NCBI GenBank assembly: GCA_964488685.1
Contig: CAZAVY010000004.1
Location: 158 to 64,157 of the forward strand
Source of the DNA: an uncultured Gammaproteobacteria bacterium
GTDB lineage: Bacteria > Pseudomonadota > Gammaproteobacteria > GCA-001735895
Reading direction: 5' to 3'
Length of the DNA: 64,000 nucleotides
Under the pieces are notes generated by a model. It worked only from the letters and a program-made list of their open reading frames with translations, was not told where the DNA came from and did not search any database. Below are positions 1 through 64,000 of the stretch, in pieces (the stretch's first letter is position 1; every line of letters starts with the position of its first letter). Position numbers and translations under genes: made by a program.

Positions 1-1337
1 TTGCTGCGATCGTACTCGGTGCGGCGCTAATCCCGCTCAACTCCACCATGATTGCAGTGGCCTTACCGGAGATCGGACAGACATTTCAGGTCGACCCGGG
101 CAACCTCACCTTGTGGCTGGTCACTTCTTACCTGTTGGTCAACATTATCCTGCTAAGCCCGGCAGGAAAGCTCGGCGACATGCTGGGCCGGCGCCGTGCA
201 TTCGGGATCGGACTGAGCTTGTTTGCCCTCGGAGTTTTGATAGCAACTTTTGCTCCGACAATATCCGCGGTGGCGGCCTCACGCGTCCTTATGGCGGCGG
301 GCGGTGCGATGCTGATGCCAAATGCGATGGCGCTGTTACGAGTTGTCATCGCTGAAGCCCAGCGGGCCCGGGCTTTTGGTTATTTCGGGGCGATGTTGGG
401 AACCTCGGCGGCAATCGGTCCCCTGGTCGGTGGAATTTTGACCCGGCACTTCGGTTGGGAGGCGATTTTTCTGGTAAATTTGCCGATTCTGATTTTGTCC
501 TGGGTGCTGGTTCAAAGCGATACTTCCTATGATCGCGTAAAGCCCCATAGGCCCAGGACGCACCCTGATTTTGATTTCACCGGGATGGGTTTGCTTGCTT
601 TCAGTCTGGGTGTTCTGGTGATCGGATTGAAAGCAGGTGGTCCCTGGTCCCTGGTATCAATTGTCCTAGCCGGTACAGGTACTTTCGCTTTTGTACAATG
701 GGAACGACGAGTGCCGGAACCGCTCATCGACCTTCAATTGTTTCGAAGTGTGCCGTTTGTGATCGGCGGCACCGTGGTTGGACTGCAAAATCTGGGGATG
801 TATGCACTGTTATTCCAGCTCCCATTTCTACTTGGGGGATGGTACCGGGTCGATGTGGGAACGATAGGACAGATATTACTTACCTTAACCCTGTTCATGG
901 TGTTTTTAGCTCCGGTAGGCGGACGATTATCAGAGCGTATCGGTACCCGCCCGACAGTGCTGGGTGGTCTGCTGGTTAGCCTCCTGGGGATGGTTATATT
1001 GTTCGCCACTACCGGCCCGAACTCGATTTTGTGGATGTTGATTTCCCTGGCCCTGGTGGGCGGCGGAATCGGAATAGTATCGGGTCCGGTTCAGTCCGCT
1101 GCTTTGTCCGCGGTTACTGTCGAACAAAGCGGTGTCGCCTCGGGCGTGTTATCGACGATGCGATACCTGGGTGGCATTGGAGGAATCACCATTATCTCAA
1201 CTTTTCTTGGCGACCAATCCCCGGCGAGCCTGCTGTCGCAGAACAGACTCTGCTTCGGAATATATAGCGGCGTTTATCTGTTTGCTTTCCTGATGGTGTT
1301 GGCGTTTCCGGAGCGCAGCAAAGCCGCCGCTTGTTAG
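1..1337 (+). CDS. MFS transporter, DHA2 (EmrB/QacA-like) family; 5' end off the window
   Basis: ORF 48..1337 stays open in the same frame back to base 3 (AAIVLGAALIPLNSTMIAVALPEIG...). Multi-TM hydrophobic profile; MFS loop motif GKLGDMLGRRRAF. Confidence 0.85.
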   Translation, partial: AAIVLGAALIPLNSTMIAVALPEIGQTFQVDPGNLTLWLVTSYLLVNIILLSPAGKLGDMLGRRRAFGIGLSLFALGVLIATFAPTISAVAASRVLMAAGGAMLMPNAMALLRVVIAEAQRARAFGYFGAMLGTSAAIGPLVGGILTRHFGWEAIFLVNLPILILSWVLVQSDTSYDRVKPHRPRTHPDFDFTGMGLLAFSLGVLVIGLKAGGPWSLVSIVLAGTGTFAFVQWERRVPEPLIDLQLFRSVPFVIGGTVVGLQNLGMYALLFQLPFLLGGWYRVDVGTIGQILLTLTLFMVFLAPVGGRLSERIGTRPTVLGGLLVSLLGMVILFATTGPNSILWMLISLALVGGGIGIVSGPVQSAALSAVTVEQSGVASGVLSTMRYLGGIGGITIISTFLGDQSPASLLSQNRLCFGIYSGVYLFAFLMVLAFPERSKAAAC

Positions 1338-1606
1338 CCACCGAGAAATTGTAGTATCTTCAATATACTCTCTTACAGTTAACTGGCTATTGGAATTATG
1401 ATTGTGTAAGTTTCCAGTGCCAATTTGACTTGGCATGAAAAGTCGTTAAATTGAGATCTATAGAATATCAGGCAGGCCAATGCAGCCCCGGGTTTTCAGG
1501 ATTAATAAAAATTTGAATGCTGAATGGGGTGCGGTTCGAGATCTCGCAGCTGTTTGGTGCATGTATAATACAGGACTTGTCAATTTACCATAACCCAAGG
1601 GGAATA

Positions 1607-2176
1607 ATGAATATCAAATCTATTGTAGTGTTACTTATGGGTGGGTTGAGCACCAGTCCGTCAATAGCGGCGGTAGATATTTCGTCCCTGGAGAATGAGC
1701 TCGATGTCAATCCGGTTGAAAGCTGTACCGACGGGCTGGAATTATACAGAGAAGGTGATCTCAAAGGCGCGATTGAATTAATTGGTCTTTGCCGAGACGA
1801 GATGGCGCAGATGGGTGAGCAGTTAGCCGCTGCCGCATTTGCCGATGAGATTCTCGAATTCACCGGAGAACCACTGCGCCAGCAAAATGCGCTTGGCTTC
1901 TCACAAATGGAACGCAAGTATCGAAAAGGCGATCAGGTTATCGATGTGACGCTTAGCGGCGGACAGGGTGCAGCGATGATGCAAACAGTAATTGGTGTCG
2001 CTGGAAAGCAGACCCGCGTCGGCAAACATAAAGGTTTTATAATCGCACAAAACAATGACATTACGATTTACGTTCCCATCGACAATCAGGCGCTATCGTT
2101 TAAAAGCAGGACTGTTGACCAAAAAATGCTCAAGCGATTCGCCAAAGCATTTTTAAAAGGTTTTTCTATTCGATAA
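1607..2176 (+). CDS. secreted hypothetical protein
   Basis: Inside ORF 1517..2176. ATG 1607 is preceded by AAGGGGA and followed by a signal-like MNIKSIVVLLMGGLSTSPSIAAVD. Ends 32 nt before the CsgG-like gene. Confidence 0.5.
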   Translation: MNIKSIVVLLMGGLSTSPSIAAVDISSLENELDVNPVESCTDGLELYREGDLKGAIELIGLCRDEMAQMGEQLAAAAFADEILEFTGEPLRQQNALGFSQMERKYRKGDQVIDVTLSGGQGAAMMQTVIGVAGKQTRVGKHKGFIIAQNNDITIYVPIDNQALSFKSRTVDQKMLKRFAKAFLKGFSIR

Positions 2177-2207
2177 ATTTTAAATACAACGAAATGGGGG
2201 CTCGATC

Positions 2208-3086
2208 ATGAAAATTGTAACCAGAATAGCCGTTGCGCTGATCGCCGGCCTGCTGTTGGGTGTCAATGGGGCGCAGGCAGAGATACGTATTGCAATAATG
2301 GACTTCGAAAACAAGACCTCCCACGGCGGCTGGCGACTGGGCGCCGGCGCATCGGATATGCTGGCTTCGGCATTGGTGAAACGAACCAAATACGCAATTA
2401 TCGAACGTGACAAGCTCGCCAATATCGTCAGCGAGCAAAATCTCAGCAATAATCCTACCCGTTTTGACCAATCCACTGCTGCCGAGATTGGCCGATTGCT
2501 GGGGGCCCAGTTTATCGTCACCGGGGCGGTCACTGAATACGGTCGGAGCAAGTCCGGAGGCAGTGGATTTGGAGTCAGTGTTGGAAAGAAAGGGTATAGT
2601 GCCGCTGTCGATATCCGGGTCATCGACGTCAATACGGGAGAGATCGTGTTTGCCAAAGATGCCAGCGACGACGAGTCGTCGGTCAGTCTCAGTGGGTTTG
2701 GATTTAGCGCAGGTGAGAGTTTCGATGAAAAAAAGGCGACTAAGGCCATGCGCGGAGCGATCAAAAAAATTGCCAAGAGTATGGGTAAGACCAGGTTCAA
2801 GGCGCGCCACATCGCTGCGGAAAAACCGGTTACCCCTGTGTTGGTCGCCGATGTCGATGGTAATATCATCACGCTGAACAAGGGTTTAGGCGCCAGTTAT
2901 AAAGTGGGCCAGCTAATCACGATTTCACGCAAAAAGAAGGAAATCAAGGATCCGGAAACCGGAAAGGTAATCAAGATTAAATACAAAAAGGTCGGAACCA
3001 TCAAGTTGATCGAAGTTGAGGACGGATATTCCGAGGGGGAAGTCGTTAGCGGTAGCGGGTTTGCGGTTAAGGATATCGTGCGTTGA
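2208..3086 (+). CDS. CsgG/HfaB-family protein with extra C-terminal beta-rich domain
   Basis: Signal peptide, then IAIMDFENKT...GAGASDMLASALV...RDKLANIVSEQNLS...IGRLLGAQFIVTGAVTEYG, a pattern typical of CsgG-like proteins. No lipobox Cys. Confidence 0.65.
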   Translation: MKIVTRIAVALIAGLLLGVNGAQAEIRIAIMDFENKTSHGGWRLGAGASDMLASALVKRTKYAIIERDKLANIVSEQNLSNNPTRFDQSTAAEIGRLLGAQFIVTGAVTEYGRSKSGGSGFGVSVGKKGYSAAVDIRVIDVNTGEIVFAKDASDDESSVSLSGFGFSAGESFDEKKATKAMRGAIKKIAKSMGKTRFKARHIAAEKPVTPVLVADVDGNIITLNKGLGASYKVGQLITISRKKKEIKDPETGKVIKIKYKKVGTIKLIEVEDGYSEGEVVSGSGFAVKDIVR

Positions 3087-3242
3087 TCCCGGCAAACAGT
3101 GTCGGTATTGATTTAAATTACCGACGATGCGCAACCTGTTCAGTGCAAAACACTAATCTGCATTTCTCGCCAACTTTAGTAGTGAGAAATGCCGGCTAGT
3201 AGAAATTGTTCGAATGCCTTCCCTGGCATGCCAGGTCGATGA

Positions 3243-3692
3243 TTACTTGATCGGCAATCCTGCTTTACGCCAGCCAAGGAACCCGGCTGAATAATTCTTT
3301 ACGTTGGTATATCCCATGTCCTGTAGCGTTTTTGCCGCCAGTGGGCTACGAAACCCAGCGCCGCAATAAACCACGATGGGGGTGTCTTTATTCTGCGCAA
3401 CCTTTGAGGCGCGAAATTCGAGCCAGCCGCGAGGAATGACCGAGTTTTGAATGGCATCGATAGTGCCGCCCATGTTGCTGACTTCATCCGTTGAGCGGAT
3501 GTCAATCAGTACCATTTCCAGTTCCTCATTGAGCATATTTTTTAACGCCTGGGTACTGATATCCGTGGTTACCGATTCGGCCTGTTTTTGTAGTTGTGGA
3601 CCCGAGGTGATGCCTTCCGGTGCCGACTGCGCTGAAACTGAGACCGCGACAAGCAATACCGCAGTTAACAGGGTTGATTTTCTAATAGTCAT
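3243..3692 (-). CDS. periplasmic single-domain rhodanese (sulfurtransferase)
   Basis: Signal peptide MTIRKSTLLTAVLLVAVSVSAQSA; rhodanese active-site loop VVYCGAGFRS. Confidence 0.85.
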   Translation of the reverse strand: MTIRKSTLLTAVLLVAVSVSAQSAPEGITSGPQLQKQAESVTTDISTQALKNMLNEELEMVLIDIRSTDEVSNMGGTIDAIQNSVIPRGWLEFRASKVAQNKDTPIVVYCGAGFRSPLAAKTLQDMGYTNVKNYSAGFLGWRKAGLPIK

Positions 3693-3885
3693 TAAGTTGT
3701 TCCTTGAAATGAGACCAATTATGAGTGATCTAGAGCCAAAAGGCTTTTAGTATCTGGATTTAGCGTCAATTTCAGCTGCATTAACGATATACAACATTTC
3801 AAACTTGATACCAGGTAGTTAAATAGTTGGATCTTATCTGTCACCTCGTTTTAAAATCGGCTTTCAGAGATAGCTGGTTATATAG

Positions 3886-5985
3886 GTGCTGCAATTGAAA
3901 GAGACTTCGATACGCATGGGCGTCGATATTGGTGGGACCTTTACCGATGTGGTACTTGAAATCGGCTCGCAACAGTTTTCGGCCAAGGTGCTGACGACCT
4001 ACGTCGCGCCTGAAGATGCGATTATCACCGGGATGAAGCAGGTTTGTGCCCAGGCGGCGATTCAGCCTTCCCGGATCGAACAGATTATTCACGGTACAAC
4101 CCTCGCCACCAATGCCCTGATCGAGCGCCGTGGCGCAAAAACTGCGTTAATCACCACCCGGGGATTTCGGGATGTCATTGAAATGCGCAGCGAATCCCGT
4201 TTTGAGCAATATGATCTCAATCTTACCTTGCCCGAGCCCCTGTTACCGAGGCAGCAGCGCTATACGCTGCAGGAACGAATCGGCGCCGAGGGTAATGTGC
4301 TTATTCCTTTGCAGCGTTCTGAGGTGGAAATTTTGGTCGACCAGATCAAAGGCGCAGGTTACCAAAGTATTGCGGTAGGACTCTTGCATTCCTATCTGAA
4401 CGATGCGCATGAAATCATGATTCGCGATGTGCTGCTGGAAAAATTGCCCACAGTGTCGGTATCACTGTCCTCGGAGGTTTCACCGCAAATGCGGGAATAC
4501 GAAAGGTTTAACACTGTTGTCGCCAACGCTTACATCAAACCGATGATGAAAAGCTATCTCGGCAGGTTAGGGGGTCAACTTAAAAATGAAGGTGTCACCT
4601 GTATCATCTTTTTGATGCATTCCGGCGGCGGCATTATTTCTATCGAAAGTGCAGCCGAGTTTCCGGTCAGGCTGGTTGAATCCGGCCCTGCCGGCGGTGC
4701 GGTTTTCGCCGCGCACATCGCCTCGCGTTACGGACTTGATAAAGTGCTGTCTTTCGACATGGGCGGCACCACTGCCAAGATTTGCCTGATCAAAAACCAG
4801 ACACCCAGGACCAGCCGCGTGTTCGAAGTTGCTCGCAGCTATCGCTTCAAGAAGGGTTCGGGGATGCCGATCTCAATTCCGGTTATCGATATGGTCGAGA
4901 TTGGTGCTGGCGGTGGTTCGCTGGCCCGTGTCGATGCGATGCGCCAAATCCGCGTTGGCCCGGAATCCGCTGGTTCCGAGCCGGGACCGGCCTGTTATGG
5001 TCGTGGTGGCGAGCGCCCGGCGGTCACCGATGCCGATCTTGTGCTGGGCAAACTCGATCCGGATAATTTTGCCGGCGGCTCGATAAAACTTGATACCGAA
5101 AGTGCAGCGACCGCATTACACAACTCGCTGGGAAAGATGCTTGAAATGGATTCACAAACTGCGGCCTACGGGCTGTGTGAAGTGGTCGATGAAAATATGG
5201 CCAATGCGGCGCGAGTGCACGCCGTGGAAAATGGCGAAGACCTGGCCGAATACACCATGATTGCCTTTGGTGGTGCCGCACCGTTGCATGCGGGCCGCCT
5301 GTGCGAAAAACTGGGGGTGTCGCGTTTTTTGGTTCCCCCCGGTGCTGGTGTTGGTTCGGCGATCGGCTTTTTGCGTGCCCCATTCAGTTTCGAAGCAAAT
5401 CGCAGCGTTTACATGCGTCTGGCTGACTTCAAACCTGATAGGGTGCGAAACCTGCTGGCGGAACTGGAAACCGAAGCAACCGGTTTTGTTCGTTCCTGTG
5501 ACGCTGACGCCGAGATCAAGGCTGAATACAAAGCCTATATGCGATACACCGGGCAAGGGCAAGAGATACCCATCGAACTTTCTCCCGAGCAGGCGAGAAA
5601 TCCGGATGCGTCAGCCTTCCAGGCATTATTCGAGAAAGACTACATCGCGCTCTTTGGCAGGGCGGTTGAAGGGATGGATATTGAAATTACGGTCTGGTCG
5701 GTAAATTCGGCAACCCTGACGGAAAAAGCCGAACCGGTGCAGACCCTGTCGGGAACCGCCAGGATCTTGACCAATGGACAAAGAAGCATTTTTGACCCTG
5801 CGCTCGGCACTGCAGTCGACGCTTCGATCGTGTTGCGCTCGGGCTTGCAGGCCGGGGACCTGGTGCCCGGCCCGGCGGCGATCACCGAAGATGAAACCAC
5901 CATTATCCTGCCGTCGAGCCGGCAGGCAGTGCGCCAGATTGACGGTTGTATAGACGTTGTCCAGACTGCCGGGAGCGAATCATGA
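3886..5985 (+). CDS. hyuA: hydantoinase/oxoprolinase family A subunit
   Basis: 699 aa; MGVDIGGTFTD N-terminus and SFDMGGTTAK motif of the HyuA/oxoprolinase family. Alternative ATG start at 3916. Confidence 0.9.
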   Translation: MLQLKETSIRMGVDIGGTFTDVVLEIGSQQFSAKVLTTYVAPEDAIITGMKQVCAQAAIQPSRIEQIIHGTTLATNALIERRGAKTALITTRGFRDVIEMRSESRFEQYDLNLTLPEPLLPRQQRYTLQERIGAEGNVLIPLQRSEVEILVDQIKGAGYQSIAVGLLHSYLNDAHEIMIRDVLLEKLPTVSVSLSSEVSPQMREYERFNTVVANAYIKPMMKSYLGRLGGQLKNEGVTCIIFLMHSGGGIISIESAAEFPVRLVESGPAGGAVFAAHIASRYGLDKVLSFDMGGTTAKICLIKNQTPRTSRVFEVARSYRFKKGSGMPISIPVIDMVEIGAGGGSLARVDAMRQIRVGPESAGSEPGPACYGRGGERPAVTDADLVLGKLDPDNFAGGSIKLDTESAATALHNSLGKMLEMDSQTAAYGLCEVVDENMANAARVHAVENGEDLAEYTMIAFGGAAPLHAGRLCEKLGVSRFLVPPGAGVGSAIGFLRAPFSFEANRSVYMRLADFKPDRVRNLLAELETEATGFVRSCDADAEIKAEYKAYMRYTGQGQEIPIELSPEQARNPDASAFQALFEKDYIALFGRAVEGMDIEITVWSVNSATLTEKAEPVQTLSGTARILTNGQRSIFDPALGTAVDASIVLRSGLQAGDLVPGPAAITEDETTIILPSSRQAVRQIDGCIDVVQTAGSES

Positions 5986-7691
5986 CTCACAATTACGCTA
6001 CCGTGTCCAACCAGGTGATGTGGAACCGATTGATATCAGTGGTCGAAGAGCAGGCGCAGGCCCTGATCCGAACCGCTTTTTCAGCGTCGGTGCGCGAAGC
6101 GGGCGACCTGTCAGCCGGAGTCTATGACACCCGTGGACAAATGCTGGCTCAGGCCGTAACCGGGACACCCGGTCACGTCAACGCCATGGCCGACTCGATC
6201 GCACATTTCATTCGCAGAATCGGCGTCGATAACATTTTTGATGAGGATATTTATATTACCAACGATCCCTGGGAAGGCACCGGCCATCTGCACGACATCA
6301 CGGTGGTTACGCCTGCCTTTTACCGGGGCGTTCACGTCGGCTTTTTTGGCTGTACGGCGCATATCGTCGATATTGGCGGGCGTGGATTCGGCGCCGATGC
6401 CAACTCGATTTATGAAGAGGGCCTTTACATTCCGATCATGAAATTCGCCGCAAGAGGTGAAGTCGACAAGACCCTGATCAATATAGTTCGCGGCAACGTG
6501 CGTGAGCCGGATCAGGCGATTGGTGATTTCTATGCGTTGGCGGCCTGCAATGAAATCGGCCATCGGCGCCTGGTCGATATGATGGATGAATTCAAACTGG
6601 GCGATCTGAATGGCATTGCAACTTTCATCCTGGAAAATTCCCGTCGCGCGACGCTGAAACGAATCGCCGCATTGCCCCGGACGCAAGCTGCGGGGTCGAT
6701 GACCATCGACGGATACAGCCATCCGGTCGAGTTGAAGGTCTCGCTCGATATCCAGCAAGATCGAATCATCTGCGATTTTTCGGGCACCTCGGGTCTGGAT
6801 AAAAAAGGCATCAATGTGCCGTTGGTTTACACCAAGGCTTACGCCTGTTTCGCGTTGAAATGTGCAATCGCACCGGAAATTCCCAATAACGCAGCTTCGT
6901 TGGCGCCATTCGAAATAACGGCACCCGAAAATTCTATTCTCAATGCTGTCCATCCGGCGCCGGTTGCCCTGAGGCACGTAATCGGTCACATGATTCCGGA
7001 CGCGGTATATAACGCACTTGACAAGATTCTACCGGGTACCATCCCCGCCGAGGGCGCCGGCACTTTGTGTAATTTCCAGGTCTCGCTGCGACCCAGAACC
7101 GATATCCAGGCACCGGAGAATACAGTCAGAGCGGAGGTGTTGACCTTTAATTCCGGCGGCTCAGGTGCGCGGCCGACATCGGATGGATTGAACGCAACGG
7201 CTTTCCCCTCCGGCGTTATGACAATGCCGGTCGAGGCAACCGAACACACCGGGCCGGTGATTATCTGGCGTAAGGAATTGCGCCCGGACAGTGGTGGTGC
7301 CGGCAAGTACCGCGGCGGCCTGGGACAATACATGGAGGTCGGTGCTAGCGAAGGCCATGAGTTTGATTTTTCCGCCATGTTCGATCGTGTCGACCATCCT
7401 GCTCGCGGCAGGCAGGGCGGTAAAAACGGAGCCACGATGACCATCTCCCGCGATGACGGCGCCGCGATGAAGGGTAAGGGCAAACAGTTTGTTCCAGCCG
7501 GTTGTCGCGTGATGCTGGCGATGCCGGGTGGCGCTGGTTACGGTGAAGCATCTGAACGGGATGCGGCGCTGGTGCGCCGGGATCTGGCGCGCGGGTACAT
7601 TTCGCAAGCCGTTGCCAAAAAGGATTACGGCATGAGCGATGCGGATATTGCAAGCGTCGTCGATGCACTCAACAAGGGAGAATCTGAGTAA
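5982..7691 (+). CDS. hyuB: hydantoinase B/oxoprolinase family subunit
   Basis: ATG 5982 overlaps the hyuA stop (ATGA). MTHNYATVSNQVMWNRLISVVEEQAQALIRTAFS... is typical of the HyuB N-terminus. Confidence 0.9.
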   Translation: MTHNYATVSNQVMWNRLISVVEEQAQALIRTAFSASVREAGDLSAGVYDTRGQMLAQAVTGTPGHVNAMADSIAHFIRRIGVDNIFDEDIYITNDPWEGTGHLHDITVVTPAFYRGVHVGFFGCTAHIVDIGGRGFGADANSIYEEGLYIPIMKFAARGEVDKTLINIVRGNVREPDQAIGDFYALAACNEIGHRRLVDMMDEFKLGDLNGIATFILENSRRATLKRIAALPRTQAAGSMTIDGYSHPVELKVSLDIQQDRIICDFSGTSGLDKKGINVPLVYTKAYACFALKCAIAPEIPNNAASLAPFEITAPENSILNAVHPAPVALRHVIGHMIPDAVYNALDKILPGTIPAEGAGTLCNFQVSLRPRTDIQAPENTVRAEVLTFNSGGSGARPTSDGLNATAFPSGVMTMPVEATEHTGPVIIWRKELRPDSGGAGKYRGGLGQYMEVGASEGHEFDFSAMFDRVDHPARGRQGGKNGATMTISRDDGAAMKGKGKQFVPAGCRVMLAMPGGAGYGEASERDAALVRRDLARGYISQAVAKKDYGMSDADIASVVDALNKGESE

Positions 7692-7747
7692 TAACGCCGC
7701 CATTGCAAGATCCCGGCTCTGGGGCCGGGATGATGAAGTAACCCTGT

Positions 7748-8015
7748 TTAGTTGGGGGAAACGGCGCTGGACGAAACTAGGACCGAATGTGCCTCTTCAC
7801 CATGCAGTATGCCGTGGTATTCGGTGAACAACTCGGTAACCGCATCCATCATCAGACGAACCGCCGGCGATTGGCGCATATAAAGTTTTCAGACGGCGCC
7901 CTACGGTCGGCTGACTAACCTTCAACACTCGTGACGCGGCCGAAAGAGTGCCTGTTTGGCTGATGCTCAAGAAAATACGTAGATCGTCCCAGTCAAGTTT
8001 CATCGACAATACCAT
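7748..8015 (-). pseudogene. LysR-family regulator remnant (HTH fused out of frame to a C-terminal tail; substrate-binding domain deleted)
   Basis: ORF 7797..8015 begins with the LysR HTH MKLDWDDLRIFLSISQTGTLSAASRVLKVSQPTVGRRLKTL, then loses similarity. A shifted frame reads MRQSPAVRLMMDAVTELF, resembling a LysR C-terminus. Confidence 0.55.
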
Positions 8016-8114
8016 TACGAAAATGAATAGCTACTATGCGTCAATGATAATAGCGATACAAAAAAATTAATACTAAACTGCCATATTTCGGATTTACCTG
8101 TAGCGAAAAATTCC

Positions 8115-11100
8115 GTGTATTTCAATCAAAAACTGTGGTCTCTTACCGACGGTGTGCGGGATCGAATCGCAGCATCCGTGGGCATGGGACTCGGTGGCTC
8201 AATCCTTGGCATGTCGCGCTTACTGCTGATGGGATGGCTGATCGGCCAGGTGCTTAACGGCGCGGGATTGCAAGACATCTGGCCTGCCGCTTTCGCCACG
8301 CTGGCAATGATGGCTATCTATGCAGCCTGGGATTATCAGCGCGTGATGCTGGCGCACAATACCGCAGCTATCGTTCAACATAAAATTCGTACCCGGTTAT
8401 TTGATCAGTTCGTCGCGCTTGGGCCATCACATTTTGCCCATCAGCGAAGTGGTGAGGTGAGTTCAGCGGCAGTTGAAGGGGTTGAGCAGCTGGAGATTTA
8501 TTTCGGTCAATTTCTGCCACAGTTACTGGTAGCCCTGTTGACACCTTTCGTGATTTTCGCTGTGGTCGCTATGCTGGATCTACCGGTGGCATTTGTACTG
8601 TTAATTGCTGCTTTCTTCACGCTGTTGGCACCGGGTTTGTTTCACCGCTGGGACACTGAAAATTCAATGCGCCGCGCGCGGGCCTACCGCGTTTTCGCCT
8701 CAGAGTTTCTGGATGCATTGCAGGGGCTTGTCACCTTGAAGGCTTTTGGCCAGAGCAAGGCGCGCGAATCCAGGCTTGCCGAACATGCGCATGAGCTCTT
8801 TCAAAGCACCATGTGGGTGTTGGCGACCAATTCATTGTCTCGCGGCATTACCGACATCGGAATTGCCCTGGGCGCCGCTGCTGCCCTGGCCTTATCGGCG
8901 TATCGAGTTAGTCAGGGACTCATGGAGCTTGAAATTTTAATTATGGTATTGTTGCTAGGTGTCGAGATCTTTCGTCCTTTGCGAGAGCTGCGCGGGCTTT
9001 TGCATGACGGTATGCTGGCCGAGTCGGCGGCAAAGCAAGTATTTTCGGTGTTGGATTCTAAGCCGCAAATTGACGACAGTGGTACATGGTCAGCCGATAA
9101 ACTCGAGGCCAGTCTGTCTTTTGAACAGGTGGAATTCGCTTATGATGATCCGAATACCGATGACAGGCCAGCGCGCGGGGCAGTTCACGATGGTTTGAGT
9201 TTCAACATCGAGATGGGTGAACGCATCGGCATTGTCGGCAGCAGTGGTGGCGGTAAGTCGACCATCGTTCGGTTGCTATTAAGATTTTACGACCCGCAAT
9301 CGGGGGTTGTTCGAATCGGTGGCAAGGACATTCGCGAAATATCTTTAGAACAGCTTCGCCGGCAGTTTGCCGTGGTTAGCCAGGACACGCATCTGTTTCA
9401 TGGCACGGTGCGTGAAAATTTGTTGCTGGGTGACCCCGAGGCCAGTGAAAAGTCACTCATCGAGTCTGCAAAATCGGCCAATGCCGATGAGTTTATCCGC
9501 GCGTTACCTGAAGGATATGACACCGTTATTGGTGAGCGTGGAGTTCGTTTATCGGGCGGGCAGAGGCAGCGCCTGGCCATCGCCAGGGCGATATTACGGG
9601 ATGCGCCAATCCTCATACTTGACGAAGCCTTATCATCGGTGGACGCACAGAACGAGGCGGAAATTCAAGTCGCACTCGATCGGTTAATGCTGGGTCGCAC
9701 GACCTTGATTCTGGCGCATCGGCTATCCAGCATCATTGCCTGCGATCGGATACTGGTATTGGATCGAGGTCAAGTTGTCGAGCAGGGACGACATGATGCG
9801 TTGATACAGCGGCAGGGTGTTTATGCCAGTCTTATGGCGACCCAGGTAGCCGACAGACAGGCCGCGGATGAGAGCCGCAGCATCGTTTCCGAGTTCCCCG
9901 GGGTGACCAACCGTGATGAGATCTGTAGTGAATCGGAATCGGCGCGCGGTTCAGCCGGCCGTTCGGCCGATCTGCAGGCGGATGTGCTGCAATCCAGCTC
10001 TCATTCCTGGGGTCGGGTATTCAAACAGTTACTAGCATTTGCTGCGCCATGGAAGGGTCGATTGGTGTTAACTTTTTCATTGGGTGTCGGACGTGTGCTG
10101 GCTTTTATCGGCGTAAGCTTGTTATCGGCGCTGGCTGCCGTGGCAGTAAAGGCAGGCGCAGACTACCGCATTTTGTTAATTGTCCTGGCGGCAACCGCAA
10201 TTGCCGCGGCCCTGTTGCATTGGCTGGAATCCTGGTTGTCTCACGATATAGCCTTTCGAATGTTATCCGAAATGCGAATCGCGTTGTTCCGCAAACTTGA
10301 CAGCCTGGCCCCGGCCTTTTTACTGAGAAGGCGCAGTGGCGATCTCATCAACCTGGCCACTCATGATGTCGAAATGGTTGAATACTTTTTTGCCCATACC
10401 ATCGCCCCGGTGTTTGTTGCCTTGCTGGTGCCGTTGTTGGTTTTGGTTTTACTGGCGAGCTTCGATTTAACATTGGCGCTGGCGCTGATTCCGTTTCTTG
10501 CCGTGGTCGCCTTGATGCCGATACTGCGCCGGGCACGGATTGATCGTTTAGCGGGCAGGGCGCGAGAGTTGCTGGGCGCCTTGTCGTCGCATACAGTCGA
10601 AAGTTTACAGGGGCTCGGCGAGTTATTGTCATACCAGGCTAGTGGGCAACGGCGCCGGCAATTGGTTGAGTTGATGCGCCGACATCATGCCGAACGCATA
10701 CCGTTTTTTAAAGAAATAACCCGCCAAAGTGTGATCACCGATTTAACCACGGTTGCCGCAGGTTTGGCGATTATATTACTTGCGGTGCCGTTGGTCAGCA
10801 CCGGCGAAGTTGACGCGATCTATATGCCGCTTCTGGCTTTGGCATCTATGGCCGCTTTTTTGCCGGTGATAGAAATCTCCGACGCGGGACGTCAGCTTTC
10901 GGAAACCTTCGCTGCGACCAACCGATTGATCGAGGTGCATGACACACCCGCCGCGGTGAGTGATGATGGATTGCAACAGGTTGATAACCCGGAACCGCTA
11001 AGCTCGGTTGCCGCGTTGGATATCGAATTTCACAATCTGGATTTTTACTACGATGCGCAGAACGCGTTGGCTATCAGGGACTTCAATCTAAATATTTCGG

Positions 11101-11765
11101 CCGGATCAACGGTCGCCATCGTCGGTGCATCGGGCGCGGGCAAGAGTACCCTGGCGCAGTTGCTGTTACGCTTCTGGGATCCGCAAAAGGGTCAGATACA
11201 TGTCGGCGGGTTTGATATTCGACACATGCGACTGGCGCATTTGCGGCAGCATGTAGCCCTGGTTGCTCAAGATACCTATTTGTTTAACGATAGCCTGCGG
11301 GCGAATCTTTTGATGGCCAGGCCCGATGCCGGTGAAGCTGATATCATGACCGCGATTCAACGTGCAGAACTGGGTCAATTCCTGGCCCGGCTTCCGCAAG
11401 GTCTCGAAACGAATGTCGGCGAACGAGGTTATGCGTTGTCAGGCGGACAACGCCAACGGGTGTCGATTGCGCGTGCGTTTCTACGTGACGCTCCCATTCT
11501 TATCCTGGACGAAGCCACCTCGCATCTTGATGCGCTCAGTGAGCATGCAGTGCATAAAGCGCTGAAGGACTTGATGAAAGATCGTACCACCCTGGTAATC
11601 GCACATAGGCTGGCAACGGTGCGAGATGCCGACCAAATTGTTGTCATGAGTGAGGGTCGTTTATTGGAGCAGGGAACGCACCTTGAGTTGTTAACCAATA
11701 AAGCCGCTTACGCCGAGCTTTTGCAGTTCCAGATGCATGGCGGGAGCAGTGCGGTTGGTGACTGA
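8115..11765 (+). CDS. fused ABC exporter, CydD-like plus CydC-like halves (TMD-NBD-TMD-NBD)
   Basis: 1216 aa. Two Walker A motifs (GSSGGGKST, GASGAGKST), two LSGGQRQR signatures, two six-TM blocks, and an acidic/Ser-rich linker around aa 575-640. GTG start. Confidence 0.85.
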   Translation: MYFNQKLWSLTDGVRDRIAASVGMGLGGSILGMSRLLLMGWLIGQVLNGAGLQDIWPAAFATLAMMAIYAAWDYQRVMLAHNTAAIVQHKIRTRLFDQFVALGPSHFAHQRSGEVSSAAVEGVEQLEIYFGQFLPQLLVALLTPFVIFAVVAMLDLPVAFVLLIAAFFTLLAPGLFHRWDTENSMRRARAYRVFASEFLDALQGLVTLKAFGQSKARESRLAEHAHELFQSTMWVLATNSLSRGITDIGIALGAAAALALSAYRVSQGLMELEILIMVLLLGVEIFRPLRELRGLLHDGMLAESAAKQVFSVLDSKPQIDDSGTWSADKLEASLSFEQVEFAYDDPNTDDRPARGAVHDGLSFNIEMGERIGIVGSSGGGKSTIVRLLLRFYDPQSGVVRIGGKDIREISLEQLRRQFAVVSQDTHLFHGTVRENLLLGDPEASEKSLIESAKSANADEFIRALPEGYDTVIGERGVRLSGGQRQRLAIARAILRDAPILILDEALSSVDAQNEAEIQVALDRLMLGRTTLILAHRLSSIIACDRILVLDRGQVVEQGRHDALIQRQGVYASLMATQVADRQAADESRSIVSEFPGVTNRDEICSESESARGSAGRSADLQADVLQSSSHSWGRVFKQLLAFAAPWKGRLVLTFSLGVGRVLAFIGVSLLSALAAVAVKAGADYRILLIVLAATAIAAALLHWLESWLSHDIAFRMLSEMRIALFRKLDSLAPAFLLRRRSGDLINLATHDVEMVEYFFAHTIAPVFVALLVPLLVLVLLASFDLTLALALIPFLAVVALMPILRRARIDRLAGRARELLGALSSHTVESLQGLGELLSYQASGQRRRQLVELMRRHHAERIPFFKEITRQSVITDLTTVAAGLAIILLAVPLVSTGEVDAIYMPLLALASMAAFLPVIEISDAGRQLSETFAATNRLIEVHDTPAAVSDDGLQQVDNPEPLSSVAALDIEFHNLDFYYDAQNALAIRDFNLNISAGSTVAIVGASGAGKSTLAQLLLRFWDPQKGQIHVGGFDIRHMRLAHLRQHVALVAQDTYLFNDSLRANLLMARPDAGEADIMTAIQRAELGQFLARLPQGLETNVGERGYALSGGQRQRVSIARAFLRDAPILILDEATSHLDALSEHAVHKALKDLMKDRTTLVIAHRLATVRDADQIVVMSEGRLLEQGTHLELLTNKAAYAELLQFQMHGGSSAVGD

Positions 11766-11790
11766 TACTGTGACCTGGTAATTTAAAAAG

Positions 11791-12933
11791 CTAAACACCC
11801 GACGGCACTTTCAAATCCACCATTAATCGATTGAATACATTTTCCGATGCCTCCAGAGCACCCTCGATAAATCCTCCAAACCGGGATGCCGTTTCCGTCG
11901 ACGCAAGGTACAGCCCTTTGTCGGCTAGTGGTTCAAGTATAGGGGGCATGCCGTAAACCGGATGCGGTGTTGTTAATTTGTCAGCATCGGTGGCGGTGAA
12001 AATATCATGGGACCAATCCTTGAATATTACATCAACGGGGTTGGCGGCACCGGGGCCAAACAAATTTTCTAACTGCGTGGTTGCATTTTTAATCAGTGTT
12101 GATGGTTCACGTAAAGCATGACCCGCCGGTATGCCGACAAAGCCCATCAGGGACCCGTAGGCTTCATTGTCCGGTGATGCATCGTGAATTTCCACTAGCG
12201 GGCCGCGGCGACTGATGCCATCACCCGACAAACCCAACTCACGCCAGAATGGTCGTTCGTAGATCGCAAACAATTTTGCGTGACCGGCCATCCAGGTCGG
12301 GATCGAGTTTAAGGTATCAATTACCTGGTCAGATAAAATTGGCTCAAACCTGATCGAATTTGAAATAACTCGGGGTGGAATGGATAACACGATGCGTCTG
12401 GACTGGACATCGAATTCATTGTCCGGCGTCGTGATCGCAACCTCGTATCCGAATTCGACTTTCCGAATACCTGTAACAACCTGTGACAGCCGTACCGGAT
12501 TTTGTGACAGGCTCGCAGCGAGCGCAGTTGTCAGGCTCGCAACGCCATCTTGTATGCGTAACGCACCCGCCATTGTCGAATAGTCGTAATCCCTGCGAAC
12601 CCGTGCAAGGTCATCTTCATAAACCAGTCGGCCCTTGCTGTATTGCTCAAATACATTGATCTCGAAATGTTTCAGGAGTTCGGCAATACGCGGTTGTCCC
12701 GGCCAGATCCATGAAGGCCCCATATCGACAAAACCCGCCCCGGTACCTTGCCGGGTTGTTTCAATCGACAGTATACGACCACCAACCCGTTTTCGCGCTT
12801 CAAGCAGCCGGTAGTCAATGCCATTTTTTTGCAGACCCGAGGCCAGATAAAGGCCGCTGAGCCCGGCACCCACAATCAGGACATCGGTTTGCATTAATGC
12901 AATTCCTGCAATGTGTGAATTCCGAACTTGCAT
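11791..12933 (-). CDS. flavin-containing amine oxidase family protein
   Basis: DVLIVGAGLSGLYLASGL...LLEARKRVGGR dinucleotide-binding fold. The likely start is the internal ATG at 12894 (MQTDVLIVG). Confidence 0.8.
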   Translation of the reverse strand: MQVRNSHIAGIALMQTDVLIVGAGLSGLYLASGLQKNGIDYRLLEARKRVGGRILSIETTRQGTGAGFVDMGPSWIWPGQPRIAELLKHFEINVFEQYSKGRLVYEDDLARVRRDYDYSTMAGALRIQDGVASLTTALAASLSQNPVRLSQVVTGIRKVEFGYEVAITTPDNEFDVQSRRIVLSIPPRVISNSIRFEPILSDQVIDTLNSIPTWMAGHAKLFAIYERPFWRELGLSGDGISRRGPLVEIHDASPDNEAYGSLMGFVGIPAGHALREPSTLIKNATTQLENLFGPGAANPVDVIFKDWSHDIFTATDADKLTTPHPVYGMPPILEPLADKGLYLASTETASRFGGFIEGALEASENVFNRLMVDLKVPSGV

Positions 12934-13266
12934 GTCTCAGCCATTTGGTGCCGAGGGTCGGTGGCGCAACAGCTTGCTGAAACACGGCAGGGTGTAATGG
13001 TGTGAGCGCTGGTGAATCGGGGTATAATCATTCCGGGTGGTAACAATTCGAGCATAATTCGGTTCGAAGGAATTTAAATAATATCATCCTCCGCTAAAAG
13101 GTATACCCGCAAACTAAGGTGTTTGAATTCGATCTCGGTCGACCATAGATCGGAAACCTGGCCGGGTTATTCCGGGCGGAAGTGGCAAATAGCGGATCAT
13201 CTTGTATAGTCGGTTACCGGCTCAACAAACAGATACCCTTAACCTAGTCTATTCGCAGGAGGCTCT

Positions 13267-13863
13267 ATGGAAACATCGACTATCGTGGTGCTCGTTTTTA
13301 TTGGCGTCATCGTCATTTATGCGGTTTCGATCTACAACAAACTGGTCGCGTTAAGCAATCGTTTCAAAAATGCTTTCTCCCAGATCGAGGTTCAACTCAA
13401 GCGTCGTTACGACCTGATCCCAAATCTGGTGGAAACCGCGAAAGGATACATGAAGCATGAGCGCGAAACCCTCGACGCGGTAATCAAGGCGCGTAATTCC
13501 GCATCCGACAACCTGTCCGCAGCGCAGCAAAATCCGGGCGATTCGGAAACCATTCAAAGTCTCGGTCAAGCCGAGGGTAATCTCAGCGGCGCGCTGGGAC
13601 GATTCAATCTCCTGGTCGAAGCCTATCCTGATCTCAAGGCCAATCAGAACATGATGCAACTTACCGAGGAGCTTACCAGCACTGAAAACAAGGTGGCGTT
13701 TGCGCGTCAGTCATTTAACGACCAGGTGATGCAGTACAATATTTACAAGCAGTCTTTTCCACAAAAAGTATTTGCCGGTTTTTTCGGCCATAGCGCCGAC
13801 GCGAGCCTGCTCGAGTTTGAAGACAGCGCGGAAATCCAGGCAGCGCCTAAAATTGCCTTTTAG
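13267..13863 (+). CDS. lemA: LemA family protein
   Basis: N-terminal TM segment, then [39 protein letters not shown], the LemA signature. Confidence 0.9.
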
Positions 13864-13869
13864 TTTAAA

Positions 13870-15792
13870 TTGAATTATTTCGAAGCACAGGATAAGGCCC
13901 GAAGAAACACCTTCTGGCTGATTCTGCTTTTCACCCTGGCGGTCACCGGGCTGGTTATTTTAACGAACTTGTTTTTGCTGGGAGTTTTGACCTATGCCAA
14001 AACCAGTCAACTCGCCTTCTCTTATGAAACTTTACAGAATCATTATTCCTGGAGGGAATTTACAGCGGTGTCGGTCGCTGTATGCCTGTTGATTTTCTGT
14101 GGCAGCCTATACAAATCCATGTCCCTGTCGGGAGGAGGGGCTGCGGTTGCGGAAATGCTCGGCGGGCGCCTGGTTTCACAGGGCACCACCGACTTGCACC
14201 ACAGGCGGTTGCTTAACGTGGTCGAAGAGATGGCGATCGCGGCCGGCATGCCAATACCGCAGGTTTATCTGCTGGATGAAACCTCGATCAATGCTTTCGC
14301 TGCGGGGCGGACATCCGCCAATGCGGTAATTGCGGTCACCCGTGGTACCTTGATGCGCTTGAGTCGTGAGGAACTGCAGGGCGTCATTGCGCACGAATTC
14401 AGTCATATCGCCAATGGTGATATGCGACTCAATATCCGTTTAATCGGAGTATTGCACGGTATTCTCCTGATCGGACTGATCGGTTACTTCATATTACGGT
14501 CGTTACGGTTTTCCGCAAGATCGAGAAACAGTAAGGGTGCCGGCGGCATCGCTGCGATTGCGCTACTGGGTCTGGGACTGGTGATTATCGGCTACGCAGG
14601 GTCGTTCTTTGGCCAGTGGATCAAGGCCACAGTCAGTCGCCAGCGCGAGTATCTTGCCGATTCATCCGCGATCCAGTTTACCCGGAACAAGGAGGGAATC
14701 GCCGGCGCGCTGAAGAAGATCGGCGGTGGTTCAAGTGTTGGATCAAGCATCGATTCTCCGGTGGCAATGCAATATAACCATGCCTATTTTGCCAATGGCA
14801 TCAGTAGTTTCTGGTTATCCCTACTGGCAACTCATCCACCGTTGGATCAACGAATCAGGAGAATCGAGCCAGGCTGGGATGGAGAGTTCCTGCGGCCTCA
14901 AATCGATGCTGCAGTTTCGGTTGAATCAAAACAAGCGTCGTCACCCAAAATTTCCAAAATTGCGGTAACGGCGGCGATTCTGACTTCCGCGGAACAGGTT
15001 ATCGCCCAGGTTGGCACGCTTAACGAGGAAAACATTGCCTATGTGCATCAGCTCATCATCGCGATGCCCCTGTCACTCAGGGAAGCCGCGCAGGATGTCT
15101 ATAGCGCGCGGGCTTTGATATATGCCATTTTGCTCAAGCTACAAAAAGAGGATGCAGCGGCGTCGGCAGCATTGCGCCAACATGCAGACCCGGAGATGCA
15201 GGCATTGACGAAAACCTTGTTACCGGAACTGGTCGACCTGGATCCTAAATTCGAACTGCCACTGCTGGAACTCAGCATCAATGCCCTCAGAGAGTTGTCG
15301 CCCAATCAGTTTGTTCAATTCAAGACTCTGGTTGAGAAAATCATAGCCTCGGATAAATCGATCAATCTGAATGAATGGATTGTGCAACGGCTCGTGGTAC
15401 AGCAGCTCGACGAGCATTTTGGATTTCGCAAACCGGCCCGGGCAAAATTTTCCAGTTTGAATAAAGTCGTAAGCGATGTGGAAACGTTATTGTCACTAAT
15501 CGCTTACGTCGAACATAGTGATGCGAAACAAGCCAGGGCCGCTTTTGATTGCGGCGCGACCGAGCTGGGGACAGCTGGGCTGACCATGTTATCCGGGAAT
15601 GCGCTGAAGCTCGAGTCGTTGAATCGTTCGCTGGATGTGCTGGCGCAACTCAAGCCACTGGTAAAGCCGCGCCTTTTGAAAGCCTGTGTTGCAATCATTC
15701 TATACGATGGCAAAACAACCACCAGGGGAATCGAACTGATGCGAACCATTTCGACCTGCCTGGACTGCCCGATGCCACCGATTCAGGTCTAG
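13870..15792 (+). CDS. M48-family (HtpX-like) zinc metallopeptidase with long C-terminal domain
   Basis: HEFSHIANGD (HExxH) between TM segments. Starts 7 nt after lemA (TTG), the common LemA-M48 pairing. Confidence 0.85.
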   Translation: MNYFEAQDKARRNTFWLILLFTLAVTGLVILTNLFLLGVLTYAKTSQLAFSYETLQNHYSWREFTAVSVAVCLLIFCGSLYKSMSLSGGGAAVAEMLGGRLVSQGTTDLHHRRLLNVVEEMAIAAGMPIPQVYLLDETSINAFAAGRTSANAVIAVTRGTLMRLSREELQGVIAHEFSHIANGDMRLNIRLIGVLHGILLIGLIGYFILRSLRFSARSRNSKGAGGIAAIALLGLGLVIIGYAGSFFGQWIKATVSRQREYLADSSAIQFTRNKEGIAGALKKIGGGSSVGSSIDSPVAMQYNHAYFANGISSFWLSLLATHPPLDQRIRRIEPGWDGEFLRPQIDAAVSVESKQASSPKISKIAVTAAILTSAEQVIAQVGTLNEENIAYVHQLIIAMPLSLREAAQDVYSARALIYAILLKLQKEDAAASAALRQHADPEMQALTKTLLPELVDLDPKFELPLLELSINALRELSPNQFVQFKTLVEKIIASDKSINLNEWIVQRLVVQQLDEHFGFRKPARAKFSSLNKVVSDVETLLSLIAYVEHSDAKQARAAFDCGATELGTAGLTMLSGNALKLESLNRSLDVLAQLKPLVKPRLLKACVAIILYDGKTTTRGIELMRTISTCLDCPMPPIQV

Positions 15793-16140
15793 AGTTTAAC
15801 CCTGGGAGCGATTTTTACGGGCTGTGATCGTGGCTCGAGGAAGCAGGCGAGCCGAACTATAGTGCTGATAATATCGATGCCGGCGATTATGACGCCCTTC
15901 ATGCTACCGCTGATTTTGAATTTACCGATACGGCGTTGATAGTGTACCGGGACTTCGCGCCAGACAAGGCCGAGCTGGTTGCCCTGACCTGCATTTCGAC
16001 GTTCTATCCGAATCTTCGGTCGCGCATCTTTAACTGTGACAGAACCCCGTATCTGAGCGCACGAAACGGCCCGAGGTCACTGACTGGTGGCTTCCAGAAC
16101 AACCGGATCATCTGACGCGCAAGCCAGTTACCAAAAATCC
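15789..16140 (-). pseudogene. family-2 glycosyltransferase remnant (N-terminally truncated, nonsense plus frameshift)
   Basis: Minus strand reads IFGNWLARQMIRLFWKPPVSDLGPFRALRYGVLSQLKMRDRRFG-TAG-NVEMQVRA, with the stop where GT2 proteins have FGWNVEM. After a frameshift it continues EVPVHYQRRIGKFKISGSMKG. Confidence 0.6.
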
Positions 16141-17045
16141 GGGGGAGGGACATCGAGCCTGCCGCGCACCCGGGAGACATTGTCGACCTTGATGACGGAG
16201 TTAATGCGCCAGTCGTAGTTGTCGGCATCGATCTCCGATACCGTCTCGAGCGCACGCGCCAGATCCGGCGTGGCGTAACGCTTCAGGTGCGCAATTACAC
16301 CGGCTTCGTCACCACCAAAATCGGTGATGAACCAGTCGTAAATACTGGATACCTGCAGCTTTCCCCCAATCACCGCGGCGCCTCGCGGATGGTTGATGAA
16401 TTCGCGCGCTGCCCGGTCGAGCATGGCTTCGGTAGTATTTGCGGTAAACACCCGGAGTTGCAGATTCGGGCAACCGATCGATGCGCAGTTGACGGCATAG
16501 TGAATTCTGGGATCTTGCCAGATGGGGCGCAGAATGCGATGTTCGATGTCATTCAGGCTAAGTTCTTCTCCTTCCACGCTCACCAGTTCTTTGTTCCAGG
16601 GCCCCGCTGAAAAAAAACCAGTTGAAATATCGCGAATACTATCGATCGGGAAAAAACGCAGTACCTCCTGGATCGTCAGCGCGTTGTACAGGTTGATCCA
16701 GAAAGCGCGTTGAACGTTTCGATTGAAGTCGCTGATATTGGTTTGCGACAACTGGTCGATGTAACGATTCAGCTTGTCTTTATCTGCGTTGCTGACCTTG
16801 CTATAGGCGAAGCGATGTACCCCGTCATCCGCCTGGTAAAGATACCGACGCAGTAGCTCGGCCCAGGGGCGATGATCGATACGTAGACCCGACTCGGCAT
16901 TATTTGCCGTCCATCGGCCCCACAGGTCGGATTTAGGCGCGGCCGCAAGATTTGCAGTTCCGGATAGCAGCACTATCAGGGTCAATGCAACTACTTTGAG
17001 CATGTTTCGATCCCTTTGAATCAACCTACCTAAGACGCGCCGCAA
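16128..17045 (-). CDS. DUF547 domain-containing protein (secreted)
   Basis: FWINLYNALTIQ...NCASIGCPNL... motifs typical of DUF547. Likely start at the internal ATG 17003 (MLKVVALTLIVLLSG signal). Confidence 0.8.
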   Translation of the reverse strand: MRRVLGRLIQRDRNMLKVVALTLIVLLSGTANLAAAPKSDLWGRWTANNAESGLRIDHRPWAELLRRYLYQADDGVHRFAYSKVSNADKDKLNRYIDQLSQTNISDFNRNVQRAFWINLYNALTIQEVLRFFPIDSIRDISTGFFSAGPWNKELVSVEGEELSLNDIEHRILRPIWQDPRIHYAVNCASIGCPNLQLRVFTANTTEAMLDRAAREFINHPRGAAVIGGKLQVSSIYDWFITDFGGDEAGVIAHLKRYATPDLARALETVSEIDADNYDWRINSVIKVDNVSRVRGRLDVPPPDFW

Positions 17046-17322
17046 AGACTTTTGTTCCGTGATTCGAGTTTTGACTCGCTCAACGACCCGGGGCCGGTTG
17101 GTTTACCTGATGAACCCGGATATAGTCATGATGAAACGATCTGGTTGTAAAGTCGTGTTCTTGGCGAGAGTTTCTAATAGCCCGCATTCCTCACCATCGG
17201 TATTTGTCAATTCCCTGTCACTAAAAGGGCCTGGCAATGGGATTGCTTCGTTACAGTTCATATCCCTTGCACCTGTTTTCCAGGTAAGCTTGGTGATTTG
17301 CCAGGCAGAAATTTGAAGACGG

Positions 17323-17469
17323 TTATTTTTCGAGCGCAGTACAGCGTAATAACAGGCGGCGGTACCCGGTGAATTCGTTGATCGGGTAGTGCAATGAGAA
17401 GCGGATATCCCGGAAGACGAGATCGCCCTCGCGCCAGCGATGGCGGAAAGTAAACTCGACTTTCGACAT
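17323..17469 (-). pseudogene. TauD/TfdA-family dioxygenase C-terminal remnant (48 codons)
   Basis: Untracked minus-strand frame: MSKVEFTFRHRWREGDLVFRDIRFSLHYPINEFTGYRRLLLRCTALEK. It parallels the TauD C-terminus (R-W-x-x-GD-hh-WDNR-x-x-H...RR-h-x-R) with WDNR degraded to RDIR. Confidence 0.5.
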
Positions 17470-17481
17470 GTGCTTGTCGAT

Positions 17482-18081
17482 TTATTCAAACGTGATTATT
17501 CGGGATTCTTTTGTCTTTGTATCGTAGGCAACAGCGCCGCCACTTTTAACAAAACTCCCCGTCATTGCTTTAATTATGCCGAAGTGAGTAACCATCAAAA
17601 TTAATTTTTCCTCGTTTCTCAAAGATACTAATATTTTTTTTAGTTTTGGAAGGGATATTTCTTTTTTAAAAATTCCCCTGAAACCCGAGTTTAAAGCGGG
17701 TTCCGGAATTACCTTACCGAGATTGAGGAGTTGTGCAGTCTCTAGACAGCGGCACCACTGGCTCGAGTAAATTTTTTTAAAGCCTATTCCCAGAGCAACA
17801 AATTGCTTACCTATATCCATCGCTTGTGTCCTTCCGGTAGAATCCAAATTTCGTTGAGTCGAGCAACTATCAATCTCGAACTTGTCGGGTTTCCCATTGG
17901 CATCAAATCCTGGCGCGTAAGCATGCCGAAGAAATAGTACATTTCCAAACGGGGTTTTAGCATATTCTTCAAGCGTAATTTCAGTAGAACTTTCGGATGC
18001 ATCCAAAGCTGTTGCATAGATGAGAAAGAGATAAATGGCACATTTGGCTAAAGAACTGTTTTTGACAGGAATCAATTTCAT
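17482..18081 (-). CDS. histidine phosphatase (phosphoglycerate-mutase-like) family protein, secreted
   Basis: Signal peptide; LFLRHAYAPG (RHG-type motif). Visibly AT-richer than the neighbouring genes. Confidence 0.65.
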   Translation of the reverse strand: MKLIPVKNSSLAKCAIYLFLIYATALDASESSTEITLEEYAKTPFGNVLFLRHAYAPGFDANGKPDKFEIDSCSTQRNLDSTGRTQAMDIGKQFVALGIGFKKIYSSQWCRCLETAQLLNLGKVIPEPALNSGFRGIFKKEISLPKLKKILVSLRNEEKLILMVTHFGIIKAMTGSFVKSGGAVAYDTKTKESRIITFE

Positions 18082-18355
18082 AATATTCGACTGACTTTAT
18101 TGTTTTCATCCCTTTGGATGATGAATACTCTGTTGATTGTTTCCGCATCCAGAGCAAATCTAGTGAGGGGCGATAAAATCGCGCAATCCTGCGGACTCAA
18201 GAATATTTACGCAGATTTCGCCGGATTAGCAGGAGGCTACTGGGCAGTAGAATGGTTGTCAAGGGCTGTCGGGCTGGACCCAAAATTACCCGCGAGAGGG
18301 ATTTATTGGGCAAAGGGGCATGAGGAGTTTTACTCCTTTCGGGTTTCTTTAACAT

Positions 18356-18518
18356 AGCCCGGAGATTTCATGAACTGCCGCGATGATTGCGCAAGACTTT
18401 GTTTTCTCAGGAGATTTTCCGAAGAAGTGTCGGACCAATGGATCCGGCCGACTGAGGAAAATCTCCTGAGAAAACAAAGGTCAAGCAAGGGCGCGAGCAC
18501 GTTTATGAAATGTTCGGG
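18356..18518. mobile_element. MITE-like nested-palindrome element, copy A
   Basis: Termini CCCGGAGATTTCATGAAC / GTTTATGAAATGTTCGGG are inverted repeats. A perfect 24-bp internal stem (ctttgttttctcaggagattttcc / ggaaaatctcctgagaaaacaaag) is present. About 80% identical to the reverse complement of 47318..47490. Confidence 0.6.
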
Positions 18519-18522
18519 ATAG

Positions 18523-18918
18523 GTGACAGCGATGGGATTTTTGGTAAATACCTACCGAATGTGCATTCTCAACAACAGTGTATTCGGGTTGGAAGCTATT
18601 GGAGAATTGTTCTACCTACCAGAATTGTTGGCGCAGGGAGGTTGCTTGTCCAATGATCCTGCTATGGTGTATGCTTTCGAAACTGCGACCCAATCGAGCA
18701 TTAAACAAACAACTAAGGATGAACTTTACAGTGTCTTTTTCCCCGAGGTCGAACTGGTGAATCACATCGATGCAGACGCCGATGGCTGGCGACGGGCAGC
18801 GCTGTTTCATCTCGATGCACTTTATGGATTTGCGATGACAGTCACCCGCAATACGCACGATGTGGAAGACCTTGTGCAGGAAACCTACCTTATTACAAGC
18901 CGACGAATCATAATATAG
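18523..18918 (+). pseudogene. ECF sigma factor remnant (only region 2.1 retained)
   Basis: C-terminal part FHLDALYGFAMTVTRNTHDVEDLVQETYL matches the start of ECF sigma region 2 (compare DSLYRTALRMCGDHMNAQDIVQETCLKAY at 47555). It then stops, and regions 2.2-4 are absent. Confidence 0.5.
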
Positions 18919-19798
18919 ATGTCTGACTGCAACAAATTTTGTATCCAGCTAATCCTCTACCTGGACAATGAACTCAAGCAGAGAGAAAAGGCTTTAGTCG
19001 AGGTTCACCTTAAGGAATGTGCCGTCTGTCGCGAAGTATTGGCGCGAGAACGCGGGTTTCAAGAGGGTGTTGCGCATGACTCGCCACTATACACTGCGCC
19101 TGAAAGTCTGCGTACCCGGGTCGCATCGATAATCGCTGCAACGCCGGTAACCCCTCCGGTAAATCCTTTGAGAGCAGCGCGGCGTATTTTGTTTGGCCAC
19201 GATAACCATTACTTCAAATTTATTGCGCAAAATGGTACTGGTAACTGTAACGACTGTTTTGATGCTGGCGATAATATGGGCGGCAATGATTAAACTGAAC
19301 CCCGCACAATCGACAACATTTGCAGCCGTCGCTGTAGATACCCACCAGCGCAACACGCAGGGACGACTGCCACTTGAGTTGCGCTCGGACAGTCCTGAGC
19401 TAATTTCAAGCTGGTTTGAAGGAAAGGTTTCGTTTGATCTTGGACTCCCCGACTACCCCGAGGAACAGGGTCGGAATAAGTTATATCAATTGGAAGGTGC
19501 GAGGTTGATTGTATTCAATAACGACTACTCGGCTTACCTGTCGTACAAGACGGGGGTACGCGATATCAGTCTAATGGTGGCCCCCAGTTCTGTTGCAAAA
19601 CCTAGCGGTGGAGAAAAAATTCCATCGCAGGATCTAATCATTCATTACGACACGATTGATGAACTAAAAGCCATCACCTGGAGCCACCGCGATTTAACCT
19701 ATGCGCTGCTGTCAAATCTGGAAGAACGAGGCCAGCAATCCCGCCTGGTGTGTCACCGGGACAGCAATATTAACCTGGGTGCTAATTTTGATTCCTGA
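18919..19798 (+). pseudogene. zf-HC2 anti-sigma factor, frameshifted
   Basis: The zf-HC2 N-terminus (HLKECAVCREVL) is in frame 18919..19293. The TM segment and periplasmic domain continue in frame 19193..19798, which is paralogous to the intact anti-sigma at 48223. Confidence 0.6.
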
Positions 19799-21764
19799 AA
19801 TTGGCAACTTTGCACTGGTGTTGGCGTTGTGCATCGCGATGCTGCAGGTTGGGTTCCCGCTGATGGGCGCGTATCGGGGTCGTACCGAATGGATGGCAAT
19901 TGCGCGGCCGGCTGCTGTTGCCCAATTGGTATTTATAAGTATCGCATTCGGCTGTCTCACCTACTCCTTTATAATGCATGATTTTTCGGTCGCTTATGTG
20001 GCCAGTAATTCCAACACCGCGTTACCGCTGATTTACCGGATCTCGGGTGTCTGGGGTGCGCACGAAGGTTCATTGTTGCTATGGATTTTAATTTTGGCGA
20101 TATGGACGGTCGCAGTTGCGAGATTTAGCCGTAGCGTGCCCCTGGCGATGGTAGCCAGAGTGTTGTCGGTGATGGGATTCATCAGCGTTGGTTTTTTGTT
20201 ATTTATATTGCTCACCTCCAATCCCTTCAGGCGCCTGTTTCCTACTCCTGTCGAAGGCATAGATCTCAATCCCCTGTTACAAGATATCGGCCTGGCTATC
20301 CACCCGCCGATGCTGTATCTCGGCTATGTCGGTTTTTCGGTCGCATTTGCGTTTGCCGTCGCGGCACTTTTGAGTGGTCGGCTGGATACTGCCTGGGCAC
20401 GTTGGTCGCGACCCTGGACCAATGTGGCCTGGATGTTTCTTACCATCGGTATTGCGATCGGCAGCTGGTGGGCTTATTACGAGCTAGGTTGGGGTGGTTG
20501 GTGGTTTTGGGACCCGGTCGAAAACGCCTCATTTATGCCCTGGTTGGTGGGAACGGCGTTGATACACTCCCTCGCGGTGACAGAAAAGCGAGGTATGTTC
20601 AAAGCCTGGACGGTGTTGCTGGCTGTATTGGCATTTTCGCTGTCGCTGTTAGGCACATTTTTGGTGCGCTCCGGCGTGTTAACATCGGTACACGCCTTCG
20701 CTATCGATCCATCTCGCGGAATCTTTATCCTCGGGTTTCTGGTCGTGGTAATTGGTGGTTCGCTAGGCTTGTATGCTTTTCGTGCCTCGAGAATTCGGAG
20801 CTATGTGCAGGTCGAATGGGTTTCCAGGGAGGCCGCGTTACTGCTGAACAACTTGTTTTTGGTGGTGGCAGCGGCCAGCGTGCTGCTCGGTACCCTGTAT
20901 CCCCTGGTGCTGGAAGCGCTGGGCATCGGGAAGATTTCGGTCGGACCTCCGTATTTTAACAGTGTATTCGTACCTTTGACTTTGCCGTTGGTTGTATTGG
21001 CGGGCGTGGGTGCATTGCTGCACTGGAAGCGAGATTCCTTACGTCGAATAGGCCCGGGCTTACTCATTCCACTGTTGCTGAGTGTCACCCTTGGTTTGCT
21101 ATTGCCATGGTTGTTATTCGATCGATACGTATGGAGTTCCAGCTTTGGTCTGATGTTTGGTATATGGGCAATTCTATTGGCGACTCTCGGAGTATTCGAA
21201 CGCGCCGGCACGCGTGGACTTCGAGGTCTGATAACGACACCTTTAGGGTTCTACGGCATGACTATGGCCCATATCGGTATCGGTGTTTTCGTCATAGGCG
21301 TGACCCTGACAACCACTTACAGTGAGGATAAAAACGTTCGCATGGTGCCAGGAGATGTATACGAATTGGCAGGGTATCGATTTTTATTCGAAGGCGTACA
21401 ACCGGCCACGGGACCTAACTACCTGGCTTACCGCGGGCATATAAAATTGAGTTATGACGGGCAGCCTGTAACTACGCTGACACCGGAAAAACGCCGATAT
21501 CCAGTCAGCCAAATTTTAATGACCGAGGCCGGTATCGATGCCGGCTTCAGTCGAGACATCTTCGTTTCGTTGGGCGAGCAGCTTGACGATAATAACGCCT
21601 GGAGTTTGCGTATTTACTATAAACCGTTTATCCGATGGATTTGGGGTGGCGCCTTGTTGATGGCATTTGGCGGTTTACTGGGTGCTTGCGACCGACGTTA
21701 CCGGGTGGGCATGCGACACCGTCAAACGCAGTCTGTGATGCCGAAATCAGCCGCCACTATATGA
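19788..21764 (+). CDS. ccmF: cytochrome c-type biogenesis heme lyase CcmF (NrfE-like)
   Basis: LIPEIGNFALVLALCIAM... N-terminus with TTG at 19788; WGGWWFWDPVENASFMPWL (WWD motif); about 15 TM segments. Confidence 0.9.
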   Translation: MIPEIGNFALVLALCIAMLQVGFPLMGAYRGRTEWMAIARPAAVAQLVFISIAFGCLTYSFIMHDFSVAYVASNSNTALPLIYRISGVWGAHEGSLLLWILILAIWTVAVARFSRSVPLAMVARVLSVMGFISVGFLLFILLTSNPFRRLFPTPVEGIDLNPLLQDIGLAIHPPMLYLGYVGFSVAFAFAVAALLSGRLDTAWARWSRPWTNVAWMFLTIGIAIGSWWAYYELGWGGWWFWDPVENASFMPWLVGTALIHSLAVTEKRGMFKAWTVLLAVLAFSLSLLGTFLVRSGVLTSVHAFAIDPSRGIFILGFLVVVIGGSLGLYAFRASRIRSYVQVEWVSREAALLLNNLFLVVAAASVLLGTLYPLVLEALGIGKISVGPPYFNSVFVPLTLPLVVLAGVGALLHWKRDSLRRIGPGLLIPLLLSVTLGLLLPWLLFDRYVWSSSFGLMFGIWAILLATLGVFERAGTRGLRGLITTPLGFYGMTMAHIGIGVFVIGVTLTTTYSEDKNVRMVPGDVYELAGYRFLFEGVQPATGPNYLAYRGHIKLSYDGQPVTTLTPEKRRYPVSQILMTEAGIDAGFSRDIFVSLGEQLDDNNAWSLRIYYKPFIRWIWGGALLMAFGGLLGACDRRYRVGMRHRQTQSVMPKSAATI

Positions 21765-21862
21765 AATTTTGCTTATTTAAACGGCCAGTTGTCCCTAGCC
21801 CGCATTTCTCATCCCTCTTCTACCGCGACCTTTCGCCGTTTTGCTACCAACGGTGGTGAGAA

Positions 21863-22351
21863 ATGCGGGCTCGCGAATTCTCGTTCAAAATTTACATCCG
21901 GCAACTCCTGTTGCTGTTTCTGCTTACTTTCACGGGTGTCGCTTTTGCGCAAAAGGAGTTGTATGAATTTAACGATCCCGCTCAAGAAGCGCTCTATCTG
22001 TCTTTGATCGCCGAATTGCGCTGCCTGGTTTGTCAAAATCAGAATCTGGCGGAATCGAATGCGGATCTGGCGAAGGATCTTCGCCAGAAGACCTGGGAGC
22101 TGGTGGTAAATGGGGAGACTGAGCAGCAAGTGATCGATTTCATGGTTAGCCGCTATGGTGAGTTCGTATTATACCGCCCCCCGGTTAATGCGCGTACCCT
22201 GTTTTTGTGGCTAGGGCCGTTCATACTGCTGGGCTGTGGAGTTGTTGCAATAGTGTTGTTGATTCGACGTCGCGACAAGGTGCTGCCGGAGTTCAATGCA
22301 ACCGATCGAGAGCGAGTGCGAGCACTGCTTGACGCGGAGGACGATCGCTGA
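21863..22351 (+). CDS. ccmH: cytochrome c-type biogenesis protein CcmH (NrfF-like)
   Basis: Signal peptide, the LRCLVCQNQNLAESNADLA motif (LRCxxC), and a C-terminal TM segment. Confidence 0.85.
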   Translation: MRAREFSFKIYIRQLLLLFLLTFTGVAFAQKELYEFNDPAQEALYLSLIAELRCLVCQNQNLAESNADLAKDLRQKTWELVVNGETEQQVIDFMVSRYGEFVLYRPPVNARTLFLWLGPFILLGCGVVAIVLLIRRRDKVLPEFNATDRERVRALLDAEDDR

Positions 22352-23577
22352 TGATCGGGTTCTGGATCGTCTGCTTTTTAATGTTGGGACTGGCGCTGGT
22401 GTTTTTACTGCCGGCATTTTATCGAACCGGAAATCATGCCGATGTAGACCGTAATTCGCTCAATATCAATATTGCCCGCCAACGCTTGCGAGAGCTTCAG
22501 GCCGACGCCGATGCCGGTTTCATTGCTCAATCAGACCTTGCCATTGCCCGTGAAGAGCTTGAGCGCAACCTGCTTGACGATCTGGACCAGAGTGTTCGTC
22601 CGGGGACTACCCGGTTCAATCCGCTGTGGCCAATTTCAGTGGCTGTTGGACTACCCCTGATAGTCAGCGGTTTATATTTACAGGTTGGTACGCCGCAGGC
22701 GCTGCTTGAACCCGCAACGGCCGTGGTTGAAACCTCGACAGCGACAGCGGTCAATTCCGATAGTCAGCTGGAACCGCTAAAAGCGCGTGTAAATAGGGAT
22801 GACAAAGACGTCGAAGCCTGGCTGTTGCTGGCACAGGCTTATATGGCGATGAAACAATACGGTGATGCTGCCGATACGCTCGAAACCTTGCGAGCCAAAA
22901 ACGGTGACAATCCATTGCGGCTGGCGCGCAATGCCAATGCGCTGGCAATGGCTAACCGTGGTCAGATTCAGGCTAAGTCTCTGGGTCTCGTCGAAGCTGC
23001 ACTGGCATTGGATCCAAATCAGCCTCAGGGGCTATGGCTGGCAGGCATGGCGGCATTCCAGCGAAGCGACTATCAAGCAGCCCTGGATTATTGGCGCCGG
23101 TTGGAACCATTGATGCCGCATCAAGATGAGGATGCGATGGCCGGATTAAAAGAGGTGATCCAGAGAGCGGAATCCGAGCTTGCGAAACCTTCTTCAGGCG
23201 TAGCGGGGCAACCCGCTATTGACGGATCCATGCCGTTGTTAAGAGTGAGTGTTACCCTGGATGAGCGATTTATCGACCAGGCATCTCCAGACGATACCTT
23301 GTTTGTGTATGCGCGCGCAATGCAGGACCCTCAAATCCCCCTCGCTGTGGTACGTAAACGCGTCGAAGATTTACCGCTGACCGTGATTCTGGATGACTCC
23401 ATGGCGATGTTGCCGGAAATGCGATTATCCAATTTTAAAGAGGTCAGGGTCAGTGCGCGGATTTCGAAGTCGGGTGATGCAATACCCCAAAGCGGTGACT
23501 TTTTAGGCGAGGTTGCCCCGGTTCACCCGGCGGATGCGCAGCTTATTCGAGTAATCATTTCAACATTGGTGCCGTAA
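22351..23577 (+). CDS. ccmI: cytochrome c-type biogenesis TPR protein CcmI/CycH (NrfG-like)
   Basis: ATGA overlap with ccmH. Two N-terminal TM segments, then TPR-like repeats (AWLLLAQAYMAMKQYGDAADTLE...). Confidence 0.8.
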   Translation: MIGFWIVCFLMLGLALVFLLPAFYRTGNHADVDRNSLNINIARQRLRELQADADAGFIAQSDLAIAREELERNLLDDLDQSVRPGTTRFNPLWPISVAVGLPLIVSGLYLQVGTPQALLEPATAVVETSTATAVNSDSQLEPLKARVNRDDKDVEAWLLLAQAYMAMKQYGDAADTLETLRAKNGDNPLRLARNANALAMANRGQIQAKSLGLVEAALALDPNQPQGLWLAGMAAFQRSDYQAALDYWRRLEPLMPHQDEDAMAGLKEVIQRAESELAKPSSGVAGQPAIDGSMPLLRVSVTLDERFIDQASPDDTLFVYARAMQDPQIPLAVVRKRVEDLPLTVILDDSMAMLPEMRLSNFKEVRVSARISKSGDAIPQSGDFLGEVAPVHPADAQLIRVIISTLVP

Positions 23578-23619
23578 CGCGAGTGTGAATTCTCGGGTTG
23601 ATACTTGTTTCAATAGTTC

Positions 23620-23680
23620 CGAAAGCATCAGACATCATGTTTTAACTTCCCTGTCGAAAACATGATGTCTGATGCTTTCG
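23620..23680. terminator. perfect 22-bp stem / 17-nt loop hairpin downstream of ccmI (no U-tract)
   Basis: cgaaagcatcagacatcatgtt (23620-23641) pairs perfectly with aacatgatgtctgatgctttcg (23659-23680). Confidence 0.4.
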
Positions 23681-24071
23681 ACAAGAATGGTTCCAGAAAA
23701 AAGCGTTCTATAACAATTCGTTGCAAGTTAAAACATATCAGCCCGTATTTCTCAGTGCGCTCTTCATTACTGCGACGGCACTAAGCCGCACCCTGCCTGC
23801 ATGTCTCCCGGTCAGAGCGCTTAACATAGTGTCAACTATGTCTGCGCACTCTTCGCTCGCCCGCGTTTCACACCACCTTCGCAACGAGTGGGTGTCCGGG
23901 GTAGTGAAAATTTATGGAATAAATTCGGCTGCCATGTATAATGCAGAAATTCCCCGCCTTTAGTGGCGCGGAGGTTTGCAAACGTAGAAATAGGTCGATG
24001 CCTGGCCCTGCGCTAAGCGTAAGCGCGTAAGAATTATAAGCACCAATAACCAAAGATTTTAGAGGTTAAAG

Positions 24072-24782
24072 ATGAAAACTGCGTACTTAACGGTTTGTTC
24101 GCTGGCGGTGTTATTGCTGTCAAGTCCTGTAATGGCGGCTAAATATAAGGAATCCGGTGTCACCGATGGCGGCTCTCTAACGGGCATAATCAGTTACAAA
24201 GGTCGAGTCAAAACAAAAACAGTCTTACCCACCAAGGATAAAAGTGTCTGCGGTGGTCCGCGTAAGCAAAAATTAATTCAAGTCAATGCCGATGGGGCGG
24301 TGAAGAATTCCATCGTCTTCCTCAAAAAAGTTGCTGCCGGCAAGTCCTGGCCAAAATTAACAGAAAAACCCAGTATCACTAATATCGATTGTATATTTGA
24401 ACCGCGTGTACAGGTCGTGCGGCGGGGCAAAATTGATATTTACAATAAGGATCCCGTATTACACAACACCCATGGCTACTACGGAAAGCGCACTGCTTTC
24501 AATGTAGCAATGCCATTGCAGGATTCGAAGGTTAGCAAGTTGTTACGATCTGCTGGTGAAGTGCGCGTCGATTGCGATGCACATGGTTGGATGTTGGGGT
24601 GGATTTATGTGGTAGACAACCCATACTACACCATGACCGGAGATGATGGGAGGTTCTCCATTGCAGATGTACCACCGGGCGACTACACAATGGTAGTTTG
24701 GCAGGAGCAGCTCGGCATCACCGAAGTATCAGTAAATGTGAAGGCGAATGGGTCAACCAGCACAGATATTGAGTTGAAATAA
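24072..24782 (+). CDS. secreted amicyanin-like cupredoxin embedded in a carboxypeptidase-regulatory-like beta sandwich
   Basis: Signal peptide. Putative type-1 Cu ligands LHNTH ... CDAHGWM (H, C-x2-H-x2-M spacing as in amicyanin). Flanked by GSLTGIISYKG and DGRFSIADVPPGDYTMVVW segments. Paralog at 53289. Confidence 0.7.
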   Translation: MKTAYLTVCSLAVLLLSSPVMAAKYKESGVTDGGSLTGIISYKGRVKTKTVLPTKDKSVCGGPRKQKLIQVNADGAVKNSIVFLKKVAAGKSWPKLTEKPSITNIDCIFEPRVQVVRRGKIDIYNKDPVLHNTHGYYGKRTAFNVAMPLQDSKVSKLLRSAGEVRVDCDAHGWMLGWIYVVDNPYYTMTGDDGRFSIADVPPGDYTMVVWQEQLGITEVSVNVKANGSTSTDIELK

Positions 24783-24852
24783 CAATTAGCACATACAGGT
24801 CCAGGCGCCAAATCCGGCGTTAAGATCCAAAATTGACGGAGGATGATTCAAA

Positions 24853-25953
24853 ATGAAAAAAAATGATAAAGAAGAAGATTTGAAAGAAGGTAGGCTAGAT
24901 TTATCACGTCGCACCTTTCTGCATAAATCGATAGTTGCGGGGGCTGCTGTTGCATCAGCGAGCTTATTCGAAACCATAAGTACCATGAATGTAGCAAATG
25001 CGGCCGGGGAGGCATTCAGCTTCGCATGGGTATCTGATACGCATTTATATCCGAAGAAACTGAATACCCGTTTTGTCGAAAAGGCGGCACGTGCGTTTGC
25101 TGAAGTTGAGGCACAAAGTAAAAATCTGGATTTCATGATATTCGGCGGTGATTTGGCGCAGAAGGGTGATCCGGTGGAATTGCGCGAAGGGGCAGAAATG
25201 CTTAATGAGTTAAAGATCAAGCAATATTTTATTCCCGGAGAGCATGACTGGTATCTCGATTTGGGTGAAACCTGGAATAGAAGATTTGGTGAATCGCCCT
25301 GGACATTTGATCACAAGGGCGTGCGTTTTATTGGCCTTAACACCGTCGGCCAGGCGCCTGATTACTGGTCTGCCAAGGGGATGACGGCAAAAGAACGCAT
25401 GGGCCATATGGAGGCACTCGATGGCTCTCAAGCGGGGCCATGGGCCGGATTAGGCAAAAAACAATTAGAGTGGTTGTCTAGTACGATGGCTGGGGTATCA
25501 AAAAAGGCTCCGATTATCATTTTAAGTCACAACCCGTTGTATGAGTACTTCGCGCCCTGGAATTTCTGGGTTCGCGACTGGCGTGAAGTGCATGAAATAA
25601 TTGCTCCCTATTCCAACGTTACCAATATTCATGGACATACCCACCAGGTGTTGTATCACGAAGAGGGCACTACGCGTTTCATCGGTCAGCTTGCAACCTC
25701 ATGGCCATGGCCTTATGCGCCCGAAGGCGTGCCGGCACTTACCAGGCCCATGATTCGAGTCGACCCGGGCGACCCCTTTGATGGCGTTGGCTGGAGCAAG
25801 TTGAGTTCGTCATCGTCCGGGGTTGAACAAGAGTACAAGATGTGGCGAGAGGAAGTGTTCGCGAGCGCAGATGTAGATTCTGGTACGGGTGATAACCGAA
25901 ATCAGAAACTGTCTCCGCGCATAGTTGATCGTGACTGGAACTACCAAAAATAG
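24853..25953 (+). CDS. Tat-exported calcineurin-like metallophosphoesterase
   Basis: Twin-arginine signal SRRTFLHKSIVAGAAVASA. Motifs WVSDTHL, GGDLAQKGD, GEHDW, SHNPL, HGHTHQ. Confidence 0.8.
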   Translation: MKKNDKEEDLKEGRLDLSRRTFLHKSIVAGAAVASASLFETISTMNVANAAGEAFSFAWVSDTHLYPKKLNTRFVEKAARAFAEVEAQSKNLDFMIFGGDLAQKGDPVELREGAEMLNELKIKQYFIPGEHDWYLDLGETWNRRFGESPWTFDHKGVRFIGLNTVGQAPDYWSAKGMTAKERMGHMEALDGSQAGPWAGLGKKQLEWLSSTMAGVSKKAPIIILSHNPLYEYFAPWNFWVRDWREVHEIIAPYSNVTNIHGHTHQVLYHEEGTTRFIGQLATSWPWPYAPEGVPALTRPMIRVDPGDPFDGVGWSKLSSSSSGVEQEYKMWREEVFASADVDSGTGDNRNQKLSPRIVDRDWNYQK

Positions 25954-25959
25954 GAGGAT

Positions 25960-26433
25960 ATGAAAATGAAAAAATTAAATATAAAGCTACACCTGCTAAG
26001 TGGTGCCACCTGCCTGCTATCGCTTCCTTTAATTATCATGCTGGCGACTCAACCCGCGGTAGCACATAAGGAAGCGCATGATTTGGCGACGCTAAAGGCG
26101 TTCGATGATGCCTTTATGGATCAAGTGAAACTGGGAGACAGTCTGTTTCACGGCGACCCTGTTGCGCAAAAGGAAACGGGAGTGAACCTGTCAGATACGG
26201 GAATGGCCTGTGCCATGTGTCATCCTTTCGCTTCGGATATTCATCCACATGAATTTCCAAAATTCCAGGAACAGATGAGCGAATTTGCGACACTTCGTGA
26301 CATGGTAAACTGGTGTATCGAAAAACCTAACGAAGGCCAGGTGATCGATGTCAACAGTGATGCAATGAAGGCTTTAGAGGCCTACATGGTATGGTCGAAT
26401 CGGGGTTCTAAGTTAGATCCGGGTAGACACTAG
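25960..26433 (+). CDS. periplasmic monoheme c-type cytochrome
   Basis: AGGAGG RBS, signal peptide, single CAMCH heme motif. Confidence 0.75.
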   Translation: MKMKKLNIKLHLLSGATCLLSLPLIIMLATQPAVAHKEAHDLATLKAFDDAFMDQVKLGDSLFHGDPVAQKETGVNLSDTGMACAMCHPFASDIHPHEFPKFQEQMSEFATLRDMVNWCIEKPNEGQVIDVNSDAMKALEAYMVWSNRGSKLDPGRH

Positions 26434-26603
26434 TAAAATGCGCAAGTAAGTGTAAATTGCGTGTCCATAGTTGTTTAGTGGCACGTACAGAGTAAGTCGC
26501 AGGTATTGAGTCATCGGGTGGGCGCACGGATTGATAACTGATCCGCGCGTGCCACCCGAACCTTTGTGGAGGCCGGCAGTTAAGCAATCAATTCAGGTAT
26601 TTG

Positions 26604-26628
26604 GGAACTGAATATGCAAAATTTCGTG
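26604..26628 (+). promoter_or_regulatory. candidate ECF-type promoter (GGAAC-N16-CGT)
   Basis: GGAAC at 26604-26608, a 16-nt AT-rich spacer, CGTG at 26625-26628. Lies in the 210-bp gap before the diheme cytochrome gene. The leader to the TTG start would be very short. Confidence 0.25.
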
Positions 26629-26643
26629 TAGGGTTCGATTGTA

Positions 26644-27606
26644 TTGAAAAAACTGATCACTAGAGTTTCACTGGTCGTAATCGCAGGTTTGATCGTAACG
26701 ACGGCCAGTGTCGCGTTGTTGGAAGGAGAAGAATCAACAACCGAGACCAGCTACAAGTCTTTTTTCGATTATCCTGCCAATGTTGAAAATATAGCACCCG
26801 TGGGTCATTCGCCACCGGTTACGCCTCGGTTTATCGAGCACGGGCGGTGGGTATATCGCGGCCTGTGCATCGGCTGCCACGGTGTCAATGGCGATGGTAA
26901 TGGTGCCGTTTGGGAGTTAGCCGATCAATATTCGCCCAAGCACAAATTGCCCCGAAAGCCAAGGGATTTTACCCAGGCTGTGTTCAAGTTGCGCTCAACA
27001 CCGAGCGGTTCGTTTCCAACAGATGCTGATCTATTCAAGTCTTTATCGCGTGGTTTGATAGCAGATTCGGATATGCCGGCTTTCAAATTTCTACCCGAGC
27101 GAGACCGATGGGCCGTAATCGCCTATATCAAAACCTTGTCGGAACGCTGGGTAGAAGAAGAAGAGTATCAGGAAGAGCCGATATTTATTGGTGATCCACC
27201 CGTTCCTGATCTGAATATGATTGCGGAAGGGAAGAAAGTATACGCCTTGATGAAATGCGAGGAATGCCATGGATTACTCGGCAAGGGCGATGGACCCTCG
27301 GCATCGGACTTGGAAGACGATGATGGCCTTGCGATACTGCCGCGTGATTTTGGCGATGCCAGTCAGTTTGTCGGAGCAAGTGACCCGCGCGGCGTCTTCC
27401 AGACATTTAACACCGGGCTGGATGGCACGCCAATGCCCTCCTTTTCAGATTTTCTCGATGCAGAGCAAAGCTGGCAGCTGGTATGGTATGTAACCTCGCT
27501 AAGATCTGAATGGAGCCTGGAAGCAACCCGCGAAGCAATGCTGCAACAGCGAGATCAACCCACCAATAGCGGTGTAGATGTTAATTCATCTGCTACAACC
27601 GATTAG
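26644..27606 (+). CDS. periplasmic diheme c-type cytochrome
   Basis: Two heme motifs, CIGCHGVNGDGNG and CEECHGLLGKGDG. FKLRSTPSGSFPTDADLF segment. Paralog at 52393. TTG start. Confidence 0.8.
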   Translation: MKKLITRVSLVVIAGLIVTTASVALLEGEESTTETSYKSFFDYPANVENIAPVGHSPPVTPRFIEHGRWVYRGLCIGCHGVNGDGNGAVWELADQYSPKHKLPRKPRDFTQAVFKLRSTPSGSFPTDADLFKSLSRGLIADSDMPAFKFLPERDRWAVIAYIKTLSERWVEEEEYQEEPIFIGDPPVPDLNMIAEGKKVYALMKCEECHGLLGKGDGPSASDLEDDDGLAILPRDFGDASQFVGASDPRGVFQTFNTGLDGTPMPSFSDFLDAEQSWQLVWYVTSLRSEWSLEATREAMLQQRDQPTNSGVDVNSSATTD

Positions 27607-27607
27607 T

Positions 27608-28078
27608 ATGCTTGCGAGGCAGTCCCGTATGACAATGGCCATTGTTTTATCCGGTATAGCATTCGCGGGTATGTGTGCCTGGATGGTGAACAAGCTCCTG
27701 CCGGTGCGTGACACGACCGTGGCTGCGATGGATATCGCCTCACCGATTAACTATCAAAAGCTTGGACAGGGCTCTAACCTAGCCAATCTTGAAAGAGGGC
27801 GTAGTTACTATGCTCAGCTTTGCATGTCCTGCCACGGCGGCAGCGGAGATGGGAATGGTGAATGGGCCTATCGAGTGACACCCCGACCTGCAGACCTGAG
27901 AAGCCCGCGTGCCAGGGGTCGTAGCGATGAACAGTTGTTCAGCATAATTAGCGAGGGACTGCCCGGTACTTCTATGGTGGGAATGAAAGCTAAGCTTTCT
28001 ACAACCCAGCGCTGGCAAATTGTAGAATATTTACGTCATCTGATGTTTGGTGAGGAGCAACTCACAGCCAATGACTAG
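27608..28078 (+). CDS. membrane-anchored monoheme c-type cytochrome
   Basis: TM anchor MTMAIVLSGIAFAGMCAWMV; CMSCHGGSGDGNG; Met-ligand region LPGTSMVGM. Start uncertain (27578, 27608 or 27629). Confidence 0.75.
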   Translation: MLARQSRMTMAIVLSGIAFAGMCAWMVNKLLPVRDTTVAAMDIASPINYQKLGQGSNLANLERGRSYYAQLCMSCHGGSGDGNGEWAYRVTPRPADLRSPRARGRSDEQLFSIISEGLPGTSMVGMKAKLSTTQRWQIVEYLRHLMFGEEQLTAND

Positions 28079-28655
28079 TGTCAGCAAAATAGCTCAACTT
28101 CCCAATGCGGTTTCTGAAACACGCCAGAAAATTGTAGCAAGTCAACCACGCGTGATAGTTTACCTGCTGTTAATGTCGGTCATTAATTTTCTTATCGGCA
28201 CCATTCAAGGTGTTCTGCAAACCTTTCCCGGGATAGCCCAGTGGATACGGGAAGCCGGACCGGCGGGGCACTTGATCGACCCGCTGGCACACGCGCACAT
28301 TAATCTCGTCGGTGGCGTGACTATGGGTATGATGGGGTTGTTTTATTTCGTATTACCTCAGCTGGTTCAACGGCCAATGTATAGCCCGCTTTTAGCAAGC
28401 GTCTCATTCTGGTTTTCCGCCATTGGTGTGATCAGTTTTTTCAGTTCGCTGGTTATACTAGGCATCATCGAAGGCCGTTTAGTTCATGGTGGGATGACCT
28501 ACGCTCAGGCGCTTGAAACTGTCGGTCCGATACATCATATCCTGATAGTGACTGCGGCCTTCATTATGGGATTCGGATACTGGGCATTTATCAGCAATAT
28601 ATTGCTGACTATTTTCAAGAAACGAACGGGAGAAGAACATGCATCGCCTGCTTAA
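28071..28655 (+). CDS. stand-alone homolog of the C-terminal five TM helices of CcoN (heme-copper oxidase subunit I)
   Basis: Aligns by eye to aa 310-465 of the 471-aa CcoN-like protein: IQGVLQTFPGIAQWI/IQGAFQQTRALNWYI, LAHAHINLVGG/VAHAHLALLGF, FYFVLPQLVQRPMYS/IYYGLPKLLKRELYS. ATG 28071 overlaps the upstream stop. Confidence 0.7.
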   Translation: MTSVSKIAQLPNAVSETRQKIVASQPRVIVYLLLMSVINFLIGTIQGVLQTFPGIAQWIREAGPAGHLIDPLAHAHINLVGGVTMGMMGLFYFVLPQLVQRPMYSPLLASVSFWFSAIGVISFFSSLVILGIIEGRLVHGGMTYAQALETVGPIHHILIVTAAFIMGFGYWAFISNILLTIFKKRTGEEHASPA

Positions 28656-28857
28656 TTTTCTTTACAGCGGTTTTATGGTTGGAATCGGGCTTGGAACCGT
28701 ATTTCAGTTGGCATTGTTACCGCTTTTTGGCATGCGTAGCCATGACGAGTGGACTGGATTGCTGGTTTGGGGTTTTGCAATCAGCATCGGCACCGGTGTT
28801 GTCTCGGCGATAAGTTTCTGGGTGATGAATACAATTATGGTTCGCCAGGGTAAGTAG
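28639..28857 (+). CDS. small two-TM membrane protein
   Basis: 72 aa with two hydrophobic helices. Overlaps the upstream gene by 17 nt and is co-directional with the oxidase cluster. Confidence 0.45.
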   Translation: MHRLLNFLYSGFMVGIGLGTVFQLALLPLFGMRSHDEWTGLLVWGFAISIGTGVVSAISFWVMNTIMVRQGK

Positions 28858-28897
28858 GCCCAGTCTGACCTAAGCAAAAAACGGGTAATATAATATA

Positions 28898-30313
28898 GTG
28901 AAATTCTTTAAGCAAAATGACTATTCCGAAGGAACAGCAGCCAAGCATTTCTTCTTTTCGTCTATTGTCATGCTGAATATAGGAGTGTTCCTGGCACTGG
29001 GAACCTCGTTGCGTCTAGCCTGGCCGGATATCATGCCCAACGATATCCCCTGGCTGCACTTCGGTCGAATTCGGCCGGTACATGTACATTTTGTAATATT
29101 CGGCTGGATTTCGATGGCCTTTGCCGGGGCCATGTGTTACATGACCCCGGCCTTGTGCAAATCAAAGCTATGGAGCGAAAAATTAGGCGTCTGGAATTGC
29201 TGGGCCTGGAATCTGGGAATGGTGGCCATTTTTTTCACGCTGATAAATGGATTGACTACCGGACGTGAATATCAGGATTTGATTTGGCCCGTCGATGTCT
29301 ATGTTCTAATGTTTATTTTTATCCCGTTGGCGGTCAACATCTGGATGACGATGTTAACCCGCCGGGTAAAAGGATTGTATGTCACTCTGTGGTTTTTCGG
29401 TGCTGCACTACTGTTTATAATTCTGAGTTACTTCATTGGTGCAATACCCGATTTTTTCCCGGTTACCGGGTTGAGTGAAGCCTATATGACCTGGTGGCAT
29501 GCGCACAATATTCTGGGACTCTGGATCACACCTGTGTCTGCGGCTATTGCCTATTACATCATTCCAAAAGTGTCGGGTAATACGCTTTATAGCCACAAGA
29601 TTGGACATTTACATTTTTGGTCGATCGCGGCTTTCTACTCCACTCCCGGCGCTCATCACCTGATGGGTGCTCCTATTCCCGAATGGCTGAAATCATTTGC
29701 ATCTGTTTCGGGCGTGCTGATTATGATTCCGGCACTGGCTTTTGTGGTCAACATGCTAATGACGATGAAGGACAAGTGGTGGATGTATACCAAGAGTATA
29801 CCGCTACAGTGGGCGCTAACCGGGGTCTTGTTTGCCATTCCACTCAATATTCAGGGTGCTTTCCAGCAGACTAGAGCCCTCAACTGGTATATTCATGGAA
29901 CACACTGGATAGTGGCGCACGCCCATTTGGCCTTGTTGGGATTCTCTACATTTATAGAAATCGGGGCTATTTATTATGGATTGCCAAAATTGCTGAAACG
30001 CGAACTCTACAGCATCAAACTGGCGCAAATCCACTTCTGGATGATGGCAATCGGGTTCCTTGGATTTTGGGCGGTATTAACGGCGGCCGGCCTGGTTCAG
30101 GGTGCGGCAAAGGTATACGAAATTCCTTACCTACAATCGGTTATCGCCATGCATCCATACATGGTTGGACGTGTCCTTTTTGGTTCGATGATCATCGTTG
30201 CCCAGCCAATATTTCTTTACAATATGATAATGACCGCTAAATACGGCAAAAAGTTAACGCCTGATACACCCAGCGATCAAGAGCCCGTTATGGCGGCCTC
30301 GGCAACAACCTGA
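28898..30313 (+). CDS. ccoN: C-family heme-copper oxidase subunit I (CcoN-like)
   Basis: FGRIRPVHVHFVIFGW (heme b His), TWWHAHNILG (CuB His), FYSTPGAHH (Tyr-x5-HH, the C-type cross-link spacing), HWIVAHAHLALLGF (heme b3 and heme b His). GTG start. Confidence 0.9.
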   Translation: MKFFKQNDYSEGTAAKHFFFSSIVMLNIGVFLALGTSLRLAWPDIMPNDIPWLHFGRIRPVHVHFVIFGWISMAFAGAMCYMTPALCKSKLWSEKLGVWNCWAWNLGMVAIFFTLINGLTTGREYQDLIWPVDVYVLMFIFIPLAVNIWMTMLTRRVKGLYVTLWFFGAALLFIILSYFIGAIPDFFPVTGLSEAYMTWWHAHNILGLWITPVSAAIAYYIIPKVSGNTLYSHKIGHLHFWSIAAFYSTPGAHHLMGAPIPEWLKSFASVSGVLIMIPALAFVVNMLMTMKDKWWMYTKSIPLQWALTGVLFAIPLNIQGAFQQTRALNWYIHGTHWIVAHAHLALLGFSTFIEIGAIYYGLPKLLKRELYSIKLAQIHFWMMAIGFLGFWAVLTAAGLVQGAAKVYEIPYLQSVIAMHPYMVGRVLFGSMIIVAQPIFLYNMIMTAKYGKKLTPDTPSDQEPVMAASATT

Positions 30314-30339
30314 TTTATTAACACACGGGGATAGCAGCA

Positions 30340-30861
30340 ATGCCGAAATATGTAATTGGAACCATTCTCGTCGTATTGACAATTTTCACCTCGATAGCGA
30401 TTACTATTGTGGCGGGATCCACCTATATGGCCCAAATTCCGCCGACCGAACTTGCCAAGGAAAAAGAGAAGATCTGGGGGCATACGGGATGGTCTATCAA
30501 GGACCCCTGGATGACAGGTGATCTCGCACCGACGTTGGCGGGGAAAGGTAAAACAATATTTATCCGTGAAGGTTGTTGGTGGTGTCACACCTTGCTTCCC
30601 GAACAGACTCAGGATTGGGCATATTTCGGCGAACCGCCATTAGCGGGCGATGTACAGCTCGAATCACCAAGCCTGTTCGGGTCGGATCGTAAGGCGCCGG
30701 ATTTGCTACACATTGCGAGCCGTAATCGAGTCAAGGCATGGCATTACGTGCATCATCGTAACCCACGTGCGGTAACGCCTGGATCGATCATGCCGGCCTT
30801 TGTGTATTTAAGCGATGAAGACCTCGATGCTATCGTTGCATTTCTGGAAAGTCTTGAATAA
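30340..30861 (+). CDS. ccoO: monoheme cytochrome c subunit (CcoO-like)
   Basis: N-terminal TM anchor, EGCWWCHT heme motif, GSDRKAPDL and PGSIMPAF segments as in FixO/CcoO. Confidence 0.85.
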   Translation: MPKYVIGTILVVLTIFTSIAITIVAGSTYMAQIPPTELAKEKEKIWGHTGWSIKDPWMTGDLAPTLAGKGKTIFIREGCWWCHTLLPEQTQDWAYFGEPPLAGDVQLESPSLFGSDRKAPDLLHIASRNRVKAWHYVHHRNPRAVTPGSIMPAFVYLSDEDLDAIVAFLESLE

Positions 30862-30897
30862 AATTTTGATTGCGCGTTACCGGGAGTACTATCCAAT

Positions 30898-31299
30898 ATG
30901 AATGATGACAACAATATGGACGAACTTGAAGACAAAGGCACTTGTTTCGGGCGGTATTCAGAAGACGACTACGACGGAATAATCGAGGGGAATGGAAAGA
31001 TTCCATGGTGGTTGATACTAATTGTGGCGGTGACGGTATTTGAGGCTTTTTTATTTACCATGCCATGGCCGGGTTTCGGGCAGCGTTATGACAGCGTAAC
31101 CACAACATTCGTCAGTGCAAACGGAAAACAGCCGTGGTGGGACTACGGTTATTATATTATATCGGGGCAAATTATTGTTGTCCTGTCAGGAATAGCTGCG
31201 GTGGTCTGGACTATCAACGTGCAAGAATGGAAAAAAAAGGAGCTGGCCGAAAAGCAGGGTACAGGCGGAGATACTACCAAATCTAGTGATGCTGAATAG
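30898..31299 (+). CDS. CcoP/FixP N-terminal-anchor-like membrane protein without heme domain
   Basis: DYDGIIEGNGKIPWWLILIVAVTVFEAFLF resembles the FixP_N signature (DGI-x-E-x-N-x-x-P-x-WW plus TM). No CxxCH in its 133 aa. Confidence 0.6.
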   Translation: MNDDNNMDELEDKGTCFGRYSEDDYDGIIEGNGKIPWWLILIVAVTVFEAFLFTMPWPGFGQRYDSVTTTFVSANGKQPWWDYGYYIISGQIIVVLSGIAAVVWTINVQEWKKKELAEKQGTGGDTTKSSDAE

Positions 31300-31304
31300 T
31301 TTAG

Positions 31305-31511
31305 GTGGAATTTACCGACAAGATTTCGGTACTAATATTTGCGTTAGTCCTGATGTCAGCGGTAATTTACGTAATAATGTCCGGTTACGTAATTGGTCCG
31401 CTAAAGAATTTAAAATCAGTTGAGCGGGTAATACTGATTGTCAGCGTGATAGGAATAGTGATGGTGGTGGTATATGCCGCTGCAGAGCTCTTGTTTTTCG
31501 TTGTATTTTAG
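31305..31511 (+). CDS. small two-TM membrane protein
   Basis: 68 aa, two hydrophobic helices, GTG start 6 nt after the previous stop. Confidence 0.4.
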   Translation: MEFTDKISVLIFALVLMSAVIYVIMSGYVIGPLKNLKSVERVILIVSVIGIVMVVVYAAAELLFFVVF

Positions 31512-31548
31512 TTGATTCTGTCGACAATCGATGATTTGGGTGCGCTGA

Positions 31549-31977
31549 TTGAAACTCGGTGAAAAGCTTATGTTCGGTTTCTCTATATTGTTGGTCGTAG
31601 TGGCGGTCGGTAGAGGTGTAAAACAAATGAACGAGGAACCCCGAAAGGCAAGAGACTTCTATGAATGGACCGAACTTGCTTTAAAGGGGCACACGCTATA
31701 TCGCAGCATGGGTTGCAATAGCTGTCATCGAGCGATGGGGGTAGGCGAAGTTGGTGTCGGCCCGGTATTGGATGGTGAAGGAACAAAAAGATCAAAGCGT
31801 TGGATTAACGACTATCTGCTCGATCCCTCAAGTCAGGTGCCAGGCACTGCACATGATGGCAGTCTGGGACCGGATTTTCGAACGTTGGCGCAGGATCAGC
31901 GGCAGTTGCTGGGCGCTTTTTTATCGGCCTTAAAATCTAACCCCGGATCGCCTAATTATCCACGCCCGCCTTCATAA
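31549..31977 (+). CDS. membrane-anchored monoheme c-type cytochrome
   Basis: TM anchor MFGFSILLVVVAVG; single GCNSCH motif. TTG 31549 or ATG 31570 start. Confidence 0.75.
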   Translation: MKLGEKLMFGFSILLVVVAVGRGVKQMNEEPRKARDFYEWTELALKGHTLYRSMGCNSCHRAMGVGEVGVGPVLDGEGTKRSKRWINDYLLDPSSQVPGTAHDGSLGPDFRTLAQDQRQLLGAFLSALKSNPGSPNYPRPPS

Positions 31978-32010
31978 AATCGGGATACAATTTTTAACTT
32001 TAGGAGCAAT

Positions 32011-32175
32011 ATGATGTCAGGCGATGTGCTCATTCCCTATATTTGGGCTGCCACTGGTTTGGTGAGTTTGATAGCGATAGTGCTGATGATTTTCTGGGCC
32101 AGTAAACATGGTCAGTTCGATGAAGATATCAAGGATCAAATGTTTACCGCTGGAGACGATGACCGATTTGAGTGA
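32011..32175 (+). CDS. ccoS: cbb3-type oxidase maturation protein CcoS/FixS (54 aa, below the ORF-track cutoff)
   Basis: Hand translation: MMSGDVLIPYIWAATGLVSLIAIVLMIFWASKHGQFDEDIKDQMFTAGDDDRFE. It has the CcoS pattern: one TM segment, W-A-x-K-x-GQFDD/E, and a C-terminal DDD. Confidence 0.7.
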   Translation: MMSGDVLIPYIWAATGLVSLIAIVLMIFWASKHGQFDEDIKDQMFTAGDDDRFE

Positions 32176-32620
32176 CGACCCTGATTCCAAGTCATCGATT
32201 CGTGTTGGAGAATGGATTGTAATAATTGGTTCTGTACTGGTGGTGACATTGGCCGTGGTTATGGGCACAATTATCTATCAAAAACCGCCACCCGTGGTTC
32301 GTACTTATATTGAGTCAGCAGCAAGTATTGAAGGTGAATTAATTTTTCGAAGAGAAAACTGTTTTTCGTGCCACGAAGTATTCAGTAATGGAGCCAGTTA
32401 CGGTCCGAGCCTGGATGGCGTGGGAAGCAAACGTACCGGTGACTGGCTGCAAGCCTATATGCGAAATCCAAGACCGGGTGTTAGTGTTAAACCGTATCGA
32501 TTACGAATGCCATCTTACCAATATCTGGGAGAGGAAAAGATTGATGTATTGGTCAGTTATCTGCAGGGACTACGAACCCTGGACGAAAACGGTAATCTGG
32601 TCAGCCCTGCAGAAGAATAA
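32159..32620 (+). CDS. membrane-anchored monoheme c-type cytochrome
   Basis: Internal ATG 32159 of ORF 32108..32620 overlaps the end of ccoS. TM anchor WIVIIGSVLVVTLAVVMGTII; single NCFSCH motif; RMPSY Met-ligand region. Confidence 0.75.
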   Translation: MTDLSDDPDSKSSIRVGEWIVIIGSVLVVTLAVVMGTIIYQKPPPVVRTYIESAASIEGELIFRRENCFSCHEVFSNGASYGPSLDGVGSKRTGDWLQAYMRNPRPGVSVKPYRLRMPSYQYLGEEKIDVLVSYLQGLRTLDENGNLVSPAEE

Positions 32621-32655
32621 ATAGCCTGTGATTCTTAATGCTGTTACTGTGACAT

Positions 32656-32802
32656 TTACCCCTTTTTAATATAGGATTCGTACTCTTGATCTTTGAACAA
32701 ACCCGTACCAATGCAAGCCCAAGGAACGATAGCCAGTGCGACGCAGGCACCCAGTCCAAATATACCTAATGCAATCTTAACGCCAAGTGAGAGTTCTTCC
32801 AC
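32656..32802 (-). CDS. possible 48-aa one/two-TM peptide
   Basis: Hand translation of the minus strand from GTG 32802: VEELSLGVKIALGIFGLGACVALAIVPWACIGTGLFKDQEYESYIKKG. It fills an otherwise empty 226-bp gap. Weak support. Confidence 0.25.
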   Translation of the reverse strand: MEELSLGVKIALGIFGLGACVALAIVPWACIGTGLFKDQEYESYIKKG

Positions 32803-32846
32803 CGTATTTCCCCAGTTGTTTAATTACGAATTATGAGGTGTAAAAA

Positions 32847-33386
32847 ATGAGTTTAACGGTTTCCAAGTTTATGTCAATACAACGGCTAAAGGCTCCAGTA
32901 ATCTTATTATTCGCTACTTTTTTATTAGTTTCATGTAGCGATACAACTGGCAGTTTTAAGCCCAAACTCGGCGTCGGTGATGTCGCGCCAAAAAGCAATA
33001 ACCGTGTCGTGGCGGATGCGGACCAATGGTATCAGGTATCCACCATGGACAGTAAAGTGCCATTGTATCGTTGGAGAATTGCCGATTTGATTGAACAAAA
33101 TAAACCATTTTTGGTAGTTTTCGGTACGCCGCAACACTGTACCATGTGCGTCGATCAAATTGTGCGAGTGGCGGTAATGGAAGAACAATACGGCGAGCAG
33201 TTCGCCTTTGTCCATATCGACGGTTACAAGGACAATGAGGTCTGGGTAGAATGGGGCGTCAAGGGCGAGCCCTGGACTTTTATCGTCAATGCCAGGGGAA
33301 TAATACAAAACGTTTTCCCGGGTCAAACCGAGTTGGCTCTACTGAAAAACGAAATGCAACAGCTAGTTGAATTGTCGGATTCATAA
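32847..33386 (+). CDS. thioredoxin-fold lipoprotein (TlpA/redoxin-like)
   Basis: Lipobox LLVSC; FLVVFGTPQHCTMCVDQIVRV with a CxxC. Confidence 0.6.
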   Translation: MSLTVSKFMSIQRLKAPVILLFATFLLVSCSDTTGSFKPKLGVGDVAPKSNNRVVADADQWYQVSTMDSKVPLYRWRIADLIEQNKPFLVVFGTPQHCTMCVDQIVRVAVMEEQYGEQFAFVHIDGYKDNEVWVEWGVKGEPWTFIVNARGIIQNVFPGQTELALLKNEMQQLVELSDS

Positions 33387-33613
33387 TGTCTCGCTGCGTC
33401 ATCAAATTCCTGTTTCCGTGCCTGGTCATGATGATTAGCACTGTTGTGTGGGCCGGAGGCAATCCCTACACTTATGTAAAGATGTCTCTGCTGGTTCCCT
33501 GGACCTTATATTTCGTATTTCTTGCAGCCATACTAATTCCATTTGTCATCCTGATTGTGCTCTCCTGGCAGCGTCAGCCGGGTGATGATAATTCGAGTGA
33601 TAAGAACCACTAG
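33386..33613 (+). CDS. small membrane protein
   Basis: 75 aa, two hydrophobic segments, TAATG overlap with the upstream gene. Confidence 0.4.
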   Translation: MSRCVIKFLFPCLVMMISTVVWAGGNPYTYVKMSLLVPWTLYFVFLAAILIPFVILIVLSWQRQPGDDNSSDKNH

Positions 33614-33615
33614 CA

Positions 33616-33759
33616 ATGGATCGTTTTTTACGCATTGGTTTGCCGATTGTACTGATCCTGGTTTTGGGGGTGGTCGCTGTTTTTGTTTATAATGCCCTCG
33701 AGGCGACCGATTTGATGGAAACGGAACGGCGCGCCGGACCGACATTGTTAAGTCATTAA
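33616..33759 (+). CDS. possible 47-aa single-TM peptide
   Basis: Hand translation: MDRFLRIGLPIVLILVLGVVAVFVYNALEATDLMETERRAGPTLLSH. Starts 2 nt after the previous stop. Confidence 0.3.
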   Translation: MDRFLRIGLPIVLILVLGVVAVFVYNALEATDLMETERRAGPTLLSH

Positions 33760-34230
33760 TGCATCCCGAGATGTCTCATTGAAGGAGTACTGAGGACGGA
33801 AGTTAGTTTAATGCCTGCCGGGGTTACAACGAAAAGGTTGCGGCTGCGTCCAGTTGAATTCTATGGCCCTTTTCACCTTCCCCAGCCCGCCAAATGTGGA
33901 TCGAATAACGGCCCGGGGGAAGATTGTCGAAGTGTACCGTACCCGGTTCCCACAATAATTCATAGTGATGATTGGCCGGAGAATATATCTATGCCTGCAT
34001 CGATGGATGGAGTTCGCAGCGCACGCTGAAAATACCGCTGCGATTTAATTTATTGCGAATTGATTTACCCGAATCAGGTGCTGTAATCGTTGATATAGGA
34101 GTTCGATAAGCATGGTATACAAACTTCATTGTAAGCCTTACCCGTCGCGCCTGTCACCCGGTAAAGTGACCTATCAATTATGGCTGACGTAAATCGAGTA
34201 GAATTGATTTTTTAAGCAAGAGATTCTGGT

Positions 34231-35442
34231 GTGATACTGCGACAGCAACTGGTCGGCATAATTTTATCGGTATGCATTTCAAGCGCAGTTTATCTACCCG
34301 TTGCTTTTGCTAGTGCGAAACCAGGGCCTTTAATGCTCGTTGGTGCCGTATTACGGCACAATCAATCAGATATATGGAAGCGCATATATCAGTTAGCGGG
34401 TGGTAATCTCGCTGATTTCGTTGTAGTCGCGAGCGCTAGTCCCCGGCCCAGGTTGTATGGTGGGTTTGCAGTTCGAGGTTTACAGCGTTACGGAGGTTTT
34501 GTCGATCTGTTGCCATTGGCGACACAGCTGGACCAATTTGATATCGATTATCGAGAGGCCGTCGTTGACGCAGAAATCATCGATAAAACCCGTCGATCAA
34601 ATGCGGTGTTTTTTGTCGGCGGTGCCCCGCAGCGCCTTGCAAGCGTACTTTTTAATGCGGATGGCTCCAACACCCCTCTGGCATCGGCAATTCAGGAGAT
34701 GCATGCCAGGGGTGGAGTGATCATCGGTGGCATTCCGGCTATGGCAGGTGTTGCCACCAACACCAACCCGATGACAGCACTGGAGCAGGGACGTATCGCA
34801 GAAAAGGATTTATTTCCCGGCCTTAATTTGCTGGCAAATGACTGGTATCTGGATCAACATTTTTTTAGCGGAGGGCGTTTCGCACAAAGTATAATTGCAA
34901 TGCGCCAGCTTAATAAAACTTTCGGTCTCGGAATAGGAGTAAACACGGCCGCTGCTATCGATGCGGAACAACTCGAAGTTATCGGCGAACAAGGGGTCGT
35001 GCTAATTGATCTGTCCCTCGCAACATCGGCCACCGGCATCAATGGATTTACCCTCAAAGGTGCTCGCTTAAGTTATCTTGACCATGGTGATAGACTTGAT
35101 ATGGTTTCAAGGCAGATTACTCCCCACACTTACAAACTGGAAGAGTTCGTAATCGAACCGGGCGCTAATGGCTTTCGCCAGCCGGACGAAGAACAATACA
35201 CTGTCGGAAATATGTTCTCCCCTGGCAGCTTGTTAGACTTAATGATTACTTCGATAGAAGGAAAGCATAAACAGGTTGCAGGTTTGGCGATGAAAGAAAG
35301 CAGGGGCAATCAGGAAAGTGGCGGCTATTTGTTTAAATTTTATACCGGGCCGGACAGCATTGGATGGTTGACCACGCTATTTGGAGGTCAGCGTTGGACA
35401 ATTCTGAACATATACCTCGACATCGTCCCGCTTGAAAAATAA
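34231..35442 (+). CDS. secreted cyanophycinase-like (peptidase S51 / class I GATase-like) protein, catalytic Ser apparently missing
   Basis: Signal peptide. VFFVGGAPQRLASVLF and GGVIIGGIPAMAGV parallel the S51 motifs GGNQxRL and G-T-S-A-G-A, but with Pro at the Ser position. GTG start. Confidence 0.45.
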   Translation: MILRQQLVGIILSVCISSAVYLPVAFASAKPGPLMLVGAVLRHNQSDIWKRIYQLAGGNLADFVVVASASPRPRLYGGFAVRGLQRYGGFVDLLPLATQLDQFDIDYREAVVDAEIIDKTRRSNAVFFVGGAPQRLASVLFNADGSNTPLASAIQEMHARGGVIIGGIPAMAGVATNTNPMTALEQGRIAEKDLFPGLNLLANDWYLDQHFFSGGRFAQSIIAMRQLNKTFGLGIGVNTAAAIDAEQLEVIGEQGVVLIDLSLATSATGINGFTLKGARLSYLDHGDRLDMVSRQITPHTYKLEEFVIEPGANGFRQPDEEQYTVGNMFSPGSLLDLMITSIEGKHKQVAGLAMKESRGNQESGGYLFKFYTGPDSIGWLTTLFGGQRWTILNIYLDIVPLEK

Positions 35443-35651
35443 GGCTGGATCCTTGGCGAAAAATGACCCGAGCCTTCGTATATTACAGGTAGACAAGGAT
35501 TGCCACTACGGCCTATATTGCAACAGGAAAGCTGGAATCGAGCTCTATTTCATTTTCATCGGGATAACCAAAGCGATGAAGATTGATGTTTACCATGCTG
35601 AACCAGCATAAAACAAATTTAACCCCCGGGTTGACCAAATAGTATCCAGAT

Positions 35652-36134
35652 ATGCAAGCACCAGAACTGAAAGCCTCCCACTGGATTGATTTGAATGGCG
35701 AACCTTGCTCATTCAGCCTGGCGGAGAATCGAGGCAAATGGGTTATTATCTATTGCTTCCAGCACTGGTGCGAGGGCTGCCATATTTACGGGTTTCCTGC
35801 CCTGCAATCCCTGGTGGCTGCTTTTGCTGACAATCCTATGGTCGAAGTACTTTGTATCCAGACCGTTTTTGAGGGCTTCGAGGAAAACACGCTGGATAAA
35901 ATTCGGCAAACGCAGTTACGTTATAGGCTGCCTATTACCATGGGGCATGACGCAGGCGATCCAGACACCGATCCCAAGCCGGCGACGATGCGAAATTTCG
36001 GCACTGGCGGTACCCCGTGGACAATTTTGATTCAACCCGACGGTGATGTGGTCTTCAGTGACTTTCATATCAATGCCGACAACCTGATTGAATTTCTTAA
36101 CCAGGATACTGTATCGTTAAAAACGCGGAGTTGA
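35652..36134 (+). CDS. thioredoxin-fold protein (TlpA/AhpC-TSA-like)
   Basis: NRGKWVIIYCFQHWCEGCHIYGFPALQSLV with a WCxxC motif; ...GGTPWTILIQPDG. Confidence 0.7.
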   Translation: MQAPELKASHWIDLNGEPCSFSLAENRGKWVIIYCFQHWCEGCHIYGFPALQSLVAAFADNPMVEVLCIQTVFEGFEENTLDKIRQTQLRYRLPITMGHDAGDPDTDPKPATMRNFGTGGTPWTILIQPDGDVVFSDFHINADNLIEFLNQDTVSLKTRS

Positions 36135-36611
36135 TTTTGTCATAGCAGCCAGGATCTCCAGCATTGGTTTGTCTTTTGTTCTCGCAGTTTTGGTCTTTAC
36201 GTCAATCAAGGTATTTAAATTGAGTATCTTGATGTCGGTTTTATCATTAATGGAAATAGTTTCAATATTAGATTTGAGCACCTCGTAGTCGTCACCGACG
36301 CCAATCGAGCCGAGCACGTCGAGAGGACCATATCGGGTGAGAAGCAAATGGTGACCCGTGCTATCAAGGTTTGCGATTGTTGGTTTAAGATGTTCAGGCA
36401 GATGTTCGCGATAGTGAGCATTTAGTGAATCCAGTGCATTCACCAGGCAGCCGAGATTTTTGTTACTGCGCGAATGCACGATATCGAGATCAAAGGTTGC
36501 TACCGGGGCGCCAAGAAGTACTGCGCAAACTCCGCCGACAACAATAAAATCAACGTCATGCTGTGCAAGAATATCTAAAATTAGCGCAAAATCAGGCGCC
36601 TCTTCTTGCAT
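36117..36611 (-). CDS. nucleotidyltransferase-fold protein (AbiEii/DUF2204-like)
   Basis: DFIVVGGVCAVLLGAPVATFDLDIVH resembles the hh-GG-x-A-x-x-x-G-x-x-R-x-T-x-DLD motif of minimal NTases. Confidence 0.5.
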   Translation of the reverse strand: MQEEAPDFALILDILAQHDVDFIVVGGVCAVLLGAPVATFDLDIVHSRSNKNLGCLVNALDSLNAHYREHLPEHLKPTIANLDSTGHHLLLTRYGPLDVLGSIGVGDDYEVLKSNIETISINDKTDIKILNLNTLIDVKTKTARTKDKPMLEILAAMTKSTPRF

Positions 36612-36774
36612 TCCTGAGCCTGATTATTGATGAGACGTTGTTTTGAAGAATTTTAAGACGTTCGGCCGGAGCCTTTTTTGCAAACCAGCGAATAAGGGTC
36701 AAATCTACCCCGGATTCAGAAAAAATCAGGTGATTATGATTTTTCAAATTAGAGATGTTTTGCTTATCTGGCAT
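36592..36774 (-). CDS. small partner protein of the NTase (putative antitoxin-like)
   Basis: 60 aa; overlaps the NTase start by 20 nt. DLTLIRWFAKKAPAERLKILQ resembles the small proteins usually paired with such NTases. Confidence 0.35.
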   Translation of the reverse strand: MPDKQNISNLKNHNHLIFSESGVDLTLIRWFAKKAPAERLKILQNNVSSIIRLRNARRGA

Positions 36775-36890
36775 GGTGAAAATATATTCTGTCCGGAAAT
36801 GCCGATTATAACCAAATGCAGCGAAGGCGCGACGAATTTCCCGACTGCCGAATTTTTACCTGGTCGCCGGCTTCAAGCGATGAAGATGTC

Positions 36891-37916
36891 TCAGCTATCT
36901 CCCTGCAGGTTAAAAATGTTCGGGTAGGCGAACAGTGCCACGCTGCCCCCGGTATGTAGAAAGACAACATTTTCTGCTTGTTTGAAATGACCCTTGCGGA
37001 TTAAATCGATCAGGCCTGCGAAACCCTTACCCGAGTAAACCGGATCCAGCAGGATGCCTTCTAAACTCGCCAGCATCTTGACGGCTTCGACCATCGAATC
37101 GGTAGGCAGGCCGTAGCCCTCGCCGACGTAATCGCTATTGGCGACTACCTTCTCACGCGCTACCAGATCCGGGTTCAGGCCCATGAAATCGAGCGTGCGT
37201 TGCGCCAGCGCATAGACGTTATCTTCCTGTTGCTGTTTTGGAGCGCGTACGCTGACGCCATAAACAGGGATATTGCTATTCATCGATTCCATACCCACAA
37301 CCAGGCCGGCCTGGGTGCCGGTACTGCCGGTCGCATGAACCAGGTGGTCAATGCGTAGGGAACGCTCGTTTGCCTGGTGGGTCAGCTCGAACGCCGCGTT
37401 GACATAACCCAGCGCACCGGTTTGGTTTGAGCCGCCACCGGGAATAACGTAAGGCTTTTTACCGTCGTCGCGCAATTGCTGGGCAAGCTGCTCCATCTCG
37501 GCATTCATGTCGCTGTCCGCAGGACGAAGCGAAAGCATCGCGCCGTGCAACTGATCGAGCAGCACATTGCCGTTATGGGCATAGGCCTCGTCGTGGTATC
37601 CGGTTCGATCTTCGAGCAGAATATGACATTCAAAATCGAGTTTGGCAGCGATTGCGCAGGTCTGGCGCGCATGATTCGACTGGGTTGCGCCCTGGGTGAT
37701 AATCGTGTCGGCACCACGCTCTATCGCTTCGGCCATCAAAAACTCCAGCTTGCGGGTCTTGTTACCCCCCGATGCCAGGCCGGTACAGTCATCGCGCTTG
37801 ATCCAGAGGTTGGGACCACCGAGTTCTTTGGAAATTCGTTCCAACGGCTCGAGCGGGGTGGGCAGGTGCGCGAAGTGCAGGCGTGGAAAGCGTGAAAGAT
37901 GCATGATATTCTCCAA
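36891..37916 (-). CDS. PLP-dependent D-cysteine desulfhydrase / ACC deaminase family protein
   Basis: [44 protein letters not shown] (PLP-Lys motif). Likely start at ATG 37904 (MHLSRF). Confidence 0.85.
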
Positions 37917-38007
37917 AATCAGAAAACTGCATGATTACATATTTGGAAGCGGGTTTATAATGCAAATTATTTTAGTAAAATGGGCCTACGCGGATACATG
38001 CATCTAA

Positions 38008-38127
38008 CTTAAATGGATTGAAGATCTAGTCGTGCTACTCGAAGAAAAGTCGATCTCACGAGCAGCGCAACGTCGTCGTGTAGCTCAGCCGGCCGAACCG
38101 GGTAGACGCTTTATCTTCGCAACATAA
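38008..38127 (+). pseudogene. LysR-family HTH remnant divergent from the dcyD-like gene
   Basis: Frame reads LKWIEDLVVLLEEKSISRAAQRRRVAQPAEPGRRFIFAT-stop. This is a LysR HTH pattern (L-x-x-F-x-x-V-x-E-x-x-S-x-x-x-AA-x-x-L-x-V-S-QPA) with no start codon and no effector domain. Confidence 0.45.
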
Positions 38128-38320
38128 ACATTGCCGTGAGCTTGTGATGCGGCTACCACAAAAGGTACGCCCCCACCTTTTAATGCCTATTCGGTCAACG
38201 GCATGCGGATACATTCAAGAATTGTTGACGCTCTTTGGTGTGACGCGCGGTATCTTGTGATCGATATTGACAGGGGAATTTGCGAGTATTAGATTCAAGC
38301 TGAATAGCAGGGGAGAGAAA

Positions 38321-39991
38321 ATGGATACGCAGGTTGTTGGCATAGTCGGGGGAGGTGTTTCCGGGCTTGGTGCTGCCTACGAGCTTCGCCGAAATGCGCT
38401 GAAGACGGGCAAAAAAACGATCATCCATATTTTTGAAAAGCAAGCACTATTGGGCGGTAATGCCGATACTGCAGTTGTCGATCTGGGGAATTGGCGGAGT
38501 GGAGAGCTCACCGGCCCTTACCAGCGTTGGGTCGATCTTGGGGTCAACGATATCAATTTCAGCGCCTATAAACTGATCGCCGGCATTATGAAAGAAATAG
38601 ATTATTTTGATCATGATGATCCCGCCAAATTTCCAAACATGTTGCCCCTGGAAAATACAGAAACTTATTTTACCTGGGACTCAAGCGTTTTATTAACCGA
38701 CGACAACGACCTGGTATACGGGGTCAGTAATCCTGAATTCGAAATTGCAAACAAGAACCAGGGTGCATTTAAATTCTGGACCGATGTGGTGCATAGAGCC
38801 GCTGATGACAAAGTTGGGCATGGACGTTCGAGAGATATTGATATCACCGTAGGGGAATATTTTGATCAGGTTGTCAGCGATCCCAAAAAGATGCTGAAAA
38901 AACATGTCGATTGTAAGGGTATTGACTGGAACGATCCGGCGCTGAAGATGATGTTAGAAGAAATACGCGATTATATATACTTTCCGCGAATCTCGGCGAT
39001 GTACTTTGCCAACGACTATGGCCCCGAAAATATGCTGTTGGCTGCGCCGATGTGTTATTACCGCACCCAGGAGAGTAAAGGGAAGGATAAGTCCCCTGAT
39101 CGGCGTTATTTCGTGGGTGGGTCGAATCGCTGGTTGCGAGCCTTGCTGGACAACCTGCTTGACGAGACAACCTGGGGAGATTGCGTCGAGATTCATTTTC
39201 ATAGCGATTTCGCTGCAAAGGTCACGGTGATGACCGACAATATTTCGATTGAAAAACAAGCTGTTGTCGATGCCGGTAATAGCTATCCAGTCGGCTATTG
39301 CATTGTCACGGTTCACGCCGATGACGCAGCAGGATTATTGCATTTTGATAACGCCTGTGACCCTGAATCAACTGTCAGGGAACAGATTCCGCAAACTGAA
39401 ATACTCAAAATTCTGCAGTCAATTACCTACACCCGCAGCGTCGGCGTAGCGCATACCTTTGCAGGACTTTTGCCCGCCAATCGCAACCAGTGGCGTTCAT
39501 ACAATGTACTAATTCGACAGGGTAGTTCATTGAAACCATATAGCATGACCTACGTATGCAACCGGCACCAAAATGATGCAGGCGGCAGTCGATCCAGCGA
39601 ATATAATCAGGTCGGAATGCCGCAGTTTTTTGTTACCTTGAATCCTTTGCGGGAAGTACCCGAAAGCCATATCCTGAAATTGGTGGCCAAAGCGGAGGTA
39701 TCACCCGCACTCAGGGCGGAGTTGCCCCAACTTGGAACGGGTGGAGAAAATTCAACCGGCTACAGCCGCAAACAGGCAGGTGAACCCGCCGTCGCATATT
39801 TCAAACACAATTTGATCGATAAAAAGTGCTTTGTCGCTCAGGATGATTTAGTCGCCTATCACAAAAGCGCAACACGGTTATTTTTTGGCGGCGGTTGGAG
39901 CAGGGGATCGGGTTTGCACGAAGAGTGCTGGGAACAGGTCCTGACTATCGCCGAGTTAATAATTCCGACAAGACCAAGGCATCTTGGCTAG
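38321..39991 (+). CDS. NAD(P)/FAD-dependent oxidoreductase (amine-oxidase-like)
   Basis: ATG 38321 follows a GGGGAGAG RBS. VVGIVGGGVSGLGAAYEL Rossmann motif. Confidence 0.75.
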   Translation: MDTQVVGIVGGGVSGLGAAYELRRNALKTGKKTIIHIFEKQALLGGNADTAVVDLGNWRSGELTGPYQRWVDLGVNDINFSAYKLIAGIMKEIDYFDHDDPAKFPNMLPLENTETYFTWDSSVLLTDDNDLVYGVSNPEFEIANKNQGAFKFWTDVVHRAADDKVGHGRSRDIDITVGEYFDQVVSDPKKMLKKHVDCKGIDWNDPALKMMLEEIRDYIYFPRISAMYFANDYGPENMLLAAPMCYYRTQESKGKDKSPDRRYFVGGSNRWLRALLDNLLDETTWGDCVEIHFHSDFAAKVTVMTDNISIEKQAVVDAGNSYPVGYCIVTVHADDAAGLLHFDNACDPESTVREQIPQTEILKILQSITYTRSVGVAHTFAGLLPANRNQWRSYNVLIRQGSSLKPYSMTYVCNRHQNDAGGSRSSEYNQVGMPQFFVTLNPLREVPESHILKLVAKAEVSPALRAELPQLGTGGENSTGYSRKQAGEPAVAYFKHNLIDKKCFVAQDDLVAYHKSATRLFFGGGWSRGSGLHEECWEQVLTIAELIIPTRPRHLG

Positions 39992-40012
39992 CCGAATGAT
40001 TGACTGACCGAA

Positions 40013-43000
40013 TTACTGATTTTGCTGCAACTCGGAGATGGCAGTTTGAATTAGTTTCAAAGAATGCAGTAAACAGGCTTGTTTTCCTTTGCCTTCCAGT
40101 GCCCGCAACTGATTGAGTGTGTCGCTTGCAGGTTGCGTCGAGCAAGCATCGGATAACAGTCCGGCACGTTTTAGATAGTATTCCGCCCAGGGGTTTGGTT
40201 CGTCCGCCATATAAGATTTCAGGTCATCCATGTACTGCAGCAATTCATCTTTCTCCTGGCGCAGCAAGGCACTTTCCATCGCATTCACATAAAACCGGTA
40301 ATAATTATGTCCGATACAGTTTTGCTGCAACATGGCTCTACCCTCGTCAAGCAGTGCCCTGACCCGCTTGTCGCCTCCCAGCATCAGCGCGTAACTACTG
40401 GCAACCCAGGGACCGATAAACTCTTCAATTCCTTGCTGATGAACCTCGTGATGGGCATCGGAAAGGAGTGTGATTGCGGCGTTAATGTCCCCCTGATAAT
40501 GCCTTAGGCGTGCCAACGCTTCCCCCAGAAAAGGTTCGAAGCGGCGCGCGCCGATGTCTTTCGCCAGAGTCAGCCCGCTTTCAATATGTGCCGCTGCAAA
40601 ATCCAGCTGCTGCATGTCTAACAAGATCCAGCTCGCCGTGAGCCGCGATACGATCTCGGCGCGTTTATGGCCGACCGCAATGGCTAATTCCATTGATTCC
40701 CTGGCGTCGTTTAATGCCTGTTCAGTGCTATTTTGATAGATGCGAGTTGTGGCTAGCATGAATCGATTGGCTGCTTCTACCTGTGAGAATTCCTGCGCCG
40801 CACACAGTGCCAGGCATTGTTCAAAATAATTTAACGCGGTCATCATTTTGCCCTGCGCGTAAGCGGCGTCACCCAGTCCACCCAGGGCTTTTGCCTCGGC
40901 TTCCAGATCACTTGCCTGCTGGGCAAAGCCTAGTGCCTTGGCGTGTTCTTGCCGACAGTTGTCTACCTCGCCTCTGGGGAAATAGTAGTTGCCCCTGAGG
41001 TAGTGAATTTGAGATAACTCTCGATTCAAATGCTGTTTCGACACGCATTTTTCAGCCTGGTCAAGCGCGTCGAGCGCTTCGTCAACTCGTTCGAGTGTGT
41101 CCAGACCATTTGCCAGGCCAATCAGGGGCGCAAATTTATGTTGCTGCGTTGTTGCCTTTTCGATCGCCTGTTGATAGCAGTGAATTGCGCGTTCGGTATT
41201 ACCTTTTGCCAGCTCTGCCTCGCCCTTGTGTAACCATAGTGTGGACGCATCGACTGTGGTGTATTCGATTTCCAGCGCTTCCCCGATCAGCAGGATGACT
41301 TCGTCAAAATCGTGCACCCGCAATTTTGCCTCGATTGCCCTGACAAATACTTCCGGGGCGGTATCGTCTTTGGCGCGGTGCAAATGCCTTGCCTGTAGGG
41401 CAATATCAAATGATTCGAACCATTGCGCGCAACGTTGGTGTAATTCGATGCGCGCTTGCTCGGTCAGGGTTTGATAGACTCCCTGATGAACCAGGGCATG
41501 AACGAACTGGAGGCGATCAGCCGATCGCTTCACCAGGTAATTTTCCACCAATGATCCGATTTCCTGTTGTTCCGATCCAAGCACGTGATTCAGCGCGTCT
41601 TCAGTAAACCATTGGCCCAAAACCGAGGCGGCGCGGGCCGCAGCCTGGCTTTTTGGGGTCAGGCTATCGAGCCTTGATAACACCAGTGTCTGGACATTGT
41701 GCGGCAGGCTTTCCTGCTGCTGGTTGGTCGCTTGCAACAACTGCTCCAGGAAAAGAGGATTGCCCTCCGCTCGTTCTATACACTGGCATTTGTAATCGTT
41801 GGGAACATCCACAAAGTAATCGGCAAAATCAGATGCCTCGGATTCGCGCAATGGTGAAAGATTCATGACCAGCATCGGTAGTTCGGTCCAGGTCGAAGCC
41901 CACCTGTTCTGTAATGGATCGTTCTCCTGACGTGAGGTCAACAATAAAATCACCTGACTATCCTTCAATGCCTCGGCTAATTGCAGGATGCTGTCGAGCA
42001 GGTCATCACCGGCCCAATGCAAGTCTTCGATACACAGCAATAGCGGAGATTGGCTGGTTCTATTGTGTATCAGGTTTTCTAAGACACGTTGTAAACCGGC
42101 GGCACGGGTATCATGGTTCATCGCGTTGAAAAGCGATAAATCCCTCCCGGCCAGCGGCCAGTTCAGCCAGCTATATAAAAACATCAGATCGGGCGCCGCA
42201 CACACTGCCTGGCCGAAACGATTACTCAAGGCGTCCAGACTCAGGTTTGTTTCGTCCCGCTCCAGCCCGAGGATGGAACGAATCAGTTTTGGAATAGCCA
42301 TTTGATTTCGCTCTGTGCCGAAATCGAGCACCTGTGCCGTATGAACCTCGATGCCCAGGCTGCTACAGTGATCGCAAAACTCTTCCATCAGGCGAGTCTT
42401 ACCGATTCCGGCCATGCCGCGAACGTAAACCACCTGCATTTCATGGTAGGCGTATGCCGATTCAACCGCCGCTCTGTATTGTTGAACCTGCAGGTCACGA
42501 CCAATAAACCTTTTTACTTCCGAGCCGGGTTTTTGACTCTCGTTCACCAGCCAGAATTGCGGCTCGCCGTTTTGTTGGGTAGCTTCGAAAGCTGTCAGTC
42601 GAAACCGCGACTCCAGGCCTTGTTTTACTGACTCATCGGTCAGAATCATGTTGCTCCCGGCGGTAGCTTGACCCACTTGATCGATACCTCTCCGGTTCAG
42701 TATTTCCAGCAACTCAGTATCATCGACCCCGGGCCTGTCGACTTGAGGCTGCAGATCCTGATAGATAATGTGGCTGGTCAGAATTTGATCGTTGCCAAAA
42801 AGTGAGTGCATCTGACCCTGCAACCAGCGCACGCAGCCAAGCGCCTGAAAGTGTTCGTAACCCATCAGCGATAGGCTGCCGAATAAAAACGCGCTGGTGG
42901 TTTGATTCAGTTTACGGAATTCGGCGTCGTAGCGGCCGGCAGCCAGTTTACAGGCGGAACTCCAGTACTGGTCAGTCTCTTTGGAATTGACCCCTCCCGG

Positions 43001-43387
43001 TGATTCCAGGTTTACAAACAGAACCACAATCTGGCGGGTTGCCGAAACCGAGAAATCAACCTGATTTTCATCGGCGCGGGCCTTTTTCGCTGATTCGGAC
43101 CTCCCGTTGGTGACAATGGCGGAAAGCTCGACATTAAAAAATTTCGAAATGTCCCGGGCAGTACGATAGATGATGTTTTTGCCGGTTTCGGCACGTTTGA
43201 TCGAGGCGATTGAAACGCAAAGGCGTTGCTCCGCGCACATCAAGGCGAACAGTTCCTGACTCAGGCCCTGCTCCCTGCGCAGGTCGATTAAAACCTGGCG
43301 ATCCAGTGATACACGGCCACCTGCGGCTGGTTTGTAATCGATATTACCTAATTGCATAACCCACAACTGATACCAAACTGATACCAC
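40013..43387 (-). CDS. STAND-type regulator: XRE-like HTH, cyclase-like domain, P-loop NTPase, TPR array
   Basis: N-terminus LIDLRREQGLSQELFA...SIKRAETG (HTH); VVLFVNLES... block (class III cyclase-like, degenerate); Walker A VRGMAGIGKTRL; long TPR-like C-terminus. Alternative start at 43357. Confidence 0.75.
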   Translation of the reverse strand: MVSVWYQLWVMQLGNIDYKPAAGGRVSLDRQVLIDLRREQGLSQELFALMCAEQRLCVSIASIKRAETGKNIIYRTARDISKFFNVELSAIVTNGRSESAKKARADENQVDFSVSATRQIVVLFVNLESPGGVNSKETDQYWSSACKLAAGRYDAEFRKLNQTTSAFLFGSLSLMGYEHFQALGCVRWLQGQMHSLFGNDQILTSHIIYQDLQPQVDRPGVDDTELLEILNRRGIDQVGQATAGSNMILTDESVKQGLESRFRLTAFEATQQNGEPQFWLVNESQKPGSEVKRFIGRDLQVQQYRAAVESAYAYHEMQVVYVRGMAGIGKTRLMEEFCDHCSSLGIEVHTAQVLDFGTERNQMAIPKLIRSILGLERDETNLSLDALSNRFGQAVCAAPDLMFLYSWLNWPLAGRDLSLFNAMNHDTRAAGLQRVLENLIHNRTSQSPLLLCIEDLHWAGDDLLDSILQLAEALKDSQVILLLTSRQENDPLQNRWASTWTELPMLVMNLSPLRESEASDFADYFVDVPNDYKCQCIERAEGNPLFLEQLLQATNQQQESLPHNVQTLVLSRLDSLTPKSQAAARAASVLGQWFTEDALNHVLGSEQQEIGSLVENYLVKRSADRLQFVHALVHQGVYQTLTEQARIELHQRCAQWFESFDIALQARHLHRAKDDTAPEVFVRAIEAKLRVHDFDEVILLIGEALEIEYTTVDASTLWLHKGEAELAKGNTERAIHCYQQAIEKATTQQHKFAPLIGLANGLDTLERVDEALDALDQAEKCVSKQHLNRELSQIHYLRGNYYFPRGEVDNCRQEHAKALGFAQQASDLEAEAKALGGLGDAAYAQGKMMTALNYFEQCLALCAAQEFSQVEAANRFMLATTRIYQNSTEQALNDARESMELAIAVGHKRAEIVSRLTASWILLDMQQLDFAAAHIESGLTLAKDIGARRFEPFLGEALARLRHYQGDINAAITLLSDAHHEVHQQGIEEFIGPWVASSYALMLGGDKRVRALLDEGRAMLQQNCIGHNYYRFYVNAMESALLRQEKDELLQYMDDLKSYMADEPNPWAEYYLKRAGLLSDACSTQPASDTLNQLRALEGKGKQACLLHSLKLIQTAISELQQNQ

Positions 43388-43506
43388 AATGATTCTAATC
43401 TGATTTTGATGCTTTGACTAATAAGCACGATAGTTTGCTTACCGATTCGGTCGTCAACCAGAGTTTGGTTTGATCGAACAATGTCCACAATTTTAACGAG
43501 GATCAG

Positions 43507-45894
43507 ATGATGAAAATTCTAACAGCGATGGTAATTCTGAGTATCTCCGTGCTCTCCGCATGTGGCGGGGGCGGGGGCAGTGGTGGTGGAGGCGATAATG
43601 GTCTCAATACTGCTCCGGAAATTTCGGGTAAACCGAATGACGTGATACGAGCGAATGAGAATTTTAGCTTCACGCCACAAGTGACCGACCGGGATGGTGA
43701 TCTGCTCACTTTCAGTGTTGAAAATCTGCCGCACTGGGCTTTTTTCGACGCTGGTAGCGGTAGCGTCAGTGGATTCCCTGATAAAACCCACTACGGCGCA
43801 TACGACGATATCGTTATCAAGGTTTCGGATGGCGTTGTTTCGACCCGGCTCAGCTTCTCGATCGACGTTCTGCCACCGCTATTAGATCGTGATAACTTCA
43901 GCACCGTTGGGACCATAAATCCAAACGCAAACGCGGATGGTTATCAATCAACTGGCACCCTGGTGATGAATATCGACGGCGAGGAAAAGCGTTTCGAAGA
44001 TTCGGATTTGCAGTTGAAATTCGATGCCGAGGGCAATCTCCTCGAAATGGTCGGTGAAACCATTATCCCGAAAAAAGTATCAGAACACATGTCGCTAGAC
44101 GCCCAGGTTAAAACAACGGTTGGATATTTCAGTGGTGTGGATATCAACGCCGACCCGGATATCGATATTCTACTCAAGGAAGAACAGTATTACTTTGTCT
44201 ATTACTACGGGCAGAATCTGGATATTACGCTGAAGGATCGCGATGGTTCCGGCGCGGAAAGTTCGTTGACGATTTCGACTCCGGCGAGTGGTAAAATTCT
44301 GTTCATTACCGATCCCAGCGATATTTTTTACTACTACTACGGTGAAATCCCTTTCGTCGGTACCGCTGGCAAGGGAGAGTCGGACAATGGTTTCATTCCG
44401 TTTGAGCCATCGCTGGACTACGAGGAGCTGGACAGCTTTGACGGTCATATTATTGAAACCGCATCGATGGGGATCGGGGTCAAAATATTCGACTTTTTCA
44501 ATATTGCCGGCACCCGTGTCATGCGCCAACCTGATTTTGCCGAGATCTTTCTGGACGATCCTTTTTTCGAAGATGTGGCTAATAGCGCCAACAAAATCGA
44601 GTATAAGATGGGCATCAACGGCGACGCCGACTTCGCCTTCAGTATTCTCGGCTTCGGCCTGTTCGAGTTCGACCTGACTGAAGTCAGTACCACCTTCGAC
44701 GTCGGCTTTGATCGCCAGCATATGGCGATGCGCACCCGCACCGCACCTGATGTATCCTGGGTTCCGAGTACTTTCGCGTTTGTACCCAAAAGCGAAACCA
44801 TCGGCGACTGGTTCATCGATGGCAGCGGCGACTTCGAAATCAAACTGAGTTCGACTTTTGAAACCACGACCCCGGCGGCCAAGGTCGGCGGTAGTATGGC
44901 CATCACCCAGGATGAAGTTGTGTTGACCGGCACGATTGGCAATGGTGGCAAACCACTCGGCGTCACCGCAACCTTCTTTGACACGGGTGTCGATGTGGTA
45001 GTCGATGTTTATGCCGATTTCGATATGGGCATTTCACAGACCGTAACCGCGGCCATGGACGACAAGATCGATGAATGGCACCAGGCCTTCGAAGATTTGC
45101 AGCAGGCGACCGCCGACTTCGAGCTTGAATTGAGCCTGAATGGGTTTCGTACCGCGATACCTGCGATCGTCAACGCGGTTATTCCGATTCTGGACGCCGT
45201 TCCGGGAACGGTTCGCACTGAAGTGGATAACGCAATCGTGAGCTATGTTGACAACTACGAAGTCTGTGTCCCCGTATTCGGCTGTTCTAATCCACTGGAT
45301 CCCTTAATTGATCAGAATGCTCTCGGTAATTCAAAAGGTGAGACAGCCAGAAGAGCAGCGGCGAATGCGATTGTGCCCTACAAGACCGCGTTGATCAATC
45401 TGAAAAATGCGGTCAACGCCTCTGACGACGTATTTCGCGCGGCAATCAAAGCGACCTTACAGGAGGTTTACAATCGTCGTACCTTCAGTACAACGATCAA
45501 GATCACCCATAGCTTTCCGCTCGGAATCGGCACCAAGACCCTGTACAACAAGACCACTACGAGGAACATAATCACTGGCCAAAACCTGACCAGGCTGAAG
45601 TTCGCGCTCGATAATGTCGACAATATCGAAACCTCCAGCTCAATCATGATCAGCGCCGGACAATTCTATGATGCCCTTCCGGTAGAAGAGGCGATCAATA
45701 CCGCGAAACAGGAAGTGGCCGATGGTCTGGCGCAAATCCCGACCCTCGACGGGGTTGGCTATACCGTCGATAACGGAGTCTATAACGCCTACGCGATTCT
45801 TAACGGCAAACCCTTCAACGTTCAGTTTAACGTGCTCAGTCCCTCAGAGCTTGCGGCCGGTATCGGCAGGTTGATCGCTGATGGTCTGATCTGA
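43507..45894 (+). CDS. large lipoprotein with N-terminal Ig-like (putative-Ig/cadherin-like) domain
   Basis: Lipobox LSAC followed by a Gly-rich linker; APEISGKPNDVIRANENFSFTPQVTDRDGDLLTFSVENLPHWAFFDAGSGSVSG. The rest has no recognisable motif. Confidence 0.7.
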   Translation: MMKILTAMVILSISVLSACGGGGGSGGGGDNGLNTAPEISGKPNDVIRANENFSFTPQVTDRDGDLLTFSVENLPHWAFFDAGSGSVSGFPDKTHYGAYDDIVIKVSDGVVSTRLSFSIDVLPPLLDRDNFSTVGTINPNANADGYQSTGTLVMNIDGEEKRFEDSDLQLKFDAEGNLLEMVGETIIPKKVSEHMSLDAQVKTTVGYFSGVDINADPDIDILLKEEQYYFVYYYGQNLDITLKDRDGSGAESSLTISTPASGKILFITDPSDIFYYYYGEIPFVGTAGKGESDNGFIPFEPSLDYEELDSFDGHIIETASMGIGVKIFDFFNIAGTRVMRQPDFAEIFLDDPFFEDVANSANKIEYKMGINGDADFAFSILGFGLFEFDLTEVSTTFDVGFDRQHMAMRTRTAPDVSWVPSTFAFVPKSETIGDWFIDGSGDFEIKLSSTFETTTPAAKVGGSMAITQDEVVLTGTIGNGGKPLGVTATFFDTGVDVVVDVYADFDMGISQTVTAAMDDKIDEWHQAFEDLQQATADFELELSLNGFRTAIPAIVNAVIPILDAVPGTVRTEVDNAIVSYVDNYEVCVPVFGCSNPLDPLIDQNALGNSKGETARRAAANAIVPYKTALINLKNAVNASDDVFRAAIKATLQEVYNRRTFSTTIKITHSFPLGIGTKTLYNKTTTRNIITGQNLTRLKFALDNVDNIETSSSIMISAGQFYDALPVEEAINTAKQEVADGLAQIPTLDGVGYTVDNGVYNAYAILNGKPFNVQFNVLSPSELAAGIGRLIADGLI

Positions 45895-45912
45895 TCTAAC
45901 GGCAGCATTGTT

Positions 45913-45954
45913 CCCCGCCCGGTAACTGTCTCTCAAACCGGGCGGGGTTTTTTT
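45913..45954 (+). terminator. rho-independent terminator
   Basis: ccccgcccggt / accgggcgggg stem followed by TTTTTTT, 19 nt after the lipoprotein stop. Confidence 0.85.
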
Positions 45955-46052
45955 GTTCGCACTACCCCCCAGGATTTTTAACTTGGTCATCACCCAACAC
46001 GAATGCAATAATGACGCCAGGAATGGCGTTGCCTTTTTAAGCTCAGAACCAT

Positions 46053-46146
46053 CGTCATCCCGGGCCTGACCCGGGATCCAGCGAGGCGGGAATGACCAAT
46101 TTACCGGATCCCGGCGGTCCGAGGTATCGGTCAAGCCCGGGATGAC
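46053..46146. repeat. cluster of REP-like palindromic units (GTCATCCCGG-N-CCGGGATCC type)
   Basis: gtcatcccgggcctgacccgggatcca (46053-46080), ggcgggaatgac, and ggatcccggcgg...caagcccgggatgac (46106-46146). Another unit lies at 62803-62828. Confidence 0.55.
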
Positions 46147-46222
46147 GATTGTTATCGGCATAAGGCCGTGCCAATCGTGTCACTGGTACCAATCGACACC
46201 GACAATTAATATACGAAAACCA

Positions 46223-46945
46223 ATGAAGTTATCCGATTTCAAGATGCTGAGCTTCGATACCTACGGTACCCTGATCGACTGGGAGTCAGGGATATACAAC
46301 GCGCTCGAACCATTACTCGATAAACTTCCGCTTAAACTGAGTCGCGATGAAGTACTCGAATTGTTCGGCGAGTTTGAACTGCAGCAGGAATCAGATACTC
46401 CGAGGCAAATTTACAGTGCATTGCTGGCAGACGTCGCCCGGTCGATTGCAAAAAAATGGCAAATCAAGGTTAGCGATGAAGAGGCCGCTACTTTCGGGCG
46501 CTCGGTCAAGCATTGGCCCGCGTTTACGGACTCGGCGGCCAGCCTAAAGTATCTACGCCAACATTACCTGATGGCGACCCTAACCAATTGCGATCGCATC
46601 AGCTACCTGGGCAGTAACGCACGGCTCGAGATCGAGTGGGACGGAATTTATACCGCCCAGGATATCGGTTGCTATAAACCACAGCTGCGTAATTTCGAAT
46701 ACATGTTCGAACGGGCCCGGCGGGATCTCGGTATTCTGCCTCACGAAATTCTGCATGTGGCACAGTCCCTGACCCATGACATGGTACCCGCTACCCGCAT
46801 GGGGATGACCAAAGTCTGGATCAATCGCCGACACCATGGCGAGGGGCTGGGCGCGACCGCCCCGCCCCAGGGGGATTACAGCATCGAGTGGGAATTCAAC
46901 AGCATGTCCGATTTTGTCTCTGCCCACCAAAGCGAGGTTGGTTAG
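46223..46945 (+). CDS. HAD-superfamily hydrolase, haloacid dehalogenase type II-like
   Basis: Internal ATG 46223 of ORF 46142..46945. LSFDTYGTLIDWESG nucleophile motif. Confidence 0.8.
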   Translation: MKLSDFKMLSFDTYGTLIDWESGIYNALEPLLDKLPLKLSRDEVLELFGEFELQQESDTPRQIYSALLADVARSIAKKWQIKVSDEEAATFGRSVKHWPAFTDSAASLKYLRQHYLMATLTNCDRISYLGSNARLEIEWDGIYTAQDIGCYKPQLRNFEYMFERARRDLGILPHEILHVAQSLTHDMVPATRMGMTKVWINRRHHGEGLGATAPPQGDYSIEWEFNSMSDFVSAHQSEVG

Positions 46946-47255
46946 GGTAGGTCAGCATCGTTTCCCCAGCCCAAATCGCGCATTTTCGCGACACCTGCAC
47001 AGTAACGGCCACAAGGTCAATTAAATCCGTAATTTTTTGATATTGGGGTAAACCACTCGCCGGCAGATCAGATGGATTCTGATTTGCCCGATTTTGTGTT
47101 CGAAGGTAGTGATCAAGACCTAATTCTTATGTACCGCAGAACAGCGGATACTTCAAAATCCCCTAATTACTCCCGGAAAATCGAACGGCATTTTTTGTAA
47201 ATTCCCTCTGTTTTGGGAATTTTATAAATCTTTTTCAAGTTTTTTTCATATAGAC

Positions 47256-47280
47256 GGAACAATTTTCGCTGTTCGACGTT
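47256..47280 (+). promoter_or_regulatory. candidate ECF-type promoter (GGAAC-N16-CGTT) upstream of the ECF sigma gene
   Basis: GGAAC at 47256-47260, a 16-nt spacer, CGTT at 47277-47280. The MITE-like copy B lies between it and the sigma gene. Confidence 0.3.
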
Positions 47281-47317
47281 CTAGTAAGTATGAGAAAAAA
47301 TGCGGATCTATTCTAAA

Positions 47318-47490
47318 CCCGAACATTCGAACATTATCATATACGTGCTCGCGCCCTTGCTTGATCTTTAGTTTCCTCAGGTAAATTTCCGCAGTCGGCC
47401 GGATTCATCGGTCCGACACTTGTTCGGAAAACCTCCCGAGAAAACTAAGCCCTGTGAAATCATCGCGGTGGTTCATGAAATGTCCGGGCT
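47318..47490. mobile_element. MITE-like nested-palindrome element, copy B (inverted relative to copy A)
   Basis: Its reverse complement aligns end to end with 18356..18518 (agcccggacatttcatgaaccaccgcgatgat...caagcaagggcgcgagcacgtatatga...tgttcggg), with an extra gaacattc duplication. Confidence 0.6.
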
Positions 47491-47554
47491 AAGCAGTGAA
47501 TACGAAATTAATGGCCTTCATGATACGGCATGCTGAATGAAATTGTTTTAATCA

Positions 47555-48196
47555 ATGAACGGTAAGCTGCGAACCAACAGCTGTATCGATGCGAGACAGA
47601 CACGTAGCGCGTTCGAAGCGATGCTACGCCCATGTTTTGACTCATTATATCGAACTGCCCTGCGGATGTGTGGTGATCACATGAATGCTCAGGATATTGT
47701 TCAGGAAACCTGCCTAAAGGCATATAAGGGGTTTAGTAGCTATCAATATGACACAAATTTTAAAGCCTGGATTTTTCGAATTTTGAAGAATCACTGTATT
47801 GACAGCCACCGCAAAAGTATGCGTTCCCCAAAGGTTGAACTGAACGAAGACTTTCCGGACATGGCCGGGCATACGGATAAGCAGTATTCGCAGTATGAAT
47901 TACAGGGAGCTGAATTGCATTTGTTAAACAAATCATTCCGAGCTGAAGCGTTACACGCTATGCGCGAGCTTTCGCCGGATATCCGCATCGTCGTAATCCT
48001 CGCCTTACTGGAAGAAATATCCTATCAGGAAATTGCCGAAGTTGTGGGTTGCCCGATCGGTACCGTGCGTTCACGCGTTAGCCGTGGCAGGGGATATTTA
48101 AAGGAGTCGCTCAAGGATTACAATCCCGAAAGCGCAAAAACCGACCATAAAGTCACCGAGGCGGTGGCTTCGAAGGGTCAAAAGGTTGCCGGGTAA
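47555..48196 (+). CDS. ECF-type RNA polymerase sigma factor
   Basis: Region 2 AQDIVQETCLKAYKGF...FKAWIFRILKNHCIDSHRK; region 4 ISYQEIAEVVGCPIGTVRSRVSRGR. Confidence 0.85.
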   Translation: MNGKLRTNSCIDARQTRSAFEAMLRPCFDSLYRTALRMCGDHMNAQDIVQETCLKAYKGFSSYQYDTNFKAWIFRILKNHCIDSHRKSMRSPKVELNEDFPDMAGHTDKQYSQYELQGAELHLLNKSFRAEALHAMRELSPDIRIVVILALLEEISYQEIAEVVGCPIGTVRSRVSRGRGYLKESLKDYNPESAKTDHKVTEAVASKGQKVAG

Positions 48197-48222
48197 CTGT
48201 AGATATAGCGTAAATAAAAGTC

Positions 48223-49092
48223 ATGAAGAATCATCAAAAAGACAGTGTAAATAATTGCCGGGAAGCCCGGGAAGCCATCTCGGCACGACTGGATTGCGAG
48301 TTGGACAAAGAACAAACGTCACGACTTGAAAGTCACATTCAAGAATGTGAAGCATGTAGACGTCACCTCCAGTGTTTGGAAGCGTTAAATCAAACATTAA
48401 AAACGGAGTTATCCGAACCACAGGATACCACCGCCTTATGGGCGCGAGTTAGTCGTGCTATCGATGTCGACTATGACCAGACCCACAATGAACAGCCTAT
48501 ATTGCCACCGACTGTTCAGCTGCCGACCAATCTGCCGCGGCGTAACATCCTGTCGATGGCGGTTGCAGCTGGAGTGGTGTTGTCGACTGGAGGCCTGGTG
48601 TTGCATTACGCCACAACCGATCAGTCGGGAGAAGTGAATCTGGAAATCGTAAACGATTTTCTAACCTATCGCATCAGTGGCAAAAAACAGGATATTTTGG
48701 GTGAAAACGTCGACCTGGTGACGGGTTGGCTGGCAACACGCGTTGATTTTGAAATACCGGTCAAATCAGCCGAATCTGCCGGTTTCGTGCTCACTGGCGG
48801 TCGCCTTTGTTCCTTTTTAAACCGACGTCTGGTTGCATTGCAATACCGTCAGGGAGATCACGCATTGTCGTTTTATATCATGATCGCAACCGATCTCGAC
48901 CTTCCTGAAAGCGGAACTCACAAGATTGGAAATCGTTGGGTATCTGCGGCGTCGTTGAAGGGATTGACGAACGTAATCTGGCAATCGGAAGGACTGGTTT
49001 TTGCCGCGGTATCTGACCTGGATAAGCCGCAAGTGTTTGATTTTATTGCACAACAGATCGGCAATGGGCATTCCGGTCCGGACACGGTTTAG
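48223..49092 (+). CDS. zf-HC2 anti-sigma factor with TM segment and periplasmic domain
   Basis: HIQECEACRRHLQCLEAL (zf-HC2); TM segment ILSMAVAAGVVLSTGGLVL. Directly follows the ECF sigma gene. Confidence 0.75.
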   Translation: MKNHQKDSVNNCREAREAISARLDCELDKEQTSRLESHIQECEACRRHLQCLEALNQTLKTELSEPQDTTALWARVSRAIDVDYDQTHNEQPILPPTVQLPTNLPRRNILSMAVAAGVVLSTGGLVLHYATTDQSGEVNLEIVNDFLTYRISGKKQDILGENVDLVTGWLATRVDFEIPVKSAESAGFVLTGGRLCSFLNRRLVALQYRQGDHALSFYIMIATDLDLPESGTHKIGNRWVSAASLKGLTNVIWQSEGLVFAAVSDLDKPQVFDFIAQQIGNGHSGPDTV

Positions 49093-49132
49093 AAAGACTT
49101 GTAAACAATAACACCACCGGAGGATCGAAAAT

Positions 49133-49702
49133 ATGACCGATGAAAACAATCAGGAAAATCCCAAGGGCTTGCCTTCGTGCATGCAACGTCGCGACCTGCT
49201 AAAGGCCAGCGCTGTCGGCGCGACAGTAGCTGTGGTTGGTCCGAATCTGGCATTCGGGGCTACGCCTGGCGATGTCAAGGGCGCTTATCCGCGCCTGCCG
49301 GTGATTGATATTGGCAAGCTGAAAGAAGGTGAACCGGTTGCATTCAATTTTCCGCTGGAAGAGCAACCAAATATGATCGTCAAATTAGGTGAACCGGCAC
49401 AAGGTGGAGTCGGACCGGACAATGATATTGTCGCCTTTAGCGTACTTTGTACGCATATGGGCGGTAGCTTGCGCGGGCGTTATCAACACGACTCCAAAGC
49501 CATGGGGCCTTGTCCATTTCATTTTTCCACGTTTGATTTGACCAAAGGCGGCACGCCGGTTCACGCCAGTGCTACGCAGAATCTTCCCCAAGTCCAACTG
49601 GTCGCCGAAGATAGTCAAATTTTCGCGGTCGGCATGCAAGGTCTAATTTATGGTTACCGGGACAATTTGCTGGATGGCAATCCGGTAGTTCGCAGGGCGT
49701 AG
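49133..49702 (+). CDS. Tat-exported Rieske [2Fe-2S] subunit, arsenite oxidase small-subunit (AioB)-like
   Basis: Twin-arginine signal MQRRDLLKASAVGATVAVVG. Rieske ligands CTHMG ... CPFHFSTFDLTKGG. Confidence 0.85.
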   Translation: MTDENNQENPKGLPSCMQRRDLLKASAVGATVAVVGPNLAFGATPGDVKGAYPRLPVIDIGKLKEGEPVAFNFPLEEQPNMIVKLGEPAQGGVGPDNDIVAFSVLCTHMGGSLRGRYQHDSKAMGPCPFHFSTFDLTKGGTPVHASATQNLPQVQLVAEDSQIFAVGMQGLIYGYRDNLLDGNPVVRRA

Positions 49703-49752
49703 CACCGGATCTTGATCCGATAAGATAACTTTAAGAGGAGAAAAAATAAATC

Positions 49753-52377
49753 ATGTCTAACAAAAAACATTTGAACCGTCGCGAATTTCTGATGGCTGCG
49801 CGTAGTCCTTCCATCGACTACGGCGTCTACGAGCCTTCCTCGGAAACAGTTCCCATACCTCCGGCACATGCCGAAGTTCACACTACCGCCTGTGACTACT
49901 GTATTGTTGGCTGCGGTTACAAAGCCTATACCTGGCCGGTGGTAGGTATGGATGGTGGTTCGAAGGCAGGTCAAAATGCCTTCCACCAGGACTTCCCGAT
50001 CAAGGCAGCGGAAGGTAACTGGGTGAGCCCGAACATGCACAATGTGGTGCGTAAAGATGGCAAACTCCACCATGTGGTGGTGGTGCCGGACGGTGAGTCC
50101 GCGGTTAATCGCAAAGGTAATCATTCGGTACGTGGCGGCAAAATAGCCCAGAAAGCCTACAGCCCGAGCAAACCTACTGCGGATCGCCTGCAAGCCCCTT
50201 TGCTCAGGGTCAACGATAGCTTACAGCCAATCTCCTGGGATGATGCGACCACGATTGTCGCCGAACTCTCGCGTTATGCCATCGATAAGGATGGTCCGAA
50301 TGCGTTTGGCATGCGTTACTATTCTTATCAATTCTGGGAAAATACCTATGCATTCTCGAAGCTGATTTACAAGGATATCGGTACCGCAATCGGTGCCGAA
50401 CATGACAAACCCACCGGCAAAAACGATGCCGTTGGACTCGACGATAGTGGCGTCGACGGATTTTCAACTTCTTATTCTGATTTTAAACTAGCCGATGTGA
50501 TCTTCATGTCGGGTTTCGACCCTTACGAAAACCAAACGATTCTATTCACCGAGTGGATAGCACCCGGAGGCGCCAAAATCATCTTCGTCAACCCTCGAAA
50601 GAGTCCGACGGCTGTTTACGCCGAACGTAATGGTGGCCTGCATTTACAGGTACAACCGAATACGGACACAGTGCTTAACAATGCGATCCAGCGTTACATT
50701 CTGGAACAAGGCTGGGAAGACCGGGAATGGATCGAACGCAGCACCGCGAGTCGTGAAGAAATCATGATGGAAAAGAAAGGCGGTGGCTGGCGTCGGAGAA
50801 CCTTCGGTCAGACTTTCGAAGAGCATAAAGCCTGGTTATTGTCCGACGATACCTACACGCTTGATAATGCGGAAAAGATCACCTGGGTACCGAAAGCGAA
50901 AATTATAAGAGCCGCCCGGATGATGGCAAGGCCACGCGGTAAGCTGCTTCCAAAAACTACTGTGATGCTGGAGAAAGGTAACTATTGGTCATTCAACTAT
51001 CCGGCAAGCGCCTCTTTATCATCGCTCGGTTTATTGTGTGGCGCGGGTAGTCGTCCCGGTCATAATATGTGCCGGGCAGGTGGCCACCAACGCGGTGGTA
51101 TGAAACTTAAGGGTTATCCATTGAGTAAATCCTGGGTTGAATCGAAACATGGTCGCAAAGGCGAACCCGCCCCGATACCGGTCAATTTCGACAAATACGC
51201 CATGTCGGGCAAGCTCAAGGTGTGCTATATCCTCGGCACCACCTGGCTAGATTCGATAAATGCAGGTCAGTCGATCCGACTCAAGCTCGGCGAACTAACC
51301 CGCAAGCATCCGGTGCAACCCGATAGCCTGCACACCGAAATATTTATCAAAGCACTTAAGAAACGTATGGATCAGGGAGGCATGTTCCTGATTCAACAGG
51401 ACATCTACCCGAATACGTTAACCGACTTTGCGGATATCGTGCTACCGGCTGCGACCTGGGGCGAAGTGGACTTTACCCGTGCGCAAGGCGAGCGTCGTTT
51501 AAGAATGTATTCCCGGTTTTACGATCCACCGGGGGAAGCCAAACCGGACTGGTGGATTCTTGCCCAGATAGCCAAAAAAATGGGTTACGAAGGATGGGAT
51601 TACCAGGAATCAAACGATATCTTTGAAGAAGCCGCGAAGAAATCTAAAGGCGGTAAATACGATTTCTTTCATGTTGTCGAGGAAGCCAGAAAAGCGGGCA
51701 AGAAAGGCCACGAATTTTTACGCGAAATGAGTACCACCGGCATTCAGCTACCCGCGCGAATCGTCGACGGCAAGCTAGTTGGCACCAAACGTTTGCACGA
51801 CGAAACCTTTCCCGAATCCGAGAAGAGTACCGCATCGAAAGTGGTTTATAAATTTAAAACCAAGAGCGGCAAAGCCATCTTCATGAAGGGTGACTGGGAT
51901 CTGGTCAAAGATACTTTTGAGTTGTTCCGACCCAAAGGCGAAGAACTTTGGGTGTCAAACGGGCGCATTAATCACCTCTGGCAATCGATGTTCGACGATA
52001 CGCGACAAAGCTTTGTCAAACAGCGCTACCCATCGAATTTCCTCATGATCAACCCGGTTGATGCCAAAAAACGCGGTATCGAAAGCGGCGATCTGGTGGC
52101 CGTCGAGAACGACCAGGTACTCAATCAGCTCGGCGAAGTAACCCGCGGGGTGATTTCACTGGTTGCCTATGTGACCGACGAAGTTGGATTAGGAGTTACC
52201 TATACTTATGCATTCTATCCAGGACAGTCCGCCGATTCGATTGTACCGGCAGTAACCGATCCGGTTACAGGTGTTTACAATTACAAAATCGGCAAGGGTA
52301 TGGTACGTAAAACTGGCGAAACCCCACTCAAGAAATTAGAGGGCAGTATGTCGTTTATTCCAAGAACCGTCGGTTAA
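49753..52377 (+). CDS. molybdopterin (bis-PGD) oxidoreductase catalytic subunit, arsenite oxidase large-subunit (AioA)-like
   Basis: N-terminal C-x2-C-x3-C [3Fe-4S]-type motif TACDYCIVGCGYKAYTWP, characteristic of the Aio clade. 874 aa; follows the Rieske gene as in aioBA. Confidence 0.85.
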   Translation: MSNKKHLNRREFLMAARSPSIDYGVYEPSSETVPIPPAHAEVHTTACDYCIVGCGYKAYTWPVVGMDGGSKAGQNAFHQDFPIKAAEGNWVSPNMHNVVRKDGKLHHVVVVPDGESAVNRKGNHSVRGGKIAQKAYSPSKPTADRLQAPLLRVNDSLQPISWDDATTIVAELSRYAIDKDGPNAFGMRYYSYQFWENTYAFSKLIYKDIGTAIGAEHDKPTGKNDAVGLDDSGVDGFSTSYSDFKLADVIFMSGFDPYENQTILFTEWIAPGGAKIIFVNPRKSPTAVYAERNGGLHLQVQPNTDTVLNNAIQRYILEQGWEDREWIERSTASREEIMMEKKGGGWRRRTFGQTFEEHKAWLLSDDTYTLDNAEKITWVPKAKIIRAARMMARPRGKLLPKTTVMLEKGNYWSFNYPASASLSSLGLLCGAGSRPGHNMCRAGGHQRGGMKLKGYPLSKSWVESKHGRKGEPAPIPVNFDKYAMSGKLKVCYILGTTWLDSINAGQSIRLKLGELTRKHPVQPDSLHTEIFIKALKKRMDQGGMFLIQQDIYPNTLTDFADIVLPAATWGEVDFTRAQGERRLRMYSRFYDPPGEAKPDWWILAQIAKKMGYEGWDYQESNDIFEEAAKKSKGGKYDFFHVVEEARKAGKKGHEFLREMSTTGIQLPARIVDGKLVGTKRLHDETFPESEKSTASKVVYKFKTKSGKAIFMKGDWDLVKDTFELFRPKGEELWVSNGRINHLWQSMFDDTRQSFVKQRYPSNFLMINPVDAKKRGIESGDLVAVENDQVLNQLGEVTRGVISLVAYVTDEVGLGVTYTYAFYPGQSADSIVPAVTDPVTGVYNYKIGKGMVRKTGETPLKKLEGSMSFIPRTVG

Positions 52378-52392
52378 GGCAGGAGGAGACCC

Positions 52393-53139
52393 ATGAAAAA
52401 TATTATCAACAAAATTTTCCTGTCGGCAGCATTTGTCGCTTTGGCTGGTTTCACCGTCAGTCCAGTCGGTGCCGCCTCGACACCAGAGGCAACCGAGTCA
52501 CTGCTCATGTTGGGCCAGACCACCTACATGCGTGAATGCGCCTCGTGCCACGGGGCAGAAGGCGATGGAAAAGGATCCGGCGCTTACATTTTGAATCCGA
52601 AGCCGAGAAATTTTCAGCTCGGTGTGTATAAACTGCGTACTACACCCAATGGTGAAGTACCGACACCGGGGGATCTGTTTAAAACGATTAGCAAAGGCAT
52701 ACCCAACTCGATGATGCCGTCGTTCAATTCCCTGTCGGAACAGGAGCGTTGGGGTCTGGTTCACCATATTTTGGCTCTCGGTGAACTCGAAGATGAGGAA
52801 TCGATGGCCGTTGATATACCGGCCGAACCGGATCGAACGCAGGCCGGCATTTCAAACGGTAAGAAAATATACGTTGAGCTCAAATGCAATTCATGCCACG
52901 GCGACGACGGATGGGGCGACGGATCTTCATCCCTGACGCTCGAAAACGATGCCAAGGAACGTGTATTCCCGCCCAATTTAACAACCGGCGTATTCAAAGG
53001 AGGCTCCAGTTCTGTTGATCTCTATACCCGTATAGCGACCGGTATGGATGGTTCGCCCATGCCGTCTTACGCCGACGAAGCCAAGCCTGCGGAAATCTGG
53101 GATCTGGTGCATTATTTGCAGACACTGAGTGAAAAATAG
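52393..53139 (+). CDS. periplasmic diheme c-type cytochrome (paralog of 26644)
   Basis: CASCHGAEGDGKG and CNSCHGDDGWGDG. YKLRTTPNGEVPTPGDLFKTISKG parallels FKLRSTPSGSFPTDADLFKSLSRG. Confidence 0.8.
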   Translation: MKNIINKIFLSAAFVALAGFTVSPVGAASTPEATESLLMLGQTTYMRECASCHGAEGDGKGSGAYILNPKPRNFQLGVYKLRTTPNGEVPTPGDLFKTISKGIPNSMMPSFNSLSEQERWGLVHHILALGELEDEESMAVDIPAEPDRTQAGISNGKKIYVELKCNSCHGDDGWGDGSSSLTLENDAKERVFPPNLTTGVFKGGSSSVDLYTRIATGMDGSPMPSYADEAKPAEIWDLVHYLQTLSEK

Positions 53140-53288
53140 ATCTGCGAGCATATAACGAGGTTGCTGTAGCAATCCCAAGGGTATTCCGTTAGTGCCATCG
53201 AACTGACTGGATATTCTTGCGTTTCAGGATGTTATTCCGGTCAATCCCGAGCCGTTTTATCTATATCTAATTACAGGAGTCTATTGAC

Positions 53289-54026
53289 ATGAAACTCACG
53301 AAACCAATGCTTGCACTGGTCGCTATTGGCAGCATGCTGGGCAGCGAAGCCAACGCCAAATATAAGGTGAAGGCCGTAGAAAACGGTGGCACGATCCAGG
53401 GTATGGTCAGGTTTAGTGGTGCCGTGCCAATGCTTGAGGCCACCTTAATTGGTAAGGACAATGCTGTCTGCGGAGATGGCAGCATCATCTCTAATCCGGT
53501 TACCGTGGGCAGTGCTGGCGGGCTTGAAAATACCGTGGTATATCTCGAAAAAGTTAAGACGGGTAAGGCCTGGCCGAAGCAGGAATATACTTTGGATCAG
53601 AAGCAATGTACCTTCGAGCCATATCTACAAGTGGTGCCGAAAGGCGCCAAATTGACGATCAGAAATTGGGATTCGGTACTGCACAATATACATCCGTACG
53701 AAATTATTGGGGATTCGCGTCGTACCTTGTTCAATATGGCGCAACCTATACAGTATCAGGAAACCGTCAAAAAAATAAAGACCCGAAAAGGTATAGTGGT
53801 CGAGCTCGCCTGCGACGTGCATTCGTGGATGGCGGGTTGGTTGTATGTTCTCGAACACCCCTATTTCGCCGTGATTGGCGCCGATGGGGCCTTCCAGATT
53901 AGTGATATACCACCCGGCGACTATAAACTGGTGGCGTGGCACCCGGTCCTCGGCACGCAGGACCAGGCGATCACGGTCGGTGCCAGCACTGAACTCGATG
54001 CCAATTTTCAATTCAAAGGCGGATAA
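53289..54026 (+). CDS. secreted amicyanin-like cupredoxin (paralog of 24072)
   Basis: LHNIH ... CDVHSWMAGWLYVL ligand pattern; GTIQGMVRFSG and DGAFQISDIPPGDYKLVAW flanks. Confidence 0.7.
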   Translation: MKLTKPMLALVAIGSMLGSEANAKYKVKAVENGGTIQGMVRFSGAVPMLEATLIGKDNAVCGDGSIISNPVTVGSAGGLENTVVYLEKVKTGKAWPKQEYTLDQKQCTFEPYLQVVPKGAKLTIRNWDSVLHNIHPYEIIGDSRRTLFNMAQPIQYQETVKKIKTRKGIVVELACDVHSWMAGWLYVLEHPYFAVIGADGAFQISDIPPGDYKLVAWHPVLGTQDQAITVGASTELDANFQFKGG

Positions 54027-54385
54027 AGTCGGTGCGACGATTTGCGGCTCGTAGATCAAAGAGTTGTCCAGCATTTATGGATGCCTTCCCGCTTCGAGTC
54101 AAGGTTTTCGGCTCGCGTGCTCAGGTTACAATCGACGTCAAATTGCCGAGCGCAAATGATGCCGTCATCGATAACTCGGTGTCTTCCAGCGTATTTTGTC
54201 CAGCGTTGCCGGTGGATTGATGCTGTTAGCAGCGTTGCATTTATTTGGGTTGGTTCGGCATTCACGACAATCCTGGTTTGATCTCGGTGGTGATTTTTTT
54301 GCTTCGCCGATCCGCTCGGTGATGGTCTCAGGTGCTCCAGCAGCGCCATTGACTCTACGGAGTTTTCAACGGTTTTTTACCTTGC

Positions 54386-54505
54386 CCGCTGGCACTGGCA
54401 GGGCAATTGCAGCAGGTAATTGCGGCGGCTTTAATGGCTGGATCAAGCTTTGTGGTAATTGTCAATTCATTGCGGAAACCACGAGATGAACTATCGAAAC
54501 CCTAG
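54386..54505 (+). pseudogene. P-type (heavy-metal) ATPase C-terminal remnant
   Basis: Frame reads PLALAGQLQQVIAAALMAGSSFVVIVNSLRKPRDELSKP-stop, resembling the last TM helix and tail of P1B ATPases (IPLAA-G-x-L-x-P-x-IAA-x-AM-x-x-SS-x-x-V-x-x-NSLRL). The upstream 54040-54385 is multi-frame debris. Confidence 0.4.
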
Positions 54506-54657
54506 TCTTGTGTCTAAAACTGACCTTCCCTCCGAGAGTGGTGTTAGCAACCACGCACTAGCCCGTATTTCTCGTCAGGGTTCGTTGTGAGATCTAGCGC
54601 CGGTCGCCGACAAGAGCTGCGCACTTTAATCCGTTTATCCGGGCGCGTTTGAGGTCT

Positions 54658-55446
54658 ATGCGATATCGAGTGATACATTTATCTCGGTTATTGCGAGCGA
54701 TCACGAGCTTTGCGTTGGTGCTCTCGTCGTTCCAGGCGCAAGCCGAATCCATCCGTGTCGCCGCTGCCGCCAGTCTGTCGCACGCTTTGCCTGAAATTGT
54801 TACCGAGTTCCATCGCGATAGCAATCACAACGTAAAACTGAGCTTTGGTTCGTCCGGGAACCTCAGCCGCCAAATCCGCCAAGGAGCACCTTTTGCAGTG
54901 TTCCTTGGTGCCGATGAAAGCTATGCCCAGTCGCTGGCAAATGATGGCTATGGCGAAAGCGCGGTCTATGCCGTCGGGTACCTTTCGTTATATGTGCCAT
55001 CTGGTTCGCTCCTCGATGCGAGTGCCGACCTGATTTCGATGGGACGAACGCTCGATCGAGACCGAATGATTCGTTTCGCAATCGCCAACCCCGACCACGC
55101 GCCTTATGGTCGTATGGCGAAACAGGCTTTGCAGCGTGCCGAATTATGGCAACGTATTCAAGCGAGGTTAGTGACAGGTGAGAATGCAGCGCAAACGGCA
55201 CAATTTGCAATCACCGGTTCGATAGACGCCGCGCTGATTCCGCGGTCGCTGGCCGTACTTCCTGCTCTGGCACGATATGGAATTTCAACCGATGTGCCTG
55301 AATCGCTGGCACCTCCATTGCGTCAACGGATGTTATTGATAAACGGTGGCGGGGATGCAGCTCGGGAGTTTTTTAACTTTTTGCGAAGCGAGGCTGCACG
55401 CGCGATATTGGCACGGCACGGGTTTGGGGCGCCACAAATAAATTGA
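54658..55446 (+). CDS. modA: molybdate ABC transporter substrate-binding protein
   Basis: Signal peptide; RVAAAASLSHALPEIVTEF...LSFGSSGNLSRQIRQGAPFAVFLGADESY. ATG 54658 lies within ORF 54649. Confidence 0.85.
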   Translation: MRYRVIHLSRLLRAITSFALVLSSFQAQAESIRVAAAASLSHALPEIVTEFHRDSNHNVKLSFGSSGNLSRQIRQGAPFAVFLGADESYAQSLANDGYGESAVYAVGYLSLYVPSGSLLDASADLISMGRTLDRDRMIRFAIANPDHAPYGRMAKQALQRAELWQRIQARLVTGENAAQTAQFAITGSIDAALIPRSLAVLPALARYGISTDVPESLAPPLRQRMLLINGGGDAAREFFNFLRSEAARAILARHGFGAPQIN

Positions 55447-55459
55447 ATGGTTAATCGTT

Positions 55460-56146
55460 ATGTATGACTGGGCTGGAATCGAGTGGGGATCTTTTGCATT
55501 GTCATTACGCCTGTCTGCCTGGTGTGTATTGATTCTTTTTGCAATCGGGATTTTAATTGCAAGGTTTCTGGCATGGCGGCGCTTCCCAGGGCGCAGCATG
55601 TTGATCGCTTTGGTGGCGCTGCCATTAGTACTGCCTCCAACCGTGCTGGGATACTATCTACTGGTGGGTCTTGGTCACAACACCTGGCTCGGACAAACAG
55701 TAGCGGCGCTTACCGGCCAGACGCTGGTGTTTTCGTTTAGTGGGTTGCTACTTGCTTCGGTTATTTCCAGTTTACCGTTTGCGGTGCAGCCGACGTTGCG
55801 CGCGTTCGAAATGATTCCACAGACTCTACGCGAGGCGGCCTGGTGTAGTGGCCTGTCGCGCTGGCAGACCTTTTTACGCGTTGAGTTTCCGTTGGCCTGG
55901 CCTGGAATACTTACCGGACTGGTTTTGACTTTTGCCCACACGATGGGCGAATTCGGGGTGGTGTTGATGGTTGGTGGCAATATTCCCGACGAGACCCGCA
56001 CGGTATCGATTGCTATTTTCGATCGAGCACAGGCCTTCGATGATGCTACCGCCGGAGCCATGTCGCTAATGTTGTTGAGCTTTGCTTTCATCACCGTGAC
56101 GGCGGTATATACACTCGAACAACAACGCAATTTCGGACATCAGTGA
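55460..56146 (+). CDS. modB: molybdate ABC transporter permease
   Basis: Five or six TM segments; EAA-like loop LREAAWCSGLSRWQTFLRVEFPLAWPG. Confidence 0.85.
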   Translation: MYDWAGIEWGSFALSLRLSAWCVLILFAIGILIARFLAWRRFPGRSMLIALVALPLVLPPTVLGYYLLVGLGHNTWLGQTVAALTGQTLVFSFSGLLLASVISSLPFAVQPTLRAFEMIPQTLREAAWCSGLSRWQTFLRVEFPLAWPGILTGLVLTFAHTMGEFGVVLMVGGNIPDETRTVSIAIFDRAQAFDDATAGAMSLMLLSFAFITVTAVYTLEQQRNFGHQ

Positions 56147-57246
56147 ACGGCCTGGAGGTTACATTGTTCCAGCACTCGCCAATACCGTTGAATGTAACGC
56201 TGCATTGCGAACCCGGAGAAGTGTTGGCGTTGGTCGGGCCGTCGGGCAGCGGTAAATCAACAGTGCTCCGGTGTATCGCCGGGTTGTATCGCCCAAAAAT
56301 TGGTTCGATTCGTTGTCGCGGCAAAACCTGGTATTGCAGCGAGCGCAAAGTGAATTTAACCCCGCAACTTCGTCGCGTAGGTTTTGTATTCCAGCACTTT
56401 GAATTGATGCCGCACCTTAGCGTGTTGGGAAATCTGTGCCTGGCGCTTGGTGAGTTACCACGCAATCAACGCAAAGCGAAGGCCCGCAAATTACTCGCCC
56501 GTGTCCACCTTGAGGGATTTGATGAGCGAATGCCGGCCCAGCTTTCAGGCGGTCAGCAGCAACGTGTTGCATTGGCGCGTGCGCTGGCTCGTGATCCTGA
56601 ATTGCTGTTGTTGGATGAGCCTTTCTCCGCGGTAGATCAGGTAACACGCCGTAAGTTGCGCCGTGAAATGATTGCTTTAACGCGTAGTATACAAATCCCC
56701 ATCGTATTGGTGACGCATGACCTCGACGAGGCCAGCATGCTGGGTGATCAAATCAGTGTGTTACAGAATGGCAATTCTCTACAACAGGGCTTATCGGCTG
56801 ACGTGCTGGGGCGTCCTGCGAGCGCTACTATCGCGCGTTTAATTGATCTTCGGAATCTATTCGAGGCACGCGTAGTCAGTCACCAAATAGACAAAGCTAC
56901 GACCAAAATTGACTGGGGCGATATGCAATTACAAACATCGCTGGCAGAGCAATTCAACCCGGGCGAGTCAGTTTGTTTCTGTATCGCGCCGGACAAAGTG
57001 CTGCTTCACCAACGAGTACGTCCCTCCGGTGGAAGGGTCGAAAACCCCGTTGCTTTGAAAATTCGAGACATAATCACAGTTGGCAGTATCGCGAGCCTGA
57101 TACTGGACACTCGGTGTGGAAAATCGCTGGAAATGGATTTGCCGCCCCACGTGGTCGAGCGTAATCACCTAACAATCGGTGATGAGGTGAGCGTGTCGCT
57201 ACTTGGTGAATCGATTCATCTGATGCCGTGGCAGACACTGCGCTGA
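56143..57246 (+). CDS. modC: molybdate ABC transporter ATP-binding protein
   Basis: Walker A GPSGSGKST, LSGGQQQRVALARAL, and a C-terminal TOBE-like domain. GTGA overlap with modB. Confidence 0.85.
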   Translation: MNGLEVTLFQHSPIPLNVTLHCEPGEVLALVGPSGSGKSTVLRCIAGLYRPKIGSIRCRGKTWYCSERKVNLTPQLRRVGFVFQHFELMPHLSVLGNLCLALGELPRNQRKAKARKLLARVHLEGFDERMPAQLSGGQQQRVALARALARDPELLLLDEPFSAVDQVTRRKLRREMIALTRSIQIPIVLVTHDLDEASMLGDQISVLQNGNSLQQGLSADVLGRPASATIARLIDLRNLFEARVVSHQIDKATTKIDWGDMQLQTSLAEQFNPGESVCFCIAPDKVLLHQRVRPSGGRVENPVALKIRDIITVGSIASLILDTRCGKSLEMDLPPHVVERNHLTIGDEVSVSLLGESIHLMPWQTLR

Positions 57247-57282
57247 TTTTCGGTGAAACTTACTTGAACACATTCAGGACTA

Positions 57283-58308
57283 TTGCTTGCTATGAAACCG
57301 ACTCTAAAAGACCAGCTTAATCGCCCGTTACATGACTTGCGTATTTCGGTGACCGACCGTTGTAACTTCCGTTGCGTTTACTGCATGCCCAAACGGAAGT
57401 TTGGCAAAGACCACATATTTTTGCCGCGTAACGAGTTGTTGAACTTTGAAGAGATCGAGCGTATAGCACGGGTATTTGTTGACCACGGTGTGCGTAAATT
57501 ACGCATTACCGGGGGCGAGCCTTTGATTCGCCAGCATCTGGAAAAGCTGATCGAACGGCTGGCCGAAATTTCGGGTGTTGAAGATTTGAGCATGACCACC
57601 AATGCCTCATTGCTTACCGCTAAACGCGCGCAATCTTTGCGCGATGCAGGCATGCAACGATTAAACGTTAGTCTCGACGCGCTTGACAATGAAACGTTTA
57701 AAGCGGTCAATGATGTGGATTTTCCGGTTGAGCGCGTACTGGATGGTGTAGCCGCCGCCCAATCAATCGGCTTTGAATCGATCAAAATAAATATGGTTGT
57801 GAAAAAGGGCATGAATGATCACAGCATATTGCCGATGGCGCGTTACTTTCATGGTTCTGGCCAAATCCTGCGATTTATTGAATTCATGGACGTCGGCACG
57901 ACAAATCAATGGGATTATGGCGCCGTGATTTCATCACGGAAAATAGCCGCTATTATTCATGCCGAATTGCCGATTGAACCGGTTCAGCCGAATTACAGAG
58001 GCGAGGTAGCCAGGCGTTGGCGTTACCTCGATGGTGGTGGCGAGATCGGCATTGTCTCTTCAGTCACTCAACCTTTTTGTGGCGATTGCTCGCGTGCGCG
58101 GTTGTCGGCAATCGGCAAAATCTACACCTGTCTGTTCGCTGGACAAGGCTACGATTTGCGCGATGTATTGCGTGCTTGCGATGACAATCGACTATTGAGT
58201 GAGCGTATCAGATCGATTTGGTTGCAGCGACGTGATCACTATTCGGAAACTCGCTCGTCGGTGTCAGTGTCCTTACCGCGAATTGAAATGTCTCACATCG
58301 GCGGATAA
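57283..58308 (+). CDS. moaA: GTP 3',8-cyclase (radical SAM, Moco biosynthesis)
   Basis: LRISVTDRCNFRCVYCMP radical-SAM motif; C-terminal CGDCSRARLSAIGKIYTCLF cluster. ATG 57292 is an alternative start. Confidence 0.9.
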   Translation: MLAMKPTLKDQLNRPLHDLRISVTDRCNFRCVYCMPKRKFGKDHIFLPRNELLNFEEIERIARVFVDHGVRKLRITGGEPLIRQHLEKLIERLAEISGVEDLSMTTNASLLTAKRAQSLRDAGMQRLNVSLDALDNETFKAVNDVDFPVERVLDGVAAAQSIGFESIKINMVVKKGMNDHSILPMARYFHGSGQILRFIEFMDVGTTNQWDYGAVISSRKIAAIIHAELPIEPVQPNYRGEVARRWRYLDGGGEIGIVSSVTQPFCGDCSRARLSAIGKIYTCLFAGQGYDLRDVLRACDDNRLLSERIRSIWLQRRDHYSETRSSVSVSLPRIEMSHIGG

Positions 58309-58369
58309 ACCGCATCAAGGTTAACCATTCGATGAGGCTGTAAAGCATGGCACTGGCCTGTTTGACATA

Positions 58370-58836
58370 CCCAAATCCGCGTATCTGTTGCGACAGGCGA
58401 GCGACCTCGTTGACGCTTCTGGAGACATTCCGGAAATCGCTGTCGTCGGTTCGATCGACACTGCCTGCGACATCGCCGGTCAGGCTGCTGTTGGTGAGGA
58501 GAAAGCCATCGTAGTTATAGGTCAGGGTACCATTGTCCGGCGCGGTAATACCGGTCAGTTGCGCACTGGTCGCATCGTAGGTGTAGCTATAGTTACCGGT
58601 GGGGACCACCATATTGTCCAGCAGAGTCGTGGTTGCGCCATAGTTCAGCGTGCTCAACTCACCGTCCGGGCGCGTCACGCCGGTGTCAGGCTCGCGAGAT
58701 TGCCGTTGGCATCGTAGTCGTACAGGATTTCGCGCAAGTCCGGCAGAATTTGCCGGGTGACGCGCCCGAGCCCATCGTACTCGAAGCGGGTCACCTGGTT
58801 TTCGGCATCGGTGATCGATTCGAGGAATCCTGCCAT
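58370..58836 (-). pseudogene. RHS/YD-repeat protein internal fragment, frameshifted
   Basis: Minus strand reads ...ENQVTRFEYDGLGRVTRQILPD..YDYDANGNLASLT, then a frameshift, then ...YSYTYDATSAQLTGITAPDNGTLTYNYDGFLL. Only about 155 codons of a normally >1000-aa protein remain. Confidence 0.6.
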
Positions 58837-58855
58837 GTTCGTTGTTCAATATCAT

Positions 58856-58905
58856 GGAGTCTGACCCCTTGATTTTTCTTGGAGTCTGACCCCTTGATTT
58901 TTCTT
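58856..58905. repeat. perfect 25-bp tandem duplication (x2)
   Basis: ggagtctgaccccttgatttttctt occurs twice back to back, between the RHS remnant and the vapC stop. Confidence 0.9.
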
Positions 58906-58910
58906 GCATA

Positions 58911-59333
58911 TTAAGCAAATGGGTTGCAAATAGTCAGTGTTTCTATCTTCTGCCCATGTTGCAAATCTTCGCTGTAAAGCACATCGCAATCAGATTCCAG
59001 TGCGGCACTAATAATTAACGAGTCATACCAGCTAAATCGCCAACGATTCTGAATATCCAGACTGCGATTGTAAAAATCATCAGTAGGATAGAAATCGCAA
59101 ATGATCAACAATACTTCCCGCAAATAATTCTGAGCTTGCTCGTGAGTCATGACAGGCTGAAATTTTCTTAACGCCAAATTAATAAACTCCTGAACGACTT
59201 GATAACTAATGATCCCCTTTTTATCCAATGCTGACTCAAGTAAATCTTGTGCAAGGTTTTGTTTTTGAGACGCTGAATTGTCAAAGGTGTAGACAATTAT
59301 ATTAGTGTCCAGAAAGAACTTGCTAGCGTTCAT
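58911..59333 (-). CDS. vapC: PIN-domain toxin VapC
   Basis: MNASKFFLDTNIIVYTFD... with acidic PIN residues. 140 aa; overlaps the upstream antitoxin gene. Confidence 0.85.
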   Translation of the reverse strand: MNASKFFLDTNIIVYTFDNSASQKQNLAQDLLESALDKKGIISYQVVQEFINLALRKFQPVMTHEQAQNYLREVLLIICDFYPTDDFYNRSLDIQNRWRFSWYDSLIISAALESDCDVLYSEDLQHGQKIETLTICNPFA

Positions 59334-59556
59334 TCATTTCATCTCGGCTAAACGATTGTCCACCTGTTGAGATGCCAGAAAACTCAGACATAAGCGCACG
59401 ATAGGTATTTATTCTTCGTTTTTTGCTCGCATTGTCATGCGTATAGACTGAAAGCCATTTCCGAAACTCAGCATTCAAGGTGGTTTTTTTCTGGTGTGCC
59501 TTCATACGCGCCTCTTCAATTAAATGCTCATCAGCGCTTAAAGTTATATTTCTCAT
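59323..59556 (-). CDS. vapB: VapB-type antitoxin
   Basis: 77 aa from the internal ATG (MRNITLSADEHLIEEARMKA...). 11-nt overlap with vapC. Confidence 0.6.
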   Translation of the reverse strand: MRNITLSADEHLIEEARMKAHQKKTTLNAEFRKWLSVYTHDNASKKRRINTYRALMSEFSGISTGGQSFSRDEMNER

Positions 59557-59859
59557 AAGTTGTGGGAAAAGCATGTTGGCACTGTTTTAGTGTACACTAT
59601 AACACTAAATGTTACAAAAAATGATGTAAGTGAGCACTGATTGGTAATAAAAACGCACAGAAACTGGGGTCGCCCATTCCGTAAAATGGTTCTGCCTTGT
59701 TGAATTGCATTCGAATTTACCCCACTTTTGCCGAGATTAGCATTGAATAACGAACCCGCCGAAAATCAAAAATCACATTGATTATCAGTCGAATATCCAG
59801 GAATGGGTGGTCTAAATTCAAATACAATTGATGGTTCAATATTCAGCGCAATTCAACCG

Positions 59860-61450
59860 TCATGCAACAAGGGGTAGTATTAATTGTATCGGTGAAGATT
59901 GGTTCACGCCAGGCGGCCCACCCGTGCTTTTTACCTGGTTTAAATATTCGCTTATCCTGGGTTTTGCAGGCCAGTCTTCGTTGATAGCGTTGCGTTGCTG
60001 TCGGTGCCAGCGTCTGCTGTTACCGTCAAGCGACACTACCGCGATTTCGGCAACCTTAGGCGTAGCCGCGAGTGCACGCTCAAAGTTACCATCGCTATAG
60101 AGTCTCGCGATTTCATACTCGTCCTTGTAGGCCATCAGGCTGAAATAACTGCGCGCCACCGCTTCGGTCAGTGGCAGTGTCTCAAATGCCTGCTGTCGTT
60201 GCTGGTCCTGCTCGAACTTGCGTACCCGGGTAACCAGGTGCAGATAACGGTCCGCATATTCTTGATCCTGGTAGGCGACAGGTAGCTGTTGATGACGGCA
60301 TGCGAATGATCCCGATTCAGATTCGCCAGCGCATCGTCGGCAGCCGAAAACACGAGGTCGGCCCCGAGCAGCAGGTGAGCTTCGCCGGCCGGTATCCGTA
60401 CCGAGTGTATCTGTTGCTGGAATTCAGCAATTCGAATATGCCCGGTTACCGCGCCGAATTTTTGTGCCAACCCGGTCTGGTTGAGTACCGATACACCCTT
60501 GTGTTCGATATTGGCGGCCATGCCGAGGATGGAACCAACCGTCAAGATGCCAGTACCGCCAATCCCGGTAATCAGGATATTGAACGGTCCGTCGATTGAA
60601 ATGCGTTGTGGCTCATCGAGCACGGGCCAGTCCGCGTTTTCAGTAACGGTCTGGCGTTTGCGTATCTGCCTGCCATGCACTGTGACAAAACTCGGACAAA
60701 AGCCCTTCACGCACGAAAAATCCTAGTTGCAGGCGCCTTGATCGATGGCTCGTTTACGACCCAGAGGGGTTTCAGTCGGGATAATCGACAGGCAATTGGA
60801 CTGTACCCCGCAATCACCGCAACCTTCGCACACCGCGTCGTTGTAAAGTATCTTGTAGGTGATGTTGACGCCGGCGGCAACCGCGGCGCGGATGGCCAAT
60901 AACCCCGAATGGAAGTAGGTGCCATCGCCGAGGTTTTGAAAAACATGCCGGGTTTCGGTGAATGGCGCCTGACCTAACCAGATCGCGCCTTCGCCGCCCA
61001 TCTGGGTGAAGGTATCAGTGTCGCGATCCATACAGGTCGCCATGTAGTGACAGCCGATGCCACCGAAGGCATTGGCATGCTTGAGTACATCCATGCTGCG
61101 GTCGAGTCCGGGCCTTTGCCGTACCACAGGTCAAAAACGCCGTCATATTTTGCGCCGGGGAACAATCCTACCTGTTGGCTACCCCAGACCGACGTCATCG
61201 CCAGGTCTTCGTTGACGCCGGGTAAAAAATGAATGTTATGCGCTTCGGTAAACTTGCTGGCTTGTCACAGCGCCTGGTCGAGTCCGCCGATGGGGGAGCC
61301 GCGATAACCGGAAATGAAGCAGGCCGTGTTGAGCCCGCGTTCGAGATCGCGTTGATGTTGCAGAATCGGCAATCTGACCAGCGCTTCGGTGCCGGTCATG
61401 AATGCCTTGCCATTGTCGAGAGAATTTTTATCGCCGAGAGAGACTTTCAT
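59860..61450 (-). pseudogene. indolepyruvate:ferredoxin oxidoreductase-family gene, collapsed by internal deletions and frameshifts
   Basis: Fragments lie in several frames: N-terminus FMTGTEALVRLPILQHQRDLERGLNTACFISGYRGSPIGGLD, then DGVFDLWYGKGPG, GIGCHYMATCMDRDTDTFTQMGGEG...NITYKILYNDAV, CEGCGDCGVQSNC...KGFCPSFVTVHG, ILITGIGGTGILTVGSILG and YKDEYEIARLY. About 1.6 kb remains, versus roughly 3.5 kb for intact homologs. Confidence 0.7.
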
Positions 61451-61590
61451 AACCGACCATGCCGAAGCGAATAACCTTGTAATTTTAATGTTATGAAGAA
61501 GAAGATTTGTTGTTTTTTTGTTGTTATTAGTCGAATTAATGGAAAACTATTCTATTTATAGATATGTTAATGAAATAAAGTACCAATCCT

Positions 61591-62061
61591 ATGAAGCTTT
61601 CATCAACCGATATAAAAATCCTTGGAATACTGCAACAGAATGCATCGCTAACCGCTGCCGAGATTGCCGAGCGGGTGAATTTGTCGACCTCTCCCTGCTG
61701 GCGCCGTATCAATCGATTGGAGAAGGAAGGGGTCATTCAAAAGAAGGTTGCACTGCTCGACTCCGAGAAACTGGGGATGGGGCTGGTCGTCTTTTCCCGA
61801 ATCAGCCTGTCAAAGAACGACGAGTCTTCCCTGTATCAATTCGAGGAGCGGGTGCGCCGGTTTCCGGAAGTGGTCGAGTGCTACACCGTCACCGGTTCGG
61901 CGGACTATTTCCTCAAGATAGTGACCCGAGATATCAAGCATTACGATCGGTTTCTGCGGCGTCACCTGTTACAGATGCCGTCGGTCAGGGACGTCAATTC
62001 AAACGTTGCGGTAACCCAGGTCAAGTACACCACCGGCTTGCCTCTGGAAACGCAACTATAA
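61591..62061 (+). CDS. Lrp/AsnC-family transcriptional regulator
   Basis: LSSTDIKILGILQQNASLTAAEIAERVNLSTSPCWRRINRLEKEGVI. Divergent from the Ior pseudogene, the usual pairing. Confidence 0.9.
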   Translation: MKLSSTDIKILGILQQNASLTAAEIAERVNLSTSPCWRRINRLEKEGVIQKKVALLDSEKLGMGLVVFSRISLSKNDESSLYQFEERVRRFPEVVECYTVTGSADYFLKIVTRDIKHYDRFLRRHLLQMPSVRDVNSNVAVTQVKYTTGLPLETQL

Positions 62062-62153
62062 AACCGGGTGTCCCCTTCTTTACAAATGCTTGCAGAATGA
62101 ACGACTAATAGGCTTAATACGCACTCTCAGGACTGAAGTAGTGCCATCCACGC

Positions 62154-62597
62154 ATGATAAACAAGATTCTGGTTGCAACCGACGCGTCCGCGGCGTCGAG
62201 TCGCGCGGTCAGCTATGCAGCAAATATGTCGGTTCTGCACGAGGCGGAACTACTGATTTTAAATGTGATTCGTGACATGCAGCTACCCGCAGAATTAAAG
62301 GACGCGCCCGAGTTCGAAACCTTTTACAACGCGCGTGATGACCTGATGCGCCAGGCAGCCGACAAGATTTTGAGCGCGGCGAAAAAGGCGGCCAGGAAGG
62401 AAGGGGCAAAAAAAATTCAGATCGCAATTGGTAGCGGCGACCCGGCCAACAGCGTTGCTGGATTTGCCAGGCGTCGCAAAGTGGATTTGATCGTTGTCGG
62501 TACCCGCGGTCTGAGCAAGATAAAAGTGGCCTCGATGGGCAGTGTATCGCGAAAATTACTCGATCTGACCGACGTCAACTGCCTGGTTATCAGGTAG
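62154..62597 (+). CDS. universal stress protein (UspA family)
   Basis: ILVATDASAAS...DLIVVGTRGLSKIKVASMGSVSRKLL. Confidence 0.85.
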   Translation: MINKILVATDASAASSRAVSYAANMSVLHEAELLILNVIRDMQLPAELKDAPEFETFYNARDDLMRQAADKILSAAKKAARKEGAKKIQIAIGSGDPANSVAGFARRRKVDLIVVGTRGLSKIKVASMGSVSRKLLDLTDVNCLVIR

Positions 62598-62802
62598 TTG
62601 CCCTGTTAGTGTACCGTCGCCAAGGGTACTTGCCTAACATCGTCATTGCGGCCCCCGAGCCGCAATCCAGTGAGCCCGAAATAGCAATAGTTTTTTAACC
62701 TGAATGACCCATCCAAAAGCGATATTTGCATGTAATACCTTTTGCTTTCGACATTACAGGTATGAATGGAAATCCAGTAAATAAAGGTTTTCAACTACCC
62801 CT

Positions 62803-62828
62803 GGATCCCGGCTCAAGGCCGGGATGAC
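62803..62828. repeat. REP-like palindromic unit (GGATCCCGGC-tcaag-GCCGGGATGAC)
   Basis: Same family as the units at 46053-46146. Sits between convergent genes. Confidence 0.55.
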
Positions 62829-62858
62829 AGCATAAATAAGTGCCGTTGGATCCCTGTC

Positions 62859-64000
62859 CTATTCTCCACGCACCCTGGACTTGCTCGGGTCGTAGAACGG
62901 GAAGCCGACCACTTTCGCCGGCAGGCGTTTTTGTTTTCCATCGAGTTTGCCGACTTCGACCCCGGTGCCGGGCTCGCTGTGTTCCACCTGGATCCGGCAT
63001 AGCGCAAGGTTTTTACGCAGGATCGGCGAGCGCCCCGCGCTGGTGATTTCGCCGACCTGGTTGCGCCCGATACCGACGCAGTCTCCGTTCGCCGCGAGCT
63101 CATCACCGGTCAACTCGAGTCCTACCAGCACCCGCTGTGGATTTTCTTTGCGTTTAATCAGTGCGGATTTACCGATGAAATCATCCGCCTTGGTTTTTAA
63201 CGGCACGGTAAACGGAATGCCCGCTTCAAAGGGGTCGGTTTGATCGCTGAATTCATACCCAGCGAAGATCAGGCCTGCCTCGACGCGCAACATGTCGAGT
63301 GCTTCGAGCCCCAGCGGGGTCAAATCGAATTCCTCGCCCGCTTGCCATATCGCATCCCAGACCGCCGGCGCATCCTGCGGATGGCAAAACACTTCGTAGC
63401 CTAGCTCGCCGGTGTATCCGGTGCGGGACACGACCAGCGGAATCCCGTTTTCGTCACCGATGCGTGCGATTGAAAAGCGAAACCATCCGAGCTCTTTGAG
63501 CGTGGCCTGATCCGGACGGGCCCAGATAATTTTTTTCAGAATATCGCGGCTCCGGGGGCCTTGTACCTGCAGGTTGTGCAATTGATCCGTGGAGTTGCGT
63601 ACCCAGGCCCGCAAACCGAGTTGTTGCGACTGCTCGCGCAACCAGATGCCGCTTTCGTCATTGCCGCCGATCCAGCGAAAATTATCCTGGCCGAGACGGT
63701 ACACGGTGCCGTCATCGATCATGCCGCCATTTTCATAACACATCGCGGTGTAAACCACCTGGCCGACCGCGAGACGCCGGATGTCACGCGTAACACAGGT
63801 TTGCATCAAATGCTCGGCGTCGGGGCCGGTCACCTCGTATTTACGCAACGGTGACAGATCGATTACAACCGCGCCTTCGCGACAGGCCCAGTATTCGTCG
63901 AGCGCACCGTACCGGGTGTAGCTGTTGGCTAGCCAGTAACCCGCGTACTCGATAAAGTTACGGGTATGTTCGGAAGTCCGGCTGTGGAAACCGGTTTCCC
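62859..64000 (-). CDS. GcvT-family aminomethyltransferase-like protein; 5' end off the window
   Basis: ORF 62859..63848 remains open in frame to the window end (GFHSRTSEHTRNFIEYAGYWLANSYTRYGALDEYWACREGAVVIDLSPLRKYEVTGPDA). Contains the GYTGELGYEVF motif. Confidence 0.8.
   Translation of the reverse strand, partial: ETGFHSRTSEHTRNFIEYAGYWLANSYTRYGALDEYWACREGAVVIDLSPLRKYEVTGPDAEHLMQTCVTRDIRRLAVGQVVYTAMCYENGGMIDDGTVYRLGQDNFRWIGGNDESGIWLREQSQQLGLRAWVRNSTDQLHNLQVQGPRSRDILKKIIWARPDQATLKELGWFRFSIARIGDENGIPLVVSRTGYTGELGYEVFCHPQDAPAVWDAIWQAGEEFDLTPLGLEALDMLRVEAGLIFAGYEFSDQTDPFEAGIPFTVPLKTKADDFIGKSALIKRKENPQRVLVGLELTGDELAANGDCVGIGRNQVGEITSAGRSPILRKNLALCRIQVEHSEPGTGVEVGKLDGKQKRLPAKVVGFPFYDPSKSRVRGE

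Follow-up and report, generated by a model that had tools for sequence, protein, structure and literature searches.

On sequence grounds, a database "arsenite oxidase" belongs to a separate sister lineage of bacterial iodate reductases in marine Alphaproteobacteria

Judged by its sequence, the enzyme that databases call an "arsenite oxidase" belongs to a separate sister lineage of the bacterial iodate reductases that occurs in marine Alphaproteobacteria; its catalytic molybdenum (Mo) subunit is not an AioA but lies with IdrA in a deeply divided Aio/Idr family. Because the enzyme belongs to this sister lineage, it probably acts on iodate or on an oxyanion resembling it, and not on arsenite. The explanation that we favor, tentatively and at somewhat less than even confidence, is that the genes from a promoter at 47256 to a blue-copper gene form one ECF-sigma-controlled operon for a periplasmic IdrAB-type oxyanion reductase, with iodate the likeliest substrate. 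The window (the whole 64-kb stretch of DNA analyzed) contains the following features at this locus:

47256–47279, + strand: putative ECF-type promoter-like site, GGAAC-N16-CGT, 276 bp 5′ of the sigma gene
47555–48196, + strand: ECF (group IV) sigma-70 factor, 213 aa (PF04542, PF08281, TIGR02937)
48223–49092, + strand: zinc-finger (H-x3-C-x2-C) anti-sigma factor, 289 aa, which spans the membrane and has a conserved domain in the periplasm (PF13490)
49133–49702, + strand: Rieske [2Fe-2S] small subunit, AioB/IdrB type, Tat-exported, 189 aa (PF00355, TIGR02694, TIGR01409)
49753–52377, + strand: Mo-bisPGD/[3Fe-4S] catalytic subunit of a distinct Idr-like clade, 874 aa (PF18465, PF00384, PF01568)
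52393–53139, + strand: CcoP-like dihaem cytochrome c, Sec-exported, 248 aa (PF00034, twice)
53289–54026, + strand: two-domain blue-copper protein, Sec-exported, 245 aa (AF2 model, Foldseek, invariant ligands)
54649–57246, + strand: modA, modB and modC, molybdate ABC transporter (modA: TIGR01256, 152 bits, cut-off 62.5)
57283–58308, + strand: moaA, GTP 3′,8-cyclase, first step of Moco synthesis (TIGR02666, 368.8 bits, cut-off 284)

The gap of 620 bp between the cupredoxin gene and modA holds no detectable gene remnant. ORF and profile searches confirm the central four open reading frames described in an earlier note, with the Rieske gene preceding the Mo gene, the Tat signal on the Rieske protein and a C-x2-C-x3-C motif. 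The Rieske protein carries the twin-arginine signal RRDLLKASAVGATVAVVG, scoring 19.7 bits with the Tat signal model (TIGR01409, cut-off 16.7) and 129.7 bits with TIGR02694 (cut-off 95.65). It contains CTH...CPFH motifs, its best PDB match is AioB (E 1e-29), and it is 42% identical to IdrB of Azonexus and 45% to AioB of NT-26. The N-terminus of the Mo subunit retains only a non-hydrophobic twin-arginine remnant, so this subunit is presumably exported together with its Rieske partner. It contains C48-x2-C51-x3-C55 and matches PF18465 ('Rieske 3Fe-4S', E 2.6e-35), PF00384 and PF01568; PF18465 and TIGR02694 bear out the earlier assignment to the Aio/Idr family of Rieske and Mo/[3Fe-4S] enzymes.

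The narrower placement in the Aio clade does not hold. The Mo subunit is 44.6% identical to IdrA of Azonexus and 42.3% to a Vibrio homologue, anchors assigned from gene order and taxa rather than from the sequence of an assayed enzyme, versus 32–34% to four AioA proteins. Both anchor clusters match the published idrP2-P1-B-A order (PMC10989891). In a neighbor-joining tree, the window clade, the IdrA clade and their common superclade each have a bootstrap of 100, and AioA lies outside the superclade; the branching order among sub-clades has a bootstrap of 28%. About 44 protein clusters make up the window clade, mostly from marine Alphaproteobacteria, to which its named members belong. A Chloroflexi-type Aio/Idr-like clade (P0045–P0113; loci L027 and L028) is possibly its sister group, because a twin-arginine element on the large subunit is common to both; identity is about 50%, and the pocket signature described below is shared. 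In contrast to the window clade, the large subunit of the Chloroflexi type has a full Tat signal and a lipobox, its loci consist of Rieske and Mo genes without accessory genes, and it has Y195, P216, A/S221, H414 and R843.

These placements bear on the idea that this is an ordinary arsenite oxidase (AioBA) in an unusual neighborhood, as the NCBI automatic name for such enzymes, 'arsenate reductase (azurin) large subunit', implies. Both subunits do clear the 'equivalog' cut-offs of TIGR02693 and TIGR02694, and AioA and AioB are the closest solved structures by sequence. The enzyme also shares with AioBA (A. faecalis, 1G8K; Pseudorhizobium banfieldiae NT-26, 4AAY) its subunit architecture, small-then-large gene order, cofactor motifs and a Mo-ligand column without Cys, Sec or Asp, as well as the presence of downstream genes for a cytochrome c and for Moco synthesis. 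Nevertheless, the Mo subunit scores 473 bits with TIGR02693, versus 1468–1500 for true AioA, and idr-type IdrA also clears the cut-off (426 bits), so this model does not discriminate AioA from IdrA. Given also the position outside the AioA clade (100% bootstrap), a changed pocket and the gene context, we judge an ordinary AioBA very improbable on these comparisons, and the earlier caution against assuming a standard arsenite oxidase was well placed.

Regarding gene context, tblastn over the whole 64 kb with NT-26 AioX, AioS and AioR, with ArsR, ArsC, ArsD and Acr3, and with an aquaglyceroporin, Pst proteins and three IdrP-type peroxidases detected none of them, the sole match in the full query set being negligible (E 0.003). 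This agrees with the earlier statement that aioXSR, ars and phosphate genes (pst/phn) are absent from the window. Pfam searches of the window's other large ORFs gave no arsenic genes, and the cluster genes between 47555 and 58308 have no arsenic-related family match.

For the pocket, the eight second-sphere residues of NT-26 AioA listed in PMC10448176 served as the comparison set. They read D/H/R/E/K/R/H/E in AioA, and S/H/K/D/K/R/H/R in both the window clade and the IdrA clade (window S191, H217, K219, D225, K408, R441, H445 and R447). Thus, half of the eight differ from AioA (NT-26 Asp169→Ser, Arg201→Lys, Glu207→Asp and Glu453→Arg), a four-residue loop (GGAG) is deleted, and all of these changes are also present in IdrA; NT-26 H199, K413, R447 and H451 are kept as H217, K408, R441 and H445. 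Both funnel acids of AioA, Asp169 and Glu453, are replaced, by Ser and Arg, which favors an anionic substrate. An earlier by-eye map had correctly placed A. faecalis Arg419 and His423 (window Arg441 and His445) but had gone astray with His195 and Glu203. It sought them in the segment YYSYQFWEN, which aligns instead with NT-26 F168-D169-H170...E178, and the seemingly missing first His was an alignment error: A. faecalis His195 (NT-26 His199) is conserved as window His217. Among the four residues it had singled out for checking, only Glu203 (NT-26 Glu207) is replaced, by Asp225.

Despite the shared signature, five clade-invariant residues by the pocket motifs differ from IdrA: W195 (F in IdrA), E216 (mostly P), F414 (N in IdrA; polar D, K or Q in AioA), N843 (R) and, at the Mo-ligand column, T221 (S, G or A; Ala in AioA). 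In all, 13 pocket-proximal positions, T221 and F414 among them, are identical in the eight tabulated window-clade sequences, in a combination found in no other clade. These changes could reflect a new specificity, that is, an Idr-like reductase of another oxyanion, such as bromate, chlorate, selenate, tellurate or nitrate; the regulator type and gene order, which are unlike those of idr, are consistent with this. We regard it as unlikely, as Pfam searches of the large ORFs in the window revealed no pointer to another element (no chlorite dismutase, no selenium or tellurium gene). Furthermore, iodate is the main oxidized iodine species in seawater, where the other candidates, be they halogen or chalcogen oxyanions, are far scarcer. 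Iodine is given as 0.4–0.5 µM (PMC11445184).

Comparison with 12 fetched loci that carry a window-clade enzyme, whose flanks were screened with the cluster's own proteins only, defines the accessory genes. The dihaem cytochrome and the blue-copper protein are each conserved in all 12. The gene after the cupredoxin is either an IdrP-like dihaem peroxidase (seven loci), which shares 53% identity with the peroxidase encoded beside idrB in Azonexus, or a divergent cbb3-type oxidase (five loci), present as a Cox11/CcoN/CcoOP cluster; the enzymes at the two kinds of loci are near-identical (78–87%). Hence, the reported lack of IdrP-type peroxidases is true of the window but not of its relatives. Nor are the cytochrome and cupredoxin a private pair: in the idr cluster of a Myxococcales MAG (L029), homologues of both (34% and 42% identity) lie beside two peroxidases, idrB and idrA, and a Nitrospirales cluster (L021) has a cupredoxin homologue between idrA and a peroxidase. 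The downstream cytochrome c and Moco genes, once taken as a sign of oddity, are ordinary for the family: moaA lies 3′ of idrA in the Azonexus and Thiothrix clusters, the former also with a cytochrome c, and the NT-26 aio locus has a cytochrome c gene and a molybdotransferase gene.

The dihaem cytochrome contains two haem motifs, CASCH and CNSCH, and is 34% identical both to the C-terminal dihaem portion of a CcoO/P fusion at locus L001 (E 7e-50) and to its Myxococcales homologue (E 2e-39). The identification of the downstream genes in the earlier note stands except for "amicyanin-like", since the blue-copper protein has two domains: a cupredoxin core and a CarboxypepD_reg-like beta-sandwich (AF2 model, pLDDT 92.5). 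Foldseek ranks cupredoxins, amicyanin and plastocyanin on top (TM 0.65–0.75, probability 1.0), and the ligands H132/H135 and C175-x2-H178-x2-M181 are invariant in 39 homologues. The central-domain fold and the His...Cys-x2-His-x2-Met spacing resemble amicyanin, but the added beta-sandwich and an invariant extra Cys pair (C61, C107) do not. This family comprises about 850 protein clusters, annotated solely as hypothetical or 'plastocyanin'.

These partners could also serve an enzyme working in the oxidizing direction, as AioAB does, drawing electrons from a reduced inorganic substrate, for example arsenite, antimonite or some other oxyanion or metalloid of low potential. Electrons would pass from the Rieske cluster through the dihaem cytochrome c and the cupredoxin to a dedicated terminal acceptor. 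In the relatives, this would be either the dihaem peroxidase, using H2O2, or the divergent cbb3-type oxidase, using O2; here it would be an oxidase encoded elsewhere. Several observations fit: near-identical enzymes precede seemingly interchangeable electron sinks, the cytochrome is CcoP-like, and the window has a second divergent cbb3-type cluster (24072–30861) with a cupredoxin paralogue at its head. In addition, H217, R441, H445 and K408 are retained, whose AioA counterparts contact the substrate or the Mo=O group, and an 'unknown clade' outside IdrA includes proteins of arsenite-oxidizing organisms (PMC8692401). We nevertheless consider this direction rather unlikely: the window and cluster lack the arsenic-related genes sought above, the funnel acids, mutation of which lowers AioA activity, are replaced in the IdrA pattern, and the same types of peroxidase, cytochrome and cupredoxin occur in bona fide Idr reductase clusters.

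Under the IdrAB-type explanation, the bc1 complex would supply electrons, which the dihaem cytochrome, the cupredoxin or both would carry to the Rieske cluster and from which they would move on to the [3Fe-4S] cluster and Mo, where an anionic oxyanion, most likely iodate, would be reduced. This might occur at low oxygen, as in the marine aerobic Alphaproteobacteria with idr, whose iodate reduction takes place under oxygen limitation (PMC11445184). The relatives' peroxidase or high-affinity oxidase could remove H2O2 or O2, or just use the same electron donors. A model for Pseudomonas SCT includes both sinks, with H2O2 removed by IdrP and O2 by a terminal oxidase (PMC8692401); these match the two alternative downstream modules and thus support the IdrAB-type reading.

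The likeness to IdrAB with IdrP1/IdrP2 (Pseudomonas sp. SCT, Denitromonas sp. IR-12) extends from the Tat-Rieske small subunit and Mo-bisPGD/[3Fe-4S] large subunit, the common superclade, the pocket signature and the loop deletion to the IdrP-type peroxidase of related loci, a nearby moaA, and the cytochrome and cupredoxin homologues of some idr clusters. Against it, the window enzyme forms a separate clade at 42–45% identity, a range in which DMSO-reductase-family enzymes switch substrate; the five pocket residues differ; and IdrA lacks the N-terminal twin-arginine remnant. The idrP2-P1-B-A organization is absent: the window clade has the order B-A-cytochrome-cupredoxin, after which comes a peroxidase, an oxidase or neither; relatives have at most one peroxidase, downstream rather than upstream, and the window has none. 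A downstream terminal oxidase or peroxidase suits an electron-donating (oxidase) enzyme equally well. Finally, regulation is of the ECF sigma/anti-sigma type, in contrast to the sensor kinase and sigma-54 activator of idr clusters.

The sigma factor matches PF04542 (E 8.7e-17), PF08281 (E 1.2e-13) and TIGR02937 (100.4 bits, cut-off 42.9), and all but one of the 12 related loci have a homologue beside the enzyme genes. The anti-sigma factor matches PF13490 (zf-HC2, E 7.8e-9), and an alignment of 11 orthologues shows conservation of H-x3-C-x2-C, one transmembrane segment and a C-terminal domain (DFxT...GxRLC...RRL...W). This membrane protein may free the sigma factor when the substrate or a reactive by-product acts as a cue in the periplasm. 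The sigma/anti-sigma pair is absent from the earlier note; the anti-sigma gene stops 40 bp 5′ of the Rieske gene. The two-block promoter-like motif, for which chance expectation is 0.04 per 350 bp, recurs with equal spacing 89–132 bp 5′ of the sigma gene in six of nine related loci tested, and in locus L016 it lies 72 bp 5′ of the Rieske gene.

The window carries ten genes between 47555 and 58308 (+), all co-oriented and arranged as follows.

47555-48196 (+): ECF sigma factor, with sigma regions 2 and 4 only
48223-49092 (+): single-span membrane anti-sigma factor of the zf-HC2 type, carrying an H-x3-C-x2-C motif
49133-49702 (+): Rieske protein with Tat signal (matches to PF00355 and to the Tat signal model)
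49753-52377 (+): Mo-bisPGD subunit, 874 aa, with a C-x2-C-x3-C [3Fe-4S] domain (PF18465, PF00384, PF01568)
52393-53139 (+): dihaem cytochrome c
53289-54026 (+): exported 245-aa protein, cupredoxin-type
54649-57246 (+): modA, modB and modC
57283-58308 (+): moaA

Open reading frames occupy the positions of all four genes that an earlier note had called from the sequence (Rieske protein, Mo subunit, dihaem cytochrome and cupredoxin), and those calls and coordinates are correct; the ECF sigma/anti-sigma pair upstream of the Rieske gene was absent from that note, and only 40 bp separate the end of the anti-sigma gene from the start of the Rieske gene. Family profile matches give the locus the Tat-Rieske plus Mo-bisPGD/[3Fe-4S] heterodimer of arsenite oxidase (AioAB), an architecture that does not discriminate because it is common to AioAB and iodate reductase (IdrAB). 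The N-terminus of the Mo subunit (49753-49830) bears a twin-arginine remnant, RRxxLxAAR[ST]PS[IV]D, without a hydrophobic segment, and this remnant is conserved across the enzyme's own clade (hereafter the window clade). In contrast, the large subunits of a related Chloroflexi-type clade have a full Tat signal and lipobox, and those of IdrA and AioA have neither feature.

By sequence, the nearest solved structures to the two subunits are AioA and AioB, and both subunits exceed the NCBI arsenite-oxidase 'equivalog' cut-offs (TIGR02693 and TIGR02694). The TIGR02693 test is non-discriminating, because its cut-off of 359 bits is passed by IdrA-type and Idr-like clades alike (426-485 bits): the window protein reaches 473 bits, as against 426 for an idr-type IdrA, 485 for a Chloroflexi-type homologue and 1468-1500 for true AioA proteins. 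As a consequence of this loose cut-off, public records name IdrA-type and Idr-like proteins alike arsenate reductase (azurin) or arsenite oxidase; with the whole group auto-named in this way, environmental aioA counts made with such models would mis-assign window-clade genes to arsenic cycling. Pairwise identities of the window protein, taken from a 130-sequence alignment, are 44.6% with the IdrA-type protein of Azonexus, 42.3% with that of Vibrio, 32-34% with AioA of NT-26, Thermus, Ralstonia and Cytobacillus, and approximately 25% with NapA and FdhF of E. coli. When these two E. coli proteins root a neighbour-joining tree (60 bootstrap replicates), AioA branches first, followed by a long branch to a superclade (bootstrap 100) that contains the IdrA clade (100), the Chloroflexi-type clade (95), a small clade of three sequences and the window clade (44 sequences; 100). 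The order of branching of these sub-clades has a bootstrap of only 28%; in a second tree with other sampling, the window clade adjoins IdrA. By identity, tree position and profile score, the window protein thus lies outside the AioA clade, and its own clade stands beside the IdrA clade as a separate lineage. The earlier note had left room for a tight grouping with proven AioA; the protein instead falls in the superclade with IdrA.

None of the homologues retrieved with Azonexus IdrA comes by name from an organism in which iodate reduction has been assayed, and the IdrA anchor is therefore defined by gene order and by the taxa listed in papers. When approximately 15 billion proteins were scanned via one representative per 50%-identity cluster, no full-length representative was more than 46% identical to the window protein and only 151 reached E ≤ 1e-30; no exact match to the Mo protein is on record on public contigs. 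Two of the library representatives, P0365 and P0370, take up tree positions intermediate between AioA and the Idr superclade; of the AioA-type residues they retain Arg201, Glu207 and Glu453 but not Asp169, and they may be intermediates of an Aio-to-Idr transition. Four others (P0374, P0386, P0415 and P0396) carry Aio/Idr-like Mo/[3Fe-4S] modules (34-39% identity) within proteins of 1,100-2,100 aa, in which the fusion partners are flavin amine oxidase, PQQ-type glucose/sorbosone dehydrogenase with Planctomycete cytochrome c, and LodA-like lysine-oxidase domains.

The substrate pocket also differs from that of AioA. Eight second-sphere residues are conserved in AioA, in NT-26 numbering Asp169, His199, Arg201, Glu207, Lys413, Arg447, His451 and Glu453 (PMC10448176). 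The residues given in the earlier note as His195, Glu203, Arg419 and His423 correspond to NT-26 His199, Glu207, Arg447 and His451. The aligned residues of the window protein are S191, H217, K219, D225, K408, R441, H445 and R447; four of the eight are identical, two are conservatively changed (Arg201→Lys, Glu207→Asp) and both funnel acids are lost (Asp169→Ser, Glu453→Arg). In addition, four residues are deleted at the GGAG loop that follows position 169 in AioA. The first pocket His, which the earlier note had thought to be missing, is conserved in every clade (H217 here); its apparent absence was an alignment error, because the segment YYSYQFWEN aligns instead with NT-26 F168-D169-H170...E178. 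The IdrA and Chloroflexi-type clades share the same four substitutions and the loop deletion, and the window protein therefore has an Idr-type pocket (Ser/Arg, Lys/Asp, short loop), a signature derived from this alignment and not from a published definition. An Arg in place of an acid at the funnel mouth would suit an anionic substrate.

The window clade differs from IdrA at five residues that vary little or not at all among its own members: W195, E216, T221, F414 and N843. At these columns IdrA has F for W195, mostly P for E216, N for F414 and R for N843; the T221 column, which is the Mo-ligand position (Sec140 in FdhF, Cys in NapA, Ala203 in AioA), is variable in IdrA, with Ser, Gly or Ala. 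It is possible, though less likely than not, that the catalytic specificity of the window clade lies outside both arsenite oxidation and iodate reduction, and that the clade represents a new Aio/Idr-family member under a periplasm-sensing ECF system. The invariant Thr at the Mo-ligand column and the remodelled pocket (W195, E216, F414, N843) would be the marks of such a specificity, and the enzyme could then be a lithotrophic oxidase that delivers electrons to its own C-family oxidase or peroxidase, or could reduce another oxyanion. Taken by itself, a reductase for a different oxyanion is allowed by the clade-specific pocket but is unlikely.

To place the gene order in context, we compared twelve other loci in which the enzyme is 60-87% identical. 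Their sources are MAGs of marine Alphaproteobacteria (Hyphomicrobiales, Methyloligellaceae, Geminicoccaceae, Minwuiaceae and Kiloniellaceae), the metagenome contigs L001 and L002, and the cultured isolate Pelagibius sp. Alg239-R121 (locus L017). The order Rieske, Mo subunit, dihaem cytochrome, cupredoxin is kept in all twelve, and the sigma/anti-sigma pair adjoins the enzyme genes in eleven (divergently in L016 and L019). On the 3′ side of the cupredoxin gene lies a dihaem peroxidase in 7/12 loci and a Cox11/DUF4382/CcoN/CcoO-P cluster in 5/12, the latter encoding a divergent cbb3-type oxidase (ccoN 219 bits versus a cut-off of 583). The window has neither module: the cupredoxin gene is followed by a 620-bp gap, which holds no peroxidase or oxidase gene remnants, and then by modABC. 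In the five loci that carry it (L001, L012, L014, L015 and L016), the oxidase cluster lies at approximately 14.3-19 kb within each locus and has an unusual make-up: a Cox11 domain at the C-terminus of a 303-aa protein, a DUF4382 protein, a divergent CcoN, and CcoO fused to CcoP in a single 574-aa protein; in L001 it is followed by FixS-like and P-type ATPase genes and then by modA.

Reference aio and idr-type loci were taken from annotated plasmids and, for Vibrio, a replicon. The NT-26 aioXSR-aioBA-cytC cluster adjoins phosphate and phosphonate transport genes, and aioBA of Cytobacillus and Ralstonia adjoins ars genes, with pst genes also at the Cytobacillus locus; the Thermus aioBA locus was included as well. 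By tblastn, the 64-kb window contains no aioXSR, ars, or phosphate or phosphonate transport genes, which bears out the earlier note on this point. An ordinary arsenite oxidase, to which the automated names point, is very improbable. Among idr-type loci, the Azonexus plasmid has two peroxidase genes, Rieske, Mo subunit, cytochrome c and moaA, and the Vibrio replicon has the same peroxidase-peroxidase-Rieske-Mo order, in agreement with the idrP2-P1-B-A order published for Pseudomonas SCT and Denitromonas IR-12 (PMC10989891). No idrP2/idrP1-type peroxidase genes were found in the 64-kb window by tblastn; their absence, reported earlier, holds for the window, but seven of the twelve related loci carry a single IdrP-like gene, downstream rather than upstream of the enzyme genes. 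Of the two Azonexus peroxidases, the one beside idrB, which is IdrP1 by the published gene order (PMC10989891), shares 53% identity with this protein and the other 42%.

The cytochrome/cupredoxin pair, which had been described as private to this locus, has homologues elsewhere. One such pair is in a Myxococcales cluster with an IdrA-clade Mo subunit, in which the genes run sensor kinase, sigma-54 activator, dihaem cytochrome, cupredoxin, peroxidase, peroxidase, Rieske, Mo subunit and second cupredoxin; the cytochrome is 34% identical to that of the window (E 2e-39) and the first cupredoxin 42%. In a Nitrospirales cluster, a cupredoxin sits between the Mo subunit and a peroxidase. The pair is therefore an accessory found across the wider Idr family and is not exclusive to this locus; the Chloroflexi-type clade has two structural genes only.

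An AlphaFold model of the 245-aa protein, built with 39 homologues as input, has a pLDDT of 92.5. Foldseek on this model matches its central domain to cupredoxins, amicyanin and plastocyanin (probability 1.0, TM 0.65-0.75), and a search against a viral library added nothing. The cupredoxin assignment of the earlier note is right for the fold, but the protein has two domains, the second a CarboxypepD_reg-like beta-sandwich. H132/H135, C175, H178 and M181 are invariant among the 39 aligned homologues, and as in amicyanin the last three are spaced Cys-x2-His-x2-Met; with this fold and His/Cys/His/Met ligand set, the protein is a type-1 copper protein with a predicted copper site. Its family comprises approximately 850 protein clusters, named only hypothetical or 'plastocyanin', making the two-domain blue-copper protein a widespread unnamed partner of Aio/Idr-like enzymes and of cbb3-type oxidases.

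Architecture, phylogenetic position, pocket signature and neighbourhood together lead us to favour, tentatively, an Idr-like periplasmic oxyanion reductase with iodate as its most likely substrate. Beyond those observations, we infer that electrons would pass from bc1 by way of the CcoP-like cytochrome, the blue-copper protein or both to the Rieske cluster, and onward through the [3Fe-4S] cluster to Mo, where the oxyanion, most likely iodate, would be reduced in the periplasm. Marine aerobic Alphaproteobacteria that bear idr reduce iodate under limiting oxygen (PMC11445184), and in the Pseudomonas SCT model H2O2 and O2 are products, handled by IdrP and a terminal oxidase (PMC8692401). The two alternative downstream modules of the relatives, peroxidase or oxidase, match this handling of H2O2 and O2. 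The same gene sets also fit an electron-donating enzyme that feeds the oxidase or peroxidase, a role we consider rather unlikely. Oxidation of iodide to iodate was considered and rejected on the thermodynamic basis of established redox values: the iodide/iodate couple, at approximately +0.7 V, cannot reduce a Rieske/cytochrome c chain at approximately +0.1 to +0.3 V.

Our literature searches returned no description of the window clade, nor any paper that connects a cupredoxin to idr clusters. If the window clade reduces iodate, it is a second iodide-producing lineage in marine Alphaproteobacteria, wired and regulated unlike idr, which would be relevant to the excess of iodide, as yet unexplained, in oxygenated seawater. 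Should it have another function, that would be a new activity within a small enzyme family. Because Pelagibius sp. Alg239-R121 is a cultured carrier, the substrate question is directly testable.

Regulation sets the clade apart, in that idr-type clusters have a sensor kinase and sigma-54 activator in place of the ECF pair. The classical ECF promoter form GGAAC-N16-CGT occurs at 47256-47279 (+) in the window and 89-132 bp 5′ of the sigma gene in six of nine related loci tested; at L016, with its divergent regulator pair, the motif stands 72 bp 5′ of the Rieske gene. Its chance rate is 0.04 per 350 bp. The H-x3-C-x2-C motif, the single membrane span and a conserved domain on the periplasmic side recur in all 11 aligned anti-sigma orthologues. 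By these features the two genes are an ECF sigma/ZAS-type anti-sigma pair with a putative autoregulatory GGAAC-N16-CGT promoter. Across the window there are six such sites against 2.2 expected, a count that is not significant alone since 4/100 shuffles reach it. No Rfam family, including the Moco riboswitch, was matched in the window, and a scan for sigma-70 promoters and terminators gave fewer sites than in shuffled sequence.

One further GGAAC-N16-CGT site, at 48913-48936 (+), lies within the 3′ end of the anti-sigma gene, approximately 200 bp before the Rieske gene. Another, at 26604-26627 (+), is 17 bp before the CcoP-like gene of a second respiratory cluster (24072-33386, +), which is headed by a 36%-identical blue-copper paralogue with the same Cu ligands. 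This cluster also encodes a metallophosphoesterase, a SoxA/TsdA-like cytochrome, a CcoP-like dihaem cytochrome, a cytochrome c, a COX1 fragment, a divergent CcoN (234 bits versus a cut-off of 583), two CcoO-like proteins and a thioredoxin-like protein; immediately 5′ of it, at 19701-23577, are ccmF, ccmH and cycH.
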